Positions 1 through 64,000 of a stretch of DNA of 64,000 nucleotides are shown here, in pieces. Source of the stretch: an uncultured Acidobacteriota bacterium (lineage in GTDB: Bacteria > Acidobacteriota > UBA6911). Below the pieces are notes generated by a model. That model was given only the letters and a program-made list of their open reading frames with translations. It was not told where the DNA came from and searched no databases. Numbering within the stretch: the stretch's first letter is position 1; every line of letters starts with the position of its first letter. Location: the NCBI GenBank assembly GCA_963827655.1, contig CAWHCF010000008.1:96001-160000 (forward strand), given 5' to 3'. Made by a program: the position numbers and the translations under genes.

Positions 1-157
1 TGACGAGATCCGCGAGCTTCACGGAGACAAAGGGGTCTGGCGGCTGCTCGAAGCCCATCCGGAATGGGTGCGTGAGGTTGAGATGAATCTTCCCTCCCCG
101 GCGGACATTAACCGGTGGGAGGATTACGCAAAGTTAGCCTCGACGACAGAACTCTAG
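1..157 (+). CDS. C-terminal end of a MocA/MobA-like nucleotidyltransferase (partial, runs off the window start)
   Basis: Frame 2 reads DEIRELHGDKGVWRLL...PADINRWEDYAKL, stop TAG at 155-157. The GDxG and D-I-x-x-x-E-D-Y motifs match Moco nucleotidyltransferase C-termini. Adjacent to coxG and xdhC. Confidence 0.7.
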   Translation, partial: DEIRELHGDKGVWRLLEAHPEWVREVEMNLPSPADINRWEDYAKLASTTEL

Positions 158-166
158 TCATCATCC

Positions 167-748
167 ATGCAAGTCAAGACCACGAAGACATTTCAGGTCG
201 AGGCGCCAGTGGCGCAGGTGTGGGAATTCCTCAAGGATCCACGGAAAGTGGCCGCGTGTGTTCCCGGAGCTCAGATCACGGAGGCACTGGACGATCGCCG
301 CTACGCCGGAACCATCACAGTGAAAGTAGGTCCGGTCGTGTCCGACTACAAAGGAGAACTGAGCATTGAACGTCTTGATGCGCAGAACTACGAGATCGAA
401 CTGCTGGGCAAAGGCCGGGACGTCAAGGGGAAGGGGAGCGCTTCGATGAAAATGGCCGGAAAGCTTCGCGCGCTGCCCGGCGGCGGAACTGAAGTTACCG
501 GCACTTCCGAAATCAGCATTATCGGTGTGCTGGCCCAGTTTGGCTCACGGATGGTGGAAGAAGTGTCCAGCCAAATGTTTGGAGAGTTCACGGCCGCTCT
601 TCAGAAGAATCTGCAAAAAACAGGAAATCCGGCAACCGCATTACCGTCAACATCGCTCAGCGCTCTTCCTTTGCTCGCCACTGCCACAACAAGAATTATC
701 CAAAAATTCTTTCGGAGACTCACGGGACGCAGAGTCGAGCCTCTATAG
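167..748 (+). CDS. coxG: CoxG / SRPBCC family protein
   Basis: VWEFLKDPRKVAACVPGA, ITVKVGPV and GVLAQFGSRMV motifs typical of CoxG. Confidence 0.85.
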   Translation: MQVKTTKTFQVEAPVAQVWEFLKDPRKVAACVPGAQITEALDDRRYAGTITVKVGPVVSDYKGELSIERLDAQNYEIELLGKGRDVKGKGSASMKMAGKLRALPGGGTEVTGTSEISIIGVLAQFGSRMVEEVSSQMFGEFTAALQKNLQKTGNPATALPSTSLSALPLLATATTRIIQKFFRRLTGRRVEPL

Positions 749-758
749 TGGTTGAAGC

Positions 759-1913
759 ATGAACGAAATCGTCGAACATTTATCAAAGGCATCTCGAACT
801 TCGGGCGGAGCTTGTCTGGCTACCGTGGTCGGGACGGAAGGCACAGCTCCACGGAAAGAGGGTTCGCAGATGCTGGTCGTTGGAGACCATACTCTTGAGG
901 GAGCGGTGACTATCGGCGGATGCGCAGACTCCCAGGTCATCGAGGCGGCGCAAGAGGTAGCTCGTTCCGGTCGTCCTCAGTTGCTCAGAGTCGAGCTCGG
1001 TGAAGAAGATGCCCTCGAAATCGGACTGACCTGTGCTGGAGTTCTCCGCGTGTTTGTCGAGCCGGCGGAGGCGTTCCGGTCCGTGCTCACGGATATCGAG
1101 TCGCTCCTGAGTGCGCGAGCCACGTTCGCGCTGCTGACCGTAACTCAGTCCAGTCTTCCTTCGGTAGCGCTTGCTGATAAGTCCATCGTGACGGCGAAGG
1201 GGGATTTGCTGGGTTCTCTCGGTCGTGCTGATCTCGACCAGGCTCTCTTGAGCGTAACGAAGGACCTTCTGTCAAAAGGCATCTCCCGAACGGTGTGGCT
1301 GGATGCCAATTGCGCGGCGGTGGCAACGCCCGAGCGATCTTTCGTGGAGGTGTTCATCGATACGATCGGTGACGGTCCGGATCTCTATGTGTTTGGTGCG
1401 GGCCAGGTGGCGGTGCCGATAACGAAGCTCGCCAGCCAGGCCGGTTTCCGTGTCCATGTGGTCGATAGCAGGCCGATGTTCGCACATCCGGAACGTTTTC
1501 CAACCGCGACCGAAATTCTCGTTGGGATTCCTGGAGAGATCGCGCGGCAACGCGAGTTCACGGAATCGAGTTTCGCGATACTGGTGGCGCATGCCGCCAA
1601 ACATGACCTTCCGGTTCTCGAGGCTCTGCTCCACTCAGAGGTCCGGTACATCGGGATCCTGGGTGGCGCACGGCGCGCCGCCGCATTGAGCGCGAAACTC
1701 AAGAGTCTCGGTTTTACGGATCGCGACATCGGCAGGCTTCACATTCCTGTTGGGTTGGACATCGGCGCGGAGACCGCCGAGCAGATCGCCGTGGCCGTGG
1801 TCGCCGAGTTCATGATGGTTCGCAGCGGGAGGTCGGGCAAGAGCTTACGGCTGGTGAGAGGGTCTGCCGCGTCTTCGGAAAGCGTGATGCAAGGCCAGGG
1901 AGTGGACGTTTGA
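759..1913 (+). CDS. xdhC: XdhC/CoxI family Moco insertion/sulfuration chaperone
   Basis: LATVV..GTAPRKEG, GLTCAG, Rossmann FGAGQVA, YIGILG and PVGLDIGAETAEQIAVAVVAE motifs. Confidence 0.9.
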   Translation: MNEIVEHLSKASRTSGGACLATVVGTEGTAPRKEGSQMLVVGDHTLEGAVTIGGCADSQVIEAAQEVARSGRPQLLRVELGEEDALEIGLTCAGVLRVFVEPAEAFRSVLTDIESLLSARATFALLTVTQSSLPSVALADKSIVTAKGDLLGSLGRADLDQALLSVTKDLLSKGISRTVWLDANCAAVATPERSFVEVFIDTIGDGPDLYVFGAGQVAVPITKLASQAGFRVHVVDSRPMFAHPERFPTATEILVGIPGEIARQREFTESSFAILVAHAAKHDLPVLEALLHSEVRYIGILGGARRAAALSAKLKSLGFTDRDIGRLHIPVGLDIGAETAEQIAVAVVAEFMMVRSGRSGKSLRLVRGSAASSESVMQGQGVDV

Positions 1914-2296
1914 GCGTCTATCCGTCGACTATTCTGGAGCACGCAAAGCATCCGAGAAAACTTGGAAGGATCGTCTCTCCCGATGTGTCGGTCGAGGAGG
2001 TCAATCCATTATGTGGAGACCGGATACGGGTCGAGCTTCGATTCGACGAAAACGGCATCGTCAAAGAAGTTGGATTCTCCGGTGAGATGTGTGCTATCGC
2101 CAAAGCTTCGGCCTCACTTCTCCTGATGTCGGTCGAAGGAATGACAAGAGCCGCCGTAGCGGCAATCCCTGACAGCCAGGTTTTGCGGAACCTGGATGAG
2201 CCAATTCGAAGCAACAGAATCAAGTGCGCTCTGTTGCCGGCCGCTGCCTTGAGAGGCGCCGTTCGGAGCCGGGATGGCTGCGGAAAAACCCCTTGA
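1910..2296 (+). CDS. IscU/SufU/NifU-N family Fe-S scaffold or sulfur-transfer protein
   Basis: NPLCGD, MCAIAKASAS and RIKCALL supply the three conserved Cys. TTG start overlaps the xdhC stop. Confidence 0.85.
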   Translation: MSVYPSTILEHAKHPRKLGRIVSPDVSVEEVNPLCGDRIRVELRFDENGIVKEVGFSGEMCAIAKASASLLLMSVEGMTRAAVAAIPDSQVLRNLDEPIRSNRIKCALLPAAALRGAVRSRDGCGKTP

Positions 2297-2330
2297 CCCG
2301 GTGTCGATTCACGCAGATTGTCCGATCTAA

Positions 2331-2563
2331 GGGCTCGCGCAGAAATAACTTCACATTCTGGCGCGAGAATCGGTGGTCAATCATGAACCGGTTTTCGTTC
2401 GCTAAGCAGGCTGAGGATCGCGCCCCTTCGGGCTGCGGCCCGCAGGCCCGCTGGCTTTGTTGCTCGCTCCTCACGTACCGCACCGGGTACGCATCGTCGC
2501 TCGCGCCTCGCCAGCGGGCCTGGGGGCCTGCAGCAGAATGCGAACCTATTTCTGCGCGAACCC
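2331..2563. mobile_element. 233-bp MITE, copy 1
   Basis: Terminal inverted repeats GGGCTCGCGCAGAAATA / TATTTCTGCGCGAACCC, flanked by TAA on both sides. Near-identical copy at 5344-5576. Confidence 0.9.
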
Positions 2564-2618
2564 TAAGTGTGGCGACCCCAAATACGAGTTCCGACATGCG
2601 ATGCTTCCTGATTCTCTC

Positions 2619-4175
2619 TCATAGACATCGCAAGAAGGCTACAAGGTCCTTTTTGTCCTCCCGCGTCAGCCTCAGTTGAAAGATCAGATTGAAAAACTCA
2701 ACTGTGTCTTCCAGTGTGAGCAGTCGTCCATCATGGAAATAAGGCGGCGAATCTTTGATCCCGCGCAGCGAAAACGTCTTGGCTTGCCCTTCCGCACGCC
2801 CTGGATAGAATTCTTCCACAAACAGATCATGCATCGTATTGTCCGTGTAATAGGGAGGCGCATGACACTGGTGGCAATTGGCCTTGCCAAAGAACAGCTT
2901 TTCTCCTCGGAGCTCTGACTCTGTTGCCCTGGTCGGATCTAACCGTGCGAATCGGTTCAGCTTCGGCGCTGGTGGGAACGCAATGATCGAGTTGAAATCG
3001 CCCATCCTGTTTGTCGATACTTTGTCAAGCTGCCGACCTCCAATTTGGGGCTGCAGTCCAATGTCGCCGTCAAAGTACTCTTCGACTTCGGCGAAATGAT
3101 CGGTCGAGCGTATCGAGCGCTTGAGACTGAAAATCTCGTAGATATGGTTGCCACGAAGACTTGGAGTGTCCAGTCGAACCCGTGCCAGAGTGGGCCTGGT
3201 GCTTGGATCCACTACAATGGCGCCGTTGCTGTGACCGTTGACGTGGCAGTCAAGGCAGGCCACTCCACGGATCGGCTCTCGTGTAAGACGGTGTTTAGTC
3301 TGGTTAAACCACGTTGTGGGGAATTTTGTCACCAGTAGCCGCAGCCCCTCCATTTGTTCAGGAGTGATGACCCCGTCGAACAGCTGGCGGAAGTTGGCCT
3401 GAGTGATTTCATGCCCGCGCGATACATCGCCCAGGTCAGGCCGCGTTGTAAGGAACAGCGGCGGCGGGAACTCAGGAAGATACTCATCTGGAAGGTCAAA
3501 TTCCACGTCGAACCTTTCGTGCTCCGGGTGCTGTTTGGTCCAGCTGTGCGGAAAGAGCATGTGCGCGGTCGAATGCAGCGGGTGAGCCAGGGGCCGAAAC
3601 CCTTCAGGAAAAAGGTCTCGTTGGTAGATTTCCCGAGACGACAGGTTCGCCAGCTCTTCCCAGCTGTTGATCGTCTGCGGCAACCGCGTCACCGGACCGA
3701 CAGGGATCGGCTTTCTTCGCGACATCGTCACTTCTCGATCAACCGTGCGGGTGAGGGTGTAGCGTCGCTCCAGGTATGTTTTCCATCGCGCCATCACTTT
3801 CGGCTTCTGTTCACTCAGTCTGCGACAGAACTCGTCGAAGTCCGCTACGTCATCGATTGAAGCGAAGGACGAGATGCCGACACCACCATAGCGATACAAA
3901 TCGACGGGCGTAATATCACCTACGCTAAGGACGGGGAAGGGCAACAGCGCTTTGCCTACCGGTTGATACTGTTGATAGGGCCGCTCCCAGTCTGAATCAT
4001 AAGCAGCTGCGGTATCGGGCATCAGTCGGTCATTAGAGATCTTCGACTTGCCGTTTGATTTGCTTTTCTCTTGCGCTGATATCTTTGCCGTTAGCCAGCC
4101 TCCCACCTGTATTAGACCTATAACACTGAACGCCATTAATACGGCCAGGTTCACAATCTTTGATGGTTGACTCAT
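2619..4175 (-). CDS. Exported di-heme c-type cytochrome, cytochrome c peroxidase/MauG-like superfamily
   Basis: Two CxxCH motifs (CLDCH, CHQCH), DTPSLRG and SPPYFHDG motifs, N-terminal hydrophobic segment. ATG at 4175 has a GGAG ribosome-binding site. Confidence 0.8.
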   Translation of the reverse strand: MSQPSKIVNLAVLMAFSVIGLIQVGGWLTAKISAQEKSKSNGKSKISNDRLMPDTAAAYDSDWERPYQQYQPVGKALLPFPVLSVGDITPVDLYRYGGVGISSFASIDDVADFDEFCRRLSEQKPKVMARWKTYLERRYTLTRTVDREVTMSRRKPIPVGPVTRLPQTINSWEELANLSSREIYQRDLFPEGFRPLAHPLHSTAHMLFPHSWTKQHPEHERFDVEFDLPDEYLPEFPPPLFLTTRPDLGDVSRGHEITQANFRQLFDGVITPEQMEGLRLLVTKFPTTWFNQTKHRLTREPIRGVACLDCHVNGHSNGAIVVDPSTRPTLARVRLDTPSLRGNHIYEIFSLKRSIRSTDHFAEVEEYFDGDIGLQPQIGGRQLDKVSTNRMGDFNSIIAFPPAPKLNRFARLDPTRATESELRGEKLFFGKANCHQCHAPPYYTDNTMHDLFVEEFYPGRAEGQAKTFSLRGIKDSPPYFHDGRLLTLEDTVEFFNLIFQLRLTREDKKDLVAFLRCL

Positions 4176-4221
4176 ATTTTTCTCCGCGTAGTAGTCAAGC
4201 CGGAAAGGAACGGATTCCTTA

Positions 4222-4468
4222 GTACTGCTGTTCGCAATTACGGCAACGTATTCGGAGTGCGCGCTGGAATTTGGCGATTTCGCGGGCGCGGCAGCAAGCT
4301 GCCGCAAGACAAGGCGCAGCAAGCTTGCGCACTCCAAAGACGTGGCCTTGGAGTGCGGTAGCTTGCTACCGGCTTAGTTTGGCGAAGTTTGCTTCGCCGT
4401 GCGCGACCTCAGTTTGCACACCCAAAAAGCCACCAAGAATACGTTACCGCATTTATGAAACCGCGTAC
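4222..4468. mobile_element. MITE-like element A with REP-like hairpin interior
   Basis: Imperfect ~32-bp inverted ends GTACTGCTGTTCGCAATTACGGCAACGTATTC and GAATACGTTACCGCATTTATGAAACCGCGTAC, flanks TTA/TCA. Interior has GGAGTGCG..CGCACTCC and GCGGCAGCAAGCTGCCGC palindromes. Confidence 0.65.
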
Positions 4469-4945
4469 TCAGTTTGTTTTGCCGATCGGGTCTCCGGCGG
4501 TGACACCGGAAGGAAAGGTCGCGCCGTCAACGACGCCCTGATACCGGACGACCTGGTCCGGACCTATCGAGAAAGAGAACCGTCCAAGGCCAGGCGCCCC
4601 CGGTGATGCGATAAAGCCGAAGGAAGTCGGAGGGTTGCCGTCTATCGTGGTCCCGAGAACATCACCGGGCGCATAGGTGTATCCATTGATCTGGCCGGTG
4701 GTACCGAAGCGGGAATCCAGATAGTTACCTTTCACCAGCGTGGCGATGTCGGCGTACTGCTGGTTGTTTGTGGATGCATATGCGATCTCGGCTGACGCGA
4801 TGGTCCGGCAGCCCTGAATCGCGCCGGCCTCATTCGCGGCCTGCTTGGAGGTCTGCAGGTTCGGAATGGCGATAGCGGCCACAATCGCGATGATCGCCAC
4901 GACAATCAAAAGCTCAACCAGCGAAAAGCCTTGATCATTCTTCAT
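4469..4945 (-). CDS. pilA: Type IV pilin with prepilin N-methylation site
   Basis: MKNDQG|FSLVELLIVVAIIAIVAAIAIPNL class III signal with Glu at +5. AGGAG ribosome-binding site. Downstream of pilC and pilT. Confidence 0.85.
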   Translation of the reverse strand: MKNDQGFSLVELLIVVAIIAIVAAIAIPNLQTSKQAANEAGAIQGCRTIASAEIAYASTNNQQYADIATLVKGNYLDSRFGTTGQINGYTYAPGDVLGTTIDGNPPTSFGFIASPGAPGLGRFSFSIGPDQVVRYQGVVDGATFPSGVTAGDPIGKTN

Positions 4946-5050
4946 TCTTTCTCCTCTACTTGGGTGCATGCATCGACTGGACGCAAGCGGCGTTGGGTTT
5001 TTGATCGCGGCCTCTGCATTTGGTTCCGTTGTCTCCTGTCTTGGTGCTTA

Positions 5051-5340
5051 GTCGACTGGTTCATAAATACGCTAACGTATTGGGCAGAGCCTGTACGAGT
5101 CGGCTCTGTTTTTGCCTAGGGCCGAAGGCCCGTTAGTGAGTAGCCCCGCCCGTCAGGGCGGGGTCTTCAAGACCCCACGGACACGAGGTCCGAAGGACCG
5201 GCACTCCGGCTGTGTCGCACCTTCGGCGCTCTTCTTAACGCCCGCCCAATCCCGGCCTTACGGCCGGGCCTACTCTCTGTCGGCCTTTCAGGCCTCAACT
5301 GCTTCAAAATACGTTAAAGCGTAATTGCGAACAGCAGCAC
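5051..5340. mobile_element. MITE-like element B (same end family as A, opposite orientation) with a different REP-like interior
   Basis: Ends GTCGACTGGTTCATAAATACGCTAACGTATT and AATACGTTAAAGCGTAATTGCGAACAGCAGCAC, flanked by TTA/TTA. Interior hairpins GGGCCGAAGGCCC, CCCCGCCCGTCAGGGCGGGG, GGTCCGAAGGACC, CCCGGCCTTACGGCCGGG, GGCCTTTCAGGCC. Confidence 0.7.
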
Positions 5341-5343
5341 TTA

Positions 5344-5576
5344 GGGCTCGCGCAAAAATAACTTCACATTCTGGCGCGAGAGTCGGTGGTCAATCATGAA
5401 CCGGTTTCTGTTCGCTAAGCACGCTGAGGATCGCGCCCCTTCGGGCTGCGGCCCGCAGGCCCGCTGGCTTTGTTGCTCGCTCCTCACGTACCGCACCGGG
5501 TACGCATCGTCGCTCGCGCCTCGCCAGCGGGCCTGGGGGCCTGCAGCAGAATGCGAACTTATTTCTGCGCGAACCC
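5344..5576. mobile_element. 233-bp MITE, copy 2
   Basis: Same length and TIRs as 2331-2563 with only a few substitutions. Flanked by TTA/TTA; the right TTA is the pilC stop codon. Confidence 0.9.
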
Positions 5577-6791
5577 TTAGTATCCGCCAGAGAGCACCTG
5601 GATGAATCTGAACAGCGGCAGATACATGGCAATTACGATTCCGCCAACGATCATGCCCAGTACCACCAGCAGGAAGGGTTCCACAATTGCCAGTAAATTC
5701 GCCGCCACGGTATCAACATCCTCCTCATAATAGTCCGCAACCTTCATGAGCATGGCATCGAGTTGGCCGGTCGACTCCCCCACCGCGACCATCTGGGTTA
5801 CCATAGCGGGAAAGAAATTTGACTCTCGCATCGGATCAGAGATGGTCTTGCCTTCCTCGATGCGCCGTCGGATTCTTTTTACCACGTCTTCCAGGATTGC
5901 GTTCCCGGCGGTTCTGGCCGTGATGTCCAGGCCTTCGAGAATTGGGACGCCGCTCGACAAAAGAGTCGCCAGTGTGCGAGTAAATCGCGCGACCGCGATC
6001 TTCCGGAATATCGATCCAATGACAGGGATCGCAAGCAGTAGGCCATCCGCTGCGCGCTTGCCGTTTTCGGTGCGGTAATAGCCCCTACAGCCGAGCCCGA
6101 CCAGAACAGAGGCCGCGGCGATCAAGAAGAAGTAACTCTCAATGAAACCGGAGGCGGCGATTACCATACGGGTCAGGAGCGGGAGTTCGACATGAAATCC
6201 CTCAAACAGCGTTCGGAAGACGGGAATGACCTTCCACAGGATGACGATAACGACCACAATGGCAATGAAGAGAATCACCGAGGGGTAAATGGCAGCCGAC
6301 TTGAGCGCGCTCTTCAGCTTCACGATTTTCTCGGTGAAGATAGCCAGGCGCTGCAGGATAGCATCGAGGATACCGCCGGCTTCACCGGCGGCAATCATGT
6401 TGGTGAACAACGAATTGAAGACATGCGGGTGGCGGGCCATCGCGTCAGCCAGGGTTGATCCCGCCTCGACGTCCGATCGCACCTGTTCCAGAGTATTCTT
6501 GAAGTTCGTGTCGGTATGCTGCTGGGCAATCGTCTTAAGGCATTGAACCAGAGGAAGTCCCGCATTCAGCATTACCGAGAACTGCCGCGCAAAGATGGCG
6601 AGCTCAGCCTGTGACAGCCGCCGGGTGAAAGCCGGACGAAATCCCTTGGTTCGCTTCTCGCGAATAGATATGGGCGCAACCTGCTCGCGCCGCAAAACAG
6701 CGGCCAGCGCCTGAGGGCTGCTGGACAATCGCTCTCCCGCAACACTCTCATTGGTTCGAACGTGTCGTCCGCGAAACACGTATTGTGGCAT
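5577..6791 (-). CDS. pilC: Type IV pilus platform protein PilC (GspF family)
   Basis: FARQFSVMLNAGLPLVQCL, AGEAGGILD, VGESTGQLDAML and IAMYLPLF motifs. Confidence 0.95.
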   Translation of the reverse strand: MPQYVFRGRHVRTNESVAGERLSSSPQALAAVLRREQVAPISIREKRTKGFRPAFTRRLSQAELAIFARQFSVMLNAGLPLVQCLKTIAQQHTDTNFKNTLEQVRSDVEAGSTLADAMARHPHVFNSLFTNMIAAGEAGGILDAILQRLAIFTEKIVKLKSALKSAAIYPSVILFIAIVVVIVILWKVIPVFRTLFEGFHVELPLLTRMVIAASGFIESYFFLIAAASVLVGLGCRGYYRTENGKRAADGLLLAIPVIGSIFRKIAVARFTRTLATLLSSGVPILEGLDITARTAGNAILEDVVKRIRRRIEEGKTISDPMRESNFFPAMVTQMVAVGESTGQLDAMLMKVADYYEEDVDTVAANLLAIVEPFLLVVLGMIVGGIVIAMYLPLFRFIQVLSGGY

Positions 6792-6805
6792 GTTGTCTGA
6801 CTTGT

Positions 6806-7942
6806 TTACCGAGTAAAGCCAGGCGTGGGTTCAGGCACTGGCCGCGAGGGATTGTGTAGAAGGTGCATGCCTGCACCGTGTTGGATCAGCTCTTTCAACT
6901 CTTCTGGACTTGAAGATTGGCTCAGAGCGGCGTTCAGAGTTATCTGTTTCGTCCCGGCCAGGTGCGCCAAGGATTGATTGAACGTCAGCATTCCGTACTT
7001 CTGTTGGCCGGTCTGCATCATGCCGTAGATCTGGTGGATCTTGTTTTCCCGGATCAGGTTTCGAATCGCCGAGTTGGCGATCAGGATTTCCATCGCCATG
7101 CAGCGACCGGACCCAGTGGAGCGCGGGATCAGCGCCTGGCAAATGATCGCTTCCAGAACCATGCTGAGTTGAGTCCGGATATGGTTCTGTTGGGCGGCCG
7201 GAAACAGGTCAACGATTCGATTCATGGTCGAAGCTGCGGTGTTGGTGTGAAGAGTGGCCAGGGTAAGATGCCCGGTTTCGGCGATCCTCAAGGCAGATTC
7301 GACCGTCTCAGGGTCGCGCATTTCGCCGATCAAAACAACGTCAGGATCCTCCCGGAGGGCCACTCGGAGCGCCGCCGGGAAGGAGTGCGTGTCACAGCCT
7401 ACCTCGCGCTGGTTGATGATGCAGTTCTTGTGACTGTGCAGGAATTCGATGGGGTCTTCAATGGTCAGGATGTGCGCAGAGCGCTCCCGGTTAATCTTGT
7501 CGATCATGGCCGCAAGTGTCGTCGACTTTCCGCTGCCGGTTGGACCTGTTACAAGAATGAGACCGCGAGGTCTATCGCATAGCTTCTCGACTACCGGAGG
7601 AAGGCCGAGGGCCTCGAAGCTCTTGATCTCGAAGGGAACCGCTCGAAAGGCACACGCCACCGCGCCGCGCTGCCTGAAGACATCGGCCCGAAAGCGTGAC
7701 AGCTCTCTGACGCAAAATGCAAAATCCAGTTCCCGTTTTTCTTCGAAGGCTTGCTTCTGCGCATCTGTCATGACGCCGTACGCCAGGCTCTCTGTATCGG
7801 CTGCCGTCAGGGGAGTCGACCCGAGGGGCCGCAACTTGCCATCCACTCGGATTTGCGGCGGCGTGCCTATCGTCAGATGAAGATCCGAACCTCCGGAGTG
7901 GATTACTTCCTCCAGCATTTCGGCTAATGTCAGCATCAACAA
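6806..7942 (-). CDS. pilT: Type IV pilus retraction ATPase PilT
   Basis: GPTGSGKSTTLA, TIEDPIEF, ALREDPDVVLIGEMRD, AETGHL and AIRNLIRE motifs. Confidence 0.95.
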   Translation of the reverse strand: MLMLTLAEMLEEVIHSGGSDLHLTIGTPPQIRVDGKLRPLGSTPLTAADTESLAYGVMTDAQKQAFEEKRELDFAFCVRELSRFRADVFRQRGAVACAFRAVPFEIKSFEALGLPPVVEKLCDRPRGLILVTGPTGSGKSTTLAAMIDKINRERSAHILTIEDPIEFLHSHKNCIINQREVGCDTHSFPAALRVALREDPDVVLIGEMRDPETVESALRIAETGHLTLATLHTNTAASTMNRIVDLFPAAQQNHIRTQLSMVLEAIICQALIPRSTGSGRCMAMEILIANSAIRNLIRENKIHQIYGMMQTGQQKYGMLTFNQSLAHLAGTKQITLNAALSQSSSPEELKELIQHGAGMHLLHNPSRPVPEPTPGFTR

Positions 7943-8073
7943 CCTCGCGAGCGAAATTCCTCAGTCGTGGAAGTGCTCGTGTTCATCGATACGGTGACGT
8001 ATTTGCGACTGACTCTGCGGCAGCGCCGGGACCCGAAGATTGACATCGGCAGGAGCACAGATCGGCGTGCGGT

Positions 8074-8245
8074 GTGCCGTTGCAAGTGCGGCAGGCTTCG
8101 CCCCGGAACGTCTGTATCGGCCCGGCTTCTTCAGGTGAAAACCCGATGTCTATAAGTGTCTGAATCGGGGTTTTTATTTCAACTTTACACTCGCTGCGCA
8201 TTCTTTGGATCAATCGTTGGGACAGACGAAATAGACGGACGTGGC
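8074..8245 (-). pseudogene. Duplicated internal fragment of pilB
   Basis: Direct repeat of 16354-16526. I count 12 mismatches over the first 147 bp. Encodes ...ECKVEIKTPIQTLIDIGFSPEEAGPIQTFRGEACRTCNG. Confidence 0.9.
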
Positions 8246-8289
8246 GCCCTGGCCTGCCGTCCAATCTCTCCCGTGGTGCGGGAGGCGGG

Positions 8290-8914
8290 CTGCGGCAGAA
8301 CTCCGCGAATCTTACGATTTCACTGGGTATGGCCGCTGAGAGGTATCCGAGTGACGCGATCACCGATGTCTGGGCGCGGTACGTGAAGAACAATCAGTCT
8401 CCCGACGGCCGCTGGAAGTGTATCACGCTGCGGCCTCCACTCGAGTCGAGCGACTTTGAAGTGACGGCGGCATCCATCCGATCGGTACGGACGTACGGCC
8501 CGAAGAGCCAGCGGGCAGAGTACGACAAGGCCGTGGAGCGCGCGGTTCGCTGGCTCGAAAGGGCGCAACCGGTAAGCACGGAGGATCATGCCTTCAAGGT
8601 CCTCGGCTTGATCTGGGGCGGGGGAAGCCAGGAGGCGATCCGCATGAGCGCTGGCTACCGATGCCTATGCGACCGGGCAGGCTCTTGTCGCGCTGCAGGA
8701 GTCTGGCATCATTCCGGTGAGTAGTTCGAATTATCAGAGAGGCATTCAGTATCTGTTGAACTCACAGCTCGAAGACGGCTCCTGGTACGTCAGGACGCGG
8801 GCACCGGCCTTCCAGCCTTACTTTGACAGCGACTTTCCGCACGGGCCCGATCAGTTCATTTCCGCCGCCGCGAGCAACTGGGCTTCGATGGCGCTGGCGA
8901 CTGTCGTGCGCTGA
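8290..8914 (+). pseudogene. Truncated, internally deleted prenyltransferase/squalene-oxidase-repeat (QW-motif) protein
   Basis: QSPDGRW, TDAYATGQALVAL (other frame) and QLEDGSWYV..QPYFDSDFPHGPDQFIS. No N-terminus; frame break near 8650. Confidence 0.7.
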
Positions 8915-9207
8915 ACGGCGCCTGGACGCATCCGCTATCGAAAACGTGGCCCCCCCTGGGACCTTCCGGAAGTGGGTGCACCGGGAGCGGCACAGGCGAA
9001 TTAGGCTTGCTTCTCCAACCCTCTCGAGATAGAAATGCTTATCCATTTCCGACTGGGAGGTATCGACCAGTAAAGATACTTGAAGCGCCGTAAGTCGGCG
9101 GGTGAGGTAGCATCCCAGCGTCTCGCCAACCCGTCGATGGGCCAGGGCACTTCCGATGGCGTCGGGGATCCCATGATGCCCATCAAGACCTGCCGCAAGC
9201 CTTTATT

Positions 9208-9828
9208 ATGAAAACCGACCCTCTCCCGCGCGATGACCGACTGAAAAGCGAGTACGAGGCGAGCGACGCCCTCGTCGCGTTGCGGCGACCCCCCGCCCGG
9301 TCATTGCGAGGGGCCTGTCGTGAGCTGGGTGCTGCCTTGACCAGCACCAAGCGGCCGCAGGTCAAGGAGGCAGGGGCCGCGATCCTGGGGTTGCTTTCGA
9401 AATTCTATGGGGTCCGCGCCCCTGGTCTCCGGGTGTTGGGCCTTCGTCCCCGCAACGATCACGAAGGTATTATTTACGAGCTCTTTGGTGACTATGACTA
9501 CAAGACCCAAATGATTCGCGTGTGGATGCGGACCGCCGTGCTGGGCAAGGTCACCAGCCACCGGGGGCTGTTGAACACGCTGCTCCACGAATTCTGCCAT
9601 CATCTCGATCGGAAGCTGCTCGGATACCCCAACTCAATGCATACCCGCGGCTTCTTCCACCGGGTCGATGGCCTTTACCATTTGGCCTTGGGGACCCCGG
9701 TGGATCAGCGAATTCCGTTGCCGTGGATCAAGAGCGGATCGGTCTGGCGGCTCGATTGGGGGAAAATTCACGCCCTCAAGCGTCGACGCCCGGCAGGCGC
9801 ACGCAAGCGGCCGCCAATCGGACGATGA
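9208..9828 (+). CDS. Hypothetical SprT-like zinc metalloprotein
   Basis: TLLHEFCHHLD (HExxH) followed by HTRGF. Confidence 0.65.
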   Translation: MKTDPLPRDDRLKSEYEASDALVALRRPPARSLRGACRELGAALTSTKRPQVKEAGAAILGLLSKFYGVRAPGLRVLGLRPRNDHEGIIYELFGDYDYKTQMIRVWMRTAVLGKVTSHRGLLNTLLHEFCHHLDRKLLGYPNSMHTRGFFHRVDGLYHLALGTPVDQRIPLPWIKSGSVWRLDWGKIHALKRRRPAGARKRPPIGR

Positions 9829-9857
9829 TCCTCGGGGAACTCCTCAAATAAGGATTG

Positions 9858-10793
9858 TCACTTGCGGTTGACGATCCGTTCAACGTACCAGCTCAGAAAG
9901 TCGTCGGTTCGGATCGAAGTGGCGACTCTGGCGTTCGGTTGCCCGTCCCTCTCTCGTGTAAAGCCTTCCGCATCCACCTCCAGCCGGAGTTCCTCTATAC
10001 GACAGAAAGCCTCGTGAAAGCTAAGAGTCACGGCGACGGGATCGAACAATGTTGGCCGGACCTTGCCCCAGAGCTTGTAAAGCGCGTGGACTTGCGCGGT
10101 CAGCGGAGTCCCGGCGCCAAAGATGCGTTCGAGCATCGGCTGCTCCAGCTTCAGCATCGTCGTGGCGTCAAGCGGAGCCACCAGGAGCGGCACCCCCGAT
10201 CGGAAAACGACCTGCGCCGCCTTGATGTCCGAGCGTATGTTCCACTCCCAGACGACCGGCGGTTTTGCGTCGTAGCCGACGCGAACGGCGCCGCCCATGA
10301 TAACGATCCGCTTGATCCAGGGTTTGGCTTCGGGATGATCCGTGATCAGCTGGCCGACGTTGGTAAGATCTCCAATCGTCACGAGCGTTATTCTGCCCGG
10401 CTCGGCTTGAAGTTTCTTGTACATGAACTCAGGGGCCAACTCCGGTAAGGGCCTGTTCGGGAAGCCGGCCTCGAGTCCATACTGATATTGGCCCTTCTGC
10501 TCCGGTTGCTGCCGTTGCGGGCGCCCGGGCGCGACGGGAACGTCTCCGCGCCCGGCATGATGCAGCATGCGACAGGCGATCAGCGCCCGCCCGTAGGCAT
10601 CGGCGCTCACGGTTGTGACACCCCGCAACTCGATCTCAGGGCTGGCCAGCGCCAGCGCCAGGGCGAACGCGTCATCGATATCCGTGCCGATATCGGTGTC
10701 GAGGATTATCGGCATTTTCTGCGCGTAAGCCTCAGTGCCAGAAAGCAGCAGCAAAAACGTCGTGGCCGCCCAAAGGCAGGTCCTTCCAGTCAC
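9858..10793 (-). CDS. Nucleoside hydrolase (IU-NH family) with predicted signal peptide
   Basis: DTDIGTDIDDAFAL Asp-rich motif, IMGG, EWNIRSD. Hydrophobic leader ends in AYA. GTG start with GGAG ribosome-binding site. Confidence 0.85.
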   Translation of the reverse strand: MTGRTCLWAATTFLLLLSGTEAYAQKMPIILDTDIGTDIDDAFALALALASPEIELRGVTTVSADAYGRALIACRMLHHAGRGDVPVAPGRPQRQQPEQKGQYQYGLEAGFPNRPLPELAPEFMYKKLQAEPGRITLVTIGDLTNVGQLITDHPEAKPWIKRIVIMGGAVRVGYDAKPPVVWEWNIRSDIKAAQVVFRSGVPLLVAPLDATTMLKLEQPMLERIFGAGTPLTAQVHALYKLWGKVRPTLFDPVAVTLSFHEAFCRIEELRLEVDAEGFTRERDGQPNARVATSIRTDDFLSWYVERIVNRK

Positions 10794-10910
10794 TTCCTCT
10801 CCAGAGCATGACGTAGGATGCGCCGACTTGCATGCGGCGCGTCCGTCGGGGCCGGCGCGATTCAAGAGGACTTCCCCGGCCGCCCGGGAATTCCTGGATC
10901 CGCCGCAAGT

Positions 10911-13900
10911 CTACCAGGTCAATCGAAGGGTCACCTGCGTCTCCCGGGCGCCCTGACCCGAATTGAATGTACTTAGAACTCCGTCTCCGCCGATGCTGTT
11001 GGGATTGCCGGGACGGTTCAAAATATTGAAGAAGTCGGCGTTGATGCGCATCACCAATCGTTCGTTGATAGGAATCGCTTTGAATAGCGAGGCATCCAGG
11101 CCCCACTGCCGCACGCCGGGAAAATACTGCTGTCGCCAGGGATGCAAACCGCTACCGCGCGTAGGTGGTTTGTCGCACGGTGCCGTTGTTCAGAGGGACC
11201 CAGACTGTGCTGGTATCCCAAAAGGGGACCAGACTCCCTCCTGGGAAGTTTGGCGGTGGCGTGGTGCTGCCCGCCGGGATCAGGGGTTGGCCGGCAGGCC
11301 TGTAGTCGGAGGGCACCCCCATGACGCCATTCGGCCGCCCATTGGCATCGACGCTGTTGATCCGATTGGCCGGGATGTAACCATTCCACCACAGATAACC
11401 GGGGCGGCAGGAACCGGAGCGGCAGTCCTGAATCGGGTACTTGTAGCCGTAAATCTCAATGTCGTTCCCGGTCGGCCAGACGTTGGTGGGCAGGCTGAAG
11501 TAATTGCTCCGTAACTGGCCGAGACCCGCAACCTGCCAGCCTCCGATGAACGCGTTGAGCAGTCCGCCGGCGTTGCCGCCGATCGGCTTTCCTCTGCCGA
11601 ACGGCAAATCGGCGATCCAGTTCCAGCGCAAACGATGCTTGGGAATGGTGATATCCCGCTGGTAATTGTAGAGCCGCGTGCGCTGCTCGATGTCGGTGGG
11701 CACCGTGCCTGGAAGGAACTGATTCAGCTCGGGAATGATGGAGCTGGCGTTGTATCCGGTGCCGCCGGCCACCAGGGTGTTGTTCAGGTTGTAGAAAACC
11801 TGGAAGGCGATTCCTTCGCTGTAGCGGCGTTCCAGCTCCAACTGAATGCCCTGGTAATTGGACCACCCCGTCTTGCGGTATTCCTCAATAGTTCCGTAGA
11901 CTTCCTGGTCAAACGGCCGCCGCAGGACATTCGAGTACGCGCCGGTCGGCAAGGGCTCACCCTGGGTCACGAACCAGATGTAGTCGGGCGTGTTCTCGTT
12001 GTAGCGGAAATACATGTCGAGGCGCCCGGTGTGGTTGCCGACATAGGAGGCGCGCGCCACCGTGTTGCGCATCACCTCTGTTTCCAGCGTGAAGTTCCAG
12101 TCCTGCACGCGCGAGTCCGGCTGGTTGGGAGCGAAATAGCTCATGACATTCCCGCCGCGGGCCAATCGAGGCGGCATCCGCGAGACTGACCGCATCGCGG
12201 CTGTTCTGGCCGGAAAAGATGGTTTGAACGCTGCGCATGCCGTAATTAGAGATGCCATCCGGCGTCAGGGTGGGGTCGTTGAGATCGTTTCGGAAGCGGG
12301 CGGTGAAGGGGATGTTCTGCCGCATTCTCTGGCCCCAGGTCCAGAATGGGATCGGGAAATATGAGATTCGGTATCCCCCGCGGATCACAACGGTGCGATC
12401 GCCGTCCCCTAAGCGGTAGGCCAAGCCCAGGCGCGGCCCAAAATTGTTCCGGTTGGGCTTGAGTAGACTTCGTGGCAACCCCGCTTCCTGGTAGGTGATG
12501 AAGTTGACCCCCAGCGACTGCCAGCGGTCAACAACCGCAGGCAGGGTGCCCCCCAGCCGATACATCGTGTCGAGATCCTGGGTCAGCACCACGGCTTTGC
12601 GCTGGGGATCGAAGCCGCTCAGCATGTCGTTCTTCTCGGTATAGGGCGGCCAATATTCCCAGCGCAGCCCCAGATTCAACGTGAGGCGAGGGCTGACCTT
12701 GTAGTTGTCCTGGAAGTAGAGGGCGAATTCCTGGGTTCGCATGTAAAAGTAGTTGCGCACGAGTTGATTGGAGTAGTTCATCGACCCCAGAAACATGTTG
12801 GCGAGATTGTGGCCCGTGAAGGGAAGGGGCAGGGGGTCGGTGCGGGAGCTGGATGGATCATACAGCGCGGTTGCGCGAGTGTTCCAGCTGTGGTTGCCCT
12901 GGGGGTGCTGCTGGTCGGGAAGATAGTTCAACCAGTCGTAGCGGTAATGGAGGCCAAACTGGAGCTCGTGCTTGCCCCGGATCTTCGTGGCATTGTTGTC
13001 GAGGATGAAGTGGGTAAAGGCCGATCCCTGCGGGTTGCCGGTCTCAAAATAGTATTGATTCAGACCGGTGTCGTAGAGCCCCGGCCAACCAGGCACGCCG
13101 AAGGGGTTTGACGTTCCTATCTGATCCGCATACTTGACCCCTGGTTGGCCCGTGCTGTCGGTCCAACCCTCGTGGGAGACGCTCAGCAGCAGGTCATTGA
13201 AAAAGGTAGGAGAAAACGTCCTCACCCATGAGAGGGCCGTGGCGTTGTTGGGGGCCGTGTTGAACACCGTGCCGGCCACGCGGTCGGAGGTGGGTACCGT
13301 TCCAAAGGGGTACCGAAACTGTTCGTCGTTCCCTTTGGTGAAACGCAGGTACGTTTGATCCTTATCGGAAAAACGGTGGTCGAGCCGTCCGGTGATCGTC
13401 CACTGTTCCTGGGTAAAAGGGGATGGGCCCACCCAGTTGCTGTCCACCAGCGGGTTGACGCTGGTGTGCGTGGGCAATGGTGAGATGCTTAGCAGGTACT
13501 TGGACAGCGGGCTGAGGCGCGCCGGATCGATCACGTTCAGGTCGCCACGGTAGGAAATCTGCTGCCGTGCCCAGCTTTGCGGGTCGGTAGTGAGCGGGTC
13601 GTAGATCAGGAACTGGCGACCCTGGGAATCCATCAGGTTGCGGAAGTCTCCATTACGCATGGCCTCGGTCGGCACCGATCCGCTCCTGGTAGAAGACTCT
13701 ACCCGTCGCAACCCCTCGTAAGCGAAGAACCAGAAGGACCGGTCCTTGCCGTTGTACAACCACGGAATCCGGATGGGACCGCCCGAGGAGACGCCGAACT
13801 CGTTGCGAATCAACTGCGGCGGCTTGCTATAGAAATCTTCCCGCCGTCGCGCCTTGCCAAAGGAATTGTTGCGGTGAGTTTCGAAGGCTGAGCCGTGAAT

Positions 13901-14617
13901 GGTGTTCGTGCCGCTGCGCGTGGAGAGAACGACGGTCGTCGGGCGATTGAATCTGGCCGAAGAGTTGTTGTTCTCGACCCTGAATTCCTCGATGGTGTCC
14001 AGGCCGGGCGGACGGCGGAAGGCGGCGCTGCCCCACAGCCGGTCGCTGATACTCGCGCCATCCAGCACGTACTCGCTGGAGCCGTCTCGCAGCCCGAAGG
14101 CGCGGTCGCCTTCCATGCCAGGAACCGTCTGGAGCAGGCTGCTGACGAAACGCCCGTTGATCGGCAACTGCTCGATCCGGTTGCGCTCCAGCACATGGCC
14201 CAGCGTCGGGTTGGAGCTCGTCACCATGGGGGTCAAGTCCTCGACAACAACTGTCGTCAGTGTCTCCCCGATTTCGAGTGCCGGGTCAATCACGGCCGGC
14301 TGCTGTACTTGCACCGTCAGGGTTGCTTCGAAGTTCCGCATGCCCGGGGCTTCAGCGGTCAGGCGATAACGCCCAGGCACTACGCCTGCAAAGATGTAAA
14401 AGCCGGCCTCGTTGGTGGTGGTTCGCGATATCACGCCGGTAGCCGTGTTGGTCAGCGCAACCGCAGCCTTGGCGATCACGGCCTGTGTCCGGTCGCGGAC
14501 CGTTCCGCTTACCGTGGTTGTGCTGGACTGCGGCCACACCGGAACTGCCAGCAGAGTAACCAGCAGGCAACCCAAAACCCACGTGTGAAGGAACAGGTTT
14601 CTGATGTCTCTTTTCAT
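10911..14617 (-). CDS. Oar-like TonB-dependent receptor with carboxypeptidase-regulatory-like N-domain (apparent frameshifts near 12160 and 11150)
   Basis: Signal peptide, SGTVRDRTQAVI, IEQLPINGR, RSGTN..HGS, YFQDNYKVSPRLTLNLGLRWEY, NFGPRLGLAY and C-terminal RETQVTLRLTW, spread over three frames. Confidence 0.9.
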
Positions 14618-15091
14618 GTGTGTACCCTTCCTTTCGGCGATCGCTCGAGTTAAGAAACATTCCGGTAGGGCTTCTCTTCCACTCCCAGCGCGGTGACGCT
14701 GGACAATTTGAGATGTTTTGGCCGCCCGGATCCGGTGGGGACAGTAAGTGGGCTGCGTTTCTTCCACCGTCGTCGATCCGCACTTCCTGGGTGCCTCGAC
14801 CGGCTCCAGCTTGCGGCCTTCTCGATGAGTTCGCGCCTCTTTGATTACGCCTGGCGAGGTTTTCGTCATATCGCCGGTCTGATGTATGGTAGTCCGATGT
14901 GGAAACACACTAGCACAATTCTACAGAAAAATGTTGTAGCACGTCGTTTCGGTGTCCGCTCTTGGAGGTGATTCGCGAGTCAACGGTGTGAACGGTGCCC
15001 TCGCCCGCTAGTAGTGCGGCTGCTCCTGAATTGAGGTGCTGGATAAAGGCCGTCATCCCGCAGTTCGGCTTACCTCCGCTACCAAGCCCTT

Positions 15092-15142
15092 CACTTGCGC
15101 CACGCCGCCATCTACAAACAATTCCGTTTCCGTTATGTAGCT
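15092..15142 (-). pseudogene. Relic C-terminus of an SDR oxidoreductase
   Basis: Minus strand reads SYITETELFVDGGVAQV, matching the SDR terminal pattern S-Y-I-T-G-x-x-L-x-V-D-G-G. No upstream SDR sequence. Confidence 0.55.
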
Positions 15143-15504
15143 ACGTTCGTTAAGTCCTGGCGCTGAGGCTACTGGTGCACATGAAGGTAAGACAATCAGG
15201 CGGACTGCGGCTCGGGCACGTTCGCGTCCAGAGTCAGAAGTTTGGACGCGAGAACGGGGGTGGCCGAATAGCCGGGGTCGTGCTGATCAAGAGACGGCGC
15301 AGATCGAGCGCGTCCCCAGCGAGCCATCAAGACTTACTTACCATTGTACTGGTAGAATGAAGCGGCGTTGGCCGCTCCCAGATTATGTTTGGGCTTGATT
15401 CACTGCCACGAGCCGTTGCTGAAAACCAGTGGAATGTACGACGCTGAGGGGCGTTTGGTAGAACGGGCAAGAAGCCGCCCGAATTCGGCTAGCGGTAAGG
15501 AATT

Positions 15505-16116
15505 ATGGGCAAGAGTCGCCTGGAAGCATTCAGTGATGGGGTTCTCGCGATCATCATCACGATCATGGTGCTGGAAATGAAGGCGCCGCATAGCGCTGAT
15601 ATCAATGCGCTGCGCCCGCTGCTGCCGGTCTTTCTCAGCTATCTGTTGAGCTTCGTCTATCTGGGCATCTACTGGAGCAATCACCACCACATGTTGCATA
15701 GCGTTCAATATGTGAGCGGTGGAATCTTGTGGGCTAATCTTCACCTGCTGTTCTGGCTATCGCTGGTTCCGTTCGCTACGGCATGGATGGGTGAGAACAA
15801 TTTTGCGGCGGCGCCGACCGCCCTCTATGGCTTGAATTTATCGTTGGCAGCCATCGCATATTTGATCCTGCAGCGCACGATCATCGCGCGGCAAGGGCGC
15901 GCCTCCCTGCTCGCGGTGGCTGTCGGTCGCGACGTTAAGGGCAAACTGTCGTTTACGCTTTACATCATCGCTATTGCGGCGACAACTGTCGCGCCTTGGA
16001 TCGCGTGGACGCTCTACGTCGCCGTTGCGCTCATGTGGCTGATTCCTGACCGCCGCATCGAGCGAACGCTGGTCGAGCGCACCGAACCCGAGCGGGAACG
16101 GCTGAAAAACGACTGA
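15505..16116 (+). CDS. TMEM175 (DUF1211) family K+ channel
   Basis: RLEAFSDGVLAIIITIMVLE signature, YWSNHH, LVPFATAWMG; six hydrophobic segments. Confidence 0.9.
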   Translation: MGKSRLEAFSDGVLAIIITIMVLEMKAPHSADINALRPLLPVFLSYLLSFVYLGIYWSNHHHMLHSVQYVSGGILWANLHLLFWLSLVPFATAWMGENNFAAAPTALYGLNLSLAAIAYLILQRTIIARQGRASLLAVAVGRDVKGKLSFTLYIIAIAATTVAPWIAWTLYVAVALMWLIPDRRIERTLVERTEPERERLKND

Positions 16117-16145
16117 GGTCGTAACCCTGGCTTTGTCTTCTCCGG

Positions 16146-17875
16146 TCAGTTCTTCACCGTCTCTCGCAGGACTTCATCCAGAGTAGTGACACCGGATTTG
16201 ATTTTCGCGAGCCCGCTCTGCCGGAGAGTGAGCATCCCCTCTTGGACTGCGCGTCGCTTGATTTCGCGCGCCGGAGCACCGGCCAGGATGAGGTCCTGGA
16301 TATCCTCGGAAATCTCCATGACTTCGTACAGCCCGACTCGCCCTTTGTAACCGGTGCCGTTGCAAGTGCGGCAGCCTTCGCCCCGGAACGTCTGTATCGG
16401 CCCGGCTTCTTCAGGTGAAAACCCGACGTCTATGAGTGTCTGGATCGGGGTTTTTATTTCAGTTTTACACTCGTTGCATATTCTCCGGATCAATCGTTGC
16501 GCGCAGATCAAGTGGACGGACGTGGCAACCAGAAAAGGTTCGATGCCCATGTTTAACAAGCGCGTGATCGTCGAAGGGGCATCGTTGGTGTGGACGCTGG
16601 AGAGCACGAGGTGGCCGGTCAACGCGGCTTTGATTGCGATCTCCATGGTCTCGACATCGCGAATCTCACCGACCAGGATAACGTTCGGGTCCTGCCTGAG
16701 GAACGACCGCAGGGCAGCGGCGAAAGTCAGGCCGATCTGCTCCTTGATTTGAACCTGGTTGATTCCTTCGAAATTGTATTCGATCGGATCCTCGGCCGTT
16801 ATTATGTTGGTTTCCGGCGTATTCAGGCGGTTTAACGCGGAATAGAGGGTGGAGGTTTTTCCGCTTCCCGTCGGACCTGCGACCAGGACCATGCCATAGG
16901 GTTTCAATATTCCGGTCTCGACACGCTTCAAGGAGGTGTCCTCGAATCCAAGCTTGGACATGTCGAGCGGCAGCGTGTCTCGGTCCAGGATGCGCATGAC
17001 AATGGTTTCGCCAAACAGCGTCGGGAGCGACGAGACCCGATAGTCAATCTCTTTCCTCTTCGAGTTGAAGCTGGTCCGTATCTTGATCCGGCCATCCTGG
17101 GGCAGCCGTTTTTCCGAGATATCCATCTTGGCCATGATCTTGATGCGCGAGGCCAGGGCGTCCCTCAGGCGGAGAGGGGGGGTCATGATATTGCACAGCT
17201 GGCCGTCGATGCGGAACCTCACCCGGAGCTCTCTTTCATAGGGCTCGATGTGGATGTCGCTCGCGCCTTTCCGCAAAGAGTCGGACAGGATGAGGTTGAC
17301 CAGTTTGATGATGGGGGCCTCTTCGCTGGAGCCCTGGAGCTGGTCAATGGAAGCCTCTCCTGAAGCCCCGCTTCCAGGTCGAGCTCGAAGCCTCCTTCTC
17401 TCTCGACCTGAGCGAACTCTTCATAAACTTTCTTGAGCTCCAGGGCGTGAGGCGTTCCGTAGTACTTCTCCAGGGCTTCCCGGATTGAGGCCTCCGACGC
17501 GACCACTGGCTCCACGTTGAGTCCAGTCAAGAACTTGATGTCGTCCATCGCCAGGACGTTCCTTGGATCGGCCGTCGCGATCGTCAGAGTGCTCCCGGCC
17601 CTGCTGAGCGGGATCACAAGATATTTCTGCGCCGTTTCTATCGGAATAAGCTTGATGAGCGAAGGATCGACGTCGAAGTACGCCAGATTGATGGATGGCA
17701 CGCCGTAGTGCCGGCTCAGTACCGAGGTAACGTCGTCATCGTCGACAAAACCCATGTCGATCAATATAGAACCAACCCGGCCGCCGCGATGGCGCTGGCG
17801 CGTCAGAGCCGCATCCAGCTGCTCGCGGGTGATGAAGTTATCTTTTATGAGGAGCTCACCTATCTGCGAGGGCAT
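16146..17875 (-). CDS. pilB: Type IV pilus assembly ATPase PilB (apparent frameshift near 17368)
   Basis: MshEN-like start IGELLIKDNFITREQLDAAL, then GASDIHIEP, GPTGSGKTSTLY, LRQDPNVILVGEIRD, Zn-binding CxxC pairs and GVTTLDEVLRET. Confidence 0.95.
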
Positions 17876-17877
17876 GG

Positions 17878-18738
17878 CTATGAGTTACGCCACAGAATAT
17901 CGGCGGCGGTGCTCACAAACAACAGGACGCTGATCCAGCCGTTTACCGTAAAAAAGGCCGTATTGATGCGGCTCAGATCGGTCGGTTTAACCAGGATGTG
18001 CTCGTAGGCAAGAAGGACCGCTACTATCCCGAGACCGATGAGGCTCAGGCTTCCCAATCCCTCGCGCCAGAAGAGAAGCGCCAGTAGCGCGATCATCACC
18101 GCATGAAGAATCGCTGAAATCAGCAGCGCGCGCGGAATTCCGAACCGTTCGGGAATGGAGTGCAAAGCTTCCTTGCGATCGAATGCGACGTCCTGACAGG
18201 CATAGAGGACATCGAGCCCAGCTACCCAGAGAGCGACTGCCAGTCCCAGGATCAGCGGCGCCGGAGTAATGTCTCCGCGGATGGCGATCCAAGCGCCTAC
18301 GGGCGCGCAAGCCAGGGAGAGACCAAGCAAAACATGCGTCGCCCAGGTGAATCGCTTGGTGTACGAATAGAAAAAGATGAGGGCCAGCGCGAGCGGGCTC
18401 AGCGCCAACGTAAGCCTGTTCAGCCTGAACGCCGCGAACAGGAATAGCACGGATGCCGCACAAACGAACACGATGACGAAAGCTCTGCTGACGGCTCCCT
18501 GCGGAAGAGCGCGGGTGGCGGTTCGAGGGTTTCTCGCATCGAAAGGCGTATCCACCAATCGGTTGAATGCCATGGCGGCACTGCGCGCGCCGACCATCGC
18601 GAGCAAGATCCAGCCGGCCTTATCCGCCCGGGGCAGCCCCCTCGCCGCCAGGAATGCGCCCATGAACGCAAAAGGGAGAGCAAAGATCGTATGTTCGATC
18701 TTTATCATCTCCAGAGTGATTCTTAGTTTTCTGAACAC
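17878..18738 (-). CDS. mqnP: UbiA-family prenyltransferase, MqnP-like (futalosine menaquinone pathway)
   Basis: [49 protein letters not shown] and AFFTVNG motifs. Confidence 0.8.
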
Positions 18739-18955
18739 TCGAATCGTCGGAGCAGGAAAGGCGGCGAATTGAATTTCATCACCTGTCACCAGATGCCGAT
18801 CGGTTAGGATAGCAAAAGCGAGAGCGATTACAATTGCGTTTCTTTGCGTCTCCGGGAGTCTTTTCTCGCGAACAAATCCAGCGGAGAGCTCGGAGACGCA
18901 AAGGAGCACTTGCAAACCGAGGGAACCCTTCGCTAGCCTATGGCAGGGGGCGCTT

Positions 18956-20540
18956 GTGTCGTCTTATGACTCGATCCGGATGGAAATCTTTAAATCGCTG
19001 TACGCCTCGGTGGCGGAGGAGATGGGCGTTACTTTGCGGCGCACGGCATTCTCGCCCAACATCAAGGAGCGAAGGGACTATTCCTGCGCGATTTTCAACG
19101 GCTCCGGCGACCTTGTGGCGCAAGGGGACCACATGCCGGTGCACCTCGGCTCGATGCCGATGTCGGTCCGCGCTGCAGTCGATGCCGTTCCCATGGCCGC
19201 CGGTGACATCGTTTTCCTCAACGATCCTTACGAAGGGGGCACCCATTTGCCGGACATCACGCTGGTGAGCCCCGTGTTCGGCCCGGATAAGGAGAAAGCC
19301 GTTTTTTATGTGGCCAACCGCGCCCACCATTCCGATATAGGCGGAATGAGTCCCGGCTCCATGCCGCTGAGCACCGAAATCTTTCAGGAAGGCCTGCGGA
19401 TCCCACCGATCAAGCTTTTCTCCGGTGGTAAACGCTCGGAGGCTGTTTTCCGGCTTCTGCTCGCCAATGTGCGAACCCCTCGAGAGCGCGAGGGTGATCT
19501 CACAGCGCAGATTGCAGCCAATTGCACGGGAGAAAGAAGACTGCTCCAGATCTTGTCGCGCTACGGCAGTGATGCGATGCGCTATGCAAATCATCTTCAG
19601 GATTATTCAGAGCGGATAGTGCGGGCTTTTCTTCGGCAGATCCCCGACGGAAGCTATACCGCCGAGGACTACCTGGATGACGACGGGATTCAGTCGAAGC
19701 CAATCAAAATCTGTGCGCGCCTGACAATTCGAGCCGGCGCTCTCGAGGTCGACTTTTCAGGCACAGATCCCCAGGTTGCCGGCAGTGTCAATGCTGTCTA
19801 CGCGATTACCATGTCGGCTGTTTACTACGTAGTTCGGGCGCTGATTCCGGATTCCATACCGGCAAGCGCAGGGGTGCTTCGGCCGGTCCGGATTCGGGTG
19901 CCCGAAGGCAGTGTGGTTCATGCGCGTTTTCCGGCTGCAGTGGCGGCGGGGAACGTCGAGACCTCGCAGCGGATCGTGGATGTGCTGCTCAAAGCTTTCG
20001 CCCGCGCAATTCCGGAACGTGTACCGGCCGCGAGCAGCGGAACCATGAATAACCTCACGTTGGGCGGTATCGATCCCAGAAACGGAGCCATCTTTTCCTA
20101 CTATGAGACGATCGCGGGGGGGATGGGAGCGTGCTCGGCCGGCAGCGGGAACAACGGCATCCACACCCATATGACCAACTCGCTCAACACTCCGATCGAG
20201 GCGCTCGAATACGCCTTTCCTTTTCGTGTGACGCAGTATCGTTTGCGCCCGGGATCGGGAGGAAGAGGCAGGCATCGCGGGAGGCGACGGCATCATTCGG
20301 GAGTTAGAGCTTCTGACTGGCGTGGATGCCACGATTCTGTCCGATCGCCGGCGCATCCCGCCTTACGGGATCGCCGGGGGCGAACCTGGAAAATGCGGCC
20401 GTACGACAGTGATCAACGGACGGCGCCGGCGCCGCCTCAACTCCAAACAGCGTTTCCGGGTTGAGGCCGGCGAGCGGCTCCGGGTGGAAACACCCGGGGG
20501 TGGCGGTTGGGGACCGCGCCGTCGGAAAGGAAAACGGTGA
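18956..20540 (+). CDS. Hydantoinase B / 5-oxoprolinase family protein (apparent frameshift near 20280)
   Basis: [57 protein letters not shown] and terminal TPGGGGWG. Confidence 0.92.
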
Positions 20541-21676
20541 TAAGAATCGATTCGGTCCAGATGCGCGAATGCCAGCTTCCGCTGGTCCGGTTCTTCGAAA
20601 CCAGTTTTGGCCGGACCTATCGGAGAAGAATCATTCTCGTGCAAGTGCATTCGGAGGGGGAAGTCGGCTATGGCGAGTGCACGGCGAGTGAAGAGCCCCT
20701 CTACAACAGCGAGACGACCGATACGGCGTGGCACATCCTGGAAGACTTCGTGATTCCGCGCATCCTGGGGACGACTCTCGAAAGCGCGCGCGAAACGGCT
20801 CCGCTGCTGGCGCCCATCCGCGGCAACCGGATGGCAAAGGCGGCCCTGGAAACGGCCCTGTGGGATTTGGAAGCGCGCCGGTTGGGAATTCCGTTGAGCC
20901 GCCACGTGGGAGGCGCGCGCGACGAAATTGCCTGCGGCGTATCGATAGGAATACAGGACAGCGTCGAGGAGCTTTTGACGCTGGTTCGCCGCGAAGTGTC
21001 TGCCGGCTACCGGAGAATCAAAATCAAAATCAAACCGGGGTGGGACCTCGAGCCGCTTGGCGCCCTTCGCAGAGAATTCCCGGATATTTCCCTGATGGTC
21101 GACGCTAACTCGGCGTTCCGGTTGAGCGACCTGGAGCTTCTTCAAAAACTGGACGACTTTCGATTGATGATGATCGAGCAGCCTCTGGCCCACGACGATA
21201 TGGTTGACCACGCGGTGCTGCAGAAGCAGATCGAGACTCCGATATGTCTGGATGAGTCGATCCACCACGCGGAAGATGCGCGCAAGGCCGTGGAAATGGG
21301 GAGCTGTCGCATCATCAACGTCAAGCTAGGACGGGTAGGCGGTTTCAGCGAAGCGATAAAAATCAATGAGTACTGTTCGCGCAATGGCATACCGATCTGG
21401 TGCGGCGGTATGCTGGAAAGCGGTATTGGAAGGGCTCACAACATAGCCATGTCGACGCTCTCCGGTTTCACTCTGCCGGGCGATGTCTCAGCCAGCCACC
21501 GCTACTATTCGGAGGACACTGTGGTTCCCCCGGTGACCGTTACTCCGCGCGGTACCATCGAGGTGCCGAAGACACCTGGAATCGGCTATAACCTCAACTG
21601 GGAGCGCATCGCAAGAGCAACGGTTCGAACCCACGTCGCCAACCGGTATGGGGCCGAGAAAATCGCCGATGCTTGA
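20537..21676 (+). CDS. OSBS / N-acyl(succinyl)-amino-acid racemase family (enolase superfamily)
   Basis: FETSFG, KIKIKPG, VDAN, IEQP, LDES, NVKLGRVGG, WCGGMLESGIGRAHN and LPGDVSAS motifs. Confidence 0.9.
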   Translation: MIRIDSVQMRECQLPLVRFFETSFGRTYRRRIILVQVHSEGEVGYGECTASEEPLYNSETTDTAWHILEDFVIPRILGTTLESARETAPLLAPIRGNRMAKAALETALWDLEARRLGIPLSRHVGGARDEIACGVSIGIQDSVEELLTLVRREVSAGYRRIKIKIKPGWDLEPLGALRREFPDISLMVDANSAFRLSDLELLQKLDDFRLMMIEQPLAHDDMVDHAVLQKQIETPICLDESIHHAEDARKAVEMGSCRIINVKLGRVGGFSEAIKINEYCSRNGIPIWCGGMLESGIGRAHNIAMSTLSGFTLPGDVSASHRYYSEDTVVPPVTVTPRGTIEVPKTPGIGYNLNWERIARATVRTHVANRYGAEKIADA

Positions 21677-22373
21677 GCGCGTCATAGGTATTCTTGGAGG
21701 GATGGGACCTCAGGCAACAGTCGATTTTTACCGCGAGATCTTGACCTTCACGCCGGGAGTGAAAGATCAGGACCACATGCAGGTTCTCATCTATTCAAAT
21801 CCGAAAATTCCCGACCGAACGGCGGCTATTCTGGATGGGGGCGCGGACCCGCTCCCCGACCTGGTCAAATCAGGCCGCTTACTGGAGCGCGCCGGCGCGG
21901 GCATCCTGGCAATTCCCTGTAACACAGCCCATTACTTTCTTCCGCGCCTTCAACCGGAGATCGGTATCCCGATTCTGGATATGATCCTGGAGACGGTTCT
22001 CGACTTGAAGTCCCAGGCGCCCCAGGTTGGCACCGTAGGGCTGCTGGCTGCGACCGGAACCGTCCGAAGCGGAATCTATCACCGCAGGTTTGACGAGCGC
22101 GGGATCAAAGTAATTGTTCCAGACGATGTGGACCAGCCTGAAGTGCAAGAGGGAATTCGACGGATCAAAGCTGCGGCTCACAACCGGGAAACAGGCGAGA
22201 CATTCCATGCCATCGCCGATAGGCTCATGGCCGCAGGCGCCGAGGCGATCATACTGGGCTGCACCGAAATTCCCTTAGCCTTTAACGTGAAAAGTGTTCC
22301 CTACCTTTGCTTGAACGCCACGCGGTCTCTCGCTCAAGCGGCAGTCGATTGGGCGCGGGGGAAGAGAGATTGA
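21669..22373 (+). CDS. Aspartate/glutamate racemase family protein
   Basis: GILGGMGP, PCNTAH and ILGCTEIP two-cysteine motifs. Confidence 0.92.
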   Translation: MLERVIGILGGMGPQATVDFYREILTFTPGVKDQDHMQVLIYSNPKIPDRTAAILDGGADPLPDLVKSGRLLERAGAGILAIPCNTAHYFLPRLQPEIGIPILDMILETVLDLKSQAPQVGTVGLLAATGTVRSGIYHRRFDERGIKVIVPDDVDQPEVQEGIRRIKAAAHNRETGETFHAIADRLMAAGAEAIILGCTEIPLAFNVKSVPYLCLNATRSLAQAAVDWARGKRD

Positions 22374-22984
22374 GCGCTTCTCAGGTCCGTTGCATTCTCC
22401 TCGATATGGGCAAGGTCCTGTTTGACTTCGATTTCAAGGCTTTCGGCCAGCGTATGCGCGAGCTTACGGGTGTCGAGTTCGAGCCGTTGCGCGCCGCTTT
22501 CACCGGCGAGCAGCTGGCCGTCCGATACGAATCCGGGCTCTTGACCGATGCGGAGTTTTACATCGAGGTCTGCCGCAGGATCGGTTGCCGCGTCTCCTGG
22601 GAGAATTTTGTCGCCGCGTGGAATTCCATATTTCACCAGGACCCCATACTGCCGGAGCACTTGATCCGGACCCTTGCCGTCAAGGCCGATCTATGGGTGG
22701 TTTCGAACACAAACAAGCTTCACTTCGACCATCTTGCGGGTCGCTATCCATTCCTGGGCTGTTTTAAAGGTTACGTCCTCTCCCACGAGGTGGGGGTGTT
22801 GAAACCTGATGCCCGGATTTTTCAGGCGGCCCTGAAACGCGCGGGGGTCGAGGCCGACCGGGCGCTGTTCGTAGACGATCAGGCCACTAATGTTGCGGCC
22901 GCCCGCGAACTGGGCATCGACTCATTCCAATTCCTGGGTCCGGAACAGTTCGTGACTGAGCTGCAGCGAAGAAGCCTCCTCTAA
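22370..22984 (+). CDS. HAD-family phosphatase (YihX-like)
   Basis: LLDMGKVLFD, VSNTN, SHEVGVLKPDARIF and FVDDQATNV motifs. Confidence 0.85.
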   Translation: MSASQVRCILLDMGKVLFDFDFKAFGQRMRELTGVEFEPLRAAFTGEQLAVRYESGLLTDAEFYIEVCRRIGCRVSWENFVAAWNSIFHQDPILPEHLIRTLAVKADLWVVSNTNKLHFDHLAGRYPFLGCFKGYVLSHEVGVLKPDARIFQAALKRAGVEADRALFVDDQATNVAAARELGIDSFQFLGPEQFVTELQRRSLL

Positions 22985-23072
22985 CCGGGCGCCCCCTTAT
23001 CGGCGGAGGGTTCACAGATCGATAAAAGGAGGCAGGAAAACAACGGAGAGATTGACTCGGAGTTGTAACAAA

Positions 23073-25751
23073 ATGATTGGAGCCCAGTCGAATCGTCGTG
23101 AGTTCTTGATCCATTCCGCGGATGCGCCTCTTGCGTGGGGGGCTCCGTGGGCAGGTTTCTTTGAGCAAGCCCAGGAAAAACAAGAAGCATCCTCTGCCTA
23201 TTGCGGAACCGCATTTCCCGGACCGGCTGCACCTGTTTGTCTGGCGAAACTGGGAACTGGCGAATGCGGACCGGAATTGGCTCAGGTGCTGGCCACTACG
23301 GAAGAGAAGGATACTTGAGAATGGTTCCTCGATGGGATTCCTGCCAAACCGCGTTTGTCGGCAGACCAGCTGCGGAGAATCTATGTAACGGTCATCCGAC
23401 AGAATTGGCACATTCTTTCAGAAGAACAATTGATCGAGCTGTTGGGATGGAACCGGGCGCACTACGAGTTCACTCTGAGAGAGGACGATTTCCTTTCCCA
23501 CAAGCTGGGCGCTGAAGCCACGATGTGAACAACTCCGTTACGAGGCTCCATCGGCCCAAGCAAGGGCGCGGGCTCGAGGAGATCAAGCGTCTTTTGAGCG
23601 ACACCTTTGGTCCATCATTCGGCGAAGCAGGCGAAGAGCCGTTTCATTTCATCCAGGAACTGAGCGGTACTCATGTCTCAAAGCTGCGCGATCCCAACCG
23701 GGAGGTGGCTGAGGATGAGGTCGATCTGAACGGTTGGACCCTGCTGGAATCCGGCCAGCACGGGGCGCGGGAACCCTTGGAGCAGTTCCAGGCATACCTG
23801 CAGTCGGCATTCGACTGCTCGACCAGTCTTTCAGCCGGAACTCAGGTCCCCGACCTCTCGAGCGCTGTTGTTTTCTATTGAGGCGGTCGGCCGGGGAAGT
23901 TCCTGACAGTTTCGCCGATCACCTGTGAACGCGATCGGATCACGGTAGTTGCGCCCAGCCAGCTTGGATTGCGCCAGGCGATTTACTGCATGCAGGACAT
24001 GATGGCGGAGCGCGGCGGTCCGTTCTTGCCCACGGGAACGACGCGGCGAGTCAGGCGCCTGACGCCTTGCTATCTGTATTCGTATTTTGCGCTGTATGGC
24101 GATCCCTTGATGGAGGAGGATATCGATCCCTTCCGGAGGCTATCTGCAGAAGCTTGGCCGACTGGGTGTCAACGGCGTCTGGCTGCAGGCGGTGCTGCGC
24201 AATCTAGCTCCCTCGAAGATCTTTCCGGAATTCGGACAGGGCTGGGAAAAACGGCTTCAGAACCTCAACCGGCTGGTTGACCGCGCGGGACGGCAAGGGT
24301 CTGAAGGTCTACCTGTACATTAATGAGCCGCGGGCGATGCCGGAGGCGTTTTTCTCCAAGCATCCGGAAATGAAAGGCGCGCCTGATCGCCACGACCCAA
24401 GATTTTTTGCTCTCTGTACCTCGGTCCCGGAGGTGCGGGAATGGCTGGCCAGCAGCCTGGCCCATGTTTTTTCCCAGGCGCCTGAACTGGGGGGAATCTT
24501 CAGCATCACGATGTCAGAAAATCTGACCAATTGTTACTCTCATGGGAATGCCCGCTCTTGTCCACGCTGCTCCAGCGCGCCAAGGCTGGGAGGTCGTGAG
24601 CGAAGTCATCAGAACCTTTCGAGACGGAGTTCGGCGAAGCAGCAAGGATGCGAGGGTGATTGCGTGGGATTGGGGCTGGGGAGAAGACTGGGTCCGAAAC
24701 GGCGCGGATCCGGAAAAGGTAATCCGCAATTTTCCCGGAGGATGTCCAGCTGCTCAGCGTCAGTGAATGGAACCAGCCCGTAAACCGCGGCGGGTTTCAG
24801 CACCAAGGTGGGCGAGTATTCGATTTCGGTCACCGGGCCCGGCCCGCGCGCGACCCGACATTGGACTGCGGCCCGTCAGACGGGCAAAGGCATCCTGGCA
24901 AAGGTCCAATTCAACACCACGTGGGAGATATCCGCCGTTCCCTACATTCCGGTAGCCGAATCTGATCCAGGACCATGTTGAGAATCTGTTAAGAACCGGT
25001 ATTCAGGGATTTCAGTTGTCCTGGACTGTCGGGGGCTATCCCGTCGCCGAACCTGGAAGTCGCGAAGGAGTACTACTATTGGCCGGTTCCGGAACGGGAG
25101 AAGGTGCTGCACAACGTGGCAGCTCGACGATACGGGAAGGAGGCGGCTCCCCTGGTAGTCAATGCCTGGGAGGCTTTCAGCAAAGCCTTTCAGGAATTTC
25201 CGTACGGGGTGGCCATATACACCATTCCGACCCAGCACGGACCCTCCAATCCCTTGCGTTTGAACGAGACTGGATACCGAGCCCGAATGATTCTTCTGCC
25301 CTACGATAATTACAAGAGTTGGGTAGGGCCTTACCCGCCTGAAATCGTACAGAGTCAGTTCCGCAAGATGTCTGAGCTCTGGGACGAGGGTCTGAAGGGT
25401 TTTCGCGCGGCTCTGACCCGGGTTCCGCCCCACCGGATGGAGGAAGCCCAAAGAGATCTCAGGATAGCCGAAACCTGCTTCCTGCATTTTCGAAGCGTAG
25501 CCAACCGGCTTTAGTTTTACTTGCTTCGAGAGCAACTGAAGTTGAGACCCGAGGATAAGCAAGCCGGCGCCGAAATGGCGGAGATTGCCCGAGATGAGAT
25601 GGAGCTGGCCAGACGCCTCTACAGCATCGCGAGGCGTGATTCGAGGATCGGCTACGAAGCGACCAATCATTACTACTACCGGCCGCTGGATGTGGCCGAA
25701 AAGGTGCTCAACTGTGAAGACGTGATCCGTCGCTTGACGCAGTTCAAGTGA
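23073..25751 (+). pseudogene. Large Tat-exported hypothetical protein (possibly glycoside-hydrolase-like), heavily disrupted
   Basis: SNRREFL leader. Protein-like blocks (FPDRLHLFVWRNW, YLYSYFALYGDPL, KVYLYINEPRAMP, ITMSENLTNC, IAWDWGW, IGYEATNHYYY) are scattered over many frames. In-frame TAG at 25512-25514. Confidence 0.7.
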
Positions 25752-25789
25752 CTTAAGGGATCGAGTCGCCCGGGTAAGAGCGTTTACGA

Positions 25790-26210
25790 GAAAACGTCCA
25801 GGGGGGCAAGCATCCGGATGTGAATTGGGGTTTTCTGGAATTCGAAGGGGGAGCGGTAGCGTGTATCGAGACGCACTGGCTTATCCCGGAGCGCGCCGGC
25901 GTCGTCACGAATGACGCCATGCAGATTATTGGCACGGCGGGTATAGCCGATATCCATTTCGTGCCCTCAGGTCTCTCTGTGTGGAGAAACGATGGAGCAG
26001 AGGCGGCAAATGTTTCTTATGACGCCTGGTTTGAGGGTCAGCTCAGAGGCGCAATCAAAGAGGAAATCGGTTATTTCGTCGATTGCGTGCGCAAGGGCAA
26101 GCCACCGGCGGTGATCACGCCGCGAAGAGGCTCTCCAGGCATTGAAGGTTGCCTTGGCACTGGTGAGTTCCTCAGAAGAAAGCACCGTGAAATCAAGTCT
26201 GAACGAGCGC
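25790..26210 (+). pseudogene. C-terminal fragment of a Gfo/Idh/MocA oxidoreductase
   Basis: FLEFEGGAVACIETHW...IIGTAG...EIGYFVDCVRKGKPPAVITP then EALQALKVALA in another frame. The NAD-binding N-domain is absent. Confidence 0.65.
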
Positions 26211-26266
26211 TCAGACCGGCCCGACTTTGCCGTCTGCGCAGCTGCTGCGTTCCAGGCGAGGGTTTT

Positions 26267-26577
26267 CTAGGAGCGAAGCTTGCTTCGCCATCCCCGCCTG
26301 GGAGGCCGCCCGCTATCGCCAGAATGATCGACAAGGTGTCCTTCTCGGCGACGGGTGTCTCAAGATCCTTGAGAAAGCGAACATCCTCATCGTTCAGATA
26401 CAGGTTGATAAAACGGGAGGCCTTGGAGTCTGAAGAGAAGAAGCGGGCCGCTGCATCGGGAAACCGGACTTTGAATTTTTCCAGCACTTCGCCGACGGTT
26501 TTTCCGTCGAGCACCACTTCCGACTCCTGTTCGGTGTACTGGCGAAGAGGGGTAGGAATTCGCACCATCACACTCAT
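26267..26577 (-). CDS. MoaD/ThiS/CysO-like ubiquitin-fold sulfur carrier with C-terminal extension (3' end uncertain)
   Basis: VRIPTPLRQYT, RFINLYLNDEDVRFL..LETP and SIILAIAGG (Gly-Gly ends at 26305). Start overlaps the stop of the upstream gene. Confidence 0.88.
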
Positions 26578-27848
26578 TATGTAGCTCCCTGGAGCTGAAC
26601 GCGCGATTCCGAGGTCGAAGAACTCGCGCTTTGGTACCAGTTCTGAAAATCCTTGAGAGAAGAGGATATGTGGACGGAACCGTTCAGTCGAGCGGTTATG
26701 CTCTCGATTGCCTTGTAGCCGTTGCCGGTAATGGCGACCACCACGGATTGATCACGAGGGATGCGGCCCTGTTCGACCAGCTTCTTGCAGACTGCAAGCG
26801 TGGTTCCCCCTGCGGGTTCCGCGAAAATTCCTTCGGTTTCGGCGAGCAATTGAATTGCCTGCAGTATTTCATCGTCCGTTGCGGTCTCTCCCCAACCTTG
26901 CGTCTTTCGAACGGCCTCGAGCACGTACGGCCCATCGGCGGGGTTTCCGATCGCGATAGAGTGAGCGATCGTATTCGGCTTGACGGGGCGGATTTCGGCG
27001 CTGCCGGAGCGCAGCGCCTGAATTACCGGCGCGCAGCCCGCAGCCTGTGCTGCGTAGATCTTGCTGTCTCCCGTCACCCAACCCAGGTGCTTTAGCTCCT
27101 CATATGCCTTGAGCACCTTGGGGAGCAACGTACCTCCGGCGGTCGGCAGAATCGTGTGCTGCGGAAGGCGCCAACCCAATTGTTCGGCGATCTCGAAGCC
27201 GAGCGTCTTGGCCCCTTCAGTGTAATAGGGACGCAAGTTCACGTTCACAAATCCCCAGGGATACTGGCTGCCAATTTCGCTGCAGAGCCGGTTTACGTCG
27301 TCGTAATTGCCTCGAATCCGAACAATCTGGGGACGGTAGACGCCCGCTCCGACAATTTTCGCCGGTTCCACGTTGTCCGGCACGAACACGAAACAGCGCA
27401 AACCAAGGCGTGCGGAATGTGCAGCGACCGAATTGGCGAGGTTTCCGGTCGAGGCGCAGGCGATCGTGTCGTATCCGAGCTCGAGCGCCCTGGTAATCCC
27501 GACCGAAACCACGCGTTCCTTGTAAGAAAGCGTAGGATGATTGACCGAATCATCCTTGAGGTAGAGTTCCTCAAGGCCGAGGGCACTGGCCAGCCGCGTG
27601 GCGCGAACCAGCGGTGTGAATCCGGATTGGAATCCAGTCTTGGGTTGCCCCTCGATCGGTAGCAGATCGCGGTAGCGCCAGAGATTCGCTGGACCTCGAG
27701 ATACTGCGTCGCGCGAGACGGATCGAGCGATCGCCTGGTAGTCGTAGGCCACTTCAAGCGGACCGAAACAGGAGGTGCACACGAACTGGTCCTTGGCGCT
27801 ATAGCGCTCGCCGCATTCTTTGCAGATTAACCCAGTCATGAAGCTCAC
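26577..27848 (-). CDS. Threonine-synthase-family PLP enzyme (possibly homocysteine-forming)
   Basis: N-terminal CxxC..CxxC, NHPTLSYKER PLP-lysine motif, ASTGNLANS, SIAIGNPADG, EGIFAEPAGG and ITGNGYK. Confidence 0.92.
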   Translation of the reverse strand: MSFMTGLICKECGERYSAKDQFVCTSCFGPLEVAYDYQAIARSVSRDAVSRGPANLWRYRDLLPIEGQPKTGFQSGFTPLVRATRLASALGLEELYLKDDSVNHPTLSYKERVVSVGITRALELGYDTIACASTGNLANSVAAHSARLGLRCFVFVPDNVEPAKIVGAGVYRPQIVRIRGNYDDVNRLCSEIGSQYPWGFVNVNLRPYYTEGAKTLGFEIAEQLGWRLPQHTILPTAGGTLLPKVLKAYEELKHLGWVTGDSKIYAAQAAGCAPVIQALRSGSAEIRPVKPNTIAHSIAIGNPADGPYVLEAVRKTQGWGETATDDEILQAIQLLAETEGIFAEPAGGTTLAVCKKLVEQGRIPRDQSVVVAITGNGYKAIESITARLNGSVHISSSLKDFQNWYQSASSSTSESRVQLQGAT

Positions 27849-27872
27849 GAAGCATTTCCCCTTTCTAATGGC

Positions 27873-27903
27873 AAAAAAAAACCCTTTCCGGGGAGAAAGG
27901 GTT
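27873..27903 (-). terminator. Intrinsic terminator, expression platform of the SAM riboswitch
   Basis: Minus strand AACCCTTTC-TCCCCG-GAAAGGGTT followed by a T run, between the aptamer and the ribosome-binding site. Confidence 0.85.
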
Positions 27904-27924
27904 GGCAAAATTCAGCGTTTTCAC

Positions 27925-28032
27925 CAACTCATCTTCCAGAAATTCTTTCTGCAGGAATTAGCACCATGCTGTCGAAACAGCTGGTTGCCGTGGCTTCACC
28001 GGGCCAGTCCCTCCGCCACTCTGGATAAGTTG
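27925..28032 (-). ncRNA. SAM-I (S-box) riboswitch
   Basis: Minus strand CTTATCCAGAG-TGGCGGAGGGACTGGCCCGGTGAAGCCA-CGGCAACC..GGTGCTAATTCC..GAAGATGAG carries the SAM-I consensus blocks and P1 pairing. Confidence 0.96.
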
Positions 28033-28087
28033 CGACAACGATTAAAGGAGATCCAGGTTTAAATGTCAACAGGAAACTTCGAGAGGC

Positions 28088-28152
28088 TCAGCGGTCAGCT
28101 TTAGCAATCAAGTGGTCTTCGTCCTGAAGTTGACCGCTGACCGCTGATAGCT
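28088..28152. repeat. Inverted heptamer-repeat palindrome (GCTGACC/GCTGATA type)
   Basis: TCAGCGGTCAGC ... TTGACCGCTGACCGCTGATAGC. Confidence 0.7.
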
Positions 28153-28178
28153 CTGAAGAGACGCGAAGACCAGAGTCT

Positions 28179-28646
28179 TTAGCGAGGGGTATTGGAAGGT
28201 TTGGGCGCCACGCTTCCAGCCTGGCGCTCTCGTCGGGTCTTCTCCGCGACTTCGTCCAGTTTCTGTTGCTGCTCCGGGGACAGGACATTCTTTGTCCGGA
28301 TGCGCATGCTGAAGGTGGTGCGCTCCAGCGCCGTGCGCGCCACCTGAACTTGTTCAAACGCCTTCATGGCTGCGGCTTCGTCCACCTGCTCCTTTGATAA
28401 GATATCGGAAAGATCGAGCTGGCGTTTGTCCAGTTCTGCCTTTTCATCGATGAGCCGCCTGCGGTGCTCCACCCAGATCGCTTCAATTTTCCCCTGCTGA
28501 TCCTGGGTGAGTCTCAACTCTTCCGCAAGGCGCCGGTCCTTCCACCAGGCACCCGGTGGAAACCCAGGCACGCGCATCTGGGCATAGCCCGCGATCTCGA
28601 TGCCGATAATCATGACAACAATAAATCGAAGTTCGCGCCTGGTCAT
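28179..28646 (-). CDS. Spy/CpxP-like periplasmic protein
   Basis: Signal peptide, ELRLTQDQQGKI and VLSPEQQQKL (LTxxQ motifs). Confidence 0.8.
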   Translation of the reverse strand: MTRRELRFIVVMIIGIEIAGYAQMRVPGFPPGAWWKDRRLAEELRLTQDQQGKIEAIWVEHRRRLIDEKAELDKRQLDLSDILSKEQVDEAAAMKAFEQVQVARTALERTTFSMRIRTKNVLSPEQQQKLDEVAEKTRRERQAGSVAPKPSNTPR

Positions 28647-28655
28647 CGAGTCGCC

Positions 28656-29162
28656 TTATTGGGGCTGAGGAGATTCCTGAAATGACGGATCTAATAGAGA
28701 GTTGGGCCAGGAATCGTAGACCGGAAGATAGTTCGATTCCCAGTGACTCATGCTTGTGTCAAGATCCCGAAGGAATTGATCGTCCCATGAATCCGTCTTG
28801 CTCGCCAGAATTGAACTGGATTGATTTTGAGGCGGCGCATGAACCGTGAGCAGGAAAGCTACCATCATCGAGCAGGCTGCGAGTGCCATCCACTGCCAAC
28901 CCCGCTGCGGCCGCCAGGACAAGCCAGGATGCGCCGGAGTTTCACTCGATGCCTTGAGCCGGGCGTAGAAGGTATCGGCGAAACCTGGAGAGGGGTCGAC
29001 TGACGGATATGCATCCAGCGACTTCCAGGCCATTTTCATCTGGGTATGGAACGCGGAGCACGCCGAACACGCCTTCAGGTGATCGTCGACTGCGCCGAGC
29101 CGGAGATCAACTCCGTCCTCCACGTTCTCGGCGAGAATTCGACGCACGGTTCTACAGCGCAC
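28656..29162 (-). CDS. Zinc-finger (HxxxCxxC) transmembrane anti-sigma factor
   Basis: DHLKACSAC motif plus one TM helix. Directly downstream of an ECF sigma. Confidence 0.85.
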   Translation of the reverse strand: MRCRTVRRILAENVEDGVDLRLGAVDDHLKACSACSAFHTQMKMAWKSLDAYPSVDPSPGFADTFYARLKASSETPAHPGLSWRPQRGWQWMALAACSMMVAFLLTVHAPPQNQSSSILASKTDSWDDQFLRDLDTSMSHWESNYLPVYDSWPNSLLDPSFQESPQPQ

Positions 29163-29163
29163 G

Positions 29164-29754
29164 TTAAGCCTTACCTTCTTTCAAATACGGGCGGATGCGA
29201 TCACGCAAGCGCAGCTTACCCCGGTGAATGTAAGTCTTCACCGCCGGCTCGGTACAGTTCATCACGTCCGCGATTTCTTTATAACTCAAACCTTCATAGC
29301 GTCGCAGAATTATTGCGATTTTCTCATTCTTGGGCAACCCCCGGATGATCTGCCGAATCACCTTCCCCATCTCTGATTCGACCAGCTTCTGTTCGGCATC
29401 GGGTTCTCTGGCCCGCACTTCTTCCTTCCTGGTGATCTCATTCGGGCCGAACCCGAACGGCGACCTTCGGTTTCGTCCCGCGGCTTTCAATCCTACGTTC
29501 GTGGCAATCCGGTAAAGCCACGCGGAGAATCGTGCGCGGGGCTCGTAGCTATGCCGGGCCCGGTATATTCTCAGGAATACGTCTTGCGCAAGTTCTTCGG
29601 CCTCCGCCCGGTTATTGACAATCTTGTAAATGAAATTGACAATAGCCTTGTGATATTTGTCAAGAATCTGCTCAAACGCGGCTTCTTCTCCCTGTTGAAA
29701 GGCCACCATCAGAGCCGTATCGGGATCGCAAGGAGCCTTGGGAGCGCCGGTCAT
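29164..29754 (-). CDS. ECF sigma-70 factor
   Basis: AEELAQDVF, FSAWLYRIATN and EGLSYKEIADVM...VKTYIHRG motifs. Confidence 0.93.
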   Translation of the reverse strand: MTGAPKAPCDPDTALMVAFQQGEEAAFEQILDKYHKAIVNFIYKIVNNRAEAEELAQDVFLRIYRARHSYEPRARFSAWLYRIATNVGLKAAGRNRRSPFGFGPNEITRKEEVRAREPDAEQKLVESEMGKVIRQIIRGLPKNEKIAIILRRYEGLSYKEIADVMNCTEPAVKTYIHRGKLRLRDRIRPYLKEGKA

Positions 29755-29875
29755 TAGGTATCAATCTTGATCCAGCAAGGAAGTTTCAAAAAATGAACCC
29801 TTTTTTGCCGGGAAGAGTCCTTCTTGGGCGGGATCCGCTGGCATAAGTTCTTCTCGTTGACCGTCTTCGCACCGA

Positions 29876-32089
29876 GTGCCAACGATCTGTGCGGAAGATG
29901 CCCCTTCCCTGGACACACCTGAGCCTGGAGGAAAGTTCTCCGTGTTTCGAAGCTTAAGAGACAAGCTTCTGTTTCTCATGATCAACCTTTCGCTTGTCCC
30001 ACTGGCGGCGATATCGATGGTTTCGTACTTTATCGGCAGCCGGCAAATTGCCGAGGATCGCATCAAGCTGTCGCTGGAGAAGATGGCGCAAGACACGGCG
30101 GACAAGATCGACCTCATGCTGCGGGAGAAGAAAGAGGAAAGCCAATCGATGGCGACAAGCTTCGCCCTGATTTCCCCTGCGGTTGATGATCGACATCGTG
30201 CTGCCATCACACGCCTCCTGAACAACTATTGCTTCAATCACGAGGTTTACGACGCGTTGGTCATCCTGGACCGGACGGGGAAGATCGTGGCGATCAATTC
30301 GGCCGATCGAGACGGCGCGGCCCTTAAACCAGGAAAGATCGGGCAGGTCCTGGACGGCAAGATTGGTGAGTATCCCGAGGAAATGGCGATATTCAAGAAT
30401 TCTGTAGCCGGGCTTTCTTCTCAACGAGACTGGTATCAGTCGAAGCTGGTGGCGAGTCTCTATGATTACAGGAAGGAGGATATCAGCCATCAATTCAACA
30501 TCGCCTTTTCGGAGCCGATTCGGAACCCATTCACCCATGAGATTGTGGGAGTCTGGATCAATATCATTAACTGGTCCTACTTCCAAAGCATTCTGGACCG
30601 GGTGGAGGCCGACCTGGAGAGTTTGAGGCTCCGCACGGGATACGCCTTCATGTTCGCTCGAGATGCCAACACAATTATCGCCCACAAGTACCGGGCTCAG
30701 CGAAGTCCAGTCGAGGGGATGTCCGAGAGACCCGAGACCTACATGAATCTCTATCAAACAAGGCTGGTCGAGGACCTTGGGCTGCAGAATCTGCACGACG
30801 CGGTCAAGCGCAACGAGCGCAGCTATGGTTATGAATTCCCCAAGGATAACAGCAAGATATCCGGACTTTATCCTATCGACGACACCTCTTTCGGGTGGGT
30901 TGTCGGTGTCGGGATCGATGGCGCGGATATCTTCAGACCGATCCAAAATATGAAGTGGCTGCTTATCGGAACCTTCGTATTGACCGCCGCTCTAGTGGTA
31001 TTCTTCACGTACATGGTTGCCCAAGGGATCACGATCCCTCTCAACAACCTCATTCGAACCACCAAGACGATCGCACAAGGCAACTTCAACGAGCGCGTGC
31101 AGATTCGTTCCTATGACGAGGTAGGAATCCTGGGTTCAACCTTCAATGATATGGCCCGAGCCCTGTCTGCACGTGAAGAACAGCTGCAGGAGTTAAACAA
31201 GAATCTCGAGAGCATGGTTCGGCAGCGTACCAAGGAGCTGGAAACCTCTCATGAAGCGCTGAAGCAGGCTTATCTCGATCTGCAGAGCACCCAGGAGCAG
31301 CTCGTGCAGACGGAGAAAATGGCGTCCCTGGGACAGCTTGTGGCAGGAATAGCGCACGAAATCAAGAATCCCCTGAACTTTATTTATGGCAACACAGGCT
31401 TCCTGTCCGAGTACACACAAAAGCTGCAGGAGCTTTTGGAGGCCTACGAGAAGCTCCCAAGCTTGAGTCCCGAGGATCGCGCCTGGATGGAGAAGATCAA
31501 GGACAATGCCAACTACGCGTTCGTCAAGGACGATCTGAAAGTTCTGGTCGACAATTTCACCGAGGGAGCTCGGCGCATCAATACGATCGTATCAGACCTC
31601 CGTACTTTCTCCCGGATGGATACAGATGCGGTCTCCGAAATCGATCTCCACGCAACCCTCGACATATCACTGAATCTACTGCGGAACCAGTATAAGAATC
31701 GGGTGGAAGTTCATCGCCAGTATGGCGACATTCCGAGGATCCAAGGTTATTCGGGGAAGTTAGGCCAGGTGTTCATGAATCTTCTGTCCAACGCGTTTCA
31801 CGCGATCCAGGGGAAAGGCGATGTCTGGATTCGGACCCGTTCCTCCAACGGCATCGTGGATGTGGAAATCGAAGACAGCGGGTCAGGCATTCCGAAAGAG
31901 AACCTGAATCGCATTTTCGAACCTTTTTTTACGACCAAACCCGTTGGGCACGGGACCGGGCTGGGCCTAAGTATCAGTTACGGCATCATCGAACAGCATA
32001 ATGGAAAGATCAAGGTGGCCAGCACGCCGATGAAGGGGAGCGTGTTTACGGTTCGGTTGCCGGTATATCAGGAAAGAGCAGGAGAATGA
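29876..32089 (+). CDS. Membrane sensor histidine kinase (Cache-like periplasmic domain, HAMP, HisKA, HATPase)
   Basis: Two TM segments, [44 protein letters not shown] and [15 protein letters not shown]. Confidence 0.93.
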
Positions 32090-33504
32090 AGAAGAAATAT
32101 GAACTGTTGCTGGTCGATGATGAAACAGCCAACCTGCAAAAGCTTCAACGGACTTTCGTGGACCAGTACGTGGTCCACCTCGCCCAGTCGGGCGAAGAGG
32201 CGCTGAAGCTGCTACATAGAGCTTCCATTGACGCCATCATCACCGATCAGAAAATGCCCAACATGACGGGCATTGAGTTCCTGGAAGCTTCGCAGAAGGA
32301 CTTCCCCAACCTGGTGCGAATCGTGCTCACCGGCTTCACTGAAGTCGAAGACCTCATTGCCGCCATCAACACCGGGAAAGTGCACAAGTACATAACGAAG
32401 CCGTGGGAGCCTGAAGACCTGCGGCTCGCCGTGCGCGAAACCCTGGAACGGATGGAACTACAGCGTGAGAATGAGCGGCTGGCGGCCGAATTGAAGCTGG
32501 CCAACGAGAGACTCCGGACGGAGAACATCATTCTTCGTCAGGAAGTCGAGAAGGAGGTTCACCCGAATAACATCATCTATGGCAGTTCCGAGATGGAGAA
32601 CATTCTCCGCCTGTTGAAAAGAGTCACCGGAACGGAAACCACCGTCCTGATTCAGGGTGAGACCGGAACGGGAAAGGAGCTTATCGCCCGCTACATCCAC
32701 ATAGAAAGTAACCGGAGCGATCAGATCTTTATACCGGTGAATTGCGGGGCGATCCCCAGGGAACTGGTAGAAAGCGAGTTTTTCGGTCACGCGCGCGGCG
32801 CCTTTACCGGAGCCAGCCAGGAGAAGAAGGGATTCTTTGAAATGGCGCACGGCGGAACCATATTTCTCGATGAGATTGGCGAGGCGCCGCCCGAGCTTCA
32901 GGTCAAACTCCTTCGAGTGATTCAAGAGGGCGAGATCATGCCGCTCGGGCTCCATCAGCCCCGGAGCGTTGACGTCCGAATCATCGCGTCGACCAACCGC
33001 GATCTCAAGGCTGAGGTTGAGGCCGGGCGCTTCAGGCAGGACCTGTATTTCCGGATCAACGTGTTTTCCGTCACTATCCCCCCCTTGCGCGAACGCACGA
33101 GGGATGTTCTGCCTCTGGCGGAGTTCTTCCTGAAACAGTTTTCAACCAAGTTGAACCGCCGGGTAGCGGGCTTTCGGGAAGAGACCTGCCGGCTTCTCGA
33201 AGGTTACAGCTGGCCTGGCAATGTCCGCGAGCTGCAAAACGAAGTCGAGCGGCTGGTCTTGCTGGCCGAACCCGATAAAGCCATCGGTCCCGAATACCTT
33301 TCGGATTACGTCCGCCAACGCACCCGTGCCGTTCCCGGGCCCGACGGCAACCTGAAACGAGCAGTTCAGCACCTCGAAGAGGAAATGATCCGTGCAACCC
33401 TTCAGCGCTTCAAAAACAACAAATCCCAGACGGCTCGCGCCCTCGGAATAAGCCGCCAGGCGTTGATCGACAAGCTCAAGCGCACAAAACTGTATTCAAA
33501 CTAG
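32086..33504 (+). CDS. Sigma54-dependent response regulator (REC-AAA+-Fis HTH)
   Basis: LLVDDE, TDQKMP, GETGTGKE, intact GAFTGA, FLDEIGE, WPGNVREL and NKSQTARALGISR. Confidence 0.95.
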   Translation: MKKKYELLLVDDETANLQKLQRTFVDQYVVHLAQSGEEALKLLHRASIDAIITDQKMPNMTGIEFLEASQKDFPNLVRIVLTGFTEVEDLIAAINTGKVHKYITKPWEPEDLRLAVRETLERMELQRENERLAAELKLANERLRTENIILRQEVEKEVHPNNIIYGSSEMENILRLLKRVTGTETTVLIQGETGTGKELIARYIHIESNRSDQIFIPVNCGAIPRELVESEFFGHARGAFTGASQEKKGFFEMAHGGTIFLDEIGEAPPELQVKLLRVIQEGEIMPLGLHQPRSVDVRIIASTNRDLKAEVEAGRFRQDLYFRINVFSVTIPPLRERTRDVLPLAEFFLKQFSTKLNRRVAGFREETCRLLEGYSWPGNVRELQNEVERLVLLAEPDKAIGPEYLSDYVRQRTRAVPGPDGNLKRAVQHLEEEMIRATLQRFKNNKSQTARALGISRQALIDKLKRTKLYSN

Positions 33505-33512
33505 TTACGCTA

Positions 33513-33594
33513 TGTCTAGTTAGTTTACAGCGTTAAGTTATTCCTGTTTAATGGTTTATGTATATTTAACCAGCAGATGCCAAATTACTCGACA
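33513..33594. promoter_or_regulatory. Candidate enhancer sites for a sigma54 activator
   Basis: Two 17-bp imperfect palindromes, TGTCTAGTTAGTTTACA (33513-33529) and TGCCAAATTACTCGACA (33578-33594), in AT-rich DNA upstream of the -24/-12 site. Confidence 0.45.
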
Positions 33595-33695
33595 ACTTCA
33601 GGACTCCCTGCTTCAGACTCTCGCTATTCCTCATCGATCCGCTAACTTATAATAACAGCTAAAGTTACATTGATTTTAAAGACCTGCCCGCGCTT

Positions 33696-33712
33696 TGGGC
33701 ACTGGTTTTGCA
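33696..33712 (+). promoter_or_regulatory. Sigma54 (-24/-12) promoter
   Basis: TG-GGCAC-TGGTT-TTGCA gives GG-N10-GC with near-consensus GGCAC and TTGCA, 50 nt before the ECF start codon. Confidence 0.75.
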
Positions 33713-33761
33713 ATAGATTTCCCGTCTAAGGTTGGAATTTGAGATTCGATCGAGGAGAACC

Positions 33762-34370
33762 ATGAATTTCACGGCTGAGATGAAGGATGAGATGAACACG
33801 CGACTGCTACAGCGCTGCAAGAGGAACGACCCGGATGCGTGCAACGCCCTGTTCAGCATGTACAATCGAAGGATTTTCAACACGGCGTATCGGATCCTTG
33901 GAGAAGAGGCGTCAGCAGAAGACGCGTTGCAGGAGACTTTGCTGAATGTCTATCGCGGGCTGGGCAGCTTCCGAGGAGATTCCAAATTCTCTACCTGGAT
34001 TAGCAGAATAACCGTGAATGTCTGCCTCGGGATGTTGCGTCGAGGAAAGAGCAAGCCCGTGATGGATCTCGAAGAGGATTTGGCGAGTGAAATCCCGGCC
34101 GCAATCACCCCCAGCATCGATCCCCTGGAGCATGCGTCATTAGAGGAACTCCGGGATCTGATCGAACTGACGTTTCAAAGAATGTCGAACAAGCAGGGAA
34201 TCGTAGTCCGGCTTCATGATCTGGAAGGAAATACGATTCAAGAGATCTCACGCATTATCGGTTGTCCCCTTGGAACCGTAAAATCAAGACTGTTCTATGG
34301 CCGGCAGGAGTTCAAAGAGATCTTCAATTCCATGACACGCAATGCTTACTGTACCGCCACGGTACAGTAA
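33762..34370 (+). CDS. ECF sigma-70 factor (no adjacent anti-sigma)
   Basis: AEDALQE, FRGDSKFSTWISRITVN and IGCPLGTVKSRLFYGR. AGGAG ribosome-binding site. Confidence 0.92.
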   Translation: MNFTAEMKDEMNTRLLQRCKRNDPDACNALFSMYNRRIFNTAYRILGEEASAEDALQETLLNVYRGLGSFRGDSKFSTWISRITVNVCLGMLRRGKSKPVMDLEEDLASEIPAAITPSIDPLEHASLEELRDLIELTFQRMSNKQGIVVRLHDLEGNTIQEISRIIGCPLGTVKSRLFYGRQEFKEIFNSMTRNAYCTATVQ

Positions 34371-34384
34371 CGCCTCGCTCGTAT

Positions 34385-34447
34385 TTCTTAGCGTCTTCGT
34401 GCCTTCGTGGTTAGCGCACTGTAAGACACGAAGAAACACCAAGAATC
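34385..34447. repeat. Nonamer-type palindromic repeat (ACACGAAGA family)
   Basis: TTCTTAGCGTCTTCGTGCCTTCGTGGTT ... AAGACACGAAGAAACACCAAGAA. Related copies near 43876, 48155, 53429, 54259, 55730, 60377 and 62177. Confidence 0.75.
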
Positions 34448-34530
34448 TATATCCCGAATAGATTGGGTCCCGCCCTCATGCGGGGCCATGGTAGAATCTG
34501 AAGCTTGCTCTGGGTACAGCCGTCCCATCT

Positions 34531-35428
34531 ATGTTTCGGAACTTGAAGGCACGTCATCGCTCGACTCGCCCGCCGGACAAGATCAAGCACCTCACTTTGA
34601 AGGTGCCGCGGTCCGCCGAGGTGGAGGAGTATGTTCCGCGGCTCTATTTCGAGGCTCGGATCGATTTAGGCGACGTTCGCTCGGGTTTTCGTGATACGTA
34701 CAGCTTGAACAAGGCCCTGGAGATCCATCCCATGGAAGGCGATGTGATGTGGACTCCGGACATGGCGGTGGCCGTCGATACCTCCCTGATTGAGCTGGGC
34801 TTGCCGCCAAGGGAAAAGTCACGGGAACTCCCCGACTACCTGGACGCAGCCCAGATATCGCGGCTTGAGACGCTCTTCCTGGCTTTCCTGATGCGCTATT
34901 TTGAAGTGCGCGTGTTCAGGAACTTCGCGCTCAATGTGTATTCGGGGCCCGGCGAGAGTTTGGAGGATTTCAAGCTGCGCTGCCTGGATATCCTCGGCGA
35001 GACCTTTCGCAGGGATCTGGATGCCTTGCATGAGGTGCTGGTCCGAAAACTGGAGCAGCTCCGCGAAAAGGACTTGCGAGAGAGCGCCGGCCTTACTTCA
35101 ACCCTTGATTTCGATATCGCGAAGATTGATTCCCAGGTGAAGAGCAGAATACATGACGTTTCGGAATCGATCACAAGCCTCTTCCTGAACACCGAATTGA
35201 GTCTCAATTCAAACCAGGACGCGCCTTCCTATCCCTCTCCGACGACGGAATTCGATCAGCGGCTGTCGCTCCTGGAAACCGAGACGCGGCATGCAAATCC
35301 AGCGTCTGACGGGTCTGTATCAGGACAGACTCCGGAACATCGACGAATACGTGGTGCATCCGAATCTGAAAGACATTCATCTGGTTCGAACTTGCATCTT
35401 GTGGATGCCGGCCGAGGCGATGTCATGA
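34531..35428 (+). CDS. Hypothetical protein with helical/coiled-coil C-half (apparent frameshift near 35290)
   Basis: The alternative frame continues [14 protein letters not shown]...[13 protein letters not shown] to a TGA that overlaps the mnmA ATG. Confidence 0.6.
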
Positions 35429-36552
35429 GCAGATTTCGAGTGGCCGTCGCGATGAGCGGAGGAGTCGATAGCTCGACGGCGGCTGCTATTCTCAAAGAGC
35501 AGGGATACGATCTGGTGGGATTCTCCATGCAGCTTTGGGATCAAAGAAGGAACGGCTCGGCGGGGGACGAGCACCGAGCGGGCCGTTGCTGTTCCCTCGA
35601 TGATCTCTATGACGCCCGCAGTGTCGCCGCCCGGCTCAAGTTTCCGTATTATGTGCTCAACTTTCAGGCAGAATTCGAGCAGGCAGTAGTGAGAAACTTC
35701 ATCGAGAGTTATCGAAGCGGCTACACGCCTTCTCCGTGTGTCCTATGCAACTCGCATCTGAAGTTTGATCACCTGGTGCAGATGGCCGACGAAGTCGAAG
35801 CCACCCACGTGGCAACCGGGCACTACGCGCGAGTGAAGCATGACCCCGAAACCGGCCGCTACTTGCTCTACAAGGGACGCGATCGTGATAAGGATCAATC
35901 CTATTTCTTGTTTGGACTGACGCAGAATCAACTGGGCCGGGCCATGTTCCCCCTGGGTGAGATGGAGAAGTGTCAGGTGCGACGAATCGCCCGAGAGCAC
36001 GGCCTGGAGGTAGCCGACAAGGCTGAGAGCCAGGAGATTTGTTTCATACCGGATGGAGACTATGCAGGCTTTATCGAGCGCCAATTCAGTGAGGTTTGCG
36101 GCGACGCTCAGGATTCCCATCCATTCAGGGAGGGGGAGATTGTCGACGAATCCGGGCAGATCATAGGAAAGCATCCGGGCATTCATCGCTTTACGATCGG
36201 CCAGCGGCGCGGATTGGGCGTTGCAAGTGGAAAACCGCTTTACGTCATAGATGTGATCCCTGCGGAAAACCGGATTGTTGCCGGCGAGCGCCGGCAACTG
36301 GCGAGAGCAAACTGCCGTGTCGAGCGCCCGAACTGGATATCGATTCCGTCCTTGGAAGCGCCGCTTCGAGCGGCGGCAAAAATTCGATCGCGTCATCCGG
36401 AAGCCCCTGCCACGATCAGGCCTTTAGGGAATGGAGATCTGGAAGTTGAGTTTGACTCCCCGCAGTTTGGTGTTTCGCCGGGTCAAGCCATCGTATTTTA
36501 TCAAGATGAGCAGGTCGTGGGCGGAGGCTGGATAGCTCGTCACCCCTCATGA
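35425..36552 (+). CDS. mnmA: tRNA-specific 2-thiouridylase MnmA
   Basis: [48 protein letters not shown] and PGQAIVFY motifs. Confidence 0.97.
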
Positions 36553-37697
36553 GACGAATCCTCATTGTAGCTGGCGAGGCTTCCGCCGACAGATATGGTG
36601 CCCGTCTGGTTCGCAGGCTGCAGGCGAGACGCGGGGAAGAAGAGCTTCGTTTCTATGGCACGGGGGGTGATGAGATGCAGCGCGAAGGCGTGGAACTCCT
36701 CTGCCACATACGTGAACTTGCAAGCATCGGCCCCCGGGAAGCGCTGGCGAACTTAACGAAATACTTCGAAACTTTCCAGAATCTAGTCCGGGTCTCTCAA
36801 AAGGATCCGCCGGCGCTCGCCATACTACTCGACTTTCCCGAATTCAATCTGCGGCTGGCCAAGAAGTTGAAACGGGCAGGAATAAAGGTGGTCTACTACA
36901 TCAGCCCCCAGCTTTGGGCCTGGCGGAGCGGGCGAGTTCGCATCGTTCGCCGGTATGTTGACAAGATGCTGGTTATCCTTCCTTTCGAGGAGGAGTTCTA
37001 CCGGTTACGTGGAGTCGACGTCGAATTCGTAGGGCATCCATTGCTGGAGGATTTTAGTCCAAACCTCAATCGCGTGGCGTTTCTGCGCCGGCTCGGTTTC
37101 GATCCCGAGCGCACGACCGTTGCTCTGCTCCCGGGTAGCCGGCGCAAGGAAGTGGAGTATATGCTTCCTACGCTGCTGAAGACTGCGCAGCGTATCCTCC
37201 GACGAATACCTGCCCAGTTTCTAATCTCGGCGGCTCCCGCGCTGGAAAAACAACATCTGCTCCGGATTGTCCGGGAAGGGCTGCGCGATGATCTCGAGGC
37301 TCCCTTCTTCAAAATCGTGACCGTCGATGCTCGCGACATTCTCGCCAATTCGGATTTCGCCTTCGTCAAGAGCGGCACCTCCACGCTGGAGGCTGCGCTG
37401 GTGGGGACGCCATTCTTGATCATCTACAAAATCTCGCCCGCGAGCTGGTATTTGGGCAATATTCTCATTCGTACTCCCTTTAAGGGGCTGGTAAACTTGA
37501 TTGCGCGAGAAGAGATCGTACCGGAGTATTTGCAGCGCGATGCCACCCCGGAGTCCCTTTCCCATGCGGCGCTCGAGTATCTCCAGAATTCAGAGAAGGC
37601 TTCCAGGATGAAATCCCGCCTGTCGGGAATTCGTGAGAAGCTGGGAAAGTATTGCGCCTCGGAGAGAGCAGCCACGACGATTGAGGGTTACCTCTAG
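36549..37697 (+). CDS. lpxB: Lipid-A-disaccharide synthase
   Basis: [42 protein letters not shown] and IVPEYLQ motifs. Confidence 0.96.
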
Positions 37698-37739
37698 TTC
37701 TCCAGGTTTTCCTGGGAAGGGTTGGGTAGGAGAAAAACA

Positions 37740-39752
37740 ATGAGTCACAAGCGGTTTCCTCTGGTTGTGCTCGCCGTCGTTCTGGCCGGCCTTGCGCCGG
37801 GTCTCTATCCGCAGGCAAAGCGGGCCGCCGGGAAAATGCCCCAGATCGATGTCGAACACTATGCCATCCAGGCTTCGCTGAATCCTGATGCTCACGAGAT
37901 CAAGGCAACCGCCTCCATAATCTTCAAGCCGTTGGAAAACACCGATATTGTTGTGTTCGAGCTAAGCGAGAATCTGTCGATTCAGAAGATCACGACTGAA
38001 CAGGGGGTCGAACTTGAATTCGGCCAGGATGAAAGCGGTCCGGGGATTGTTTCGGTTCGATTCCCTCAGCCACTCTCCTCCGGGAAGGCGATGACCATTA
38101 AGGTGGAGTATTCGGGAGGATTCGACCAGGACCGGTACAGCCGCTTTTACGCCCGAGACCAGAGCAGTGCCTATATCGGCCAGGAGGGGACCTACCTGCT
38201 GTACTCGGCAAAGTGGTTTCCGGTTAGCAAATTTCTCGTGGACCGGGCTACGGCTTTCTTGGAGGTCACCGTGCCACTCGGAATCACCGTGGTCGGTCCT
38301 GGAACCCAGCAACCCGTGGTCACGAAAGGGATCACCGAAACCTTCGGCTGGCTGAGCAAGCAGCCCATTCTGCCCAACACGATCGTTGCCGGACGATACT
38401 TCGAAAAGAAAGTGCGATCCGGCAACATCTCGATAGACTGTTTCGCGCGAGAGGATCACCTGGCAGCCATTGAAAAACAAGCTGAACTGGTGGGAAAGAT
38501 TCTTGAATACTACAACCAGACCTTTGGGCCTGCTTTATCGGGAGACAAATTCAGGCTGGTTGAAGTAGATGATAAGCTCTCGATGCAGCATGGAACCATG
38601 GGCTCCATCTTCATTACGCGCCGGGAGCTGACCTCCCCTTCGGTGCGTCAGCTGGCGCGCAGGGTTGCCTATCAGTGGTGGTTGGAATCGGTGGGAGTGC
38701 AGAGCACGGAGGACCTCTGGTTGGTGGATGGCATGTCGTACCTTTCGGCGGCGCTTTACCTGGGACACAGCGGCGGGCCGGATGTCATGCGAGAGGAGCT
38801 CAATAGCCTGGCAGTCCTCGGGTTGAAGTTCGAAAGCAAGAGCGCGATTCGAGTGGGACTGGGTCTGGGTTACCGGACCGAGCCTTATGAGTCCGTGGTC
38901 GCGGGCAAGGGAGCATGGGTTGTCAACATGCTTCGCCATGTGCTCGGTGAACCAAAATTCAATGAGCTGCTCCGGCAGTACGTAAAGGAATACGCCGGAC
39001 GCGGAGGTTCGACGGCAGGTTTTCAGAAGCTGGCCGAGCGAATCTATGGAAAGGAACTGGGCTGGTTTTTTTCGGAATGGATCGACACGATTGGAGTGCC
39101 CGAGCTCCAGACCAGCTATGTCGTATTCAAAACCCCCGACGGCTTTCGTGTATCAGGAAGCGTGACGCAAGACCGCGACCTCTTTCGAATGCCTCTGGAA
39201 ATCGAGGTGCAGACGAAAGGGAAGACCGAGAGGGGATCGATCGAGGTTACCGGCAAATCGAGTACGTTTGATATCAATGCCTTTACCTTGCCGACCAGGG
39301 TAGTCCTGGACCCGGAAAACAAGATTCTTCGAGACTCCAAGGAACTGCAGATCTCCGTTCAGCTGTCCTTGGGCAACGACCTCAAGGAAAAAGGTGATTT
39401 CGTAGAGTCCATTCGGGCCTTTGAGAACGCAATCAAGTTGAACCCCCGCAGCTCTCTGGCCCACTTCCGGATGGCGGAGGTTTTTTACGAACAGTTTAAC
39501 CTGCAGGCGGCGGCAAACTCATTTCGCGACGCTCTCAACGGAGACAAGAATCCGAGCTGGATCGAGGTTTGGTGCTATATCTATCTGGGAAAAATCTACG
39601 ACATCCTCGGCCAGCGACAGCGAGCCCTGGCCGAGTACAATAAAGCCATCAACACAAAAGATGACACGAACGAAGCTCAGGCCGAGGCTCAGAAGTGGCT
39701 GGCGACTCCGTTTACCAGAGAGCGCACCACAATGGACAAAGAATCAAAGTGA
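37740..39752 (+). CDS. Exported M1-aminopeptidase-fold protein with C-terminal TPRs, lacking HExxH
   Basis: Signal peptide. LARRVAYQWW...DLWLVDG replaces AHExxHQW...WLxEG. KGAWVVNMLR, LGWFFSEW, LDPENKIL, then TPR helices. Confidence 0.8.
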   Translation: MSHKRFPLVVLAVVLAGLAPGLYPQAKRAAGKMPQIDVEHYAIQASLNPDAHEIKATASIIFKPLENTDIVVFELSENLSIQKITTEQGVELEFGQDESGPGIVSVRFPQPLSSGKAMTIKVEYSGGFDQDRYSRFYARDQSSAYIGQEGTYLLYSAKWFPVSKFLVDRATAFLEVTVPLGITVVGPGTQQPVVTKGITETFGWLSKQPILPNTIVAGRYFEKKVRSGNISIDCFAREDHLAAIEKQAELVGKILEYYNQTFGPALSGDKFRLVEVDDKLSMQHGTMGSIFITRRELTSPSVRQLARRVAYQWWLESVGVQSTEDLWLVDGMSYLSAALYLGHSGGPDVMREELNSLAVLGLKFESKSAIRVGLGLGYRTEPYESVVAGKGAWVVNMLRHVLGEPKFNELLRQYVKEYAGRGGSTAGFQKLAERIYGKELGWFFSEWIDTIGVPELQTSYVVFKTPDGFRVSGSVTQDRDLFRMPLEIEVQTKGKTERGSIEVTGKSSTFDINAFTLPTRVVLDPENKILRDSKELQISVQLSLGNDLKEKGDFVESIRAFENAIKLNPRSSLAHFRMAEVFYEQFNLQAAANSFRDALNGDKNPSWIEVWCYIYLGKIYDILGQRQRALAEYNKAINTKDDTNEAQAEAQKWLATPFTRERTTMDKESK

Positions 39753-39758
39753 GGGCGC

Positions 39759-39954
39759 CGATTCGGATTGCGGATTTCGGATTGCGGATTGATAATACCT
39801 CGATTTCAGGCAATTCCGGATCGGTTGTTCTAAACGAGAGACAGTTCCGCCGGTTCTGGGGTTCTATCGCGAATCACAGACGAATGTTCGACCCCTCCAA
39901 TCCCTCATCCCCAGTCCGCAATTCACAGTCAGACACAGTCCGTAACCCGCAATC
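39759..39954. repeat. Inverted heptamer-repeat element (CGGATTG type)
   Basis: CGGATTGCGGATTTCGGATTGCGGATTG ... degenerate CAGTCCGCAATTC..GTCCGTAACCCGCAATC. Confidence 0.75.
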
Positions 39955-40504
39955 GTTAGCCTGGGGTAAGGTCGCCCAGAAACTGCGCGTCCCTGCAGGC
40001 ACGCTCCTGGGAGTGGTATTCCTCGTCCTCATGCACCCCTCCCGGCGATCGCTCTGGATCGGAGGAGTCATTGCAGGCGCCGGCGCGGTGCTTCGGATCT
40101 GGGCGGCGGGTCATATTGAGAAGGGAAACGTACTGGCACAGGGCGGCCCTTACGCGCTCACCCGCAATCCTCTTTACCTGGGATCCTTCTTCATGGCTGT
40201 CGGAATCTTGATCGCAGGGCAGGGTTATTGGCTGCTGATACCCTTTGGGCTCTTTTTTGTGTCCTTCTATTACGCGGTCATGCGAGCGGAGGAACAGGAA
40301 CTGGCGCAGCGGTACGGCGACCGTTTTGGAGAATACGCAAGAAGAGTCCCGCTGTTTTTGCCCAGTTTCAGCGGACCGGCAACGAACCCCTCTACTTTTC
40401 TTTGGTCCCGGGTGATCAGGAACCGCGAGCATCGCACCACCCTGGGACTCTTCTTCACGCAGCTGTTTCTGGTTCTCAAGAGCTGGGTCGAAACGTCCCC
40501 CTGA
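39884..40504 (+). CDS. ICMT/PEMT-family integral membrane methyltransferase (start uncertain, could be GTG at 39749)
   Basis: LRIWAAGHI, GPYALTRNPLYLGS and EEQELAQRYGDRFGEYARRVP motifs. Confidence 0.85.
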   Translation: MFDPSNPSSPVRNSQSDTVRNPQSLAWGKVAQKLRVPAGTLLGVVFLVLMHPSRRSLWIGGVIAGAGAVLRIWAAGHIEKGNVLAQGGPYALTRNPLYLGSFFMAVGILIAGQGYWLLIPFGLFFVSFYYAVMRAEEQELAQRYGDRFGEYARRVPLFLPSFSGPATNPSTFLWSRVIRNREHRTTLGLFFTQLFLVLKSWVETSP

Positions 40505-40738
40505 TTTCCGCTTATCCGGTTGATCGCCAAGAAGGTCAGAGAAACTATAAGACTAGGGGGTTCACTCTATATAGAATTCAATGGACGCGGCAGCAAAAAG
40601 TTGGTAGCTTTGGGCCCGTGCATTTGTTTCTTTAATCGTGGGTTAGGCCCGCCTGTTTCGACGCGGGTCGACTCAGCGGAAGGAAAGATCATTTCGGACG
40701 ACTGAACCAAGCACCGGCACAACGACGAACGGGGTGGA

Positions 40739-42709
40739 TTGATGTATACGGATCATATGTTCCGGGATGAGGAAGGGCGTACCTTCTTAAAACGCTGGAC
40801 AGGCTCGTCTTTTGTGTCTGGAATTTCAGATTTGACGTGGAAGGTTTTGCAGGCCGTGAACCGGCGGCTTCCGGAGGGGGAACTTCCCACCCCCCAATGG
40901 GCGCCGGGTAGAATGCTGAAAAGCTACGAACGGTCGGCGCCACCGTTAGGCTTTCCCAGATCCACAGACTCCCTGTGCCCTCGCTGTGTTCCTGAGGTGC
41001 GCAGCGCCATCATCAGGGGCGAAGCGGATCTCAGTATCCTTGCCGCTAACCATCCTGGAGAAATCAAGGCTGAGATCGTCGAGGAAGCCGGCCGCGTCCT
41101 CATGCGCAAGACTTGCCTGAAACATGGGGTATTTGAAGACGTCCTGTCGTCAAACGCCGACTTTAGCCGGCGCATCGAGGGCCTCTTCTTCGGCCGGGAC
41201 TTCAAGTGCGCCGAGGACGAGAAGATTCATCGCCACGGCAGTTCCACCATCAAATTTGGCCGCGGGGCGGTTCTCACTGTCGACCTCACGAATCGCTGTA
41301 ACATGATGTGCAATCCGTGTTTCATGGACGCCAATCAGGTAGGTTATGTCCACCAGCCTGAGTTTGAAGATATCAAGGCGATCCTCGACCGAGCCGTTTC
41401 CTTCAAGCCCCGCCGCCAGGTAATCGTCTTGTTTTCGGGGGGTGAGCCGACCCTCTCTCCGTTCTTCATCGATGCCGTAGCCTACGCCAAGAAGATCGGC
41501 TTCTACCGCATTATGGCCGCGACCAACGGGATCCGCTTTGCCCAGAGTGAAGAGTTCACGCGCGAAGCGCACGAGGCAGGACTCCACGGGGCATACCTCC
41601 AGTTCGACGGAGTCACCAACGAAAAGAATCAGCATCGGGGAGTGGGGAACCTTTTTGACGTGAAACTGCAGGCGGTCGAGAACATGGCCAAAGTGGGGAT
41701 GAAGACCACTCTGGTAACGACCATCGTGAATGGCGTCAATAATGATGGAATCGGCCCGATTGTCGATTTTGCCATTCGCAACATCGACAAGATTCAGACC
41801 ATTGCCTTTCAGCCCGTTTCTTTCACCGGTCGGGATGAGGAGATAGAGGACGAGCTAAGACAGGCGCAACGATACACCCTGGCTCAAATGGTTGAGGATC
41901 TGAAGGTTCAACTCAAGGCCGATTGGGAGCCGATGCGGGACTGGTTTCCGCTCTCGTCGTACAGTGCTTTCACGAGCGTGATGGATCTGCTCCAGGGAGC
42001 GGATGCACCGTGGGGCTGGAGCGCCTGTAACTGCCACCCGAACTGCGGCATATTTACGCTTCTGGTAGTCAATCGGCGAACGCGCGAGTGGATGCCTCTG
42101 TTCAAGTTTTTTGACTACGAGCAGTTTATTCGCGACGTGGCGGTGATTACGGACACGGCGCGAGGAAAGACGATGACCGCCGCTCAGCTGGCGCTTTCAA
42201 TCATGCGCAACTTCAAGGCCGACCGCGCGCCCAGAGGGTTTCCAATTTCGCAGATCGTGAACCTCTTCAGGCCCAGCTCCGAAAGATCGGATAGCGACCG
42301 GAACGACCGTATGAAGACCCGTTCGAAAGAGGACGACTGGCGCGTCCTTTGCGTGGAAGGCATGTGGTTTCAGGACCTCTGGACCTACGATTTCCGCCGC
42401 ACAGAAATGTGCGTCATTCCCTACGGAACGCAGGAAGGAGAAATCTCATTTTGCGCGTACAACACCGGCGTGGGCTGGCGCCAGATCATAGAGAATATGC
42501 ATCAGACCGCAACCCTGGCTGAGTGGCACAAGACCCAGGGACGACACGAAATCTTTGCCAAGGGAAAGTCTGTCCAATTGCCGACGACGGAGCATAGTCT
42601 GGTTCTTCCCGTATTGAACCAAAGCGAAAGCGGGTCAGGGTGCTGCGACAATCCAGGCCTACTGGAAAAGGACCGGGAACTTCTGGCAACTATCAGGACC
42701 AGCCGGTAG
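40739..42709 (+). CDS. Radical SAM enzyme of the tetraether synthase (Tes/GDGT-MAS) family
   Basis: SLCPRC...KTCLKHG rubredoxin-like site, DLTNRCNMMCNPCF, FSGGEPT, ATNGI, YLQFDG, FQPVSFTGR, HPNCG and MWFQD..YDFRR..C..PY....ISFCAYN. Confidence 0.85.
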   Translation: MMYTDHMFRDEEGRTFLKRWTGSSFVSGISDLTWKVLQAVNRRLPEGELPTPQWAPGRMLKSYERSAPPLGFPRSTDSLCPRCVPEVRSAIIRGEADLSILAANHPGEIKAEIVEEAGRVLMRKTCLKHGVFEDVLSSNADFSRRIEGLFFGRDFKCAEDEKIHRHGSSTIKFGRGAVLTVDLTNRCNMMCNPCFMDANQVGYVHQPEFEDIKAILDRAVSFKPRRQVIVLFSGGEPTLSPFFIDAVAYAKKIGFYRIMAATNGIRFAQSEEFTREAHEAGLHGAYLQFDGVTNEKNQHRGVGNLFDVKLQAVENMAKVGMKTTLVTTIVNGVNNDGIGPIVDFAIRNIDKIQTIAFQPVSFTGRDEEIEDELRQAQRYTLAQMVEDLKVQLKADWEPMRDWFPLSSYSAFTSVMDLLQGADAPWGWSACNCHPNCGIFTLLVVNRRTREWMPLFKFFDYEQFIRDVAVITDTARGKTMTAAQLALSIMRNFKADRAPRGFPISQIVNLFRPSSERSDSDRNDRMKTRSKEDDWRVLCVEGMWFQDLWTYDFRRTEMCVIPYGTQEGEISFCAYNTGVGWRQIIENMHQTATLAEWHKTQGRHEIFAKGKSVQLPTTEHSLVLPVLNQSESGSGCCDNPGLLEKDRELLATIRTSR

Positions 42710-42758
42710 CGATAGTGGGAACTGCCCGGAGGGGACACGATGGACTGTCCCCAAAAAC

Positions 42759-42794
42759 AGACGCAGGTTTTCGTGACCTGCGTCTTTTTGTTTT
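42759..42794 (+). terminator. Intrinsic terminator after the radical SAM gene
   Basis: AGACGCAGGT-TTTCGTG-ACCTGCGTCT followed by TTTTGTTTT. Confidence 0.8.
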
Positions 42795-42813
42795 ACCGAG
42801 AGAGTGAACAATA

Positions 42814-43869
42814 ATGGGCCATCGCGTTTCCGAGCTTGCGAGCTTGCTGGGGCTTCCTTTTCGTGGTGATGGAAATCAGCAGGTCGCAAGGGTGTCCAGC
42901 TGGGAGGAAGCCGATCGGTTCTCGTTAGTCTTCAGAGAGAGGGATGCGAGGCGTGGAGTTTTAATGGAACGCCAACCGGCGGCTTGCGTGATCGCCCCGC
43001 CGGACCTGGTTCCACCCGATTGGAACGCCATCCTTTCGGACCAGCCGAAACTGGACTTTGCCAGAGCCGCACAGCTGCTGTCCCCGCGCGTGACTGGTCA
43101 AGGTCTGCGGCATCCCACGGCCGTCATATCGCCCCATGCCACGCTGGCCCAGAATGTCGACATCGGTCCCTACGTCTCAGTAGGGGCCGGAACCAGCATA
43201 GGAAAAGGGGTCATCCTGAGCGCCGGAGTGATAGTGGGCGACGGGTGTATCCTGGGCGAGGAGTGCATACTCTATCCGCGCGTCGTCCTGTACGATGGCG
43301 TGCAGCTTGGTGATCGGGTGATCGTGCACTCCGGGGCGGTGCTCGGAAGCGACGGTTTCGGTTATGTTTTCGACGGAGGCGCGCAGGTCAAGTTTCCGCA
43401 GGTGGGAAAGCTCGTGATCGAGGATGATGTAGAGGTGGGGGCGAATACCACCATCGATAGAGGATCTCTCGGCACCACATGGATTGGAGCGGGAGCAAAG
43501 ATCGACAACCTGGTTCAGGTCGCCCACAACGTTCAGATCGGGCGGGCGGTCGTTATTGCCGCTCAGACAGGAATCTCGGGAAGCACCGTCATTGAAGACC
43601 TCGCCATTATCGGCGGACAGGTTGGTTTTGGGGATCACGCTCGCGTGCAGAAGGGGGCCGTGATCGGTTCCAAGGCAGGCGTTCTGCCGGGAAAAATTGT
43701 TCGCGGAGGGGAAGTGTACTGGGGTGTTCCGGTGCGCCCGCTGCGGGAATTCAAGCGACTGAACGCGCTTTTCGGCCGGCTGCCACAAATGAAAGCCGAA
43801 ATCGACTCGCTCAAACAAGCTCTGGATCAATTGAACCGGGCGTTCCAGAGGATTCAGGACGCGAGATAG
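42814..43869 (+). CDS. lpxD: UDP-3-O-acyl-glucosamine N-acyltransferase
   Basis: Hexapeptide repeats, GSDGFGY, KFPQVG, EVGANTTIDRG and KIDNLVQVAHNV. Confidence 0.95.
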   Translation: MGHRVSELASLLGLPFRGDGNQQVARVSSWEEADRFSLVFRERDARRGVLMERQPAACVIAPPDLVPPDWNAILSDQPKLDFARAAQLLSPRVTGQGLRHPTAVISPHATLAQNVDIGPYVSVGAGTSIGKGVILSAGVIVGDGCILGEECILYPRVVLYDGVQLGDRVIVHSGAVLGSDGFGYVFDGGAQVKFPQVGKLVIEDDVEVGANTTIDRGSLGTTWIGAGAKIDNLVQVAHNVQIGRAVVIAAQTGISGSTVIEDLAIIGGQVGFGDHARVQKGAVIGSKAGVLPGKIVRGGEVYWGVPVRPLREFKRLNALFGRLPQMKAEIDSLKQALDQLNRAFQRIQDAR

Positions 43870-43903
43870 AATTTCCGGCGCCAGGACGCGAAGACGAGGT
43901 CGG

Positions 43904-44908
43904 ATGGCCATCATCGAGGCTCGACAGCTATGCAAAGAGTTCCGAGTCTTTAAGCGGCGTGAAGGCGTTTGGGGGGCGGTAAAGGATCTCTTCCGGCGCG
44001 ACTACGAAACCCTCGCCGCCGTCAATGGGATTGATCTTTCCATCGAGGAAGGCGAATTCGTCGGATACATTGGACCTAACGGAGCCGGAAAATCTACCAC
44101 GATCAAGATGATGACCGGCATTCTCGTCCCCACCTCGGGAGAGATCATCGCCAATGGCTTTAACCCGTACCAGGACCGGACACGATATACCAAGACCATT
44201 GGAGTGGTCTTTGGCCAACGCACCCAGTTGTGGTGGGACATCGCAGTCATCGAAAGTTTCAAGCTCTTGCGCAGAATCTATGATGTCTCACAGGAAGATT
44301 TTCGCCATCGCCTTGGATTCTTCGGCGAACTTCTGGGTCTAGACGAATTCCTGCACACTCCGGTCCGCAAGCTGAGCCTCGGGCAGCGGATGCGCTGCGA
44401 TATCGCGGCGGCTCTGATGCACCACCCGCGAATCCTCTTCCTCGACGAACCGACTATCGGTCTCGACGTCGTGGCCAAGGCTCGGATTCGGGAGTTTCTA
44501 AAAGAGATCAATCGTACCCTGCGCTCGACAATCCTGCTTACTACTCATGACCTCTCCGACATAGAGGAGCTCTGCCGGCGGATCGTAATCATCGATCAAG
44601 GCAAGCTTCTTTACGACGGGTCGCTGGACGGACTGCGGCAGCGACTGGGACGTTTCAATCAGATCAGCATCCATTTGCAGGACCGCCATCACAGGCAGCA
44701 ACTCGATCGGGAACTGGCCAGCGGCAATGGTATTCAATGGGAGCGTGTGGACGATTTGACTTATCGCATTCGCTACAACCGCGAACAGGTTTCATCAGCC
44801 GAGATTATTCGCAAGATCGTCAATACGGTCCCGGTCCGCGATATTTATATCGAGGCCCAGCCGATCGAGGATATCGTCAAGACTATCTACAGTCGCGGGC
44901 TGGACTGA
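43904..44908 (+). CDS. ABC transporter ATP-binding protein
   Basis: GPNGAGKSTT, VVFGQRTQLWWD, LSLGQRMR and LFLDEPTIGLD motifs. Confidence 0.95.
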   Translation: MAIIEARQLCKEFRVFKRREGVWGAVKDLFRRDYETLAAVNGIDLSIEEGEFVGYIGPNGAGKSTTIKMMTGILVPTSGEIIANGFNPYQDRTRYTKTIGVVFGQRTQLWWDIAVIESFKLLRRIYDVSQEDFRHRLGFFGELLGLDEFLHTPVRKLSLGQRMRCDIAAALMHHPRILFLDEPTIGLDVVAKARIREFLKEINRTLRSTILLTTHDLSDIEELCRRIVIIDQGKLLYDGSLDGLRQRLGRFNQISIHLQDRHHRQQLDRELASGNGIQWERVDDLTYRIRYNREQVSSAEIIRKIVNTVPVRDIYIEAQPIEDIVKTIYSRGLD

Positions 44909-44915
44909 GCCTGGG

Positions 44916-45719
44916 ATGAAACGAAAGTTCGAGCTGTATTTTGAATTCGCCAGGGTAGCTTTCCTCAAGATTCTGGCTTATCGCCTTCGGTACTTCACCG
45001 GCATCGTGTCTTATCTGGTCAATGTCTCCGTCTACTACTTCATCTGGCAGGCTATTTATGCCCAGAGCGCTCAGATTGCCGGGTTCAACCTGTCGCAGAT
45101 CGTCACTTACGTGGCGGTGGGCTGGATTATCCGCTCGTTTTATTTCAACAACATCGACCGCGAAATCGCGGCGGAGGTAATCGAGGGAAAGATTGCCGTC
45201 AACCTGATCAAGCCCGTGGATCAGCAACTGATGTACCTCTCTCAAACCGTCGGCGAATGTTGTTTCCGCGCCGTACTTTTTACTCTGCCGGTCGGCCTGG
45301 TCGTGTTTCTGATCTATCCCGTAGGATTGCCTTCCTCGGCCTCGTCTGCCGGTTTGTTTGTCCTGAGCACCGTTTTGGCTCTTCTTATCTTTGCCTGTAT
45401 CAATTTCATCGTGGGTACGTTCGCGCTGCAGCTTCAATCGATCGTGGGAGTGATCCGGGCGAAGTATTTCGTGGTCGAGTTCCTGTCGGGACTCCTGCTT
45501 CCGATTACCTTTTTCCCGGCCAGCTTCCAGCGTATCCTTTCCTACCTTCCGTTCCCCCATATAAGCTATACGCCGCTTCAGATCTACCTGGGCAGGTTGG
45601 AAGGAAAGGCCGCGTGGCAGGCGCTGGCAGTCCAATGCCTCTGGGTCGCCGTGCTGTTTCTTACCGGCAAATCATGCTGGAAATTCTTCACCAAGCGGTT
45701 ATCGATCCAGGGAGGATAG
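44916..45719 (+). CDS. ABC-2 (DUF990-like) permease
   Basis: Multi-TM protein, LAYR, G.IAVNLIKP, FLSGLLLP and terminal IQGG. Confidence 0.9.
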   Translation: MKRKFELYFEFARVAFLKILAYRLRYFTGIVSYLVNVSVYYFIWQAIYAQSAQIAGFNLSQIVTYVAVGWIIRSFYFNNIDREIAAEVIEGKIAVNLIKPVDQQLMYLSQTVGECCFRAVLFTLPVGLVVFLIYPVGLPSSASSAGLFVLSTVLALLIFACINFIVGTFALQLQSIVGVIRAKYFVVEFLSGLLLPITFFPASFQRILSYLPFPHISYTPLQIYLGRLEGKAAWQALAVQCLWVAVLFLTGKSCWKFFTKRLSIQGG

Positions 45720-45722
45720 AGA

Positions 45723-45921
45723 TGACGATTGACGATTGACGATTGACGATTGAAGTGTGGCGGCGGCCGGACGATAGCGTTTCATTCGTCAGTCGTCCAT
45801 CGTCGGTTCTAGATTACCAGAAAGGTTGGAATTGATAGAGAGTGGCAGGAGATTGACCGATTGAAGCGGCTAACGGGGGCATTGGGTTTCAATCGTCAAT
45901 CGTCAATCGTAAATCGTCAAT
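45723..45921. repeat. Inverted heptamer-repeat element (TGACGAT type)
   Basis: (TGACGAT)x4 at 45723 and a complementary ATCGTCA array at 45889-45921, with degenerate units inside. Confidence 0.9.
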
Positions 45922-45925
45922 TGGA

Positions 45926-46717
45926 ATGAAGAACCTGATTGTTTTGCTCTGGCAGTACTTCGGACAATACGCGAAGACTCGACTTGCCTACAAGACCGAT
46001 TTCTTTGTGGCCTGTTTTAGCAGCATTCTCGCGACAGTGGCGGGTTACGGGTTTGTTTTGGTGCTCTTCACCCGGATTCCGCATCTGAAGGGTTGGAGCT
46101 TCGAAGAGGTGCTCTTTGTCTACGGCTTCTCCCTGATTCCGATGGGACTCTTCAACATCGTCAGCCTGAACTTATACGAGTTCGGTGATGCCTACATCAT
46201 CGATGGTAAGTTCGATCGAGTTCTTCTCCGCCCGGTTCCCTCCCTGTTTCAGATCCTGTTCGAAACCTTCCGCCTGGAGTCGCTGCAGGAGGTTGTCACC
46301 GGATTGCTGGCCGTCGGCTACTGCTCGATGAAGCTGGATATCCCTTGGAACGTTGCGAACATGCTACTCTTTCCGGTTCTGATTCTTTGCGGGGCGGTAA
46401 TTTATGTGTTTGTATTTGTGATCATCGCCAGTGTGAACTTCTGGGTCGAAGACCGGATCGGGATTGCGCCTCCCGTCTACAACATGATTGCTTTCGGGCG
46501 CTACCCGGTTACCATCTATAATGTTTTTATACAGTTCATTTTGAATTGGATCATTCCATTCGCATTCGCCTCTTTCTACCCGACGGTCCGTTTTCTGGGG
46601 AGAAAGGAGTTCATGAATCACTTTTATCTGATCCCGGTCGTGACCGGCACCGTGGTGGTTCTCGGCATGCTGGTCTGGCAACGAGGGGTTCGTGAGTACA
46701 AGAGTACAGGGAGCTAA
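45926..46717 (+). CDS. ABC-2 (DUF990-like) permease
   Basis: GWSFEEV, GKFDRVLLRP, RYPVTIY, IPFAFASFYP and terminal YKSTGS. Confidence 0.9.
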   Translation: MKNLIVLLWQYFGQYAKTRLAYKTDFFVACFSSILATVAGYGFVLVLFTRIPHLKGWSFEEVLFVYGFSLIPMGLFNIVSLNLYEFGDAYIIDGKFDRVLLRPVPSLFQILFETFRLESLQEVVTGLLAVGYCSMKLDIPWNVANMLLFPVLILCGAVIYVFVFVIIASVNFWVEDRIGIAPPVYNMIAFGRYPVTIYNVFIQFILNWIIPFAFASFYPTVRFLGRKEFMNHFYLIPVVTGTVVVLGMLVWQRGVREYKSTGS

Positions 46718-47465
46718 AATCCAGAAGGAGGGACGCCCAGTCGCGGGGGACGATTCCATTGAGCTGGAGTGGATTTGCCGTTCGGTCCTGCCGGCGATGT
46801 CCCCTTCGTTTCGGGATGGCGGGATCGTTGCTTCTTTTTATCCTTATATCGGTCTGACCCACACGATCCGGCGCCGGAAGGGCGAGTGGGTCATTCGCGT
46901 AAGCGACCACTGCCGGCTCGCTCCCGGGTTGGTTCTTGAGGCTATCGCAATCATCCTTGGTTGCAAGATCCTGCGCCGCCGTCCTCCCATCCGAATGCTG
47001 GACGTGTATGACCAATTCTGCCGGGATCCTGCAGTGCAGGCGCGAGTGCAAGGCCGGCGGAGGCTGCGCGGGCAGAAACGGTTACACACCGTCGAAGGGC
47101 GGCATCACGATCTGGCGGCGATCTATCACAGCCTGAATGAGCAGTACTTCGGTAGACAGGTCGAAATCGACAAAGTCGGATGGGGATTGCGCGCGAGCTG
47201 GCGCCGACTGGGGCACTACGATCCCCTGCACCAGACCATCACGGTAAGCCCCGTGCTTGATTCTCCCAGGGTTCCGCAATCGGTCCTTGCGTACCTGGTC
47301 TATCACGAAATGCTGCATGCTGTGTTTGAAGATACCGCGGGTCCCGGGAGGAAGCGTCATCACCCGCCCGAGTTCAGGCGGGCCGAGCGCGCGTATCCGA
47401 CATATGATTCGGCCAGGAAATTCCTGGATAGATTCTGCCAGAACAGAGCCCAGGAACCCGACTGA
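46692..47465 (+). CDS. SprT/YgjP-like zinc metalloprotein (start uncertain)
   Basis: LNEQYF, RLGHYD, YLVYHEMLH (HExxH) and HPPEFRRAER. Confidence 0.75.
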   Translation: MSTRVQGAKIQKEGRPVAGDDSIELEWICRSVLPAMSPSFRDGGIVASFYPYIGLTHTIRRRKGEWVIRVSDHCRLAPGLVLEAIAIILGCKILRRRPPIRMLDVYDQFCRDPAVQARVQGRRRLRGQKRLHTVEGRHHDLAAIYHSLNEQYFGRQVEIDKVGWGLRASWRRLGHYDPLHQTITVSPVLDSPRVPQSVLAYLVYHEMLHAVFEDTAGPGRKRHHPPEFRRAERAYPTYDSARKFLDRFCQNRAQEPD

Positions 47466-47512
47466 CCCTGGGTCTTTTCGCCTTGTTCGCAGAAAGAAGA
47501 TGAGGCTGAGAA

Positions 47513-48154
47513 ATGAGATGTTCACTGTGTAATCAGCGGAAAGGGAAGAGGCATTGCCCGGCCAAGAACGCAATGATCTGCGCCCAGTGTTGCGGCGAGA
47601 AGCGCATCCTGGAAATTGACTGCCCCGAGACCTGTCAATACCTTCAGATTGGACGTAGCCACGAAGCCAGTCAGGAGGGTGCGCGCCACTTATGGCGCGC
47701 GGATCCGATGAAACAGGGAAAGTATGATCGCGTCCTTTCGGAGTTTCCGGAGGTTGTTTCCCGGCTTCAGTTTCGTCTGGCCGAAGAGCGATGGGGATCG
47801 CGCGACTTGACCGACAGGGATGTCGCCGAAGCCTTGGGCCTGCTGCTTGAAACCTATCGGACAGAGGATCGAGGCGTCCTCTACGATCACGTTTCCAATG
47901 ATCTCAGGGTGGACTCGCTGCGGAGGCAACTCCGAGATTTGATGGAGGCACTCCGGAACCCTGAAGAATCCGGTGAAAAACGGCTTCTCTTGCGGGACGC
48001 TATCGACTGCCTGGAGTTCATGCACGACTGGGTGACGAGTCACATGAAGGATCGGCTGGCGTCGATGAGCTTTATTGATTTTCTAGCTCGACATGTTCCT
48101 CGTCCAAACCAGGTGAAGGATTCCGGATCTTCCATCATCATTCCGGGCCGTTGA
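47513..48154 (+). CDS. Hypothetical protein with Cys-rich N-terminal zinc-binding domain
   Basis: CSLC..KRHCPA..ICAQCCG..IDCPETCQYL; terminal IIIPGR. Confidence 0.75.
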   Translation: MRCSLCNQRKGKRHCPAKNAMICAQCCGEKRILEIDCPETCQYLQIGRSHEASQEGARHLWRADPMKQGKYDRVLSEFPEVVSRLQFRLAEERWGSRDLTDRDVAEALGLLLETYRTEDRGVLYDHVSNDLRVDSLRRQLRDLMEALRNPEESGEKRLLLRDAIDCLEFMHDWVTSHMKDRLASMSFIDFLARHVPRPNQVKDSGSSIIIPGR

Positions 48155-48295
48155 TTTCTTGGCGTCCTTAGGCGCTTAGTGAAACGTTCAAACCGACATG
48201 TTCTCGTTCGCGAGGGCCTTTCGTTCGGGGCGAAGTCCCCGAACGAACCTTAGCATCTTCCAGTGGTTTTCATTGCGGTATTGTTGCCACACACT

Positions 48296-49297
48296 ATGGT
48301 ACTGGCCAGGTATAACTGCGACAGGAACCGACTGATCGAAGCGGTAGGCCGATTTAGCCGAAAGCGAATTCTGGTTATCGGCGACGTGATGCTGGACCGT
48401 TTCATCTGGGGTGCTGTCTCCAGAATCAGTCCGGAAGCGCCGGTTCCGGTCGTCGAAATTCGGAGTGAAAGCACCTGCCTGGGCGGCGCCGCCAACGTTT
48501 CTGCCAACGTGAGCAGTCTTGGCGCTGTTCCGATTCCCATCGGGGTGGTTGGGAGCGATTTCGAAGGGAAGCGGCTTCAGGAGGAGTTTCGCGCGCTGGG
48601 AGCTCCTGTGACCGGGCTGGTCGCTGACCGCGAGCGCGCAACCAGCGTCAAGACACGCATAATCGCGCATAACCAGCAGGTCTGCCGCACCGACCGCGAG
48701 GACCGGATGCCGCTTTCGGCCGCCATTCAGGAAAGAATATTCCGCCAATTCAAAGCCGCGCTAGAAAGGGCCGACGCGATCATTATTTCAGATTACGCCA
48801 AGGGACTTCTCTCCAGGCCTCTGCTCCGGAAGATCCTGCCCGCGGCGCGAGCTGCGGGGAAGATCGTGTGCATCGATCCCAAACTTCGGAACCTTGCCGC
48901 CTACCAGCCGGCCACGGTCATCACGCCCAATACACAGGAAGCAGAGCGGGCCTCCGGAATTGCGATTTCCAATACGCGAGAACTGGTGCTCGCAGGCAAA
49001 AAGATCATCAGACTAACCCGAGTGCGGTACTTGCTTGTGACGCGCGGAGAAAAAGGAATGGCTCTTTTTGAAGGGGACTCCCGTGTGACGCACATTCCAA
49101 CGGTAGCCCGGGAAGTATTCGATGTTACCGGCGCCGGCGACACGGTGATTTCCACGCTTGCTTTAGGGCTAGTGTCGCGTCTGTCGATCCTGGAAGCAGC
49201 CGTGCTGTCGAATATTGCGGCCGGTATCGTGGTAGGGAAGCTTGGCACAGCCTCGGTGACACCAGAGGAGCTAGTCTCGCGGGTTCGAGATTCCTGA
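48296..49297 (+). CDS. rfaE1: D-glycero-D-manno-heptose-7-phosphate kinase (RfaE domain I)
   Basis: GDVMLDRF, RISPEAPVPVV, GGAANV, SDYAKG, ITPN and DVTGAGDTV motifs. Confidence 0.95.
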   Translation: MVLARYNCDRNRLIEAVGRFSRKRILVIGDVMLDRFIWGAVSRISPEAPVPVVEIRSESTCLGGAANVSANVSSLGAVPIPIGVVGSDFEGKRLQEEFRALGAPVTGLVADRERATSVKTRIIAHNQQVCRTDREDRMPLSAAIQERIFRQFKAALERADAIIISDYAKGLLSRPLLRKILPAARAAGKIVCIDPKLRNLAAYQPATVITPNTQEAERASGIAISNTRELVLAGKKIIRLTRVRYLLVTRGEKGMALFEGDSRVTHIPTVAREVFDVTGAGDTVISTLALGLVSRLSILEAAVLSNIAAGIVVGKLGTASVTPEELVSRVRDS

Positions 49298-49306
49298 CGA
49301 CCTTAA

Positions 49307-49492
49307 GGCCTGGTTTCTCTTGGCTGCGTAGTCCGGCACCCTCAGGATCGCGCCCCTTCGGGCTGCGGCCCGCAGGCCTGCTGGCTTTGTTGCTCGCTCC
49401 TCACGTACCGACCCGCGTACGCATCGTCGCTCGCGCCTCGCCAGCGTGCCTGGGGCCTGCCGCAGAACGTGAGCTTATTTCTGCGCGAACCC
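49307..49492. mobile_element. Divergent, left-truncated copy of the 233-bp MITE
   Basis: Core AGGATCGCGCCCCTTCGGGCTGCGGCCCGCAGG... and right TIR TATTTCTGCGCGAACCC + TAA are retained. The left end differs but is also preceded by TAA. Confidence 0.8.
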
Positions 49493-50652
49493 TAAGAAGG
49501 GCTCTTGGCGTCTGCGCGTCGTTGGGATAAGCCTGCGGTCCGGGCCAGGATTCGCTCGCACGCTTCAAAAACTCTTTCGACCGAGATCTCCAGGATGCAC
49601 TTCGGCTCTCCAAAGGCCTCGCAGGTATATCCCGGGCAGGGCATGCATGGCAGATCGGACCGAACCAGTTCATAGTCCGTGCCCCACGGATGCCAGGCGA
49701 CAAAGTTCGAAGATCCCCACACCACGACGACCGGTTTCATGAGCGCCGCGGCTGCATGAGTCGCACCGCCGTCGTTTCCTACAAAAAGCCGGCAATCCTG
49801 AATGAGAGCGAAGAGCCCGGCGGCATCAAGATCCGACCAGTAGAAATGGCTCCTGGACGCGCTGTGCGCTATCTTGTGCAAGGTACGGGATTCGTGAGGG
49901 GCTCCTGTGAACACTACCGGCAGCCCGTACCGCTGCTCAAGCCGATCTCCCAGCTGGGCGAACTTTCCTTCTTCCCACTGCTTGGTAAAAAGGGTTGCGG
50001 TGGGCGCTATCAAGAAATAGTGGTCGAGCCTGATGCCGCTGCGCCGAAGCCGGTCTCGCACTCGATCGGTGGCGAGCGGATCGATCTGCAGAGTGCTGCG
50101 CGGTTTGTCCGAAACGGGAAGCCCGAGCCAGCGAAGAAGCGTCAGCTGGTGTTCAACTGTGTGAAGACGGCTTCGCTGCCAGACTTCCGAAGCCGGGGGG
50201 ATGCGGACGTTGTACGCCCATGCGGCACGATAGCTTGCGTGGCCGATCCGGAGCTTTGCTCCGCTTGCGAGCGTGAACAGCAGCGAGGTTGTGCCGCCAT
50301 GGAGGTTCAGGACCGCCCCGTACTGCCGCCGGCGAATCTCGAGGAGCGCTCGAATTCGATTCCAGCCGCCGGAAGAGTGGTTTCGCGGTCTGACGATCAG
50401 TGTTTCGTGAACAGCGGGATGGCGCGAGAAAACCGAAGCGTAAGGGGTCTCGCTGAGTACGTCCAGAGCTAAATCCGGGCGCCACCCGTGAAGCGACTCG
50501 ATCAGTGGAAGAGTGAGGATCGAATCTCCGAGTGAACGCAGGCGGATGAGGAGAATCCGAGGAATTTGCTGCAGTACTCCAGCTAAGTCAGCCGGATTGC
50601 GGATTGCGGATTGCGGATTGCGGATTAAACCATCGTGGCGAGCAAATTTCAT
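49492..50652 (-). CDS. Glycosyltransferase family 9 (LPS heptosyltransferase-like; start uncertain)
   Basis: ILLIRLRSLGDSILTLP, KQW, FVGNDGGATHAAAAL and CMPC...CILEISVERV. Confidence 0.9.
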   Translation of the reverse strand: MKFARHDGLIRNPQSAIRNPADLAGVLQQIPRILLIRLRSLGDSILTLPLIESLHGWRPDLALDVLSETPYASVFSRHPAVHETLIVRPRNHSSGGWNRIRALLEIRRRQYGAVLNLHGGTTSLLFTLASGAKLRIGHASYRAAWAYNVRIPPASEVWQRSRLHTVEHQLTLLRWLGLPVSDKPRSTLQIDPLATDRVRDRLRRSGIRLDHYFLIAPTATLFTKQWEEGKFAQLGDRLEQRYGLPVVFTGAPHESRTLHKIAHSASRSHFYWSDLDAAGLFALIQDCRLFVGNDGGATHAAAALMKPVVVVWGSSNFVAWHPWGTDYELVRSDLPCMPCPGYTCEAFGEPKCILEISVERVFEACERILARTAGLSQRRADAKSPS

Positions 50653-50739
50653 CCAACCAAAACCAGTTTCTTCCTCACGCTGAAATCCGCGCAAACCGGT
50701 TTTTTCAATCCGCAATCCGCAATCCGCAATCTGCCAATC
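50593..50739. repeat. Inverted heptamer-repeat element (CGGATTG type)
   Basis: (CGGATTG)x4+ at 50593 and (CAATCCG)x3+ at 50706. Confidence 0.9.
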
Positions 50740-50741
50740 GA

Positions 50742-50919
50742 TTAAGCTGTCCTCCTCAATGGTAGCTTCGTCGACGAGCATGACGGGAATGTCATCGCGA
50801 ATGGGATATACGCGATGGCACTTTACGCACTTGAGCCCGGTTTCATTCGAAGTCAGACGCACCTCTTCTTTGCACACAGGGCACGCCAGAATCTCCAAGA
50901 GGTCTTTACTTATAGTCAT
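50742..50919 (-). CDS. Trm112/YcaR-like small protein (reads in frame into the GT9 gene as assembled)
   Basis: LLEILACPVCK...LKCVKCHRVYPIRDDIPVMLVDEA. Confidence 0.9.
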
Positions 50920-50943
50920 TCAGCCTCCGCAACCAAACTGATG

Positions 50944-51542
50944 TCATGAGCGGCTCCCCAGCGCGAACTTGTTTTCGGTGCCGGTTAGAAGCCGGTGGAT
51001 GTTTTGGTGGTGTTTGGCCACAATCAGGGCCGCTCCGATGATGGCTGCCGCCAGAACCTCATTCGGCTCGCCACGCAAGTAAACGGCCAATGGGAATGAC
51101 GCCGCGGACGCAATCGACGCCAGTGAGACGTATCGAGTGAGCGCGGCGACCGCGATGAAAACCACGACAGTCAGCGCCTACCGCCTGAGGAGAGAGGGCC
51201 AGATAGGCCCCGCAGGCGGTGGCCACGCCCTTTCCCCCTTTGAATGAGAGGAAAACCGTAAACATGTGGCCCAGAATGGCGGCCACCGCCGCCATCGCTT
51301 GCCAGCCGGTATCACGCGTCAGCCAGGCTGCGGCGAGGACCGCGACATAACCCTTGGCCGCGTCCAATATGAGGGTCGCGATTCCGGCCCGCTCGGCTCT
51401 TGCGATAGACATTGGTTGCGCCGATATTACCGCTTCCGACCGAGCGGATATCGGTGCCGTGCGCGTGTTTCACCATGATATATCCGAACGGAATTGAGCC
51501 GAGGAGATACGCGATGATTAAGGCGCCAGAGCCAATGATCAT
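50944..51542 (-). CDS. plsY: Glycerol-3-phosphate acyltransferase PlsY (two apparent frameshifts)
   Basis: [44 protein letters not shown] and KHHQNIHRL across three frames. Confidence 0.93.
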
Positions 51543-52111
51543 AAGGAGGGTCTTGGTGATGCAAGATCCAGCCCGGCCAGCATCTTATAAATGGATCCGT
51601 GCGGAGTCAGGGTGCTCTGATACACACATACTTCGCGGGCTTCGAAGCTGCTCTCGTGATCGGCGCCGATCTTAATACAATCCAAGAGACGGTGTAAATT
51701 CCTTTTCCCCCGCACTCGTCCCAGAGTGAGGTGGGGTTGAAAGGGGCGCTGTTCGGCAGAGAACCCGGCTTGCGCACATGCCTGGTCGACTTCTTTATGC
51801 ACCAGCTTCAATCTTTCGACATCCCCTTCGATCCCGCACCAGATCACACGAGGGTTGCGCAGATCGGGAAATCCGCCGACTCCGTGCAACCGTAGAGAGA
51901 AGCACGATTGTGTCCCGAGGGCGCCGCGGAGCCGCTCGACGAGAAGCGGAATGGTACCCGGGTCTACTTCTCCCAGGAACTTCAGAGTCAGGTGGATATT
52001 CTGAATCAATGTCCAGCGCACATCGGCGCCCGAAGCCCGAAGAGGTTGCTGTAGCTGGTCGAGCAGTTTCTTGCAATGGTCCGGGATAGGTATGGCGATG
52101 AACGTCCTCAT
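51539..52111 (-). CDS. thpR: RNA 2',3'-cyclic phosphodiesterase
   Basis: Two HxT motifs ([16 protein letters not shown]). Confidence 0.93.
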
Positions 52112-53362
52112 GGCTTCTGGCTTGCGGCGGGCGGAAGCAAGAACCCGCGCAGGCAGGTGAGAGAAAAGAAAGCAGCGCGTTCGCGGATTGCGTCGCGATC
52201 TCCCGGTATGATCCGTCGAAAGTGGACGGTACGTTCACTTCCCGAGAGCCCGACATAGACCAGCCCGACCGGTTTCTCGGCCGAGCCGCCGTCAGGTCCG
52301 GCAATGCCCGTCACGGAGAGGCCGACTCCTGCCTTGAACTTCTGCCGCACACCTCTGGCCAAAGCCTCCGCCACGGGCGCGCTTACTGCCCCGTGCGTAC
52401 GGATGAGGTCTTCCGGAACATCGCATAGACTGACTTTCGCGGCATTGCTGTAGCAGGTCAGGCCGCCCAGGAAGTATTCCGAACTTCCGGGTATCCGGGT
52501 GATCGAGCGTGCCAATCATCCCGCCGGTACACGATTCGGCGATTGCCAGGGACGTCGATGAGTCCCGGAGGAGCCGGCCGACGACCAGCTCGAGAGGTTC
52601 GTCGTGGGCGGTGAATACTGCGTCCCCCAGAGCCTCGGCGATTTTTCGGCTGAGTTCCTCCAAATCGCCGGCTTCCTCGCCCGGATTCAGCCATCGATAG
52701 AAACGCAATGCGATGTGCCCGGGAGCGGTCAGAATGGTAGTCTGAACTCTGGAATAAGTTGAATAAATCGGGGCAGCCAGCGAGTCGACCTCAGATTCAG
52801 TAAATCCGGAAACATTGAATGCCCTGTGAACCAGCCGCCGCCCCCCGCCGAGCTGCTGCGCCCTGGGCATGACGAGTTTCTCAAACATCGGTTTGATCTC
52901 GCGCGGAGGTCCTGGAAGGAGCACGAGGTGGACACCTCGCTCCTCAATCCACATTCCCGGCGCGGTTCCCCAGCGATTGGGCAAGACCTCGGCTCCTTCG
53001 ATTACTTCCGCCTGCCTCTCGTTGATCTTGGCCATGCGATAACCGCGACTGGCGAACCTCTGTCGCAGCTCTTCCAGAATCCCGTGGTCGAGGGCCAGCG
53101 TTCGGCCAAGGACCTTTGCCACGGCTGTTCGCGTGAGGTCGTCTTCCGTGGGACCCAGGCCACCGCTCAGAACGATCAGATCGGATCGCTTCAATGCCGA
53201 GTGGAGCACCGCGACGATGTCTCCCTCGTTGTCTCCCACGATGGTCTTGAGGTGGACGTCGAAGCCGGCCTCGTTGAGTCCCTGGGTGAGGAACAGGGAA
53301 TTAGTGTCGAGATGGTGAGGAGTCAACAGTTCGGAGCCAAGCGCAATGATCTCGGCCTTCAT
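52108..53362 (-). CDS. cinA: CinA / NMN deamidase (apparent frameshift near 52512)
   Basis: GSELL..DTNS, GGLGPTEDDLT, GTAPG, LPGPPRE, AESCTGG, HGAVS and TGIAGPDGG..KPVGLV. Confidence 0.94.
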
Positions 53363-53428
53363 TGGATGTGCCAATCCTGTGCGATGGAAGCTCAGGTTCG
53401 GGTTTCTTTGCGGCAGGTTCTAACAAAT

Positions 53429-53468
53429 ACCACGAAGACTCAAAGACACGAAGAAACGCCAAGAAACT
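53429..53468. repeat. Nonamer-type repeat (ACACGAAGA family)
   Basis: ACCACGAAGACTCAAAGACACGAAGAAACGCCAAGAAAC. Confidence 0.7.
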
Positions 53469-53480
53469 TCCCGAGGCAGG

Positions 53481-53949
53481 TTACCCGTGGAGCAGCCAAT
53501 TTACAAGGTGGACGACGGCGCCTGCGTACACTCCCGCCAGCAGATCGTCAGCCATAACGCCCACGCCATTGGGGAGCCGTTCGAGCCTCCGGATGGGATA
53601 GGGTTTCCAGATATCAAAAGCGCGAAACAGTGCCGTCGCGAGCACGAGATTGGTCATACTGACCGGCACCAGGAACAAGGCGACCAGTTGGCCCGCAATT
53701 TCGTCAATGACCACGAACTGCGGGATCCTCGATTTTCTGCTTGCGCGCAACCTCGGCGGAAGCAAGAGTGCCGGCGGTCGCTATGAGGCCGATCGCGCTC
53801 AGGTGCAACTCCGGGACGATTCGGTTTGAAACTTGATGAACCAGGAAGAAGGCGAGCGTAGTCGCCAGCGAAGCATAAGTGCCTGGGGCGCCCGGGATGA
53901 GGCCCAGGTAGCATCCACTGGCAAGGAACAGCGAGAGCCGTTCCTTCAC
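53481..53949 (-). CDS. pgpA: Phosphatidylglycerophosphatase A (apparent frameshift near 53722)
   Basis: APGTYAS, VVIDEIAGQ, LFRAFDIWKP and GVMADDLLAG motifs. Confidence 0.93.
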
Positions 53950-54052
53950 GTTATTATTCGAGGTCTTCCGTGGTCGTACGTTGCGGCACGTGGCTTTCTC
54001 GCCGCAACGATCCGACGGCGTCAGGAGTCGTCGGTTCTGGCTAGGCGCGGCA

Positions 54053-54247
54053 CTAAGAACCCGTGGCGTCTTTAGAGGTGTCCGGCAGACCGTCTTCCTC
54101 TTCCTCCTGCGTTCGGGTGGGAACGCGATAGGCTTCGGAAGCCCACTTTCCCAGGTCAATCAGCTTGCAGCGCTCGCTGCAAAAGGGGCGAAAGGGATTG
54201 TCTTCGAACGACGTCTCTCTGTGACATTGGGGACATTGGACAATCAT
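54053..54247 (-). CDS. yacG: DNA gyrase inhibitor YacG
   Basis: CPQC...PFRPFCSERCKLIDLGKWASEAY. Confidence 0.93.
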   Translation of the reverse strand: MIVQCPQCHRETSFEDNPFRPFCSERCKLIDLGKWASEAYRVPTRTQEEEEDGLPDTSKDATGS

Positions 54248-54312
54248 GGGTCGATCCCAGCGTCTTCGCGTTCTCTTTGTGGTTCGCCGGTGACGGCCGA
54301 TCCGCCACGAAG

Positions 54313-55674
54313 TCACGAAGAAGCGAAAGCTCTTGAGATGATGGTGGCGAGCAGGTCGTGCCCCAGGGCTCGATTAATTCGAACCGTGTAGAACTCGCCC
54401 GCCTGCACCTGAGCGATCTCGGAATCGTTGACCAGGCACAGGCCATCGATTTCCGGAGCCTGGGACTCCAATCTCCCTTCCAGCAGCAATTCGCTCTCGC
54501 GTGATGGGCCTTCAACGAGAAGAGGGTATTCCTGGCCGACCAGACTGCGGTTTTTCCTGGCCGCGATTTCCGACTGCAGCTCCATTAGTTCGCGTCGTCG
54601 CCCCTCGGCCGTTCGAGCCGGAACCTTGCCGGTCAGATCGTATGCGGTTGTGTTTTCCTCATGCGAGTAGGTAAACACCCCCAGGCGGTCGAATTCCATT
54701 TCACGACAGAAGTCATGGAGTTCCTGAAAATCCGCTTCGGTTTCTCCCGGGAAGCCCACGATCATCGTGGTGCGAAAGGTCACGCCCGGTATGCGCTTTC
54801 GGATTCTGCCGACCAGTTTCGCAAGCGTCCGCCGATCGCCGCCGCGCCGCATTGCTTTCAGGATAGGCGCGCTCGCATGCTGCAGGGGCATGTCGATGTA
54901 GTTACATATACTGGGGGACGAGTGAATCACATCCAGAAGACTTTCGCTGATCAGGTTCGGGTACAGATACAGGAAACGAATCCAACGAATGCCCTCTACT
55001 TCGGTCAGGGCTTCCAACAGCCGGGCGAGACCATCGCGCAGTCCCAGATCCAGCCCGTAGCTCGTGGTGTCCTGTGAGACGAGGGTTATTTCCTTGACGC
55101 CTTGCGCGGCCAGGTCTCGCGTCTCCTGAACCACGGACTGAATCGTCCGACTTCGGAACGCGCCCCGGATTTTCGGAATGATGCAGAAGGCGCAGGTGTG
55201 GTCGCAACCTTCGGCGATCTTGATATAGGCTGAATACCGGGGGGTGGTCAATGCGCGCGGGGTTGCGTGATCGTAGAGGTAAAGATCGGCATCGCTGCGG
55301 GCGAAGGACGTGGGCGGCAGGACAGGCTGTCCCTCTACGGCGCTGCAGATCTGGTTGAGCTGGTTTGTCCCGATAAGGGCATCCACCTCGACCAGGTCAC
55401 TCGCTATCTCGCGCGGATATCGCTCCGCCAGACATCCCGCCACGACCAGGCGCTTGCACTGGCCCGTCTCCTTGAGTTCGGCCATCTCCAGGATGGTCTC
55501 AATCGACTCCTTTTTCGAAGCTTCGATGAAACTGCAGGTGTTGACGACGATAACGTCCGCTTCGGATTTATCCGGCGTCAGGGTGTGCCCCGCTTTCTGG
55601 AGCAGTCCGAGCATTACTTCGCTGTCCACCAGGTTCTTCGGGCATCCCAGGCTGACAAACCCAATCTTGGCCAC
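54313..55674 (-). CDS. rimO: Ribosomal protein S12 methylthiotransferase
   Basis: SLGCPKNLVDSE, NTCSFI, KIAEGCDHTCAFCIIP, IVGFPGETE and APEIDG motifs. Confidence 0.96.
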   Translation of the reverse strand: MAKIGFVSLGCPKNLVDSEVMLGLLQKAGHTLTPDKSEADVIVVNTCSFIEASKKESIETILEMAELKETGQCKRLVVAGCLAERYPREIASDLVEVDALIGTNQLNQICSAVEGQPVLPPTSFARSDADLYLYDHATPRALTTPRYSAYIKIAEGCDHTCAFCIIPKIRGAFRSRTIQSVVQETRDLAAQGVKEITLVSQDTTSYGLDLGLRDGLARLLEALTEVEGIRWIRFLYLYPNLISESLLDVIHSSPSICNYIDMPLQHASAPILKAMRRGGDRRTLAKLVGRIRKRIPGVTFRTTMIVGFPGETEADFQELHDFCREMEFDRLGVFTYSHEENTTAYDLTGKVPARTAEGRRRELMELQSEIAARKNRSLVGQEYPLLVEGPSRESELLLEGRLESQAPEIDGLCLVNDSEIAQVQAGEFYTVRINRALGHDLLATIISRAFASS

Positions 55675-55805
55675 TGCCGGCTCCTGAAAACCATCAATAG
55701 TAGTGGTTCAGTCGCTACTAATCAAGATCGCACTAACCGCGAAGCACCAGGAAACCGAGCAAAGCGGCATTCAACGCTGGACTGTGGCTGCTGCGGCAGG
55801 TGTGC

Positions 55806-57980
55806 TTAGCGGTTGGTTTTCTGTCGGTAAAGGCGCCGCTGATCCCTCAATTTCTGGAGGAGATCCTCGGCATAAGACAGATCCTTGGTCTTTTCCGGCG
55901 CGCCAAACCGGATCTGATTATAAACCTCGGTCAGAGCAGTGAACGGAGCGGATGCGGGATGTGACCGGAGCCCCTGCGCCAGCTCCAGCGGCGTCTGGCT
56001 GGGACTGCGAGTTATCCCCTCCGAACGAAGCAGATCCAACGCCTCGACATATAGGCTCGTGATCGCAGAGGCTGCGTGCGCGCGTAAGACCGTCTTGCGG
56101 AGCCATCGGCGGATGCAATTCCGGCACTGAGCGCCATAGCGAATCGACAGTAACAGGAGAATTGCTCCCAGCAACACGAGCGCAGCCAGGCCGGTTCCGT
56201 TGGAAGAAAGCCACATCCGAATGTGCCATGGGCTGATCCGGGAGCGCCCGAGGTTACGAAGAGCATGCGCGTACTCCCAGACGGTCTGGCGAGCGTCCCG
56301 CAGCATCTGACCCTGGCTCCTGGAGGTGTAGTTGACGATCTCTTCCATCCACCAGAGATCCGCCGCATCGAGGAGATTGGAAACAACTCTCAGGAAAGGC
56401 TTCTGGCGGCGTTCTGGGTCCGGGGGTGTCGGATCGAACTCGATCCAGCCGTAAGGAGGGAAGTAGGCTTCGACCCAACTGTGCGCATCATATTGCCGCA
56501 CGATCCATGCGTCTCCGAACCTGTTGTACTCTCCGGTCCGAAAACCGTTGACCAATCGGGCCGGAACATCCAGCTGACGGAGCATAATGGTCATGGCAGA
56601 CGCAAAATACTCGCAGTGCCCCTTCCGGACATCAAAGAGGAACATCGCAAGCGGGTCCGCGCTGTGCGGGGTTCCCTTCAGTTCAAGACTGTACCCGTAG
56701 TTAGTCTTCAGAAAGCGCTCGAGTGCTCGGGCCTTGCCGAACGAAGAAGGGATCGACTTTGTTGTGTTGTGCGCCAGCTCGGCGATTCGTGGATCGAGAG
56801 CGGGAAGCTGAAGAAAGGTCTCTCGCATCGCGTCGGAGATTGGCGGCAGCGCTGCTGGAATCAGAGATGGATCCGGAAGAGTAATATCCGAGAAGGCGGT
56901 ATAGCGGATTTTGTGGGATCGATGGGGAGCGGTAAAAAAATTGTCGAAGAGATCCCGTCGCAGCGAAACGAGTTCGTTCGAAAATGCCAGAACCCTGCGG
57001 CAAGCGAAGACGACATCGGTTGAGAGAGCCTCCAGAAAATAAGTCTGCGTGAGAAGCTGCGTGCTCTGAGCGGATTGTTCAAGCTTGAAGAACTCTCCTT
57101 GGGGCGTCAGCGTTCTGCGGGCCGAAGCGCTCCGTCTCCAGGATTGGCCACTATAGTAGTCCAGCGCGATGCCGCGCCACTTGAGGTCGGAGGGCAAATT
57201 TGACCGGGATTCGTGGAGCCTGACACGCATGACAACCGAATCGGATTCTTTGATCGTGCCAATCTCGCCCAGAGTCACTTCTTCCGTGAAGCCGCTTACC
57301 ATCTGGGTGTTTCGGGCAGGCCTGGCGTAGAGTCCTATCGCCATCCTCGGCATCAAGAAGAAAATAGGAACTGCCAGCAGGAGGATCGTTGCGGTCATTG
57401 CCAGACCAATGAGGGACACGGAAGCAGCCGGAAAGGGGGAAAAGAGCTCCAGACCGGTTCCCCGCGCCTCTCTACGAACAACCAGCGGAAACACTCCGCC
57501 TTGACTCTGGGCTCGAGCGTTGCTGCGTCTCATCTCGAACAGCACCAGTGTGGTAGTACCCGCCAGGAAGAACATCAGCAGCGACAACGCGAACGTGAGG
57601 TCGATCGTCAGAGTGGACGCCGCCAACAGCTGGGCGAAACTGACCAGATAAAGATAAACGTAATCACGGTCAGTGGACCGCGTCATGAGTTTCAGCGCGG
57701 CAGCATAAAAAATCAGCCGTATCGTGCTCACGGCGAAGGATTCCGAAAGAGCCAGGTAGTCGATCAGGTAAATCGGCAAGTAGGCCAGAGCCAGGGAATT
57801 CATTAAGCTCGAGGACATACGATGGCGCAGTTTTCCGGTATCGATCAACCAGCTCACCGGGAGCGCGATGCTGAAGATGACGAGCGAGAAAGCATCGACC
57901 GCGCCGGTTGCCGCGATTGCAATGAATCCCGAGGTAATCAGGCAATACGACGACAGTTTGAAATAGCGGTCGAAGCTCAT
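55806..57980 (-). CDS. TgpA-like membrane transglutaminase-domain protein (DUF3488 + TG + DUF4129)
   Basis: N-terminal TM bundle, catalytic GHCEYFASA, AHSWVEAY and WIEFDPTP. Confidence 0.92.
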   Translation of the reverse strand: MSFDRYFKLSSYCLITSGFIAIAATGAVDAFSLVIFSIALPVSWLIDTGKLRHRMSSSLMNSLALAYLPIYLIDYLALSESFAVSTIRLIFYAAALKLMTRSTDRDYVYLYLVSFAQLLAASTLTIDLTFALSLLMFFLAGTTTLVLFEMRRSNARAQSQGGVFPLVVRREARGTGLELFSPFPAASVSLIGLAMTATILLLAVPIFFLMPRMAIGLYARPARNTQMVSGFTEEVTLGEIGTIKESDSVVMRVRLHESRSNLPSDLKWRGIALDYYSGQSWRRSASARRTLTPQGEFFKLEQSAQSTQLLTQTYFLEALSTDVVFACRRVLAFSNELVSLRRDLFDNFFTAPHRSHKIRYTAFSDITLPDPSLIPAALPPISDAMRETFLQLPALDPRIAELAHNTTKSIPSSFGKARALERFLKTNYGYSLELKGTPHSADPLAMFLFDVRKGHCEYFASAMTIMLRQLDVPARLVNGFRTGEYNRFGDAWIVRQYDAHSWVEAYFPPYGWIEFDPTPPDPERRQKPFLRVVSNLLDAADLWWMEEIVNYTSRSQGQMLRDARQTVWEYAHALRNLGRSRISPWHIRMWLSSNGTGLAALVLLGAILLLLSIRYGAQCRNCIRRWLRKTVLRAHAASAITSLYVEALDLLRSEGITRSPSQTPLELAQGLRSHPASAPFTALTEVYNQIRFGAPEKTKDLSYAEDLLQKLRDQRRLYRQKTNR

Positions 57981-59401
57981 AGTTCGTCGAAATAGACCAC
58001 GTGAGACGAGCGCCAGATTTCCGAAGAAAAGCTGCCGCGGGGCCGGGAGGTAATGATTATTTTGAAAATTTTCTCCGATAGAATCTGCTGAAGCGGCTGC
58101 GCCTCGACGACTCCTGAAAACTGAGCCTGCAGGTCGAGTGGCATTTTGCCATCCGACAGCCGGCAACTGACCACGGCAAGTGAACGGAGAATCCGGTAGA
58201 GGTGCGCTGTGCCCAGGTCGCGCGGGACGTATTCGTTGGGTGTCAGGAACTCCAGCTCGGCCCCTTCCTCGACAAAATGGGCCGCCAGACTGGCTGCCAG
58301 TGAAACCGCTTTTTCAAATTGGTCGAGGTAATTCGGTCCGGCCGGCGGAGCGATGAAGGTATCGAGGATCAGGCAAAACCTGGTCTCGTCTTCCCGGGCA
58401 TACTGGCGTGCCATTAGGTCGCCGGTTTTTGCGGTTGCCTTCCAGTCGACCAGTCGCACGCTTTCGCCCGGCTGGTATTTGCGAATGGCGTACAGGCTTT
58501 CACCCTGGCCGACATGCAGGCCCTCTAACTGGCCCGGTAAGAAGGGGAGAAGATGGAAATAGGAGGGAATTTCGCGAATCGAGGGATAAACCAGGAGCTC
58601 GCCCTGCGCTCTCACCCGTTCCCCGCGGCGAAAGAATCCGAAGGGAAAGCGCGTGGAAATTTGAAATCCTTCAAGCCGGTAGAGCCCTCGTTTCGGAAAG
58701 GTCTGGGCAACCAGCTCAGAACGAGCCTCACGGGCGGGAACCAGCGGGAAGTAGGCCGGCTGTCTCAGGACCGAGCGGTCCGGCACGGAGCGGTCGGCGC
58801 GGTTATGGTTCTTCCTGAACGACAGCCTCTTGATACCATCGAAGAGGGAAGGGAATCTCTCGTGGTTGCTATCCTGGACGGCGATCGAAAAAGCGGGAAA
58901 GAACCTCTTTGGATTTCGTAAAGAGACTTTCACGCAAACGCGCTCCCCCTCGAAAACGTTCTCTGGAATCTGCATCGAGACCGAGACGGAGCGAAGGGAG
59001 AGACGAGCCACGAGTCCGGATGTGATGATCGCCCCCAAGAGGGCCGACACGATCAAGAACAGCAGGTTATTTCCCGTGTTAATCGCGACCACGGACAGGA
59101 GAAAAATTCCGAGGATATACACGCCGCCCTCGCGAGTGATGCTGAAAGAGAGCGGCATCAACCGCCGGCTGACATGGAGCCTGCGAGCGAGCCGTGGGAC
59201 CAGGGTTAGTGCGATGATGACCGAAATACAGACGGCCGAGATGGTAAAGAAAACCGCCAGCGTGGCTTCGCCTTTGCGTGACGCGCTCTTGGACAGCAGG
59301 ACGAGCAACGACGCCAGGCTGAACAGAGCCAGCGCGGCGAGAAATTCCCGGGCGGCCTCTCTTTTCCAGAGTGAAAACAGGAAGTCAGAGTGGTACTTCA
59401 A
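57977..59401 (-). CDS. DUF58 protein
   Basis: AINTGNNLLFL, TRFPFGFF and IRKYQPGESVRLVDWKATAK motifs. Confidence 0.9.
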   Translation of the reverse strand: MKYHSDFLFSLWKREAAREFLAALALFSLASLLVLLSKSASRKGEATLAVFFTISAVCISVIIALTLVPRLARRLHVSRRLMPLSFSITREGGVYILGIFLLSVVAINTGNNLLFLIVSALLGAIITSGLVARLSLRSVSVSMQIPENVFEGERVCVKVSLRNPKRFFPAFSIAVQDSNHERFPSLFDGIKRLSFRKNHNRADRSVPDRSVLRQPAYFPLVPAREARSELVAQTFPKRGLYRLEGFQISTRFPFGFFRRGERVRAQGELLVYPSIREIPSYFHLLPFLPGQLEGLHVGQGESLYAIRKYQPGESVRLVDWKATAKTGDLMARQYAREDETRFCLILDTFIAPPAGPNYLDQFEKAVSLAASLAAHFVEEGAELEFLTPNEYVPRDLGTAHLYRILRSLAVVSCRLSDGKMPLDLQAQFSGVVEAQPLQQILSEKIFKIIITSRPRGSFSSEIWRSSHVVYFDEL

Positions 59402-60338
59402 CGCCGCGGAGGATTTCTGAAAGGATGGTTTCGGCCTCTTCACTTCGATGGTGCGGAGACGAGTATTTCGAGCTGACAACCACCCGGTGAGCCAGTACCG
59501 GCAGCACCAGGCGCTTGATGTCATCAGGAATACAGTAACTTCGCCCCTCGTAATAGGCCAACGCCTGGGCGGCGCGATGCAACGCCAGCGACCCCCGCGG
59601 ACTTACGCCAATCACGAGAAATTCCGTTTTTCGCGTGGCCTCAACGATGGCCATGATGTAATCGAGTAGTGACTCGTCAACTCGTATCCCGCTCACCGCG
59701 CCCTGGGCTTCCAGGATGTCCTGCGACCCGAGCACCGGTTCCATATGGTCGATGCTCGGCCGATCCGTCCGGCGGCGCAAGATCTCTTTTTCTGCCTCGG
59801 CCTCAGGGTACCCCATTCGGATGCGCAACAAGAAACGGTCGAGCTGTGATTCCGGAAGCGGATAGGTTCCATGGTGCTCAATAGGATTCTGCGTCGCTAC
59901 TACCATAAATGGACGTGGCAGCAGGTAGGTCTGATTATCAACACTCACCTTGCCTTCGTTCATCGCTTCGAGCAGTGCGCTCTGGGTCTTGGGCGTGGTG
60001 CGGTTGATTTCATCTGCCAGCACCAGATTGGCAAAAATGGGACCGCGGCGGAATTCAAAGGCCTGCTCCGTCTGATTGAATATCGAAACGCCGAGTATGT
60101 CGGAAGGAAGAAGATCGCTCGTGAACTGAATTCTTCGGAACGAGCAGTCGAACGTGCGTGCCAGCGCATGCGCCAGAGTCGTCTTGCCCACTCCGGGAAC
60201 GTCTTGAATCAGGAGATGGCCCTCGGCCAGGAGGGAAATGATGGCGAGCTTTATGGCGTCGGGTTTTCCCCGAACCACAGTTTCGATAGCCTGCTCAAGT
60301 CTCTTTATCTTAAGTTCGAGCTCAACGGCTCTCGGCAT
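59385..60338 (-). CDS. MoxR-family AAA+ ATPase
   Basis: DVPGVGKTT, RIQFTSDLLPSDI, DEINR, ATQNPIE, PLPESQLDRF and GVSPRG motifs. Confidence 0.95.
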   Translation of the reverse strand: MPRAVELELKIKRLEQAIETVVRGKPDAIKLAIISLLAEGHLLIQDVPGVGKTTLAHALARTFDCSFRRIQFTSDLLPSDILGVSIFNQTEQAFEFRRGPIFANLVLADEINRTTPKTQSALLEAMNEGKVSVDNQTYLLPRPFMVVATQNPIEHHGTYPLPESQLDRFLLRIRMGYPEAEAEKEILRRRTDRPSIDHMEPVLGSQDILEAQGAVSGIRVDESLLDYIMAIVEATRKTEFLVIGVSPRGSLALHRAAQALAYYEGRSYCIPDDIKRLVLPVLAHRVVVSSKYSSPHHRSEEAETILSEILRGVEVPL

Positions 60339-60376
60339 CAACGTTGGTGACTCTCCCGCAAGGCGCAAAAATTCTA

Positions 60377-60433
60377 CCACCCCCAAGACGCTAAGACACG
60401 AAGAAACGCGGAGGTGTTCGTGACTTTGTGGTT
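60377..60433. repeat. Nonamer-type palindromic repeat (ACACGAAGA family)
   Basis: CCAAGACGCTAAGACACGAAGAAA ... TTCGTGACTTTGTGGTT. Confidence 0.7.
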
Positions 60434-61471
60434 CTAGAACAGATGCCGCTGATTTCCCTGGCGCGTAACCTTGAAGTGATCGAAGGCGAGGCTCGTGGCC
60501 ACTCTCCCCCTTGGGGTTCGGTCGAGAAATCCGATCTGTATGAGGTAGGGCTCGTAAATATCCTCGATGGCGTCGACATCTTCATTAATGGCGGCCGAAA
60601 GAACTCCGATCCCGACCGGGCCCCCGTTGTACTTCTCCAGGATGGTCAGCATCAACTTTCGATCCATCTCATCAAAACCGTAGATGTCCACATCCATGAC
60701 CGACAGGGCATCGACGGCGACGGCTCGGGTGATGCGGCCGTCGGCCTTCACTTCGGCGTAGTCGCGAACGCGGCGCAGGAGGCGGTTTGCAATTCTGGGC
60801 GTTCCTCGGCTGCGCGACGCGATCTCGAAGGCGCCCTCGTCGTCTATCGCGACATCCAGAATAGCAGCGGATTGTTTTACGATCACGGTCAGCTCTTCAT
60901 GGCTGTAGAAATTCAAGCGGTGTATGATTCCGAAGCGGCCCCGCAACGGGGCCGTAAGCAGCCCTGCCCGGGTAGTAGCTCCGACCAGCGTGAAGCGCGG
61001 CAGGGGCATCTTGATGCTGCGCGCGCCCGGGCCTTCTCCAATAATAATATCGATGTAAAAGTCCTCCATGGCGGGATAGAGGATCTCCTCGATCGCCGGG
61101 TGGAGGCGATGAATCTCGTCAATGAACAAAACGTCGTTCGCCTTGAGATTGGTGAGAATGGCTGCGAGGTCGCCTCGCTTCTCTATGATGGGCCCGCTCG
61201 TCGCCCGTATATGAACTTTGAGCTCGTTTGCGATGATGGTAGCCAGCGTGGTTTTCCCCAGGCCGGGCGGACCGTACAACAGCACGTGATCGAGAGCTTC
61301 TCCCCGTTTCAGCGCGGCCTGGATACTGATCCAGATGTTTTCCTTGACCTTGGGCTGGCCAATATACTGGTGCAGCGTCTGAGGTCTTAGAGTCAGCTCG
61401 AACGACTGCTCTTCGGTGCGAGAGACCGGACTCAGTAGCGTGTTACGGTCGGCTTCGATGTGGTCCGGCAT
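60434..61471 (-). CDS. ruvB: Holliday junction helicase RuvB
   Basis: [46 protein letters not shown] and RTPRGR. Confidence 0.98.
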
Positions 61472-61490
61472 ACTTGATTGGTTGAAAACT

Positions 61491-62096
61491 TCAGCCGGCG
61501 AGCCGGCGTAGCGTGTGCTTCAAAAGGTTTTCGAAGGTGCGGTCGCATTCACCCGCGGAGATTACGTTTAAAAGCGCGCGTTCGGCTCCGACTTTCGGGT
61601 AGCCGAGGTTCACCAGCGCGGAGACGATGTCGTCCTGAAGCCCATCGGTCTTATTCGCTTGAGCGGACTTCGCTGCGTGCTCGGGCAGCAGGAAGGGCGT
61701 GATGTGACCCTTCAGTTCGAGCACGACCCGTTCGGCGGTCTTGCGGCCGACTCCTGGAATCAGAGTAAGCCTCGGAACATTTTCGTCCGCAACCGCCTGC
61801 GCCAGCTCCTCCACCTTTCCTCCGGAAAGGATCGTAATAGCCAGCTTGGGACCGATTCCGCTGATTGATATGAGCCGAAGGAAGAGATCTTTTTCGCGTT
61901 GGGTGGTAAAACCGTACAGAATCAATGCATCTTCGCGAACGTGGGTGTGAATTTTCAAAACGACCTCGCTCCCCTCGCTCGGGAGCTCATAGAAACTTGT
62001 CAGCGGGATGTGAACTTCGTAACCCACACCGCGAACGTCGACTACAATCAGGTTGGGTTTCTTGGAAAGAAGCAGGCCTCGCAGATACCCGATCAT
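61491..62096 (-). CDS. ruvA: Holliday junction DNA-binding protein RuvA
   Basis: [30 protein letters not shown] and ALVNLGY motifs. Confidence 0.98.
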
Positions 62097-62231
62097 TCAG
62101 AGGAGTCTAACCGAAAAACGAAACTTAAGCTAATATAGTCCGCTTTCATTGGCAAGCTAAATACCCGCGTGTCCTGACCGCCACCAGGACGCGAAGACAC
62201 GAAGAATCATGAAGCACCCTTCCGGTCATTA

Positions 62232-64000
62232 ATGTCTCGGAGTCGATATCTCGCTCTGATCATTGCCCTCGCTTTCGCGTATTTCTTTCCCAACATTCGG
62301 GCCGGAGGGGTCCTGCTGCCGCTCGATGTTCTCCACCACCTGGGACCCTTCTCTGACTCGGTTCCGAAGGAGCTGGAAACGGTTCGGAACTTCCATCTAA
62401 CCGATCTGGTGACCATGATCTACCCTTGGACCGAACTTTTCCGCTCGGGAGGAGAGATCCTGCCGCTGTGGAATCCATATTCCTTTTGCGGATCCCCGCT
62501 GCTGGCCAGCGCCCAGACCGGGATGCTCTTTCCTGTCAGCTGGGCCTACAAGCTGTTCTCCTTCGGATTGGCCTCGCTTGTGGTGGGCATATCGAAACTG
62601 GCTTTTTGCGCCATCTTTGCTTTTCTGTACTACAGGAAATGCGGTTTCAACGAAATCGCCTGCCTGCTGGGAGCCCTGGCCTACATGTTGAGCGGGCAGA
62701 CCATTACCTGGTTGGGGTATCCCGGTGTGTTTCCCCTGGTTACTCTCCCCTTTGTTTTTTGGGCACTCGAGAATTACCTGGCCGACGTTTCCCGGAAGTT
62801 TTCCACCGCACCGGTCGTCAATCGTCAATCGTTCAATCGTCAATCGTCAATCGTCAATCGTCAATCGTGCCACCCCGTCCCTTGTCTGGGTTTCTGCGGG
62901 CTACGGGCTTCTCTTCCTGGGAAGCCAGCCGCAGTTCGGCTTTGTGATTGCGCTTGCGAGCGGGCTTTATTTTGCGGTGCGGGCGCGATGCCTGGGAGCT
63001 TGCGGTATCAGGCTCTGCCTGAACGTAGCGCTCTTTGCTCTCATCGGGCTATGTCTGGCCGCTCCGCAGATTCTCCCATTTGTCGAGTATCTCCGCGAAA
63101 GCGCTGCGTTCCGCTTGCGCGGGAGCTTTGGCTGGAAGCTTTATCCCTGGTATACCTTTGTTTCCTGGCCGTTGCCCCGTTTTTTCGGCGATGTGAACAA
63201 TTTCTGGGGGTTTTCCAGTGTTCTGGGCGAGGCGGTTTATGTAGGCACAATTCCCCTGGTTTTTGCCGGCCTCGGGTTGATTCTGGGGAAAAAAGACAGC
63301 TTTATCTGGGGTGTAGGTTCAGTCTTTGCCTTCGGTTTTCTGGGGTTGTATGTTCCGGTCACTCAGCAGCTTTACCAGTATCTTCCGGTGTTGTCGAACA
63401 TCGATAACAACAAGCTCGTGGTCTTGATTTGCTTTGGGCTGGCCTCCTTTTCTGTCGCGGGTATGCACAGCTTCCTGGAAGGACGCGCCCGTCCCAGCGG
63501 GATCCCTGTCCTTTGGCTCGGGATTGCGGCCCTTTGGAGCGGGCTGATTGCAATCGGGCTGGTCCATTTCCGCGCGGCCATAAACGAGATGGGACTGTGG
63601 AGGTTTGAGGCTTGGGAAGTAATGGCGTGGATAGTGGTCGTGGCAGGCGCCTTTGGAATCTTGTGGCTGTGGCGTAACCGGAAGCTCTCGACCAGGAATG
63701 CCGGCATTGCGCTAGTGGCGCTTACGGTGGGCGATTTGTTCCGCGTCTGGCTCAATTATTATCCTTCATACTCAACCGATTATCTGCGGCCGCGCTCCAG
63801 GTCGGTGGAATTCCTCGAGCAGAATCTTGGCGAAAGTCGATTCTTCGGCCTGGACGGGTTCCTCCCCCCTGAGACTTCGGTCATCTACCGGCTGCAAGAT
63901 GTCCGCGGAATCGAAGGACTGACACCTTACCGCTATTATCAGGTACTCGGTAAGATCGATCCTGGAGTGCATGATCTTCTTGCCCGGCTGCAGGCCGGGG
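62232..64000 (+). CDS. YfhO-like polytopic membrane protein, putative GT-C glycosyltransferase (partial; frameshift inside heptamer tract)
   Basis: PLWNPYSFCGSPLLA motif. After the tract the +1 frame is open to the window end (LAAPQILP..E, YVG.IPL, LQDVRG). Confidence 0.8.
62815..62868 (+). repeat. Intragenic tandem heptamer (TCGTCAA)x7, one unit with an extra T
   Basis: Read directly from the sequence; the third unit is TCGTTCAA. Confidence 0.95.

Follow-up and report, generated by a model that had tools for sequence, protein, structure and literature searches.

A SAM-I-associated metM–metO-like operon in an uncultured Acidobacteriota bacterium and its probable role in making homocysteine from O-phosphohomoserine

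Introduction

Why should a gene that is annotated as a threonine synthase (ThrC) lie behind a SAM-I riboswitch and run directly into a gene for a small sulfur carrier? The question is raised by a stretch of 64,000 nt (hereafter the window) from an uncultured Acidobacteriota bacterium (UBA6911), comprising positions 96,001–160,000, forward, of contig CAWHCF010000008.1 (GCA_963827655.1; genome completeness 90%).

PLP enzymes that work with a thiocarboxylated, ubiquitin-like carrier are known. In M. tuberculosis, cysteine is made by the CysM/CysO/Mec/MoeZ system, in which such an enzyme and carrier act on an O-phospho amino acid; the carrier relies on a MoeZ-type E1 and on a JAMM peptidase. A route of the same general kind was described in Streptomyces in 2024 (Hasebe et al., Appl Environ Microbiol, as cited in PMC13759103, the GapMind preprint and PMC12172450). 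As outlined in Appendix 4 of the preprint and Table 2 of PMC13759103, the S. albulus route consists of MetO, Mec (for MetO maturation), MoeZ and MetM; the same appendix describes MetM as often misannotated as threonine synthase, and PMC12172450 mentions a SAM riboswitch upstream of S. albulus metM. A sequence-only reading of our locus had pointed to this route, which is indeed real and published.

Our analysis supports an assignment that is already known in kind, as it matches the published MetM/MetO/MoeZ/Mec route and is included in GapMind 2026. The minus-strand gene pair very probably represents a metM–metO operon behind a SAM-I transcription-termination OFF switch, forming homocysteine from O-phosphohomoserine (OPH) by means of a MetO thiocarboxylate.

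Results

The leader carries a complete SAM-I aptamer and a terminator

Table 1. Positions of the features of the locus within the window
Feature	Positions	Strand	Evidence
SAM-I riboswitch aptamer (RF00162)	27926..28031	-	97.9 bits vs gathering score 44.4
Intrinsic terminator (10-bp stem, 4-nt loop, nine U)	27873..27903	-	terminator scan and sequence
Shine-Dalgarno AAAGGGG (27858-27864) and probable GTG start (27846-27848)	27846..27864	-	sequence, translation
MetM-like ThrC-family PLP enzyme gene, 423 aa from GTG	26577..27848	-	PF00291, TIGR00260, NF006050
MetO-like sulfur-carrier core, 91 aa, ThiS/MoaD beta-grasp, ending AIAGG	26305..26577	-	PF02597 49.4 bits, residues 5-91
Non-conserved 77-codon extension past Gly-Gly, stop 26071-26073	26071..26304	-	antisense to a converging gene remnant, at the 3' end of that remnant

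The aptamer and terminator that the sequence-only reading had placed upstream of the ThrC-family gene are both present (Table 1). The Infernal match to RF00162 extends over model positions 1–108 of 108 (E 2e-22), and no second SAM-I match was found in the genome among the 150 of 576 candidates scored. Downstream of the aptamer, a terminator-like hairpin (27903–27880) is followed by nine T. Upon folding, the terminator hairpin alone gave −12.7 kcal/mol, versus −21.5 kcal/mol for an alternative fold in which the 3' strands of the aptamer join the terminator region, including the 3' arm of the terminator. Such a competing fold is consistent with an antiterminator/terminator OFF switch, and it is from these folds that the switching mechanism of the leader is predicted.

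An RNA-library contig spans positions 27805–28017, across the terminator, without mismatch; this is a weak hint of expression, because DNA carry-over is possible. In some sequencing runs, parts of the locus had no read cover, from which we drew no inference.

The enzyme belongs to the ThrC family but departs from ThrC at conserved positions

Judging from the sequence, the most likely start of the enzyme is the GTG at 27848, 9 nt after the Shine-Dalgarno AAAGGGG; the first ATG of the frame occurs at 27839. Translation from the GTG yields the N-terminus MSFMTGL (MSFVAGL in the closest relative, L026), and the N-terminal part of the protein carries a 4-Cys zinc-ribbon motif. The stop codon, TAA, occupies 26577–26579.

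Membership in the family is clear from the scores: 225.8 bits against PF00291 and 185 bits against B. subtilis ThrC. The protein also passes two threonine-synthase equivalog models, TIGR00260 (263.2 bits vs a cut-off of 167.1) and NF006050 (303.2 bits vs 303). Its catalytic lysine, Lys108, is invariant in the enzyme alignment and in 81/81 sequences. Among the best 120 homologues listed, the only name given by any source was "threonine synthase"; when an actinobacterial protein served as the query, the 120 entries listed were all of the Acidimicrobiia type.

Comparison with five solved ThrC structures (1uim, 2zsj, 6cgq, 2d1f and 1e5x) gave a different picture. Positions G58, G64, T88, R160 and Q164 (T. 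thermophilus numbering), constant in all five, correspond to L105, V111, L135, Y207 and A211 in the window enzyme; we take T88 and R160 to be residues that contact the substrate phosphate. Among the paralogues encoded elsewhere in the genome, the plant-type one (contig C1) has kept all five ThrC residues (G, G, T, R and Q). Given the replacement of five constant ThrC residues around the PLP lysine and the phosphate site, we did not class the window enzyme as a ThrC. Leu135, at a position outside our search patterns, occurs in 81/81 sequences (the window and related loci), and the signature [L/V]-R-Y-[S/A/G] was present in 88 of the 150 representatives found without patterns, as aligned with MAFFT at faster settings. 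On these alignments, Leu135, Arg204, Tyr207 and Ala/Ser211 (window numbering) make up a signature that separates the clade from ThrC, an addition to the published Streptomyces case.

The comparison with true ThrC that had been proposed for the enzyme came out in the same sense. In a FastTree phylogeny, one split with SH-like support of 100 divides 42 rows from 37 rows, with all three ThrC paralogues of the genome opposite the window enzyme, which groups with MetO-linked and SAM-riboswitch-linked homologues. Its side of the split includes a Microcystis novacekii homologue (L093) and two Actinomycetota homologues. The enzyme is 53% identical to the Microcystis protein and only 29–36% identical to its own paralogues. 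The relation to S. albulus MetM (UniProt A0A059WBP2) is indirect and runs via Microcystis: PMC12172450 gives 51.6% identity between that MetM and a Microcystis ThrC encoded next to a metO-like gene. According to its authors, the Microcystis homologue fell short of a full MetM in vivo and showed threonine-related activities (PMC12172450), so that function may differ within the family.

As for the second ThrC that had been suggested as a check, the genome in fact contains three paralogues besides the window enzyme. The one on C1 is a plant-type ThrC (557.9 bits vs Arabidopsis TS) and aligns to Arabidopsis TS1 from chain residue 38, that is, with most of the N-terminal region included. Threonine synthesis is thus covered separately from the window enzyme.

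The carrier core is conserved, whereas its C-terminal tail is not

The coupling of the enzyme gene to a MoaD/CysO-like gene was read correctly: the enzyme stop and the carrier ATG (at 26577) have one base in common (TAATG). Both glycines of the C-terminal motif of the core, G90 and G91, are invariant in the carrier alignment, and identity between the carrier and the CysO-like domain encoded elsewhere in the genome is 43%. The sources list homologous carriers as "molybdopterin synthase sulfur carrier subunit".

The left edge of the sequence-only reading (26267), on the other hand, is not the end of a gene. The carrier domain closes with its Gly-Gly at 26305, but the frame runs on for 77 codons to the stop at 26071–26073, so that the Gly-Gly is not C-terminal in the primary product of 168 residues. 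The tail gave no Pfam match and, compared with the closest relative (L026), no similarity past the Gly-Gly. In relatives, tails measure 0–32 aa and drift while the core remains 93–99% identical among close relatives; the contigs of near-identical strains part from the window before 26273. As conservation is lacking even between near-identical strains, the tail is probably a disposable propeptide.

Among 70 related carriers, 49 end at the Gly-Gly, 14 have tails of 1–8 residues and five have NIL-type tails; of the remaining two, one is fused to an E1 and the other is cut by a contig end. Since the published pathway includes maturation by Mec, a buried Gly-Gly calls for processing of the protein rather than for its exclusion as a MetO. 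The carrier would be inert unless processed, and the operon contains no protease.

The gene pair and its riboswitch recur in several phyla

A carrier-like ORF on the same strand accompanies the enzyme in 70 of 80 related loci, and a same-strand SAM-I aptamer lies upstream in 23 of the 80. The aptamer-bearing loci come from entries titled Acidobacteriota, planctomycete lineages, Binataceae, Deltaproteobacteria, Verrucomicrobiota, Chloroflexota and Actinomycetota. In 10 of the 80 loci there was no carrier within 3 kb, which means that a dedicated adjacent carrier is not universal; these include the next-closest Acidobacteriota loci (L027–L029), which retain the SAM-I aptamer.

Apparent MetM–MetO fusions in two loci (L096 and L102) were rejected, being long stop-to-stop frames in GC-rich DNA that had been read out of frame.

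The genome encodes candidates for the remaining steps

Both accessory proteins that had been proposed as checks, a MoeB/MoeZ-like E1 and a JAMM peptidase, were found in the genome. They are encoded together on contig C29, where a 478-aa CysO::ThiF::rhodanese ORF (a MoeZ-type E1) lies beside a CysM-like gene and the only JAMM gene of the genome (PF14464, 104 bits); a second ThiF-family gene is located on C49. Homoserine kinase (ThrB, 267.9 bits) and MetH (1782 bits) are present as well.

The expected lack of metA and metX was also observed. The genome search revealed no HTS/MetA and no credible MetX, the sole MetX-like match scoring 95–103 bits vs cut-offs of 331–500 and fitting another model, NF005071, better (504 bits). 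Here NF001209 was used in place of TIGR01392, whose cut-off is uninformative (passed in 0/14 control genomes). At 90% completeness, a MetA or MetX of this genome may have been missed. Moreover, the genome encodes three full-length Cys/Met-family PLP enzymes, which might provide a plant-like, OPH-dependent cystathionine route.

Across sampled genomes, MetX or MetA occurred in 2/28 of those with a MetM-like gene vs 37/122 of the others. This phyletic complementarity is moderate and weakly informative, as 85 of the 150 genomes have none of the three.

Discussion

A predicted sulfur-carrier route under SAM control

The features described above are consistent with the following scheme. At low SAM, transcription would read through the leader and MetM and MetO would be made. 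MetM would bind OPH, supplied by ThrB, on its PLP. The MetO precursor would be trimmed to a bare Gly-Gly, the likely protease being the single JAMM (Mec-like) peptidase; the rhodanese-containing MoeZ-type E1 of the CysM–Mec–CysO::MoeZ cluster on contig C29 could then adenylate trimmed MetO and convert it to the thiocarboxylate. The resulting thiocarboxylate would serve as the sulfur nucleophile for a gamma-replacement by MetM on OPH, yielding homocysteine for methylation to methionine by MetH. At high SAM, the aptamer would fold, the terminator would form and the methionine branch would be switched off.

Is the carrier really required? MetM might instead make homocysteine from OPH with free sulfide or some other donor, the adjacent carrier being dispensable or crippled here by its 77-residue tail. 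The 10 loci with no nearby carrier, three of them still preceded by the riboswitch, point that way, as do the need for proteolysis before the window carrier could work and the origin of the tail in a rearrangement just past the carrier gene. However, the core has been strongly conserved while tails drifted, the start of the carrier overlaps the stop of the enzyme, the pair is kept in 70/80 loci, and the same genome encodes a JAMM peptidase and sets a precedent with its CysO::MoeZ fusion, where the Gly-Gly is likewise internal. We therefore hold carrier-independent synthesis to be improbable. Slightly less probable still is that the pair serves to produce some other sulfur compound under SAM control, such as cysteine from O-phosphoserine in the manner of CysM/CysO, or a carrier-bound intermediate on the way to another SAM-related product. 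The resemblance of the carrier to the CysO-like domain would fit this idea; but the CysM-like/Mec/CysO::MoeZ cluster already serves a cysteine route, the enzyme is of the ThrC rather than the CysM type, and the characterised family member, as described in the sources cited above, yields homocysteine.

The current annotation amounts to yet another proposal, namely that the enzyme is a second, genuine threonine synthase repressed by SAM, and that the small gene encodes a MoaD subunit of molybdopterin synthase that is adjacent by chance. The names of the homologues of both proteins and the two equivalog cut-offs passed by the enzyme speak for it. Yet a SAM-I element has no rationale before a threonine gene and is nonetheless kept in 23/80 loci; the residues constant in ThrC are replaced, the clade is separate and a plant-type ThrC is already present, while the GapMind preprint states the misannotation explicitly. 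We consider this the least probable of the three, and very improbable indeed.

Relation to known systems

The locus resembles the S. albulus MetM/MetO/MoeZ/Mec system, insofar as the cited sources describe it, in that a SAM riboswitch precedes a ThrC homologue annotated as "threonine synthase", with the gene of a ThiS-fold carrier next to it; on the same sources, carrier maturation would in both cases depend on a JAMM/Mec peptidase and a MoeZ-type E1, and OPH would be supplied by ThrB. It differs in that the window belongs to another phylum (its close homologues are titled Acidobacteriota), its carrier has a 77-residue non-conserved tail, and its E1 is encoded in a separate cluster, as a fusion with a CysO-like domain. 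With M. tuberculosis CysM/CysO it has in common the association of a PLP enzyme with a carrier, and this genome has a cluster of that very kind on C29; unlike CysM, however, the window enzyme is of the ThrC type, with OPH as its presumed substrate and SAM-I control. With ThrC, finally, it shares the fold-type II PLP architecture, the region of the catalytic lysine motif and presumably the substrate, whereas the five replaced residues, the separate clade, the SAM-I control and the linkage to a carrier set it apart.

Plants offer a further parallel. Plant threonine synthase is activated by SAM. The methionine and threonine branches part at OPH in plants, where cystathionine gamma-synthase competes with threonine synthase (bioRxiv 10.64898/2026.09.15.751699). 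In our bacterium, a plant-type ThrC and the methionine branch would likewise both draw on OPH, and SAM would be the signal; but MetM/MetO would stand in the place of cystathionine gamma-synthase, and SAM would control the methionine branch through an RNA switch. One may speculate, although we regard it as rather unlikely, that OPH is divided in this soil bacterium in a plant-like way with SAM acting at two levels (turning MetM/MetO off through the riboswitch and activating the plant-type ThrC allosterically), and that the JAMM peptidase is a shared checkpoint for sulfur in cysteine and methionine synthesis. The checkpoint is suggested by the internal position of the Gly-Gly in both carriers, MetO bearing its drifting tail and CysO being fused to the E1.

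Implications

The clade signature, the distribution of SAM-I elements and the survey of carrier tails leave the known mechanism unchanged. To the published Streptomyces case they add a SAM-I control of the enzyme that is conserved across several phyla, as well as carrier C-terminal extensions that are common and unconstrained, implying an obligatory proteolytic maturation. The practical consequence is a correction of annotation: the enzyme, like those of its homologues that sources name, goes under threonine synthase, and the carriers go under molybdopterin-synthase subunits. Such labels would cause pathway reconstructions to predict, wrongly, a methionine auxotrophy or a duplicated thrC in this bacterium, in many soil Acidobacteriota and in planctomycete, Binatia, Nitrospirota and cyanobacterial genomes.

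Organization of the Probable Operon

The best explanation of this locus is very probably a SAM-repressed metM–metO operon, which would make homocysteine from O-phosphohomoserine by way of a thiocarboxylated carrier. As shown in the table, a SAM-I aptamer and a terminator precede a ThrC-family PLP enzyme gene (MetM-like), whose stop codon shares one base with the start codon of the ThiS/MoaD-fold carrier (MetO-like). The sequence-only reading had described both the leader and the coupled gene pair, and covariance and profile searches bear it out; it had also set the left edge at 26267, where no gene ends.

The terminator hairpin alone folds at –12.7 kcal/mol; in a competing fold of –21.5 kcal/mol, the terminator region is instead paired with the 3′ strands of the aptamer. 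Such an arrangement is typical of a termination OFF switch, and from it we infer the switching itself. Contigs assembled from one soil RNA-seq library cover parts of the MetM-like gene, and one of them (27805–28017, no mismatch) joins the 3′ part of the aptamer, the terminator, and the first 43 coding nucleotides; because DNA carry-over is possible, it gives no more than a weak hint of read-through transcripts at the leader.

From its probable GTG start codon, the MetM-like protein begins MSFMTGL, compared with MSFVAGL in the closest relative (locus L026); the first ATG lies at 27839. Residues are numbered here on the 421-residue translation of 26577–27842, whose first codon immediately precedes that ATG; numbers for the GTG-start protein are higher by 2. 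Three same-strand ORFs upstream of the riboswitch (28179–29754), for a sigma factor, a possible anti-sigma factor, and an LTXXQ protein, appear to have no relation to the methionine operon.

Features of the window, of other contigs of its genome (C1, C29, C44), and of related loci and genomes
Feature	Location	Strand	Evidence or remark
SAM-I aptamer (RF00162)	27926–28031	minus	97.9 bits (gathering score 44.4), E 2e-22, model positions 108/108
Terminator hairpin	27903–27880	minus	10 pairs, 4-nt loop, then nine T; 22 bases downstream of aptamer
Shine-Dalgarno AAAGGGG	27858–27864	minus	9 nt ahead of GTG
MetM-like gene	GTG 27848, TAA 26577–26579	minus	423 residues
MetO-like carrier	ATG 26577, Gly-Gly ends 26305, open to 26071	minus	PF02597 (ThiS), 49.4 bits, residues 5–91
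ECF-type sigma factor	29164–29754	minus	ORF and Pfam
Possible anti-sigma factor	28656–29162	minus	weak DUF3379 match
LTXXQ/Metal_resist periplasmic protein	28179–28646	minus	Pfam match
Converging gene remnant	25820–26270	plus	frame break near 26122
Short ORFs in shifting frames (examples)	23525–23881, 23969–24280, 24277–24783, 25104–25514, 25521–25751	plus	within 23355–25751
Acido-Lenti-1 sRNA	5118–5163	minus	50.1 bits (gathering score 37)
Acido-Lenti-1 sRNA	5250–5295	plus	39.3 bits (gathering score 37)
Plant-type threonine synthase	C1:60981–62369 (L002:1339–2727)	minus	557.9 bits to Arabidopsis TS (1e5x), residues 10–451, full length
Third ThrC-family paralogue and AlaX-like gene	C44:44595–46969 (L003:1336–3710)		NF006050, 625 bits
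CysM-like, JAMM (Mec-like), and CysO::MoeZ genes in a row	C29:93234–96048 (L023:2735–5549)
Carriers with C-terminal extension	L042:4152–4784, L043:4262–4837, L050:3206–3856, L079:3008–3535, L055:3032–3475		L055 by similarity alone, ORF cut by contig end
Carrier–E1 fusion beside MetM-like gene	L057:4229–5296		Actinomycetota MAG; ThiF-type E1 after Gly-Gly, judged by eye
Plant-type ThrC and MetM-like genes of G028	C76:24577–25887, 25926–27131		39 nt apart, one strand

Comparison of the Enzyme with Threonine Synthases

The MetM-like enzyme matches PF00291 (225.8 bits) and scores above the cut-offs of two equivalog models for threonine synthase (TIGR00260, 263.2 bits, cut-off 167.1; NF006050, 303.2 bits, cut-off 303). 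Its homologues are very many (8000 of 8000 scored candidates at E ≤ 1e-30), and among the 120 listed, all those named by their source are called "threonine synthase". Three lines of comparison, namely paralogy, identity with phylogeny, and active-site positions, point to a probable enzyme of the MetM kind rather than a ThrC, its link to the Streptomyces proteins being indirect.

The window's genome holds ten ThrC-family matches, of which three exceed the TIGR00260 cut-off. The contig C1 copy aligns full-length with Arabidopsis threonine synthase, while the window enzyme reaches just 103.7 bits against that structure; a genuine ThrC is therefore present elsewhere in the genome, the second thrC that the sequence-only reading had proposed to look for. 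The C44 paralogue is coupled to an AlaX-like gene (tRNA_SAD and DHHA1 domains), whose start its stop codon overlaps, and a fourth copy, on contig C31, falls under all cut-offs. Of 150 sampled genomes of the phylum, seven hold a close orthologue of the C1 copy (at least 626 bits), and six of these also carry a MetM-like gene; the pair is adjacent in G028. Because these genomes are phylogenetically clustered, the co-occurrence is only suggestive. The plant enzyme is activated by SAM, a property that the C1 copy could conceivably share.

The window enzyme is 82% identical to its L026 relative, 53% to a Microcystis novacekii homologue, and 51–52% to two Actinomycetota homologues, and 36%, 29%, and 29% identical to its own C44, C31, and C1 paralogues. 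A FastTree phylogeny (a quick method; unrooted, midpoint root for drawing only, 79 rows) split with an SH-like support of 100 into 42 rows, including the window, the Microcystis and both Actinomycetota loci, and 37 rows holding all three paralogues. It comprised the window, these paralogues, 12 of 80 related loci, and representatives (all full-length ones without the residue signature described below and every second full-length one with it, fragments excluded).

Five solved ThrCs all show G-x-x-K-x-x-G around the PLP lysine, the T of STGNT, and R-x-EGQKT. In a profile alignment, G58, K61, G64, T88, R160, and Q164 of Thermus thermophilus ThrC correspond to L105, K108, V111, L135, Y207, and A211 of the window enzyme, whereas the C1 paralogue retains G, G, T, R, and Q. 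The window's residues are constant in 81 MetM-like sequences (the window and the 80 related loci), a constancy that is partly circular because the loci were retrieved by peptide patterns spanning two of the motifs; Leu135, also present in 81 of 81, lies outside those patterns. Among 150 representatives found by HMMER with no patterns, 88 carry [L/V]-R-Y-[S/A/G] at 135, 204, 207, and 211, 15 are fragments, and 47 differ (mostly, e.g., A-N-x-K). Four N-terminal cysteines (C7, C10, C22, and C25) are invariant. T88 and R160 of ThrC presumably hold the substrate phosphate; if so, an enzyme without them would suit a gamma-replacement, in which the phosphate need not be retained.

Conservation of the Gene Context

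Among the related loci, the best 80 of at least 600 matches in named genomes, a comparable same-strand carrier ORF lies within the 3-kb flank in 70, and 10 have none there, including the next-closest Acidobacteriota loci (L027–L029). Upstream of the gene, 23 of the 80 carry a SAM-I aptamer on the same strand (14, 2, 3, and 4 per batch of 20), within about 300 nt of the gene in 20 of them and 414–1100 nt upstream in L032, L037, and L070. By record title, the aptamer-bearing loci belong to Acidobacteriota, Vicinamibacteria, several planctomycete lineages, Binataceae, Deltaproteobacteria, Verrucomicrobiota, Chloroflexota, and Actinomycetota; none of the cyanobacterial loci among the 80 has an upstream aptamer. 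That several phyla keep a SAM riboswitch before this gene does not sit easily with a role in threonine synthesis.

Other Genes of the Proposed Pathway

The Streptomyces MetM/MetO route, which the sequence-only reading had invoked, is real. Table 2 of PMC13759103 (GapMind 2026), citing Hasebe et al. 2024, gives MetO, Mec, MoeZ, and MetM with experimental evidence in Streptomyces, MetO being the sulfur carrier and MetM a MetO-thiocarboxylate-dependent homocysteine synthase; Appendix 4 of its preprint version states that MetO maturation requires Mec. PMC12172450 reports a SAM riboswitch upstream of S. albulus metM, and a Microcystis ThrC, encoded beside a metO-like gene, that shares 51.6% identity with MetM and did not act as a full MetM in vivo. 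The route is also named in a 2026 preprint (bioRxiv 10.64898/2026.09.15.751699).

The window's genome (90.3% complete) encodes the homoserine kinase ThrB (267.9 bits, cut-off 168.25) and MetH (1782 bits), with just one partial MetE-type match (57.9 bits). The expected lack of metA and metX held within this assembly: there was no match to HTS/MetA, and a MetX candidate was rejected, being partial (95–104 bits against cut-offs of 331–500) and fitting NF005071 (hypothetical protein) at 504. Three full-length Cys/Met-family PLP enzymes are present, all short of the sulfhydrylase cut-offs, and a cystathionine beta-synthase-like gene is paired with one of them.

MoeZ-type and JAMM genes were likewise found, both on contig C29. 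The JAMM peptidase (104 bits) is the sole JAMM match in the genome. In its neighbor, a 478-residue ORF, a CysO-like domain with IAGG at its end continues in frame into a MoeZ-type E1 with a rhodanese domain; the Gly-Gly is internal, so release needs cleavage. A second ThiF-family gene lies on contig C49. The genome thus has the accessory functions that the published pathway uses, and we infer that these proteins serve MetO.

Within the phylum, 28 of 150 other genomes contain a MetM-like match scoring 534 bits or more (next best score, 379 bits), 27 have MetX over the cut-off, and 12 have MetA. MetX or MetA accompanies the MetM-like gene in 2 of 28 genomes (G016 and G086; G146 has two sub-threshold MetX fragments) and occurs in 37 of the 122 genomes lacking it; all three are missing from 85 of 150. 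Leaving out two unpublished genomes (G049, in the MetM-like set, and G024, outside it) gives 27/148, 2/27, and 37/121, and no conclusion here depends on these two alone. The complementarity runs in the expected direction and is weak, and the related genomes are not independent.

The Carrier and Its C-Terminal Tail

The ThiS domain of the window carrier ends AIAGG and is followed in frame by 77 residues, without a match in the Pfam search and antisense to the 3′ end of the converging gene remnant. Of the related carriers (70 in all), 49 stop exactly at GG, 14 extend 1–8 residues beyond it, five have tails of about 50–100, one (L057) is an E1 fusion, and one is cut by a contig end. All four long tails tested contain a NIL domain (PF09383, 38.9–59.7 bits). 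PF09383 also accompanies PF02597 in 12 of 120 carrier homologues listed, most of them 171 aa. The L057 protein is a second, independent carrier–E1 fusion, located in the methionine locus itself.

The closest carriers (93–99% core identity) have tails of 4, 15, and 32 residues, of which only the 15-residue one resembles the window's, over the first dozen residues only; the L026 carrier shows no similarity to it beyond GG. In near-identical strains, public contigs agree with the window as far as 26273, about 10 codons past GG, and then continue into unrelated sequence. Gene order therefore breaks directly behind metO, and the long tail looks like read-through produced by rearrangement there. Read by eye, the other two frames also give tails (about 13 or 31 residues), so a single miscalled base is not the cause. 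In this strain the tail may impair the carrier. The simplest reading of the sequence is that it would be a disposable propeptide cut off by the JAMM peptidase; such a propeptide agrees with the published requirement for Mec in MetO maturation, and the CysO::E1 fusion is a precedent in the same genome.

The converging remnant is broken near 26122, exactly where a related-strain contig (X2, about 94% identical) is one base shorter; the window thus has a real frameshift or an assembly indel, and lacking the base would restore a continuous frame (...ITPEEALQALK...) to about 26270. A 254-aa ORF (25820–26584), whose first part is the upstream frame of the remnant, matched no Pfam family, nor did the ORF at 25104–25514. 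The run of short ORFs to which this last one belongs looks like a bigger gene broken by frameshifts, or several fragments. Elsewhere in the window, the two Acido-Lenti-1 matches lie divergently, about 90 nt apart.

Significance

The probable operon belongs to a kind that was first described in 2024 and that an annotation tool already covers, and so would not surprise a specialist. What this locus adds is modest: a long, unconstrained carrier tail, a fused CysO::E1, a residue signature, and a co-resident plant-type ThrC.

Follow-up and report, generated by a model that had tools for sequence, protein, structure and literature searches.

The window analyzed here, a 64,000-nucleotide stretch of DNA from an uncultured Acidobacteriota bacterium (contig CAWHCF010000008.1), encodes a Tes-like radical SAM protein, type A, that retains the catalytic metal ligands of archaeal Tes/GDGT-MAS but has lost the ligands of the N-terminal [4Fe-4S] cluster. 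The protein belongs to a sister clade of Tes proper, has a paralog (type B) with the same loss in the same genome, and is often encoded close to lpx genes. We give about an even chance to the reading that type A, like Tes/GDGT-MAS, uses radical SAM chemistry to couple lipid tails, with iso-diabolic-acid-type products. Coordinates are collected in Table 1.

Table 1. Features of the window and the type B paralog, with the basis for each assignment
Feature	Position	Strand	Basis or remark
LpxB	36549..37697	+	Pfam LpxB 5.4e-93
M1-peptidase/TPR protein	37722..39752	+	Same position kept in loci L013, L028 and L030
ICMT/PEMT-like membrane methyltransferase	39695..40504	+	Pfam PEMT 3e-8
Type A Tes-like radical SAM gene	40739..42709	+	656 aa; intact ORF and translation
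Rubredoxin-like metal site C80xxC83...C126xxH129	40976..41125	+	Alignment; insert of ~22 residues relative to Tes proper
Degenerate loop replacing CPxxCGxCxxH of the N-cluster, residues 151-177 (...HRHGSSTIKFGRG)	41189..41269	+	Alignment
Radical SAM motif C187x3C191x2C194	41297..41320	+	Invariant in 36-sequence alignment; 121/121 type A proteins
C-terminal cluster ligands C436, M542, C558, C572, and Tyr562	42044..42454	+	Aligned to GDGT-MAS residues
Terminator-like hairpin, 11-bp stem then T run	42759..42785	+	Consensus scan; between type A stop and lpxD start
LpxD, second copy of the genome	42814..43869	+	TIGR01853, 316.8 bits vs 242.5 cut-off
ABC transporter, ATPase and two ABC-2 permeases	43904..46717	+	Sequence matches
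Heptose-7-phosphate kinase (LPS core)	48263..49297	+	Profile match
GT9 heptosyltransferase, Trm112-like N terminus (LPS core)	49492..50919	-	Profile match
plsY, broken over three frames	50944..51584	-	Profile match
PgpA	53704..54159	-	Profile match, weak
Type B paralog	G000 C43:89078-90841	-	51% identical to type A; same N-cluster motif lost, same ligands kept

The type A reading frame opens with TTG at 40739, and translation more likely begins at the ATG at 40742. A Pfam scan matched the product to Radical_SAM (2.3e-20) and Zn_ribbon_HMPTM (3.6e-12). The sequence-only reading had described the motif order of archaeal Tes, and every motif that it listed was found in the translation and alignment; by residue, those outside the rubredoxin-like and radical SAM sites are YLQFDG (286), FQPVSFTGR (357), CHPNCG (432), GMWFQD (541), EMCVIPYG (556), and SFCAYN (570). 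The rubredoxin-like motif of GDGT-MAS is C9X2C12X20C33X2H36 (Lloyd 2022). In an alignment of 36 sequences spanning both clades, three residues of this site (C83, C126, and H129) were invariant and C80 nearly so, while the CX2C...CX2H spacer is 42 residues long in type A versus 20 in MJ0619. Type A also carries about 70 extra N-terminal residues relative to Tes. M542, C572, and H433 were nearly invariant in the same alignment, and M542 and Y562 align with Met439 and Tyr459 of GDGT-MAS, whose roles have been described along with those of the C-cluster ligands (Lloyd 2022). A count of the ligands by alignment thus found the radical SAM site, the C-terminal cluster with its labile Met, the rubredoxin-like site, and the active-site Tyr all kept.

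The predicted structure of type A (pLDDT 84.4, pTM 0.86) has the four-domain Tes/GDGT-MAS fold over the whole chain. Archaeal Tes/GDGT-MAS was the sole whole-length structural match (Foldseek E 3.4e-39), and 7TOM superimposed on the model with a VIA Z of 45.3 and an rmsd of 2.4 Å over 483 of 498 residues at about 30% identity. The next match, MoaA (Z 21.3), covered the radical SAM core only. By sequence, a PDB comparison matched 7TOL (E 7.5e-63); together with the more than 120 homologue clusters that share 76 to 99% identity with type A, this match argues that the resemblance to Tes is not due to chance. An ESM Atlas search with the type A protein returned its own acidobacterial clusters only. 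Some homologues are named "7,8-dihydro-6-hydroxymethylpterin dimethyltransferase" by JGI, which we take to be a superseded annotation of MJ0619; this name was set aside.

Type A is nevertheless, judged by its sequence, not Tes proper. The sequence-only reading had named a position outside the Tes clade as a result that would speak against it, and this is what was seen: in trees of 32 and 54 rows (quick searches without bootstraps) it fell in a sister clade of Tes proper with SH-aLRT values of 100 on both sides, and its score against the NCBIfam Tes profile (NF045702) was 301.6 bits, below the equivalog cut-off of 450. The type B paralog scored 323.4 bits, and representatives bearing the N-cluster scored 376.8 to 645.2, with 13 of 18 above the cut-off. 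The second-best NCBIfam match of type A was the TrsS radical SAM (seleno)protein profile (NF045646) at 199.4 bits, far under its cut-off of 490, and a TrsS identity was rejected. Since Tes-proper representatives also match this profile, at 253 to 371 bits, the TrsS match reflects general kinship only.

The main departure from archaeal Tes/GDGT-MAS (MJ0619; PDB 7TOL and 7TOM) is at the N-terminal cluster. The stretch FFGRDFKCAEDEKIHRHGSSTIKFGRG (residues 151-177) aligns where GDGT-MAS of M. jannaschii and Tes-proper representatives have CPxxCGxCxxH, and the N-terminal [4Fe-4S] ligands (C73, C77, C80, and a His in MJ0619) are absent. The loop has a single Cys (C157), which is not conserved in the paralog, and model confidence is reduced there (pLDDT blocks 69, 53, and 75). 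The sequence-only reading was therefore right that the auxiliary CPxxCGxC motif is missing, but the loss is a trait of the clade and not peculiar to this gene: the motif occurred in 0 of 121 type A proteins, and the ligands were absent from all 40 rows of the sister clade in the tree alignment. Some representatives above the Tes cut-off likewise have lost the N-cluster Cys residues, P0206 and P0261 fully and P0268 partly. No report of a missing N-cluster, of an A/B split, or of lpx linkage of Tes-like genes came up in the literature searches.

Acidobacterial Tes homologues come in several forms: bona fide Tes, the widespread N-cluster-less type B, and the rarer lpx-linked type A. Tes proper with its N-terminal cluster was found in 4 of 5 tested genomes of Acidobacteriota, where it could be the true tetraether maker. 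The N-cluster-less forms comprise type B, a related single-copy group, and type A. Among 301 genomes searched, type B was the widespread, usually single-copy form; type A occurred in 23, each with a second Tes-like match that proved to be type B wherever it was placed. The sequence-only reading had missed that type A is the rarer of two paralogs. The idea that the two paralogs form a heterodimer (1,307 residues together) was dropped, since nothing but co-occurrence stood behind it. In the literature, Tes homologues of Acidobacteriota have been treated as one loosely defined set (Zeng 2022; Halamka 2022; Sahonero-Canavesi 2022, as far as the available portions of these papers go); type A belongs to this set, which here splits into several forms.

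One rival explanation is that type A is a decaying or inactive paralog, as the loss of a cluster and the presence of a more widespread paralog might suggest. Conservation argues strongly against it. Proteins from 80 type A loci, ranging by record title from Terriglobia to Blastocatellia and Pyrinomonadaceae, are 68 to 87% identical, and the catalytic motifs are intact almost throughout (GMWFQD in all 121 type A proteins, MC[VI]IPYG and FCAYN in 120 of 121). In addition, contigs from four RNA libraries (three studies) cover positions 40565-42717 at 95 to 99% identity, consistent with expression of type A, with DNA carry-over possible. The contigs (at least 95% identical) end near 42717 and cover only about 35 bases of lpxD, a gap that says nothing about co-transcription because the runs were found with the type A stretch itself. 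A promoter scan around the gene gave 2 matches versus 4.9 expected and so says nothing about a promoter, and an Rfam scan of the window gave nothing near it. We consider decay highly improbable.

Because the whole Tes fold and the catalytic ligands are kept while the N-cluster ligands are lost, Tes-like tail coupling with a changed electron path can fairly be inferred for type A. In GDGT-MAS, a substrate intermediate is carried on the C-terminal cluster, and bacterial phospholipids were found bound (Lloyd 2022). By analogy, two membrane lipids would place their hydrophobic tails in pockets of type A beside the radical SAM cluster, and the enzyme would cleave SAM twice, abstracting H from a terminal carbon. 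The first radical would be parked on the Met-ligated C-terminal [4Fe-4S] cluster, and the parked carbon would then be joined to the second tail. The host is a bacterium with ester-linked, non-isoprenoid lipids, unlike the hosts of archaeal Tes/GDGT-MAS; its tails would presumably be chains of the iso-C15 type and the products membrane-spanning lipids of the iso-diabolic acid type. The enzyme would run on two [4Fe-4S] clusters plus the rubredoxin-like iron, for a predicted total of about 9 Fe compared with about 13 in GDGT-MAS, and with the surface N-terminal cluster gone, electrons would have to take another route to the catalytic clusters. In this reading, type A is an accessory paralog beside type B and lies in a lipid A/LPS gene neighbourhood.

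Bacterial Tes homologues have been put forward as makers of brGDGT and iso-diabolic acid lipids (Zeng 2022; Halamka 2022; Sahonero-Canavesi 2022, in the portions available), and the literature examined, in part as excerpts, reported no activity for any of them. The radical SAM enzyme Mss of Thermotoga and Clostridia has been shown to couple fatty acid tails; published excerpts describe it as only remotely related to Tes and report that an mss homologue went undetected in one study's selected acidobacterial genomes. Mss, the other known coupling enzyme, has a functional goal in common with the proposed role of type A. Its absence from those genomes, together with the type A gene of the membrane-spanning lipid producer Pyrinomonas methylaliphatogenes, speaks for tail coupling by type A. 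As a general producer of iso-diabolic acid, the widespread type B is the more obvious candidate, which leaves the specific job of type A less fixed.

The function of type A may have shifted, since the protein scores below the Tes equivalog cut-off and lies outside the Tes-proper clade. Its Tes scaffold could serve another kind of radical chemistry on lipid tails (methylation, desaturation, cyclization, or the cross-linking of a lipid coupled beforehand), or it could act on a non-lipid hydrophobic substrate. Besides the clade position and the lost cofactor, the extra N-terminal residues and the 22-residue insert are in keeping with such a change, and the constant second Tes-like match would suit a follow-up step on the type B product; related archaeal radical SAM enzymes are described, in the portions of the literature available, as modifying GDGTs in such ways. 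All of the GDGT-MAS coupling residues are retained, however (the radical SAM motif, the Met ligand, the C-cluster Cys residues, and the Tyr), and the Pfam scan found no cobalamin-binding or methyltransferase domain in the protein. We regard another reaction as unlikely and continue to favor tail coupling.

If type A does couple lipid tails, the gene neighbourhood bears on which lipid it uses. The sequence-only reading had placed the gene between lpxB/ICMT-like genes and lpxD, with plsY, pgpA, and heptose genes nearby, and profile matches bear this out, with the reservations on plsY and PgpA given in Table 1. The neighbouring LpxD is 37% identical to the other copy in the genome, on contig C29. 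Loci L007, L013, L028, and L030 likewise have the ICMT/PEMT-like gene upstream of type A. The ABC ATPase gene adjoins lpxD in L013, L022, and L034, and matches to the two permease genes were confined to L034.

The lpx neighbourhood recurs elsewhere. Of the 80 type A loci, 63 have at least one of lpxA, lpxB, and lpxD within 6 kb, and 59 have an LpxD-like gene nearby; in most loci lpxD adjoins type A. Three arrangements were seen: type A and LpxD on the same strand (TesA-LpxD); divergent lpxA-lpxD and TesA with lpxB and lptD nearby; and LpxD1-MurJ...TesA-PhyH. In an independent genome sample, all six members of the window's family have TesA and LpxD next to each other, and in family f37 the two are linked in 8 of 16 genomes. 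In contrast, none of 19 type B loci had lpx genes within 8 kb, and no lipid genes were found at the type B locus of the same genome.

A lipid A-related substrate accords with this neighbourhood no less well than a phospholipid does. Type A might perform Tes-like C-C coupling with lipid A or a lipid A precursor as substrate, joining acyl chains within one lipid A or to another lipid; this would take place at the cytoplasmic face, ahead of export. The linkage described above and the LPS core genes downstream point this way, as does the upstream methyltransferase, whose best NCBIfam match, though weak, is LmtA, a lipid A 1-phosphate O-methyltransferase (61.3 bits, far under the cut-off of 325). 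In many bacteria, however, lpx genes cluster with phospholipid genes too, and gene neighbourhood is the sole evidence here. In the window a terminator-like hairpin, overlooked in the sequence-only reading, separates type A from lpxD. Of the 80 loci, 17 lack the linkage, as does all of genus g77. Nearly every genome has an LpxD-like match (297 of 301), and LpxD-like genes of the window's type, as well as matches of intermediate similarity (43 to 50% identity), are also found in genomes lacking type A, so that there is no clean co-occurrence. The product itself points both ways: in the accessible part of a 2026 paper, iso-diabolic acid is reported as freed only when cells or the post-Bligh-Dyer residue are hydrolyzed, but also as bound to glycerol. 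Literature searches yielded no paper that ties iso-diabolic acid to lipid A, or tes to lpxD or lipid A. We judge coupling on lipid A to be quite unlikely. The more specific proposal that type A welds iso-branched acyl chains of lipid A precursors together or to a neighbouring lipid, yielding macrocyclic or membrane-spanning lipid A, is less probable still; if true, lipid A coupling could account for part of the acidobacterial iso-diabolic acid released only by hydrolysis.

Widely used proxies for temperature and pH rest on brGDGTs and iso-diabolic acid lipids, and in the portions of the literature available only candidates have so far been offered for their acidobacterial maker. With a single archaeal query and a cut at 30% identity, a gene survey can overlook Tes proper, type A, or type B, or fail to tell them apart. 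For example, Pyrinomonas methylaliphatogenes is marked as a membrane-spanning lipid producer in table S21 of Sahonero-Canavesi 2022, the available part of which shows a Tes column that looks empty for Pyrinomonas, yet this organism has a type A gene (locus L021) whose product is 75% identical to that of the window. The N-cluster-less Tes-like clade is a natural experiment on the need for the N-terminal cluster, and its existence suggests that this cluster is dispensable for whatever the scaffold does there.

The Tes-like gene of the window, TesA (type A), occupies a 656-codon open frame at 40739-42709 on the plus strand, with TTG 40739 as the start and an ATG one codon on. Pfam places an MJ0619-family zinc ribbon at residues 73-137 (3.6e-12) and a Radical_SAM domain at residues 183-344 (2.3e-20). 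Among solved structures, its sole strong match was the tetraether synthase of M. jannaschii, GDGT-MAS/Tes (7TOL; E 7.5e-63, residues 109-598), and the second-ranked match stood at E 1.3e-5. As described by Lloyd et al. 2022, GDGT-MAS has four metal sites, also listed in a 2026 review: an iron bound in rubredoxin-like fashion (C9X2C12X20C33X2H36); an N-terminal [4Fe-4S] cluster at the surface, ligated by a His and by C73, C77 and C80; the radical SAM cluster; and a C-terminal [4Fe-4S] cluster with a labile Met439, which forms a substrate-sulfur intermediate and is adjoined by Tyr459. In alignments, TesA keeps the rubredoxin-like site (C80, C83, C126, H129), the radical SAM cysteines (C187, C191, C194), the C-terminal cluster ligands (C436, M542, C558, C572) and Y562. 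It differs from GDGT-MAS in an insert of about 22 residues that separates the halves of the rubredoxin-like site and in lacking every N-terminal cluster ligand; in a HMMER alignment, HRHGSSTIKFGRG of TesA faces the GDGT-MAS stretch that bears those cysteines. The sequence-only reading had claimed a Tes-type motif set with the N-terminal cluster motif missing. Every motif was found, in the order claimed, and the alignments agreed on the absence; the observation is real and correct. Among TesA and its 120 best homologues, CPxxCGxC occurred in 0 of 121 proteins, the radical SAM motif and GMWFQD each in all 121, and the rubredoxin-like motif, MC[VI]IPYG and FCAYN each in 120.

An AlphaFold2 model of TesA, built on a 36-sequence alignment, had a pLDDT of 84.4 and a pTM of 0.86, with lower confidence at residues 151-180, the site of the missing cluster. 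Foldseek ranked 7TOM (E 3.4e-39) and 7TOL (E 3.7e-38) at the top; the next match had E 3.9e-9. VIA-align placed 483 of the 498 residues of 7TOM onto model residues 71-603 (Z 45.3, rmsd 2.4 Å), and its next entry, MoaA (Z 21.3), covered the radical SAM core only. Because the match to 7TOM is near complete, the modelled TesA keeps the entire four-domain Tes scaffold, including the domain without its cluster.

TesA groups outside the Tes clade proper, an outcome that the sequence-only reading had named as refuting: it fell in a separate, cluster-less clade in two trees and scored 301.6 bits against the NCBIfam Tes equivalog, below the cut-off of 450. In a scan of 31 proteins with this model (drawn from the 38 of 150 listed representatives that reach 480 aa), proteins with the N-cluster motif scored 376.8-645.2 bits, 13 of 18 exceeding the cut-off, and the closest relatives of TesA without it scored 141-414 bits. 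Both trees were quick searches without bootstraps, with long branches on several rows. The first (32 rows, IQ-TREE, LG+C20 PMSF, frameshifted-looking P0146 left out) set a 12-row clade holding TesA and its paralog, none with the N-cluster motif, against a 20-row Tes clade (SH-aLRT 100 on both sides). The second (54 rows, LG+G4, rooted on rows with the motif) recovered Tes proper (14 rows, support 100, four acidobacterial genes among them), a cluster-less clade (40 rows, support 100), a monophyletic type A (13 rows, support 99) and a type B core (17 rows, support 100). TesA is not Tes proper. Three representatives, P0206, P0261 and P0268, scored above the Tes cut-off (484-584 bits) yet lack some or all N-terminal cluster cysteines. 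Loss of the cluster is therefore not confined to the bacterial clade, and the cluster seems dispensable within parts of Tes proper as well. One main rival to Tes-like coupling, which we consider unlikely, is that the same scaffold performs a different radical reaction; in favour of this rival stands the position of TesA outside the Tes clade, against it the intact C-terminal cluster ligands.

Representatives P0125, P0129 and P0140, the nearest outgroup of type A, have also lost C-terminal cluster ligands, and carry HPDASV or HATHGQ where HPNCG is expected. These relatives probably have some role other than Tes-like coupling.

Two Tes-like genes are present in the window's genome, which is 90.3% complete and spans 8.18 Mb in 53 contigs. 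The second, of the widespread type B, lies on contig C43, is 51% identical to TesA and lacks the same N-cluster motif. The TesA protein was searched at E <= 1e-30 against 301 genomes from across the phylum with a completeness of 90% or better, and the tiers were counted by hand; three unpublished genomes (G145, G023, G048) entered the counts only. Of the 301, 181 genomes had a match and 120 had none. Type A (at least 69% identical) was found in 23 genomes, seven from the window's family (the window's own counted) and 16 of the 19 of family f37, and each of the 23 had at least two Tes-like matches. The best match was a type B-like gene in 118 genomes (about 50-59% identical, E below ~1e-130), and 40 had weaker matches alone (E 1e-34 to 1e-104). 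The Tes family model was run on five genomes: all four from the weak tier had a gene above the cut-off (501-619 bits), and the one type A carrier had sub-cut-off Tes-like genes only. The N-cluster motif was present in the four above-cut-off weak-tier genes whose ORF was read; the fifth gene is L111. Named type A contigs include Pyrinomonas methylaliphatogenes K22, a Chloracidobacterium MAG, Candidatus Versatilivorator, and Pyrinomonadaceae, Blastocatellia and Terriglobia MAGs. Four RNA libraries, from three studies, yielded contigs that align to 40565-42717 with 95-99% identity, so close relatives of the gene appear in soil RNA libraries; these contigs carry no information on transcript ends, and DNA carry-over is a possible source of them.

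The gene order LpxB, M1-peptidase/TPR, ICMT-like methyltransferase, TesA, LpxD, ABC transporter, SprT-like, unknown, heptose kinase, heptosyltransferase confirmed the position first proposed for TesA, between lpxB/ICMT-like and lpxD. The best 80 type A loci, taken from genomes that represent their species, included 63 with LpxA, LpxB or LpxD no more than 6 kb away and 59 with an LpxD-like gene at that distance. When both flanks had to extend 3 kb or more, 48 loci were left, and 35 of these had the LpxD-like gene within 6 kb. Three arrangements recurred: TesA then LpxD on the same strand with a 70-700 bp gap; lptD(-), lpxB(+), lpxD(-), lpxA(-) with TesA(+) divergent, in Blastocatellia and Pyrinomonadaceae; and LpxD1-MurJ ~3-6 kb upstream of TesA with a PhyH-family gene just downstream, in Versatilivorator-type loci. 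Seventeen of the 80 loci, several of them short, showed none of these. By the match positions listed for a separate genome sample, TesA adjoined LpxD in all 6 genomes that belong to the window's family; of the 16 f37 genomes that carry type A, 8 had the two linked within ~5 kb. Linkage was absent throughout genus g77. A control set of 19 type B loci, one per genome, hand-picked from the 301-genome survey with long contigs preferred and unpublished genomes avoided, had no LpxA, LpxB, LpxD, MurJ, LptD or methyltransferase within 8 kb per side. As related genomes are not independent, the synteny figures are given as counts and not as a test.

In loci L006, L008-L011 and L032, type A is followed by the gene for the PhyH-family protein, an Fe/2-oxoglutarate dioxygenase, with a gap of 88-93 bp in five and 507 bp in L011.

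The other main rival, to which we give rather less weight still, is a lipid A-directed version of the coupling chemistry. TesA has lpx neighbors, and the methyltransferase gene upstream has as its best NCBIfam match LmtA, in Leptospira a lipid A 1-phosphate O-methyltransferase. Counted against an operon-level tie are a strong terminator-like hairpin between TesA and lpxD (42759-42785), the scatter of lipid A genes in the window's genome (lpxA on C23, a second bona fide lpxD on C29 beside murJ) and the finding of LpxD of the window's type in genomes without type A. Both LpxD copies exceed the LpxD equivalog cut-off. LpxD-like matches occurred in 297 of the 301 genomes surveyed, with the three unpublished ones counted, and many genomes of the phylum have two.

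Unlike the split-looking plsY, T2SSE and OMP_b-brl_4 genes, the Tes-like ORF is intact. The three reading frames of plsY imply two apparent frameshifts, either assembly indels or a pseudogene; given several split-looking genes, the assembly may contain indel errors.

Further features of the window and its genome (G000)
Feature	Position	Strand	Remarks
plsY	50944-51584	-	over three reading frames: N-terminal 51312-51584, middle 51059-51469, C-terminal 50944-51177
T2SSE ATPase and its MshEN N-domain	16146-17875	-	on overlapping ORFs; looks split
OMP_b-brl_4 barrel	locus L086 1417-4703, contig C43	-	split into two adjacent ORFs
SAM riboswitch	27926-28031	-	97.9 bits; directly upstream of PLP-dependent enzyme gene 26577-27908 (-)
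Two Acido-Lenti-1 RNA motifs	5118-5163, 5250-5295	-, +	opposite strands; adjoin pilin-like gene 4469-4969 (-)
MnmA	34531-36552	+	N-terminal extension of ~300 residues, no family match
GT9 heptosyltransferase	49492-50919	-	fused to N-terminal Trm112-like zinc ribbon
ICMT/PEMT-like membrane methyltransferase	39695-40504	+	best NCBIfam match Leptospira LmtA, 61 bits vs cut-off 325
Second LpxD	C29:206071-207078 (locus L087 8069-9103)	+	37% identical to window's copy; adjoins murJ

Zeng 2022 reported 456 bacterial Tes homologues, with the Edaphobacter aggregans one 32% identical and those of Koribacter and Solibacter 40-42%, and proposed a role in brGDGT synthesis. Halamka 2022 proposed diether coupling for one or both Solibacter homologues. 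Of 14 Acidobacteria that produce iso-diabolic acid, only 3 had Tes homologues under the strict thresholds of Sahonero-Canavesi 2022, which found no Mss in these producers. Bacterial Tes activity was still termed unconfirmed in 2025 and 2026 papers. In the literature searched, no mention was found of a missing N-terminal cluster in the acidobacterial clade or of an A/B split of its homologues; nor was a Tes paralog found described as sitting with lpx genes.

TesA is one of the bacterial Tes homologues, which are known as a set but uncharacterised, and we infer its chemistry and substrate. The best reading, held at about even confidence, is that TesA would be a Tes-like tail-coupling enzyme with two [4Fe-4S] clusters and a rubredoxin-like iron, acting as an accessory paralog.
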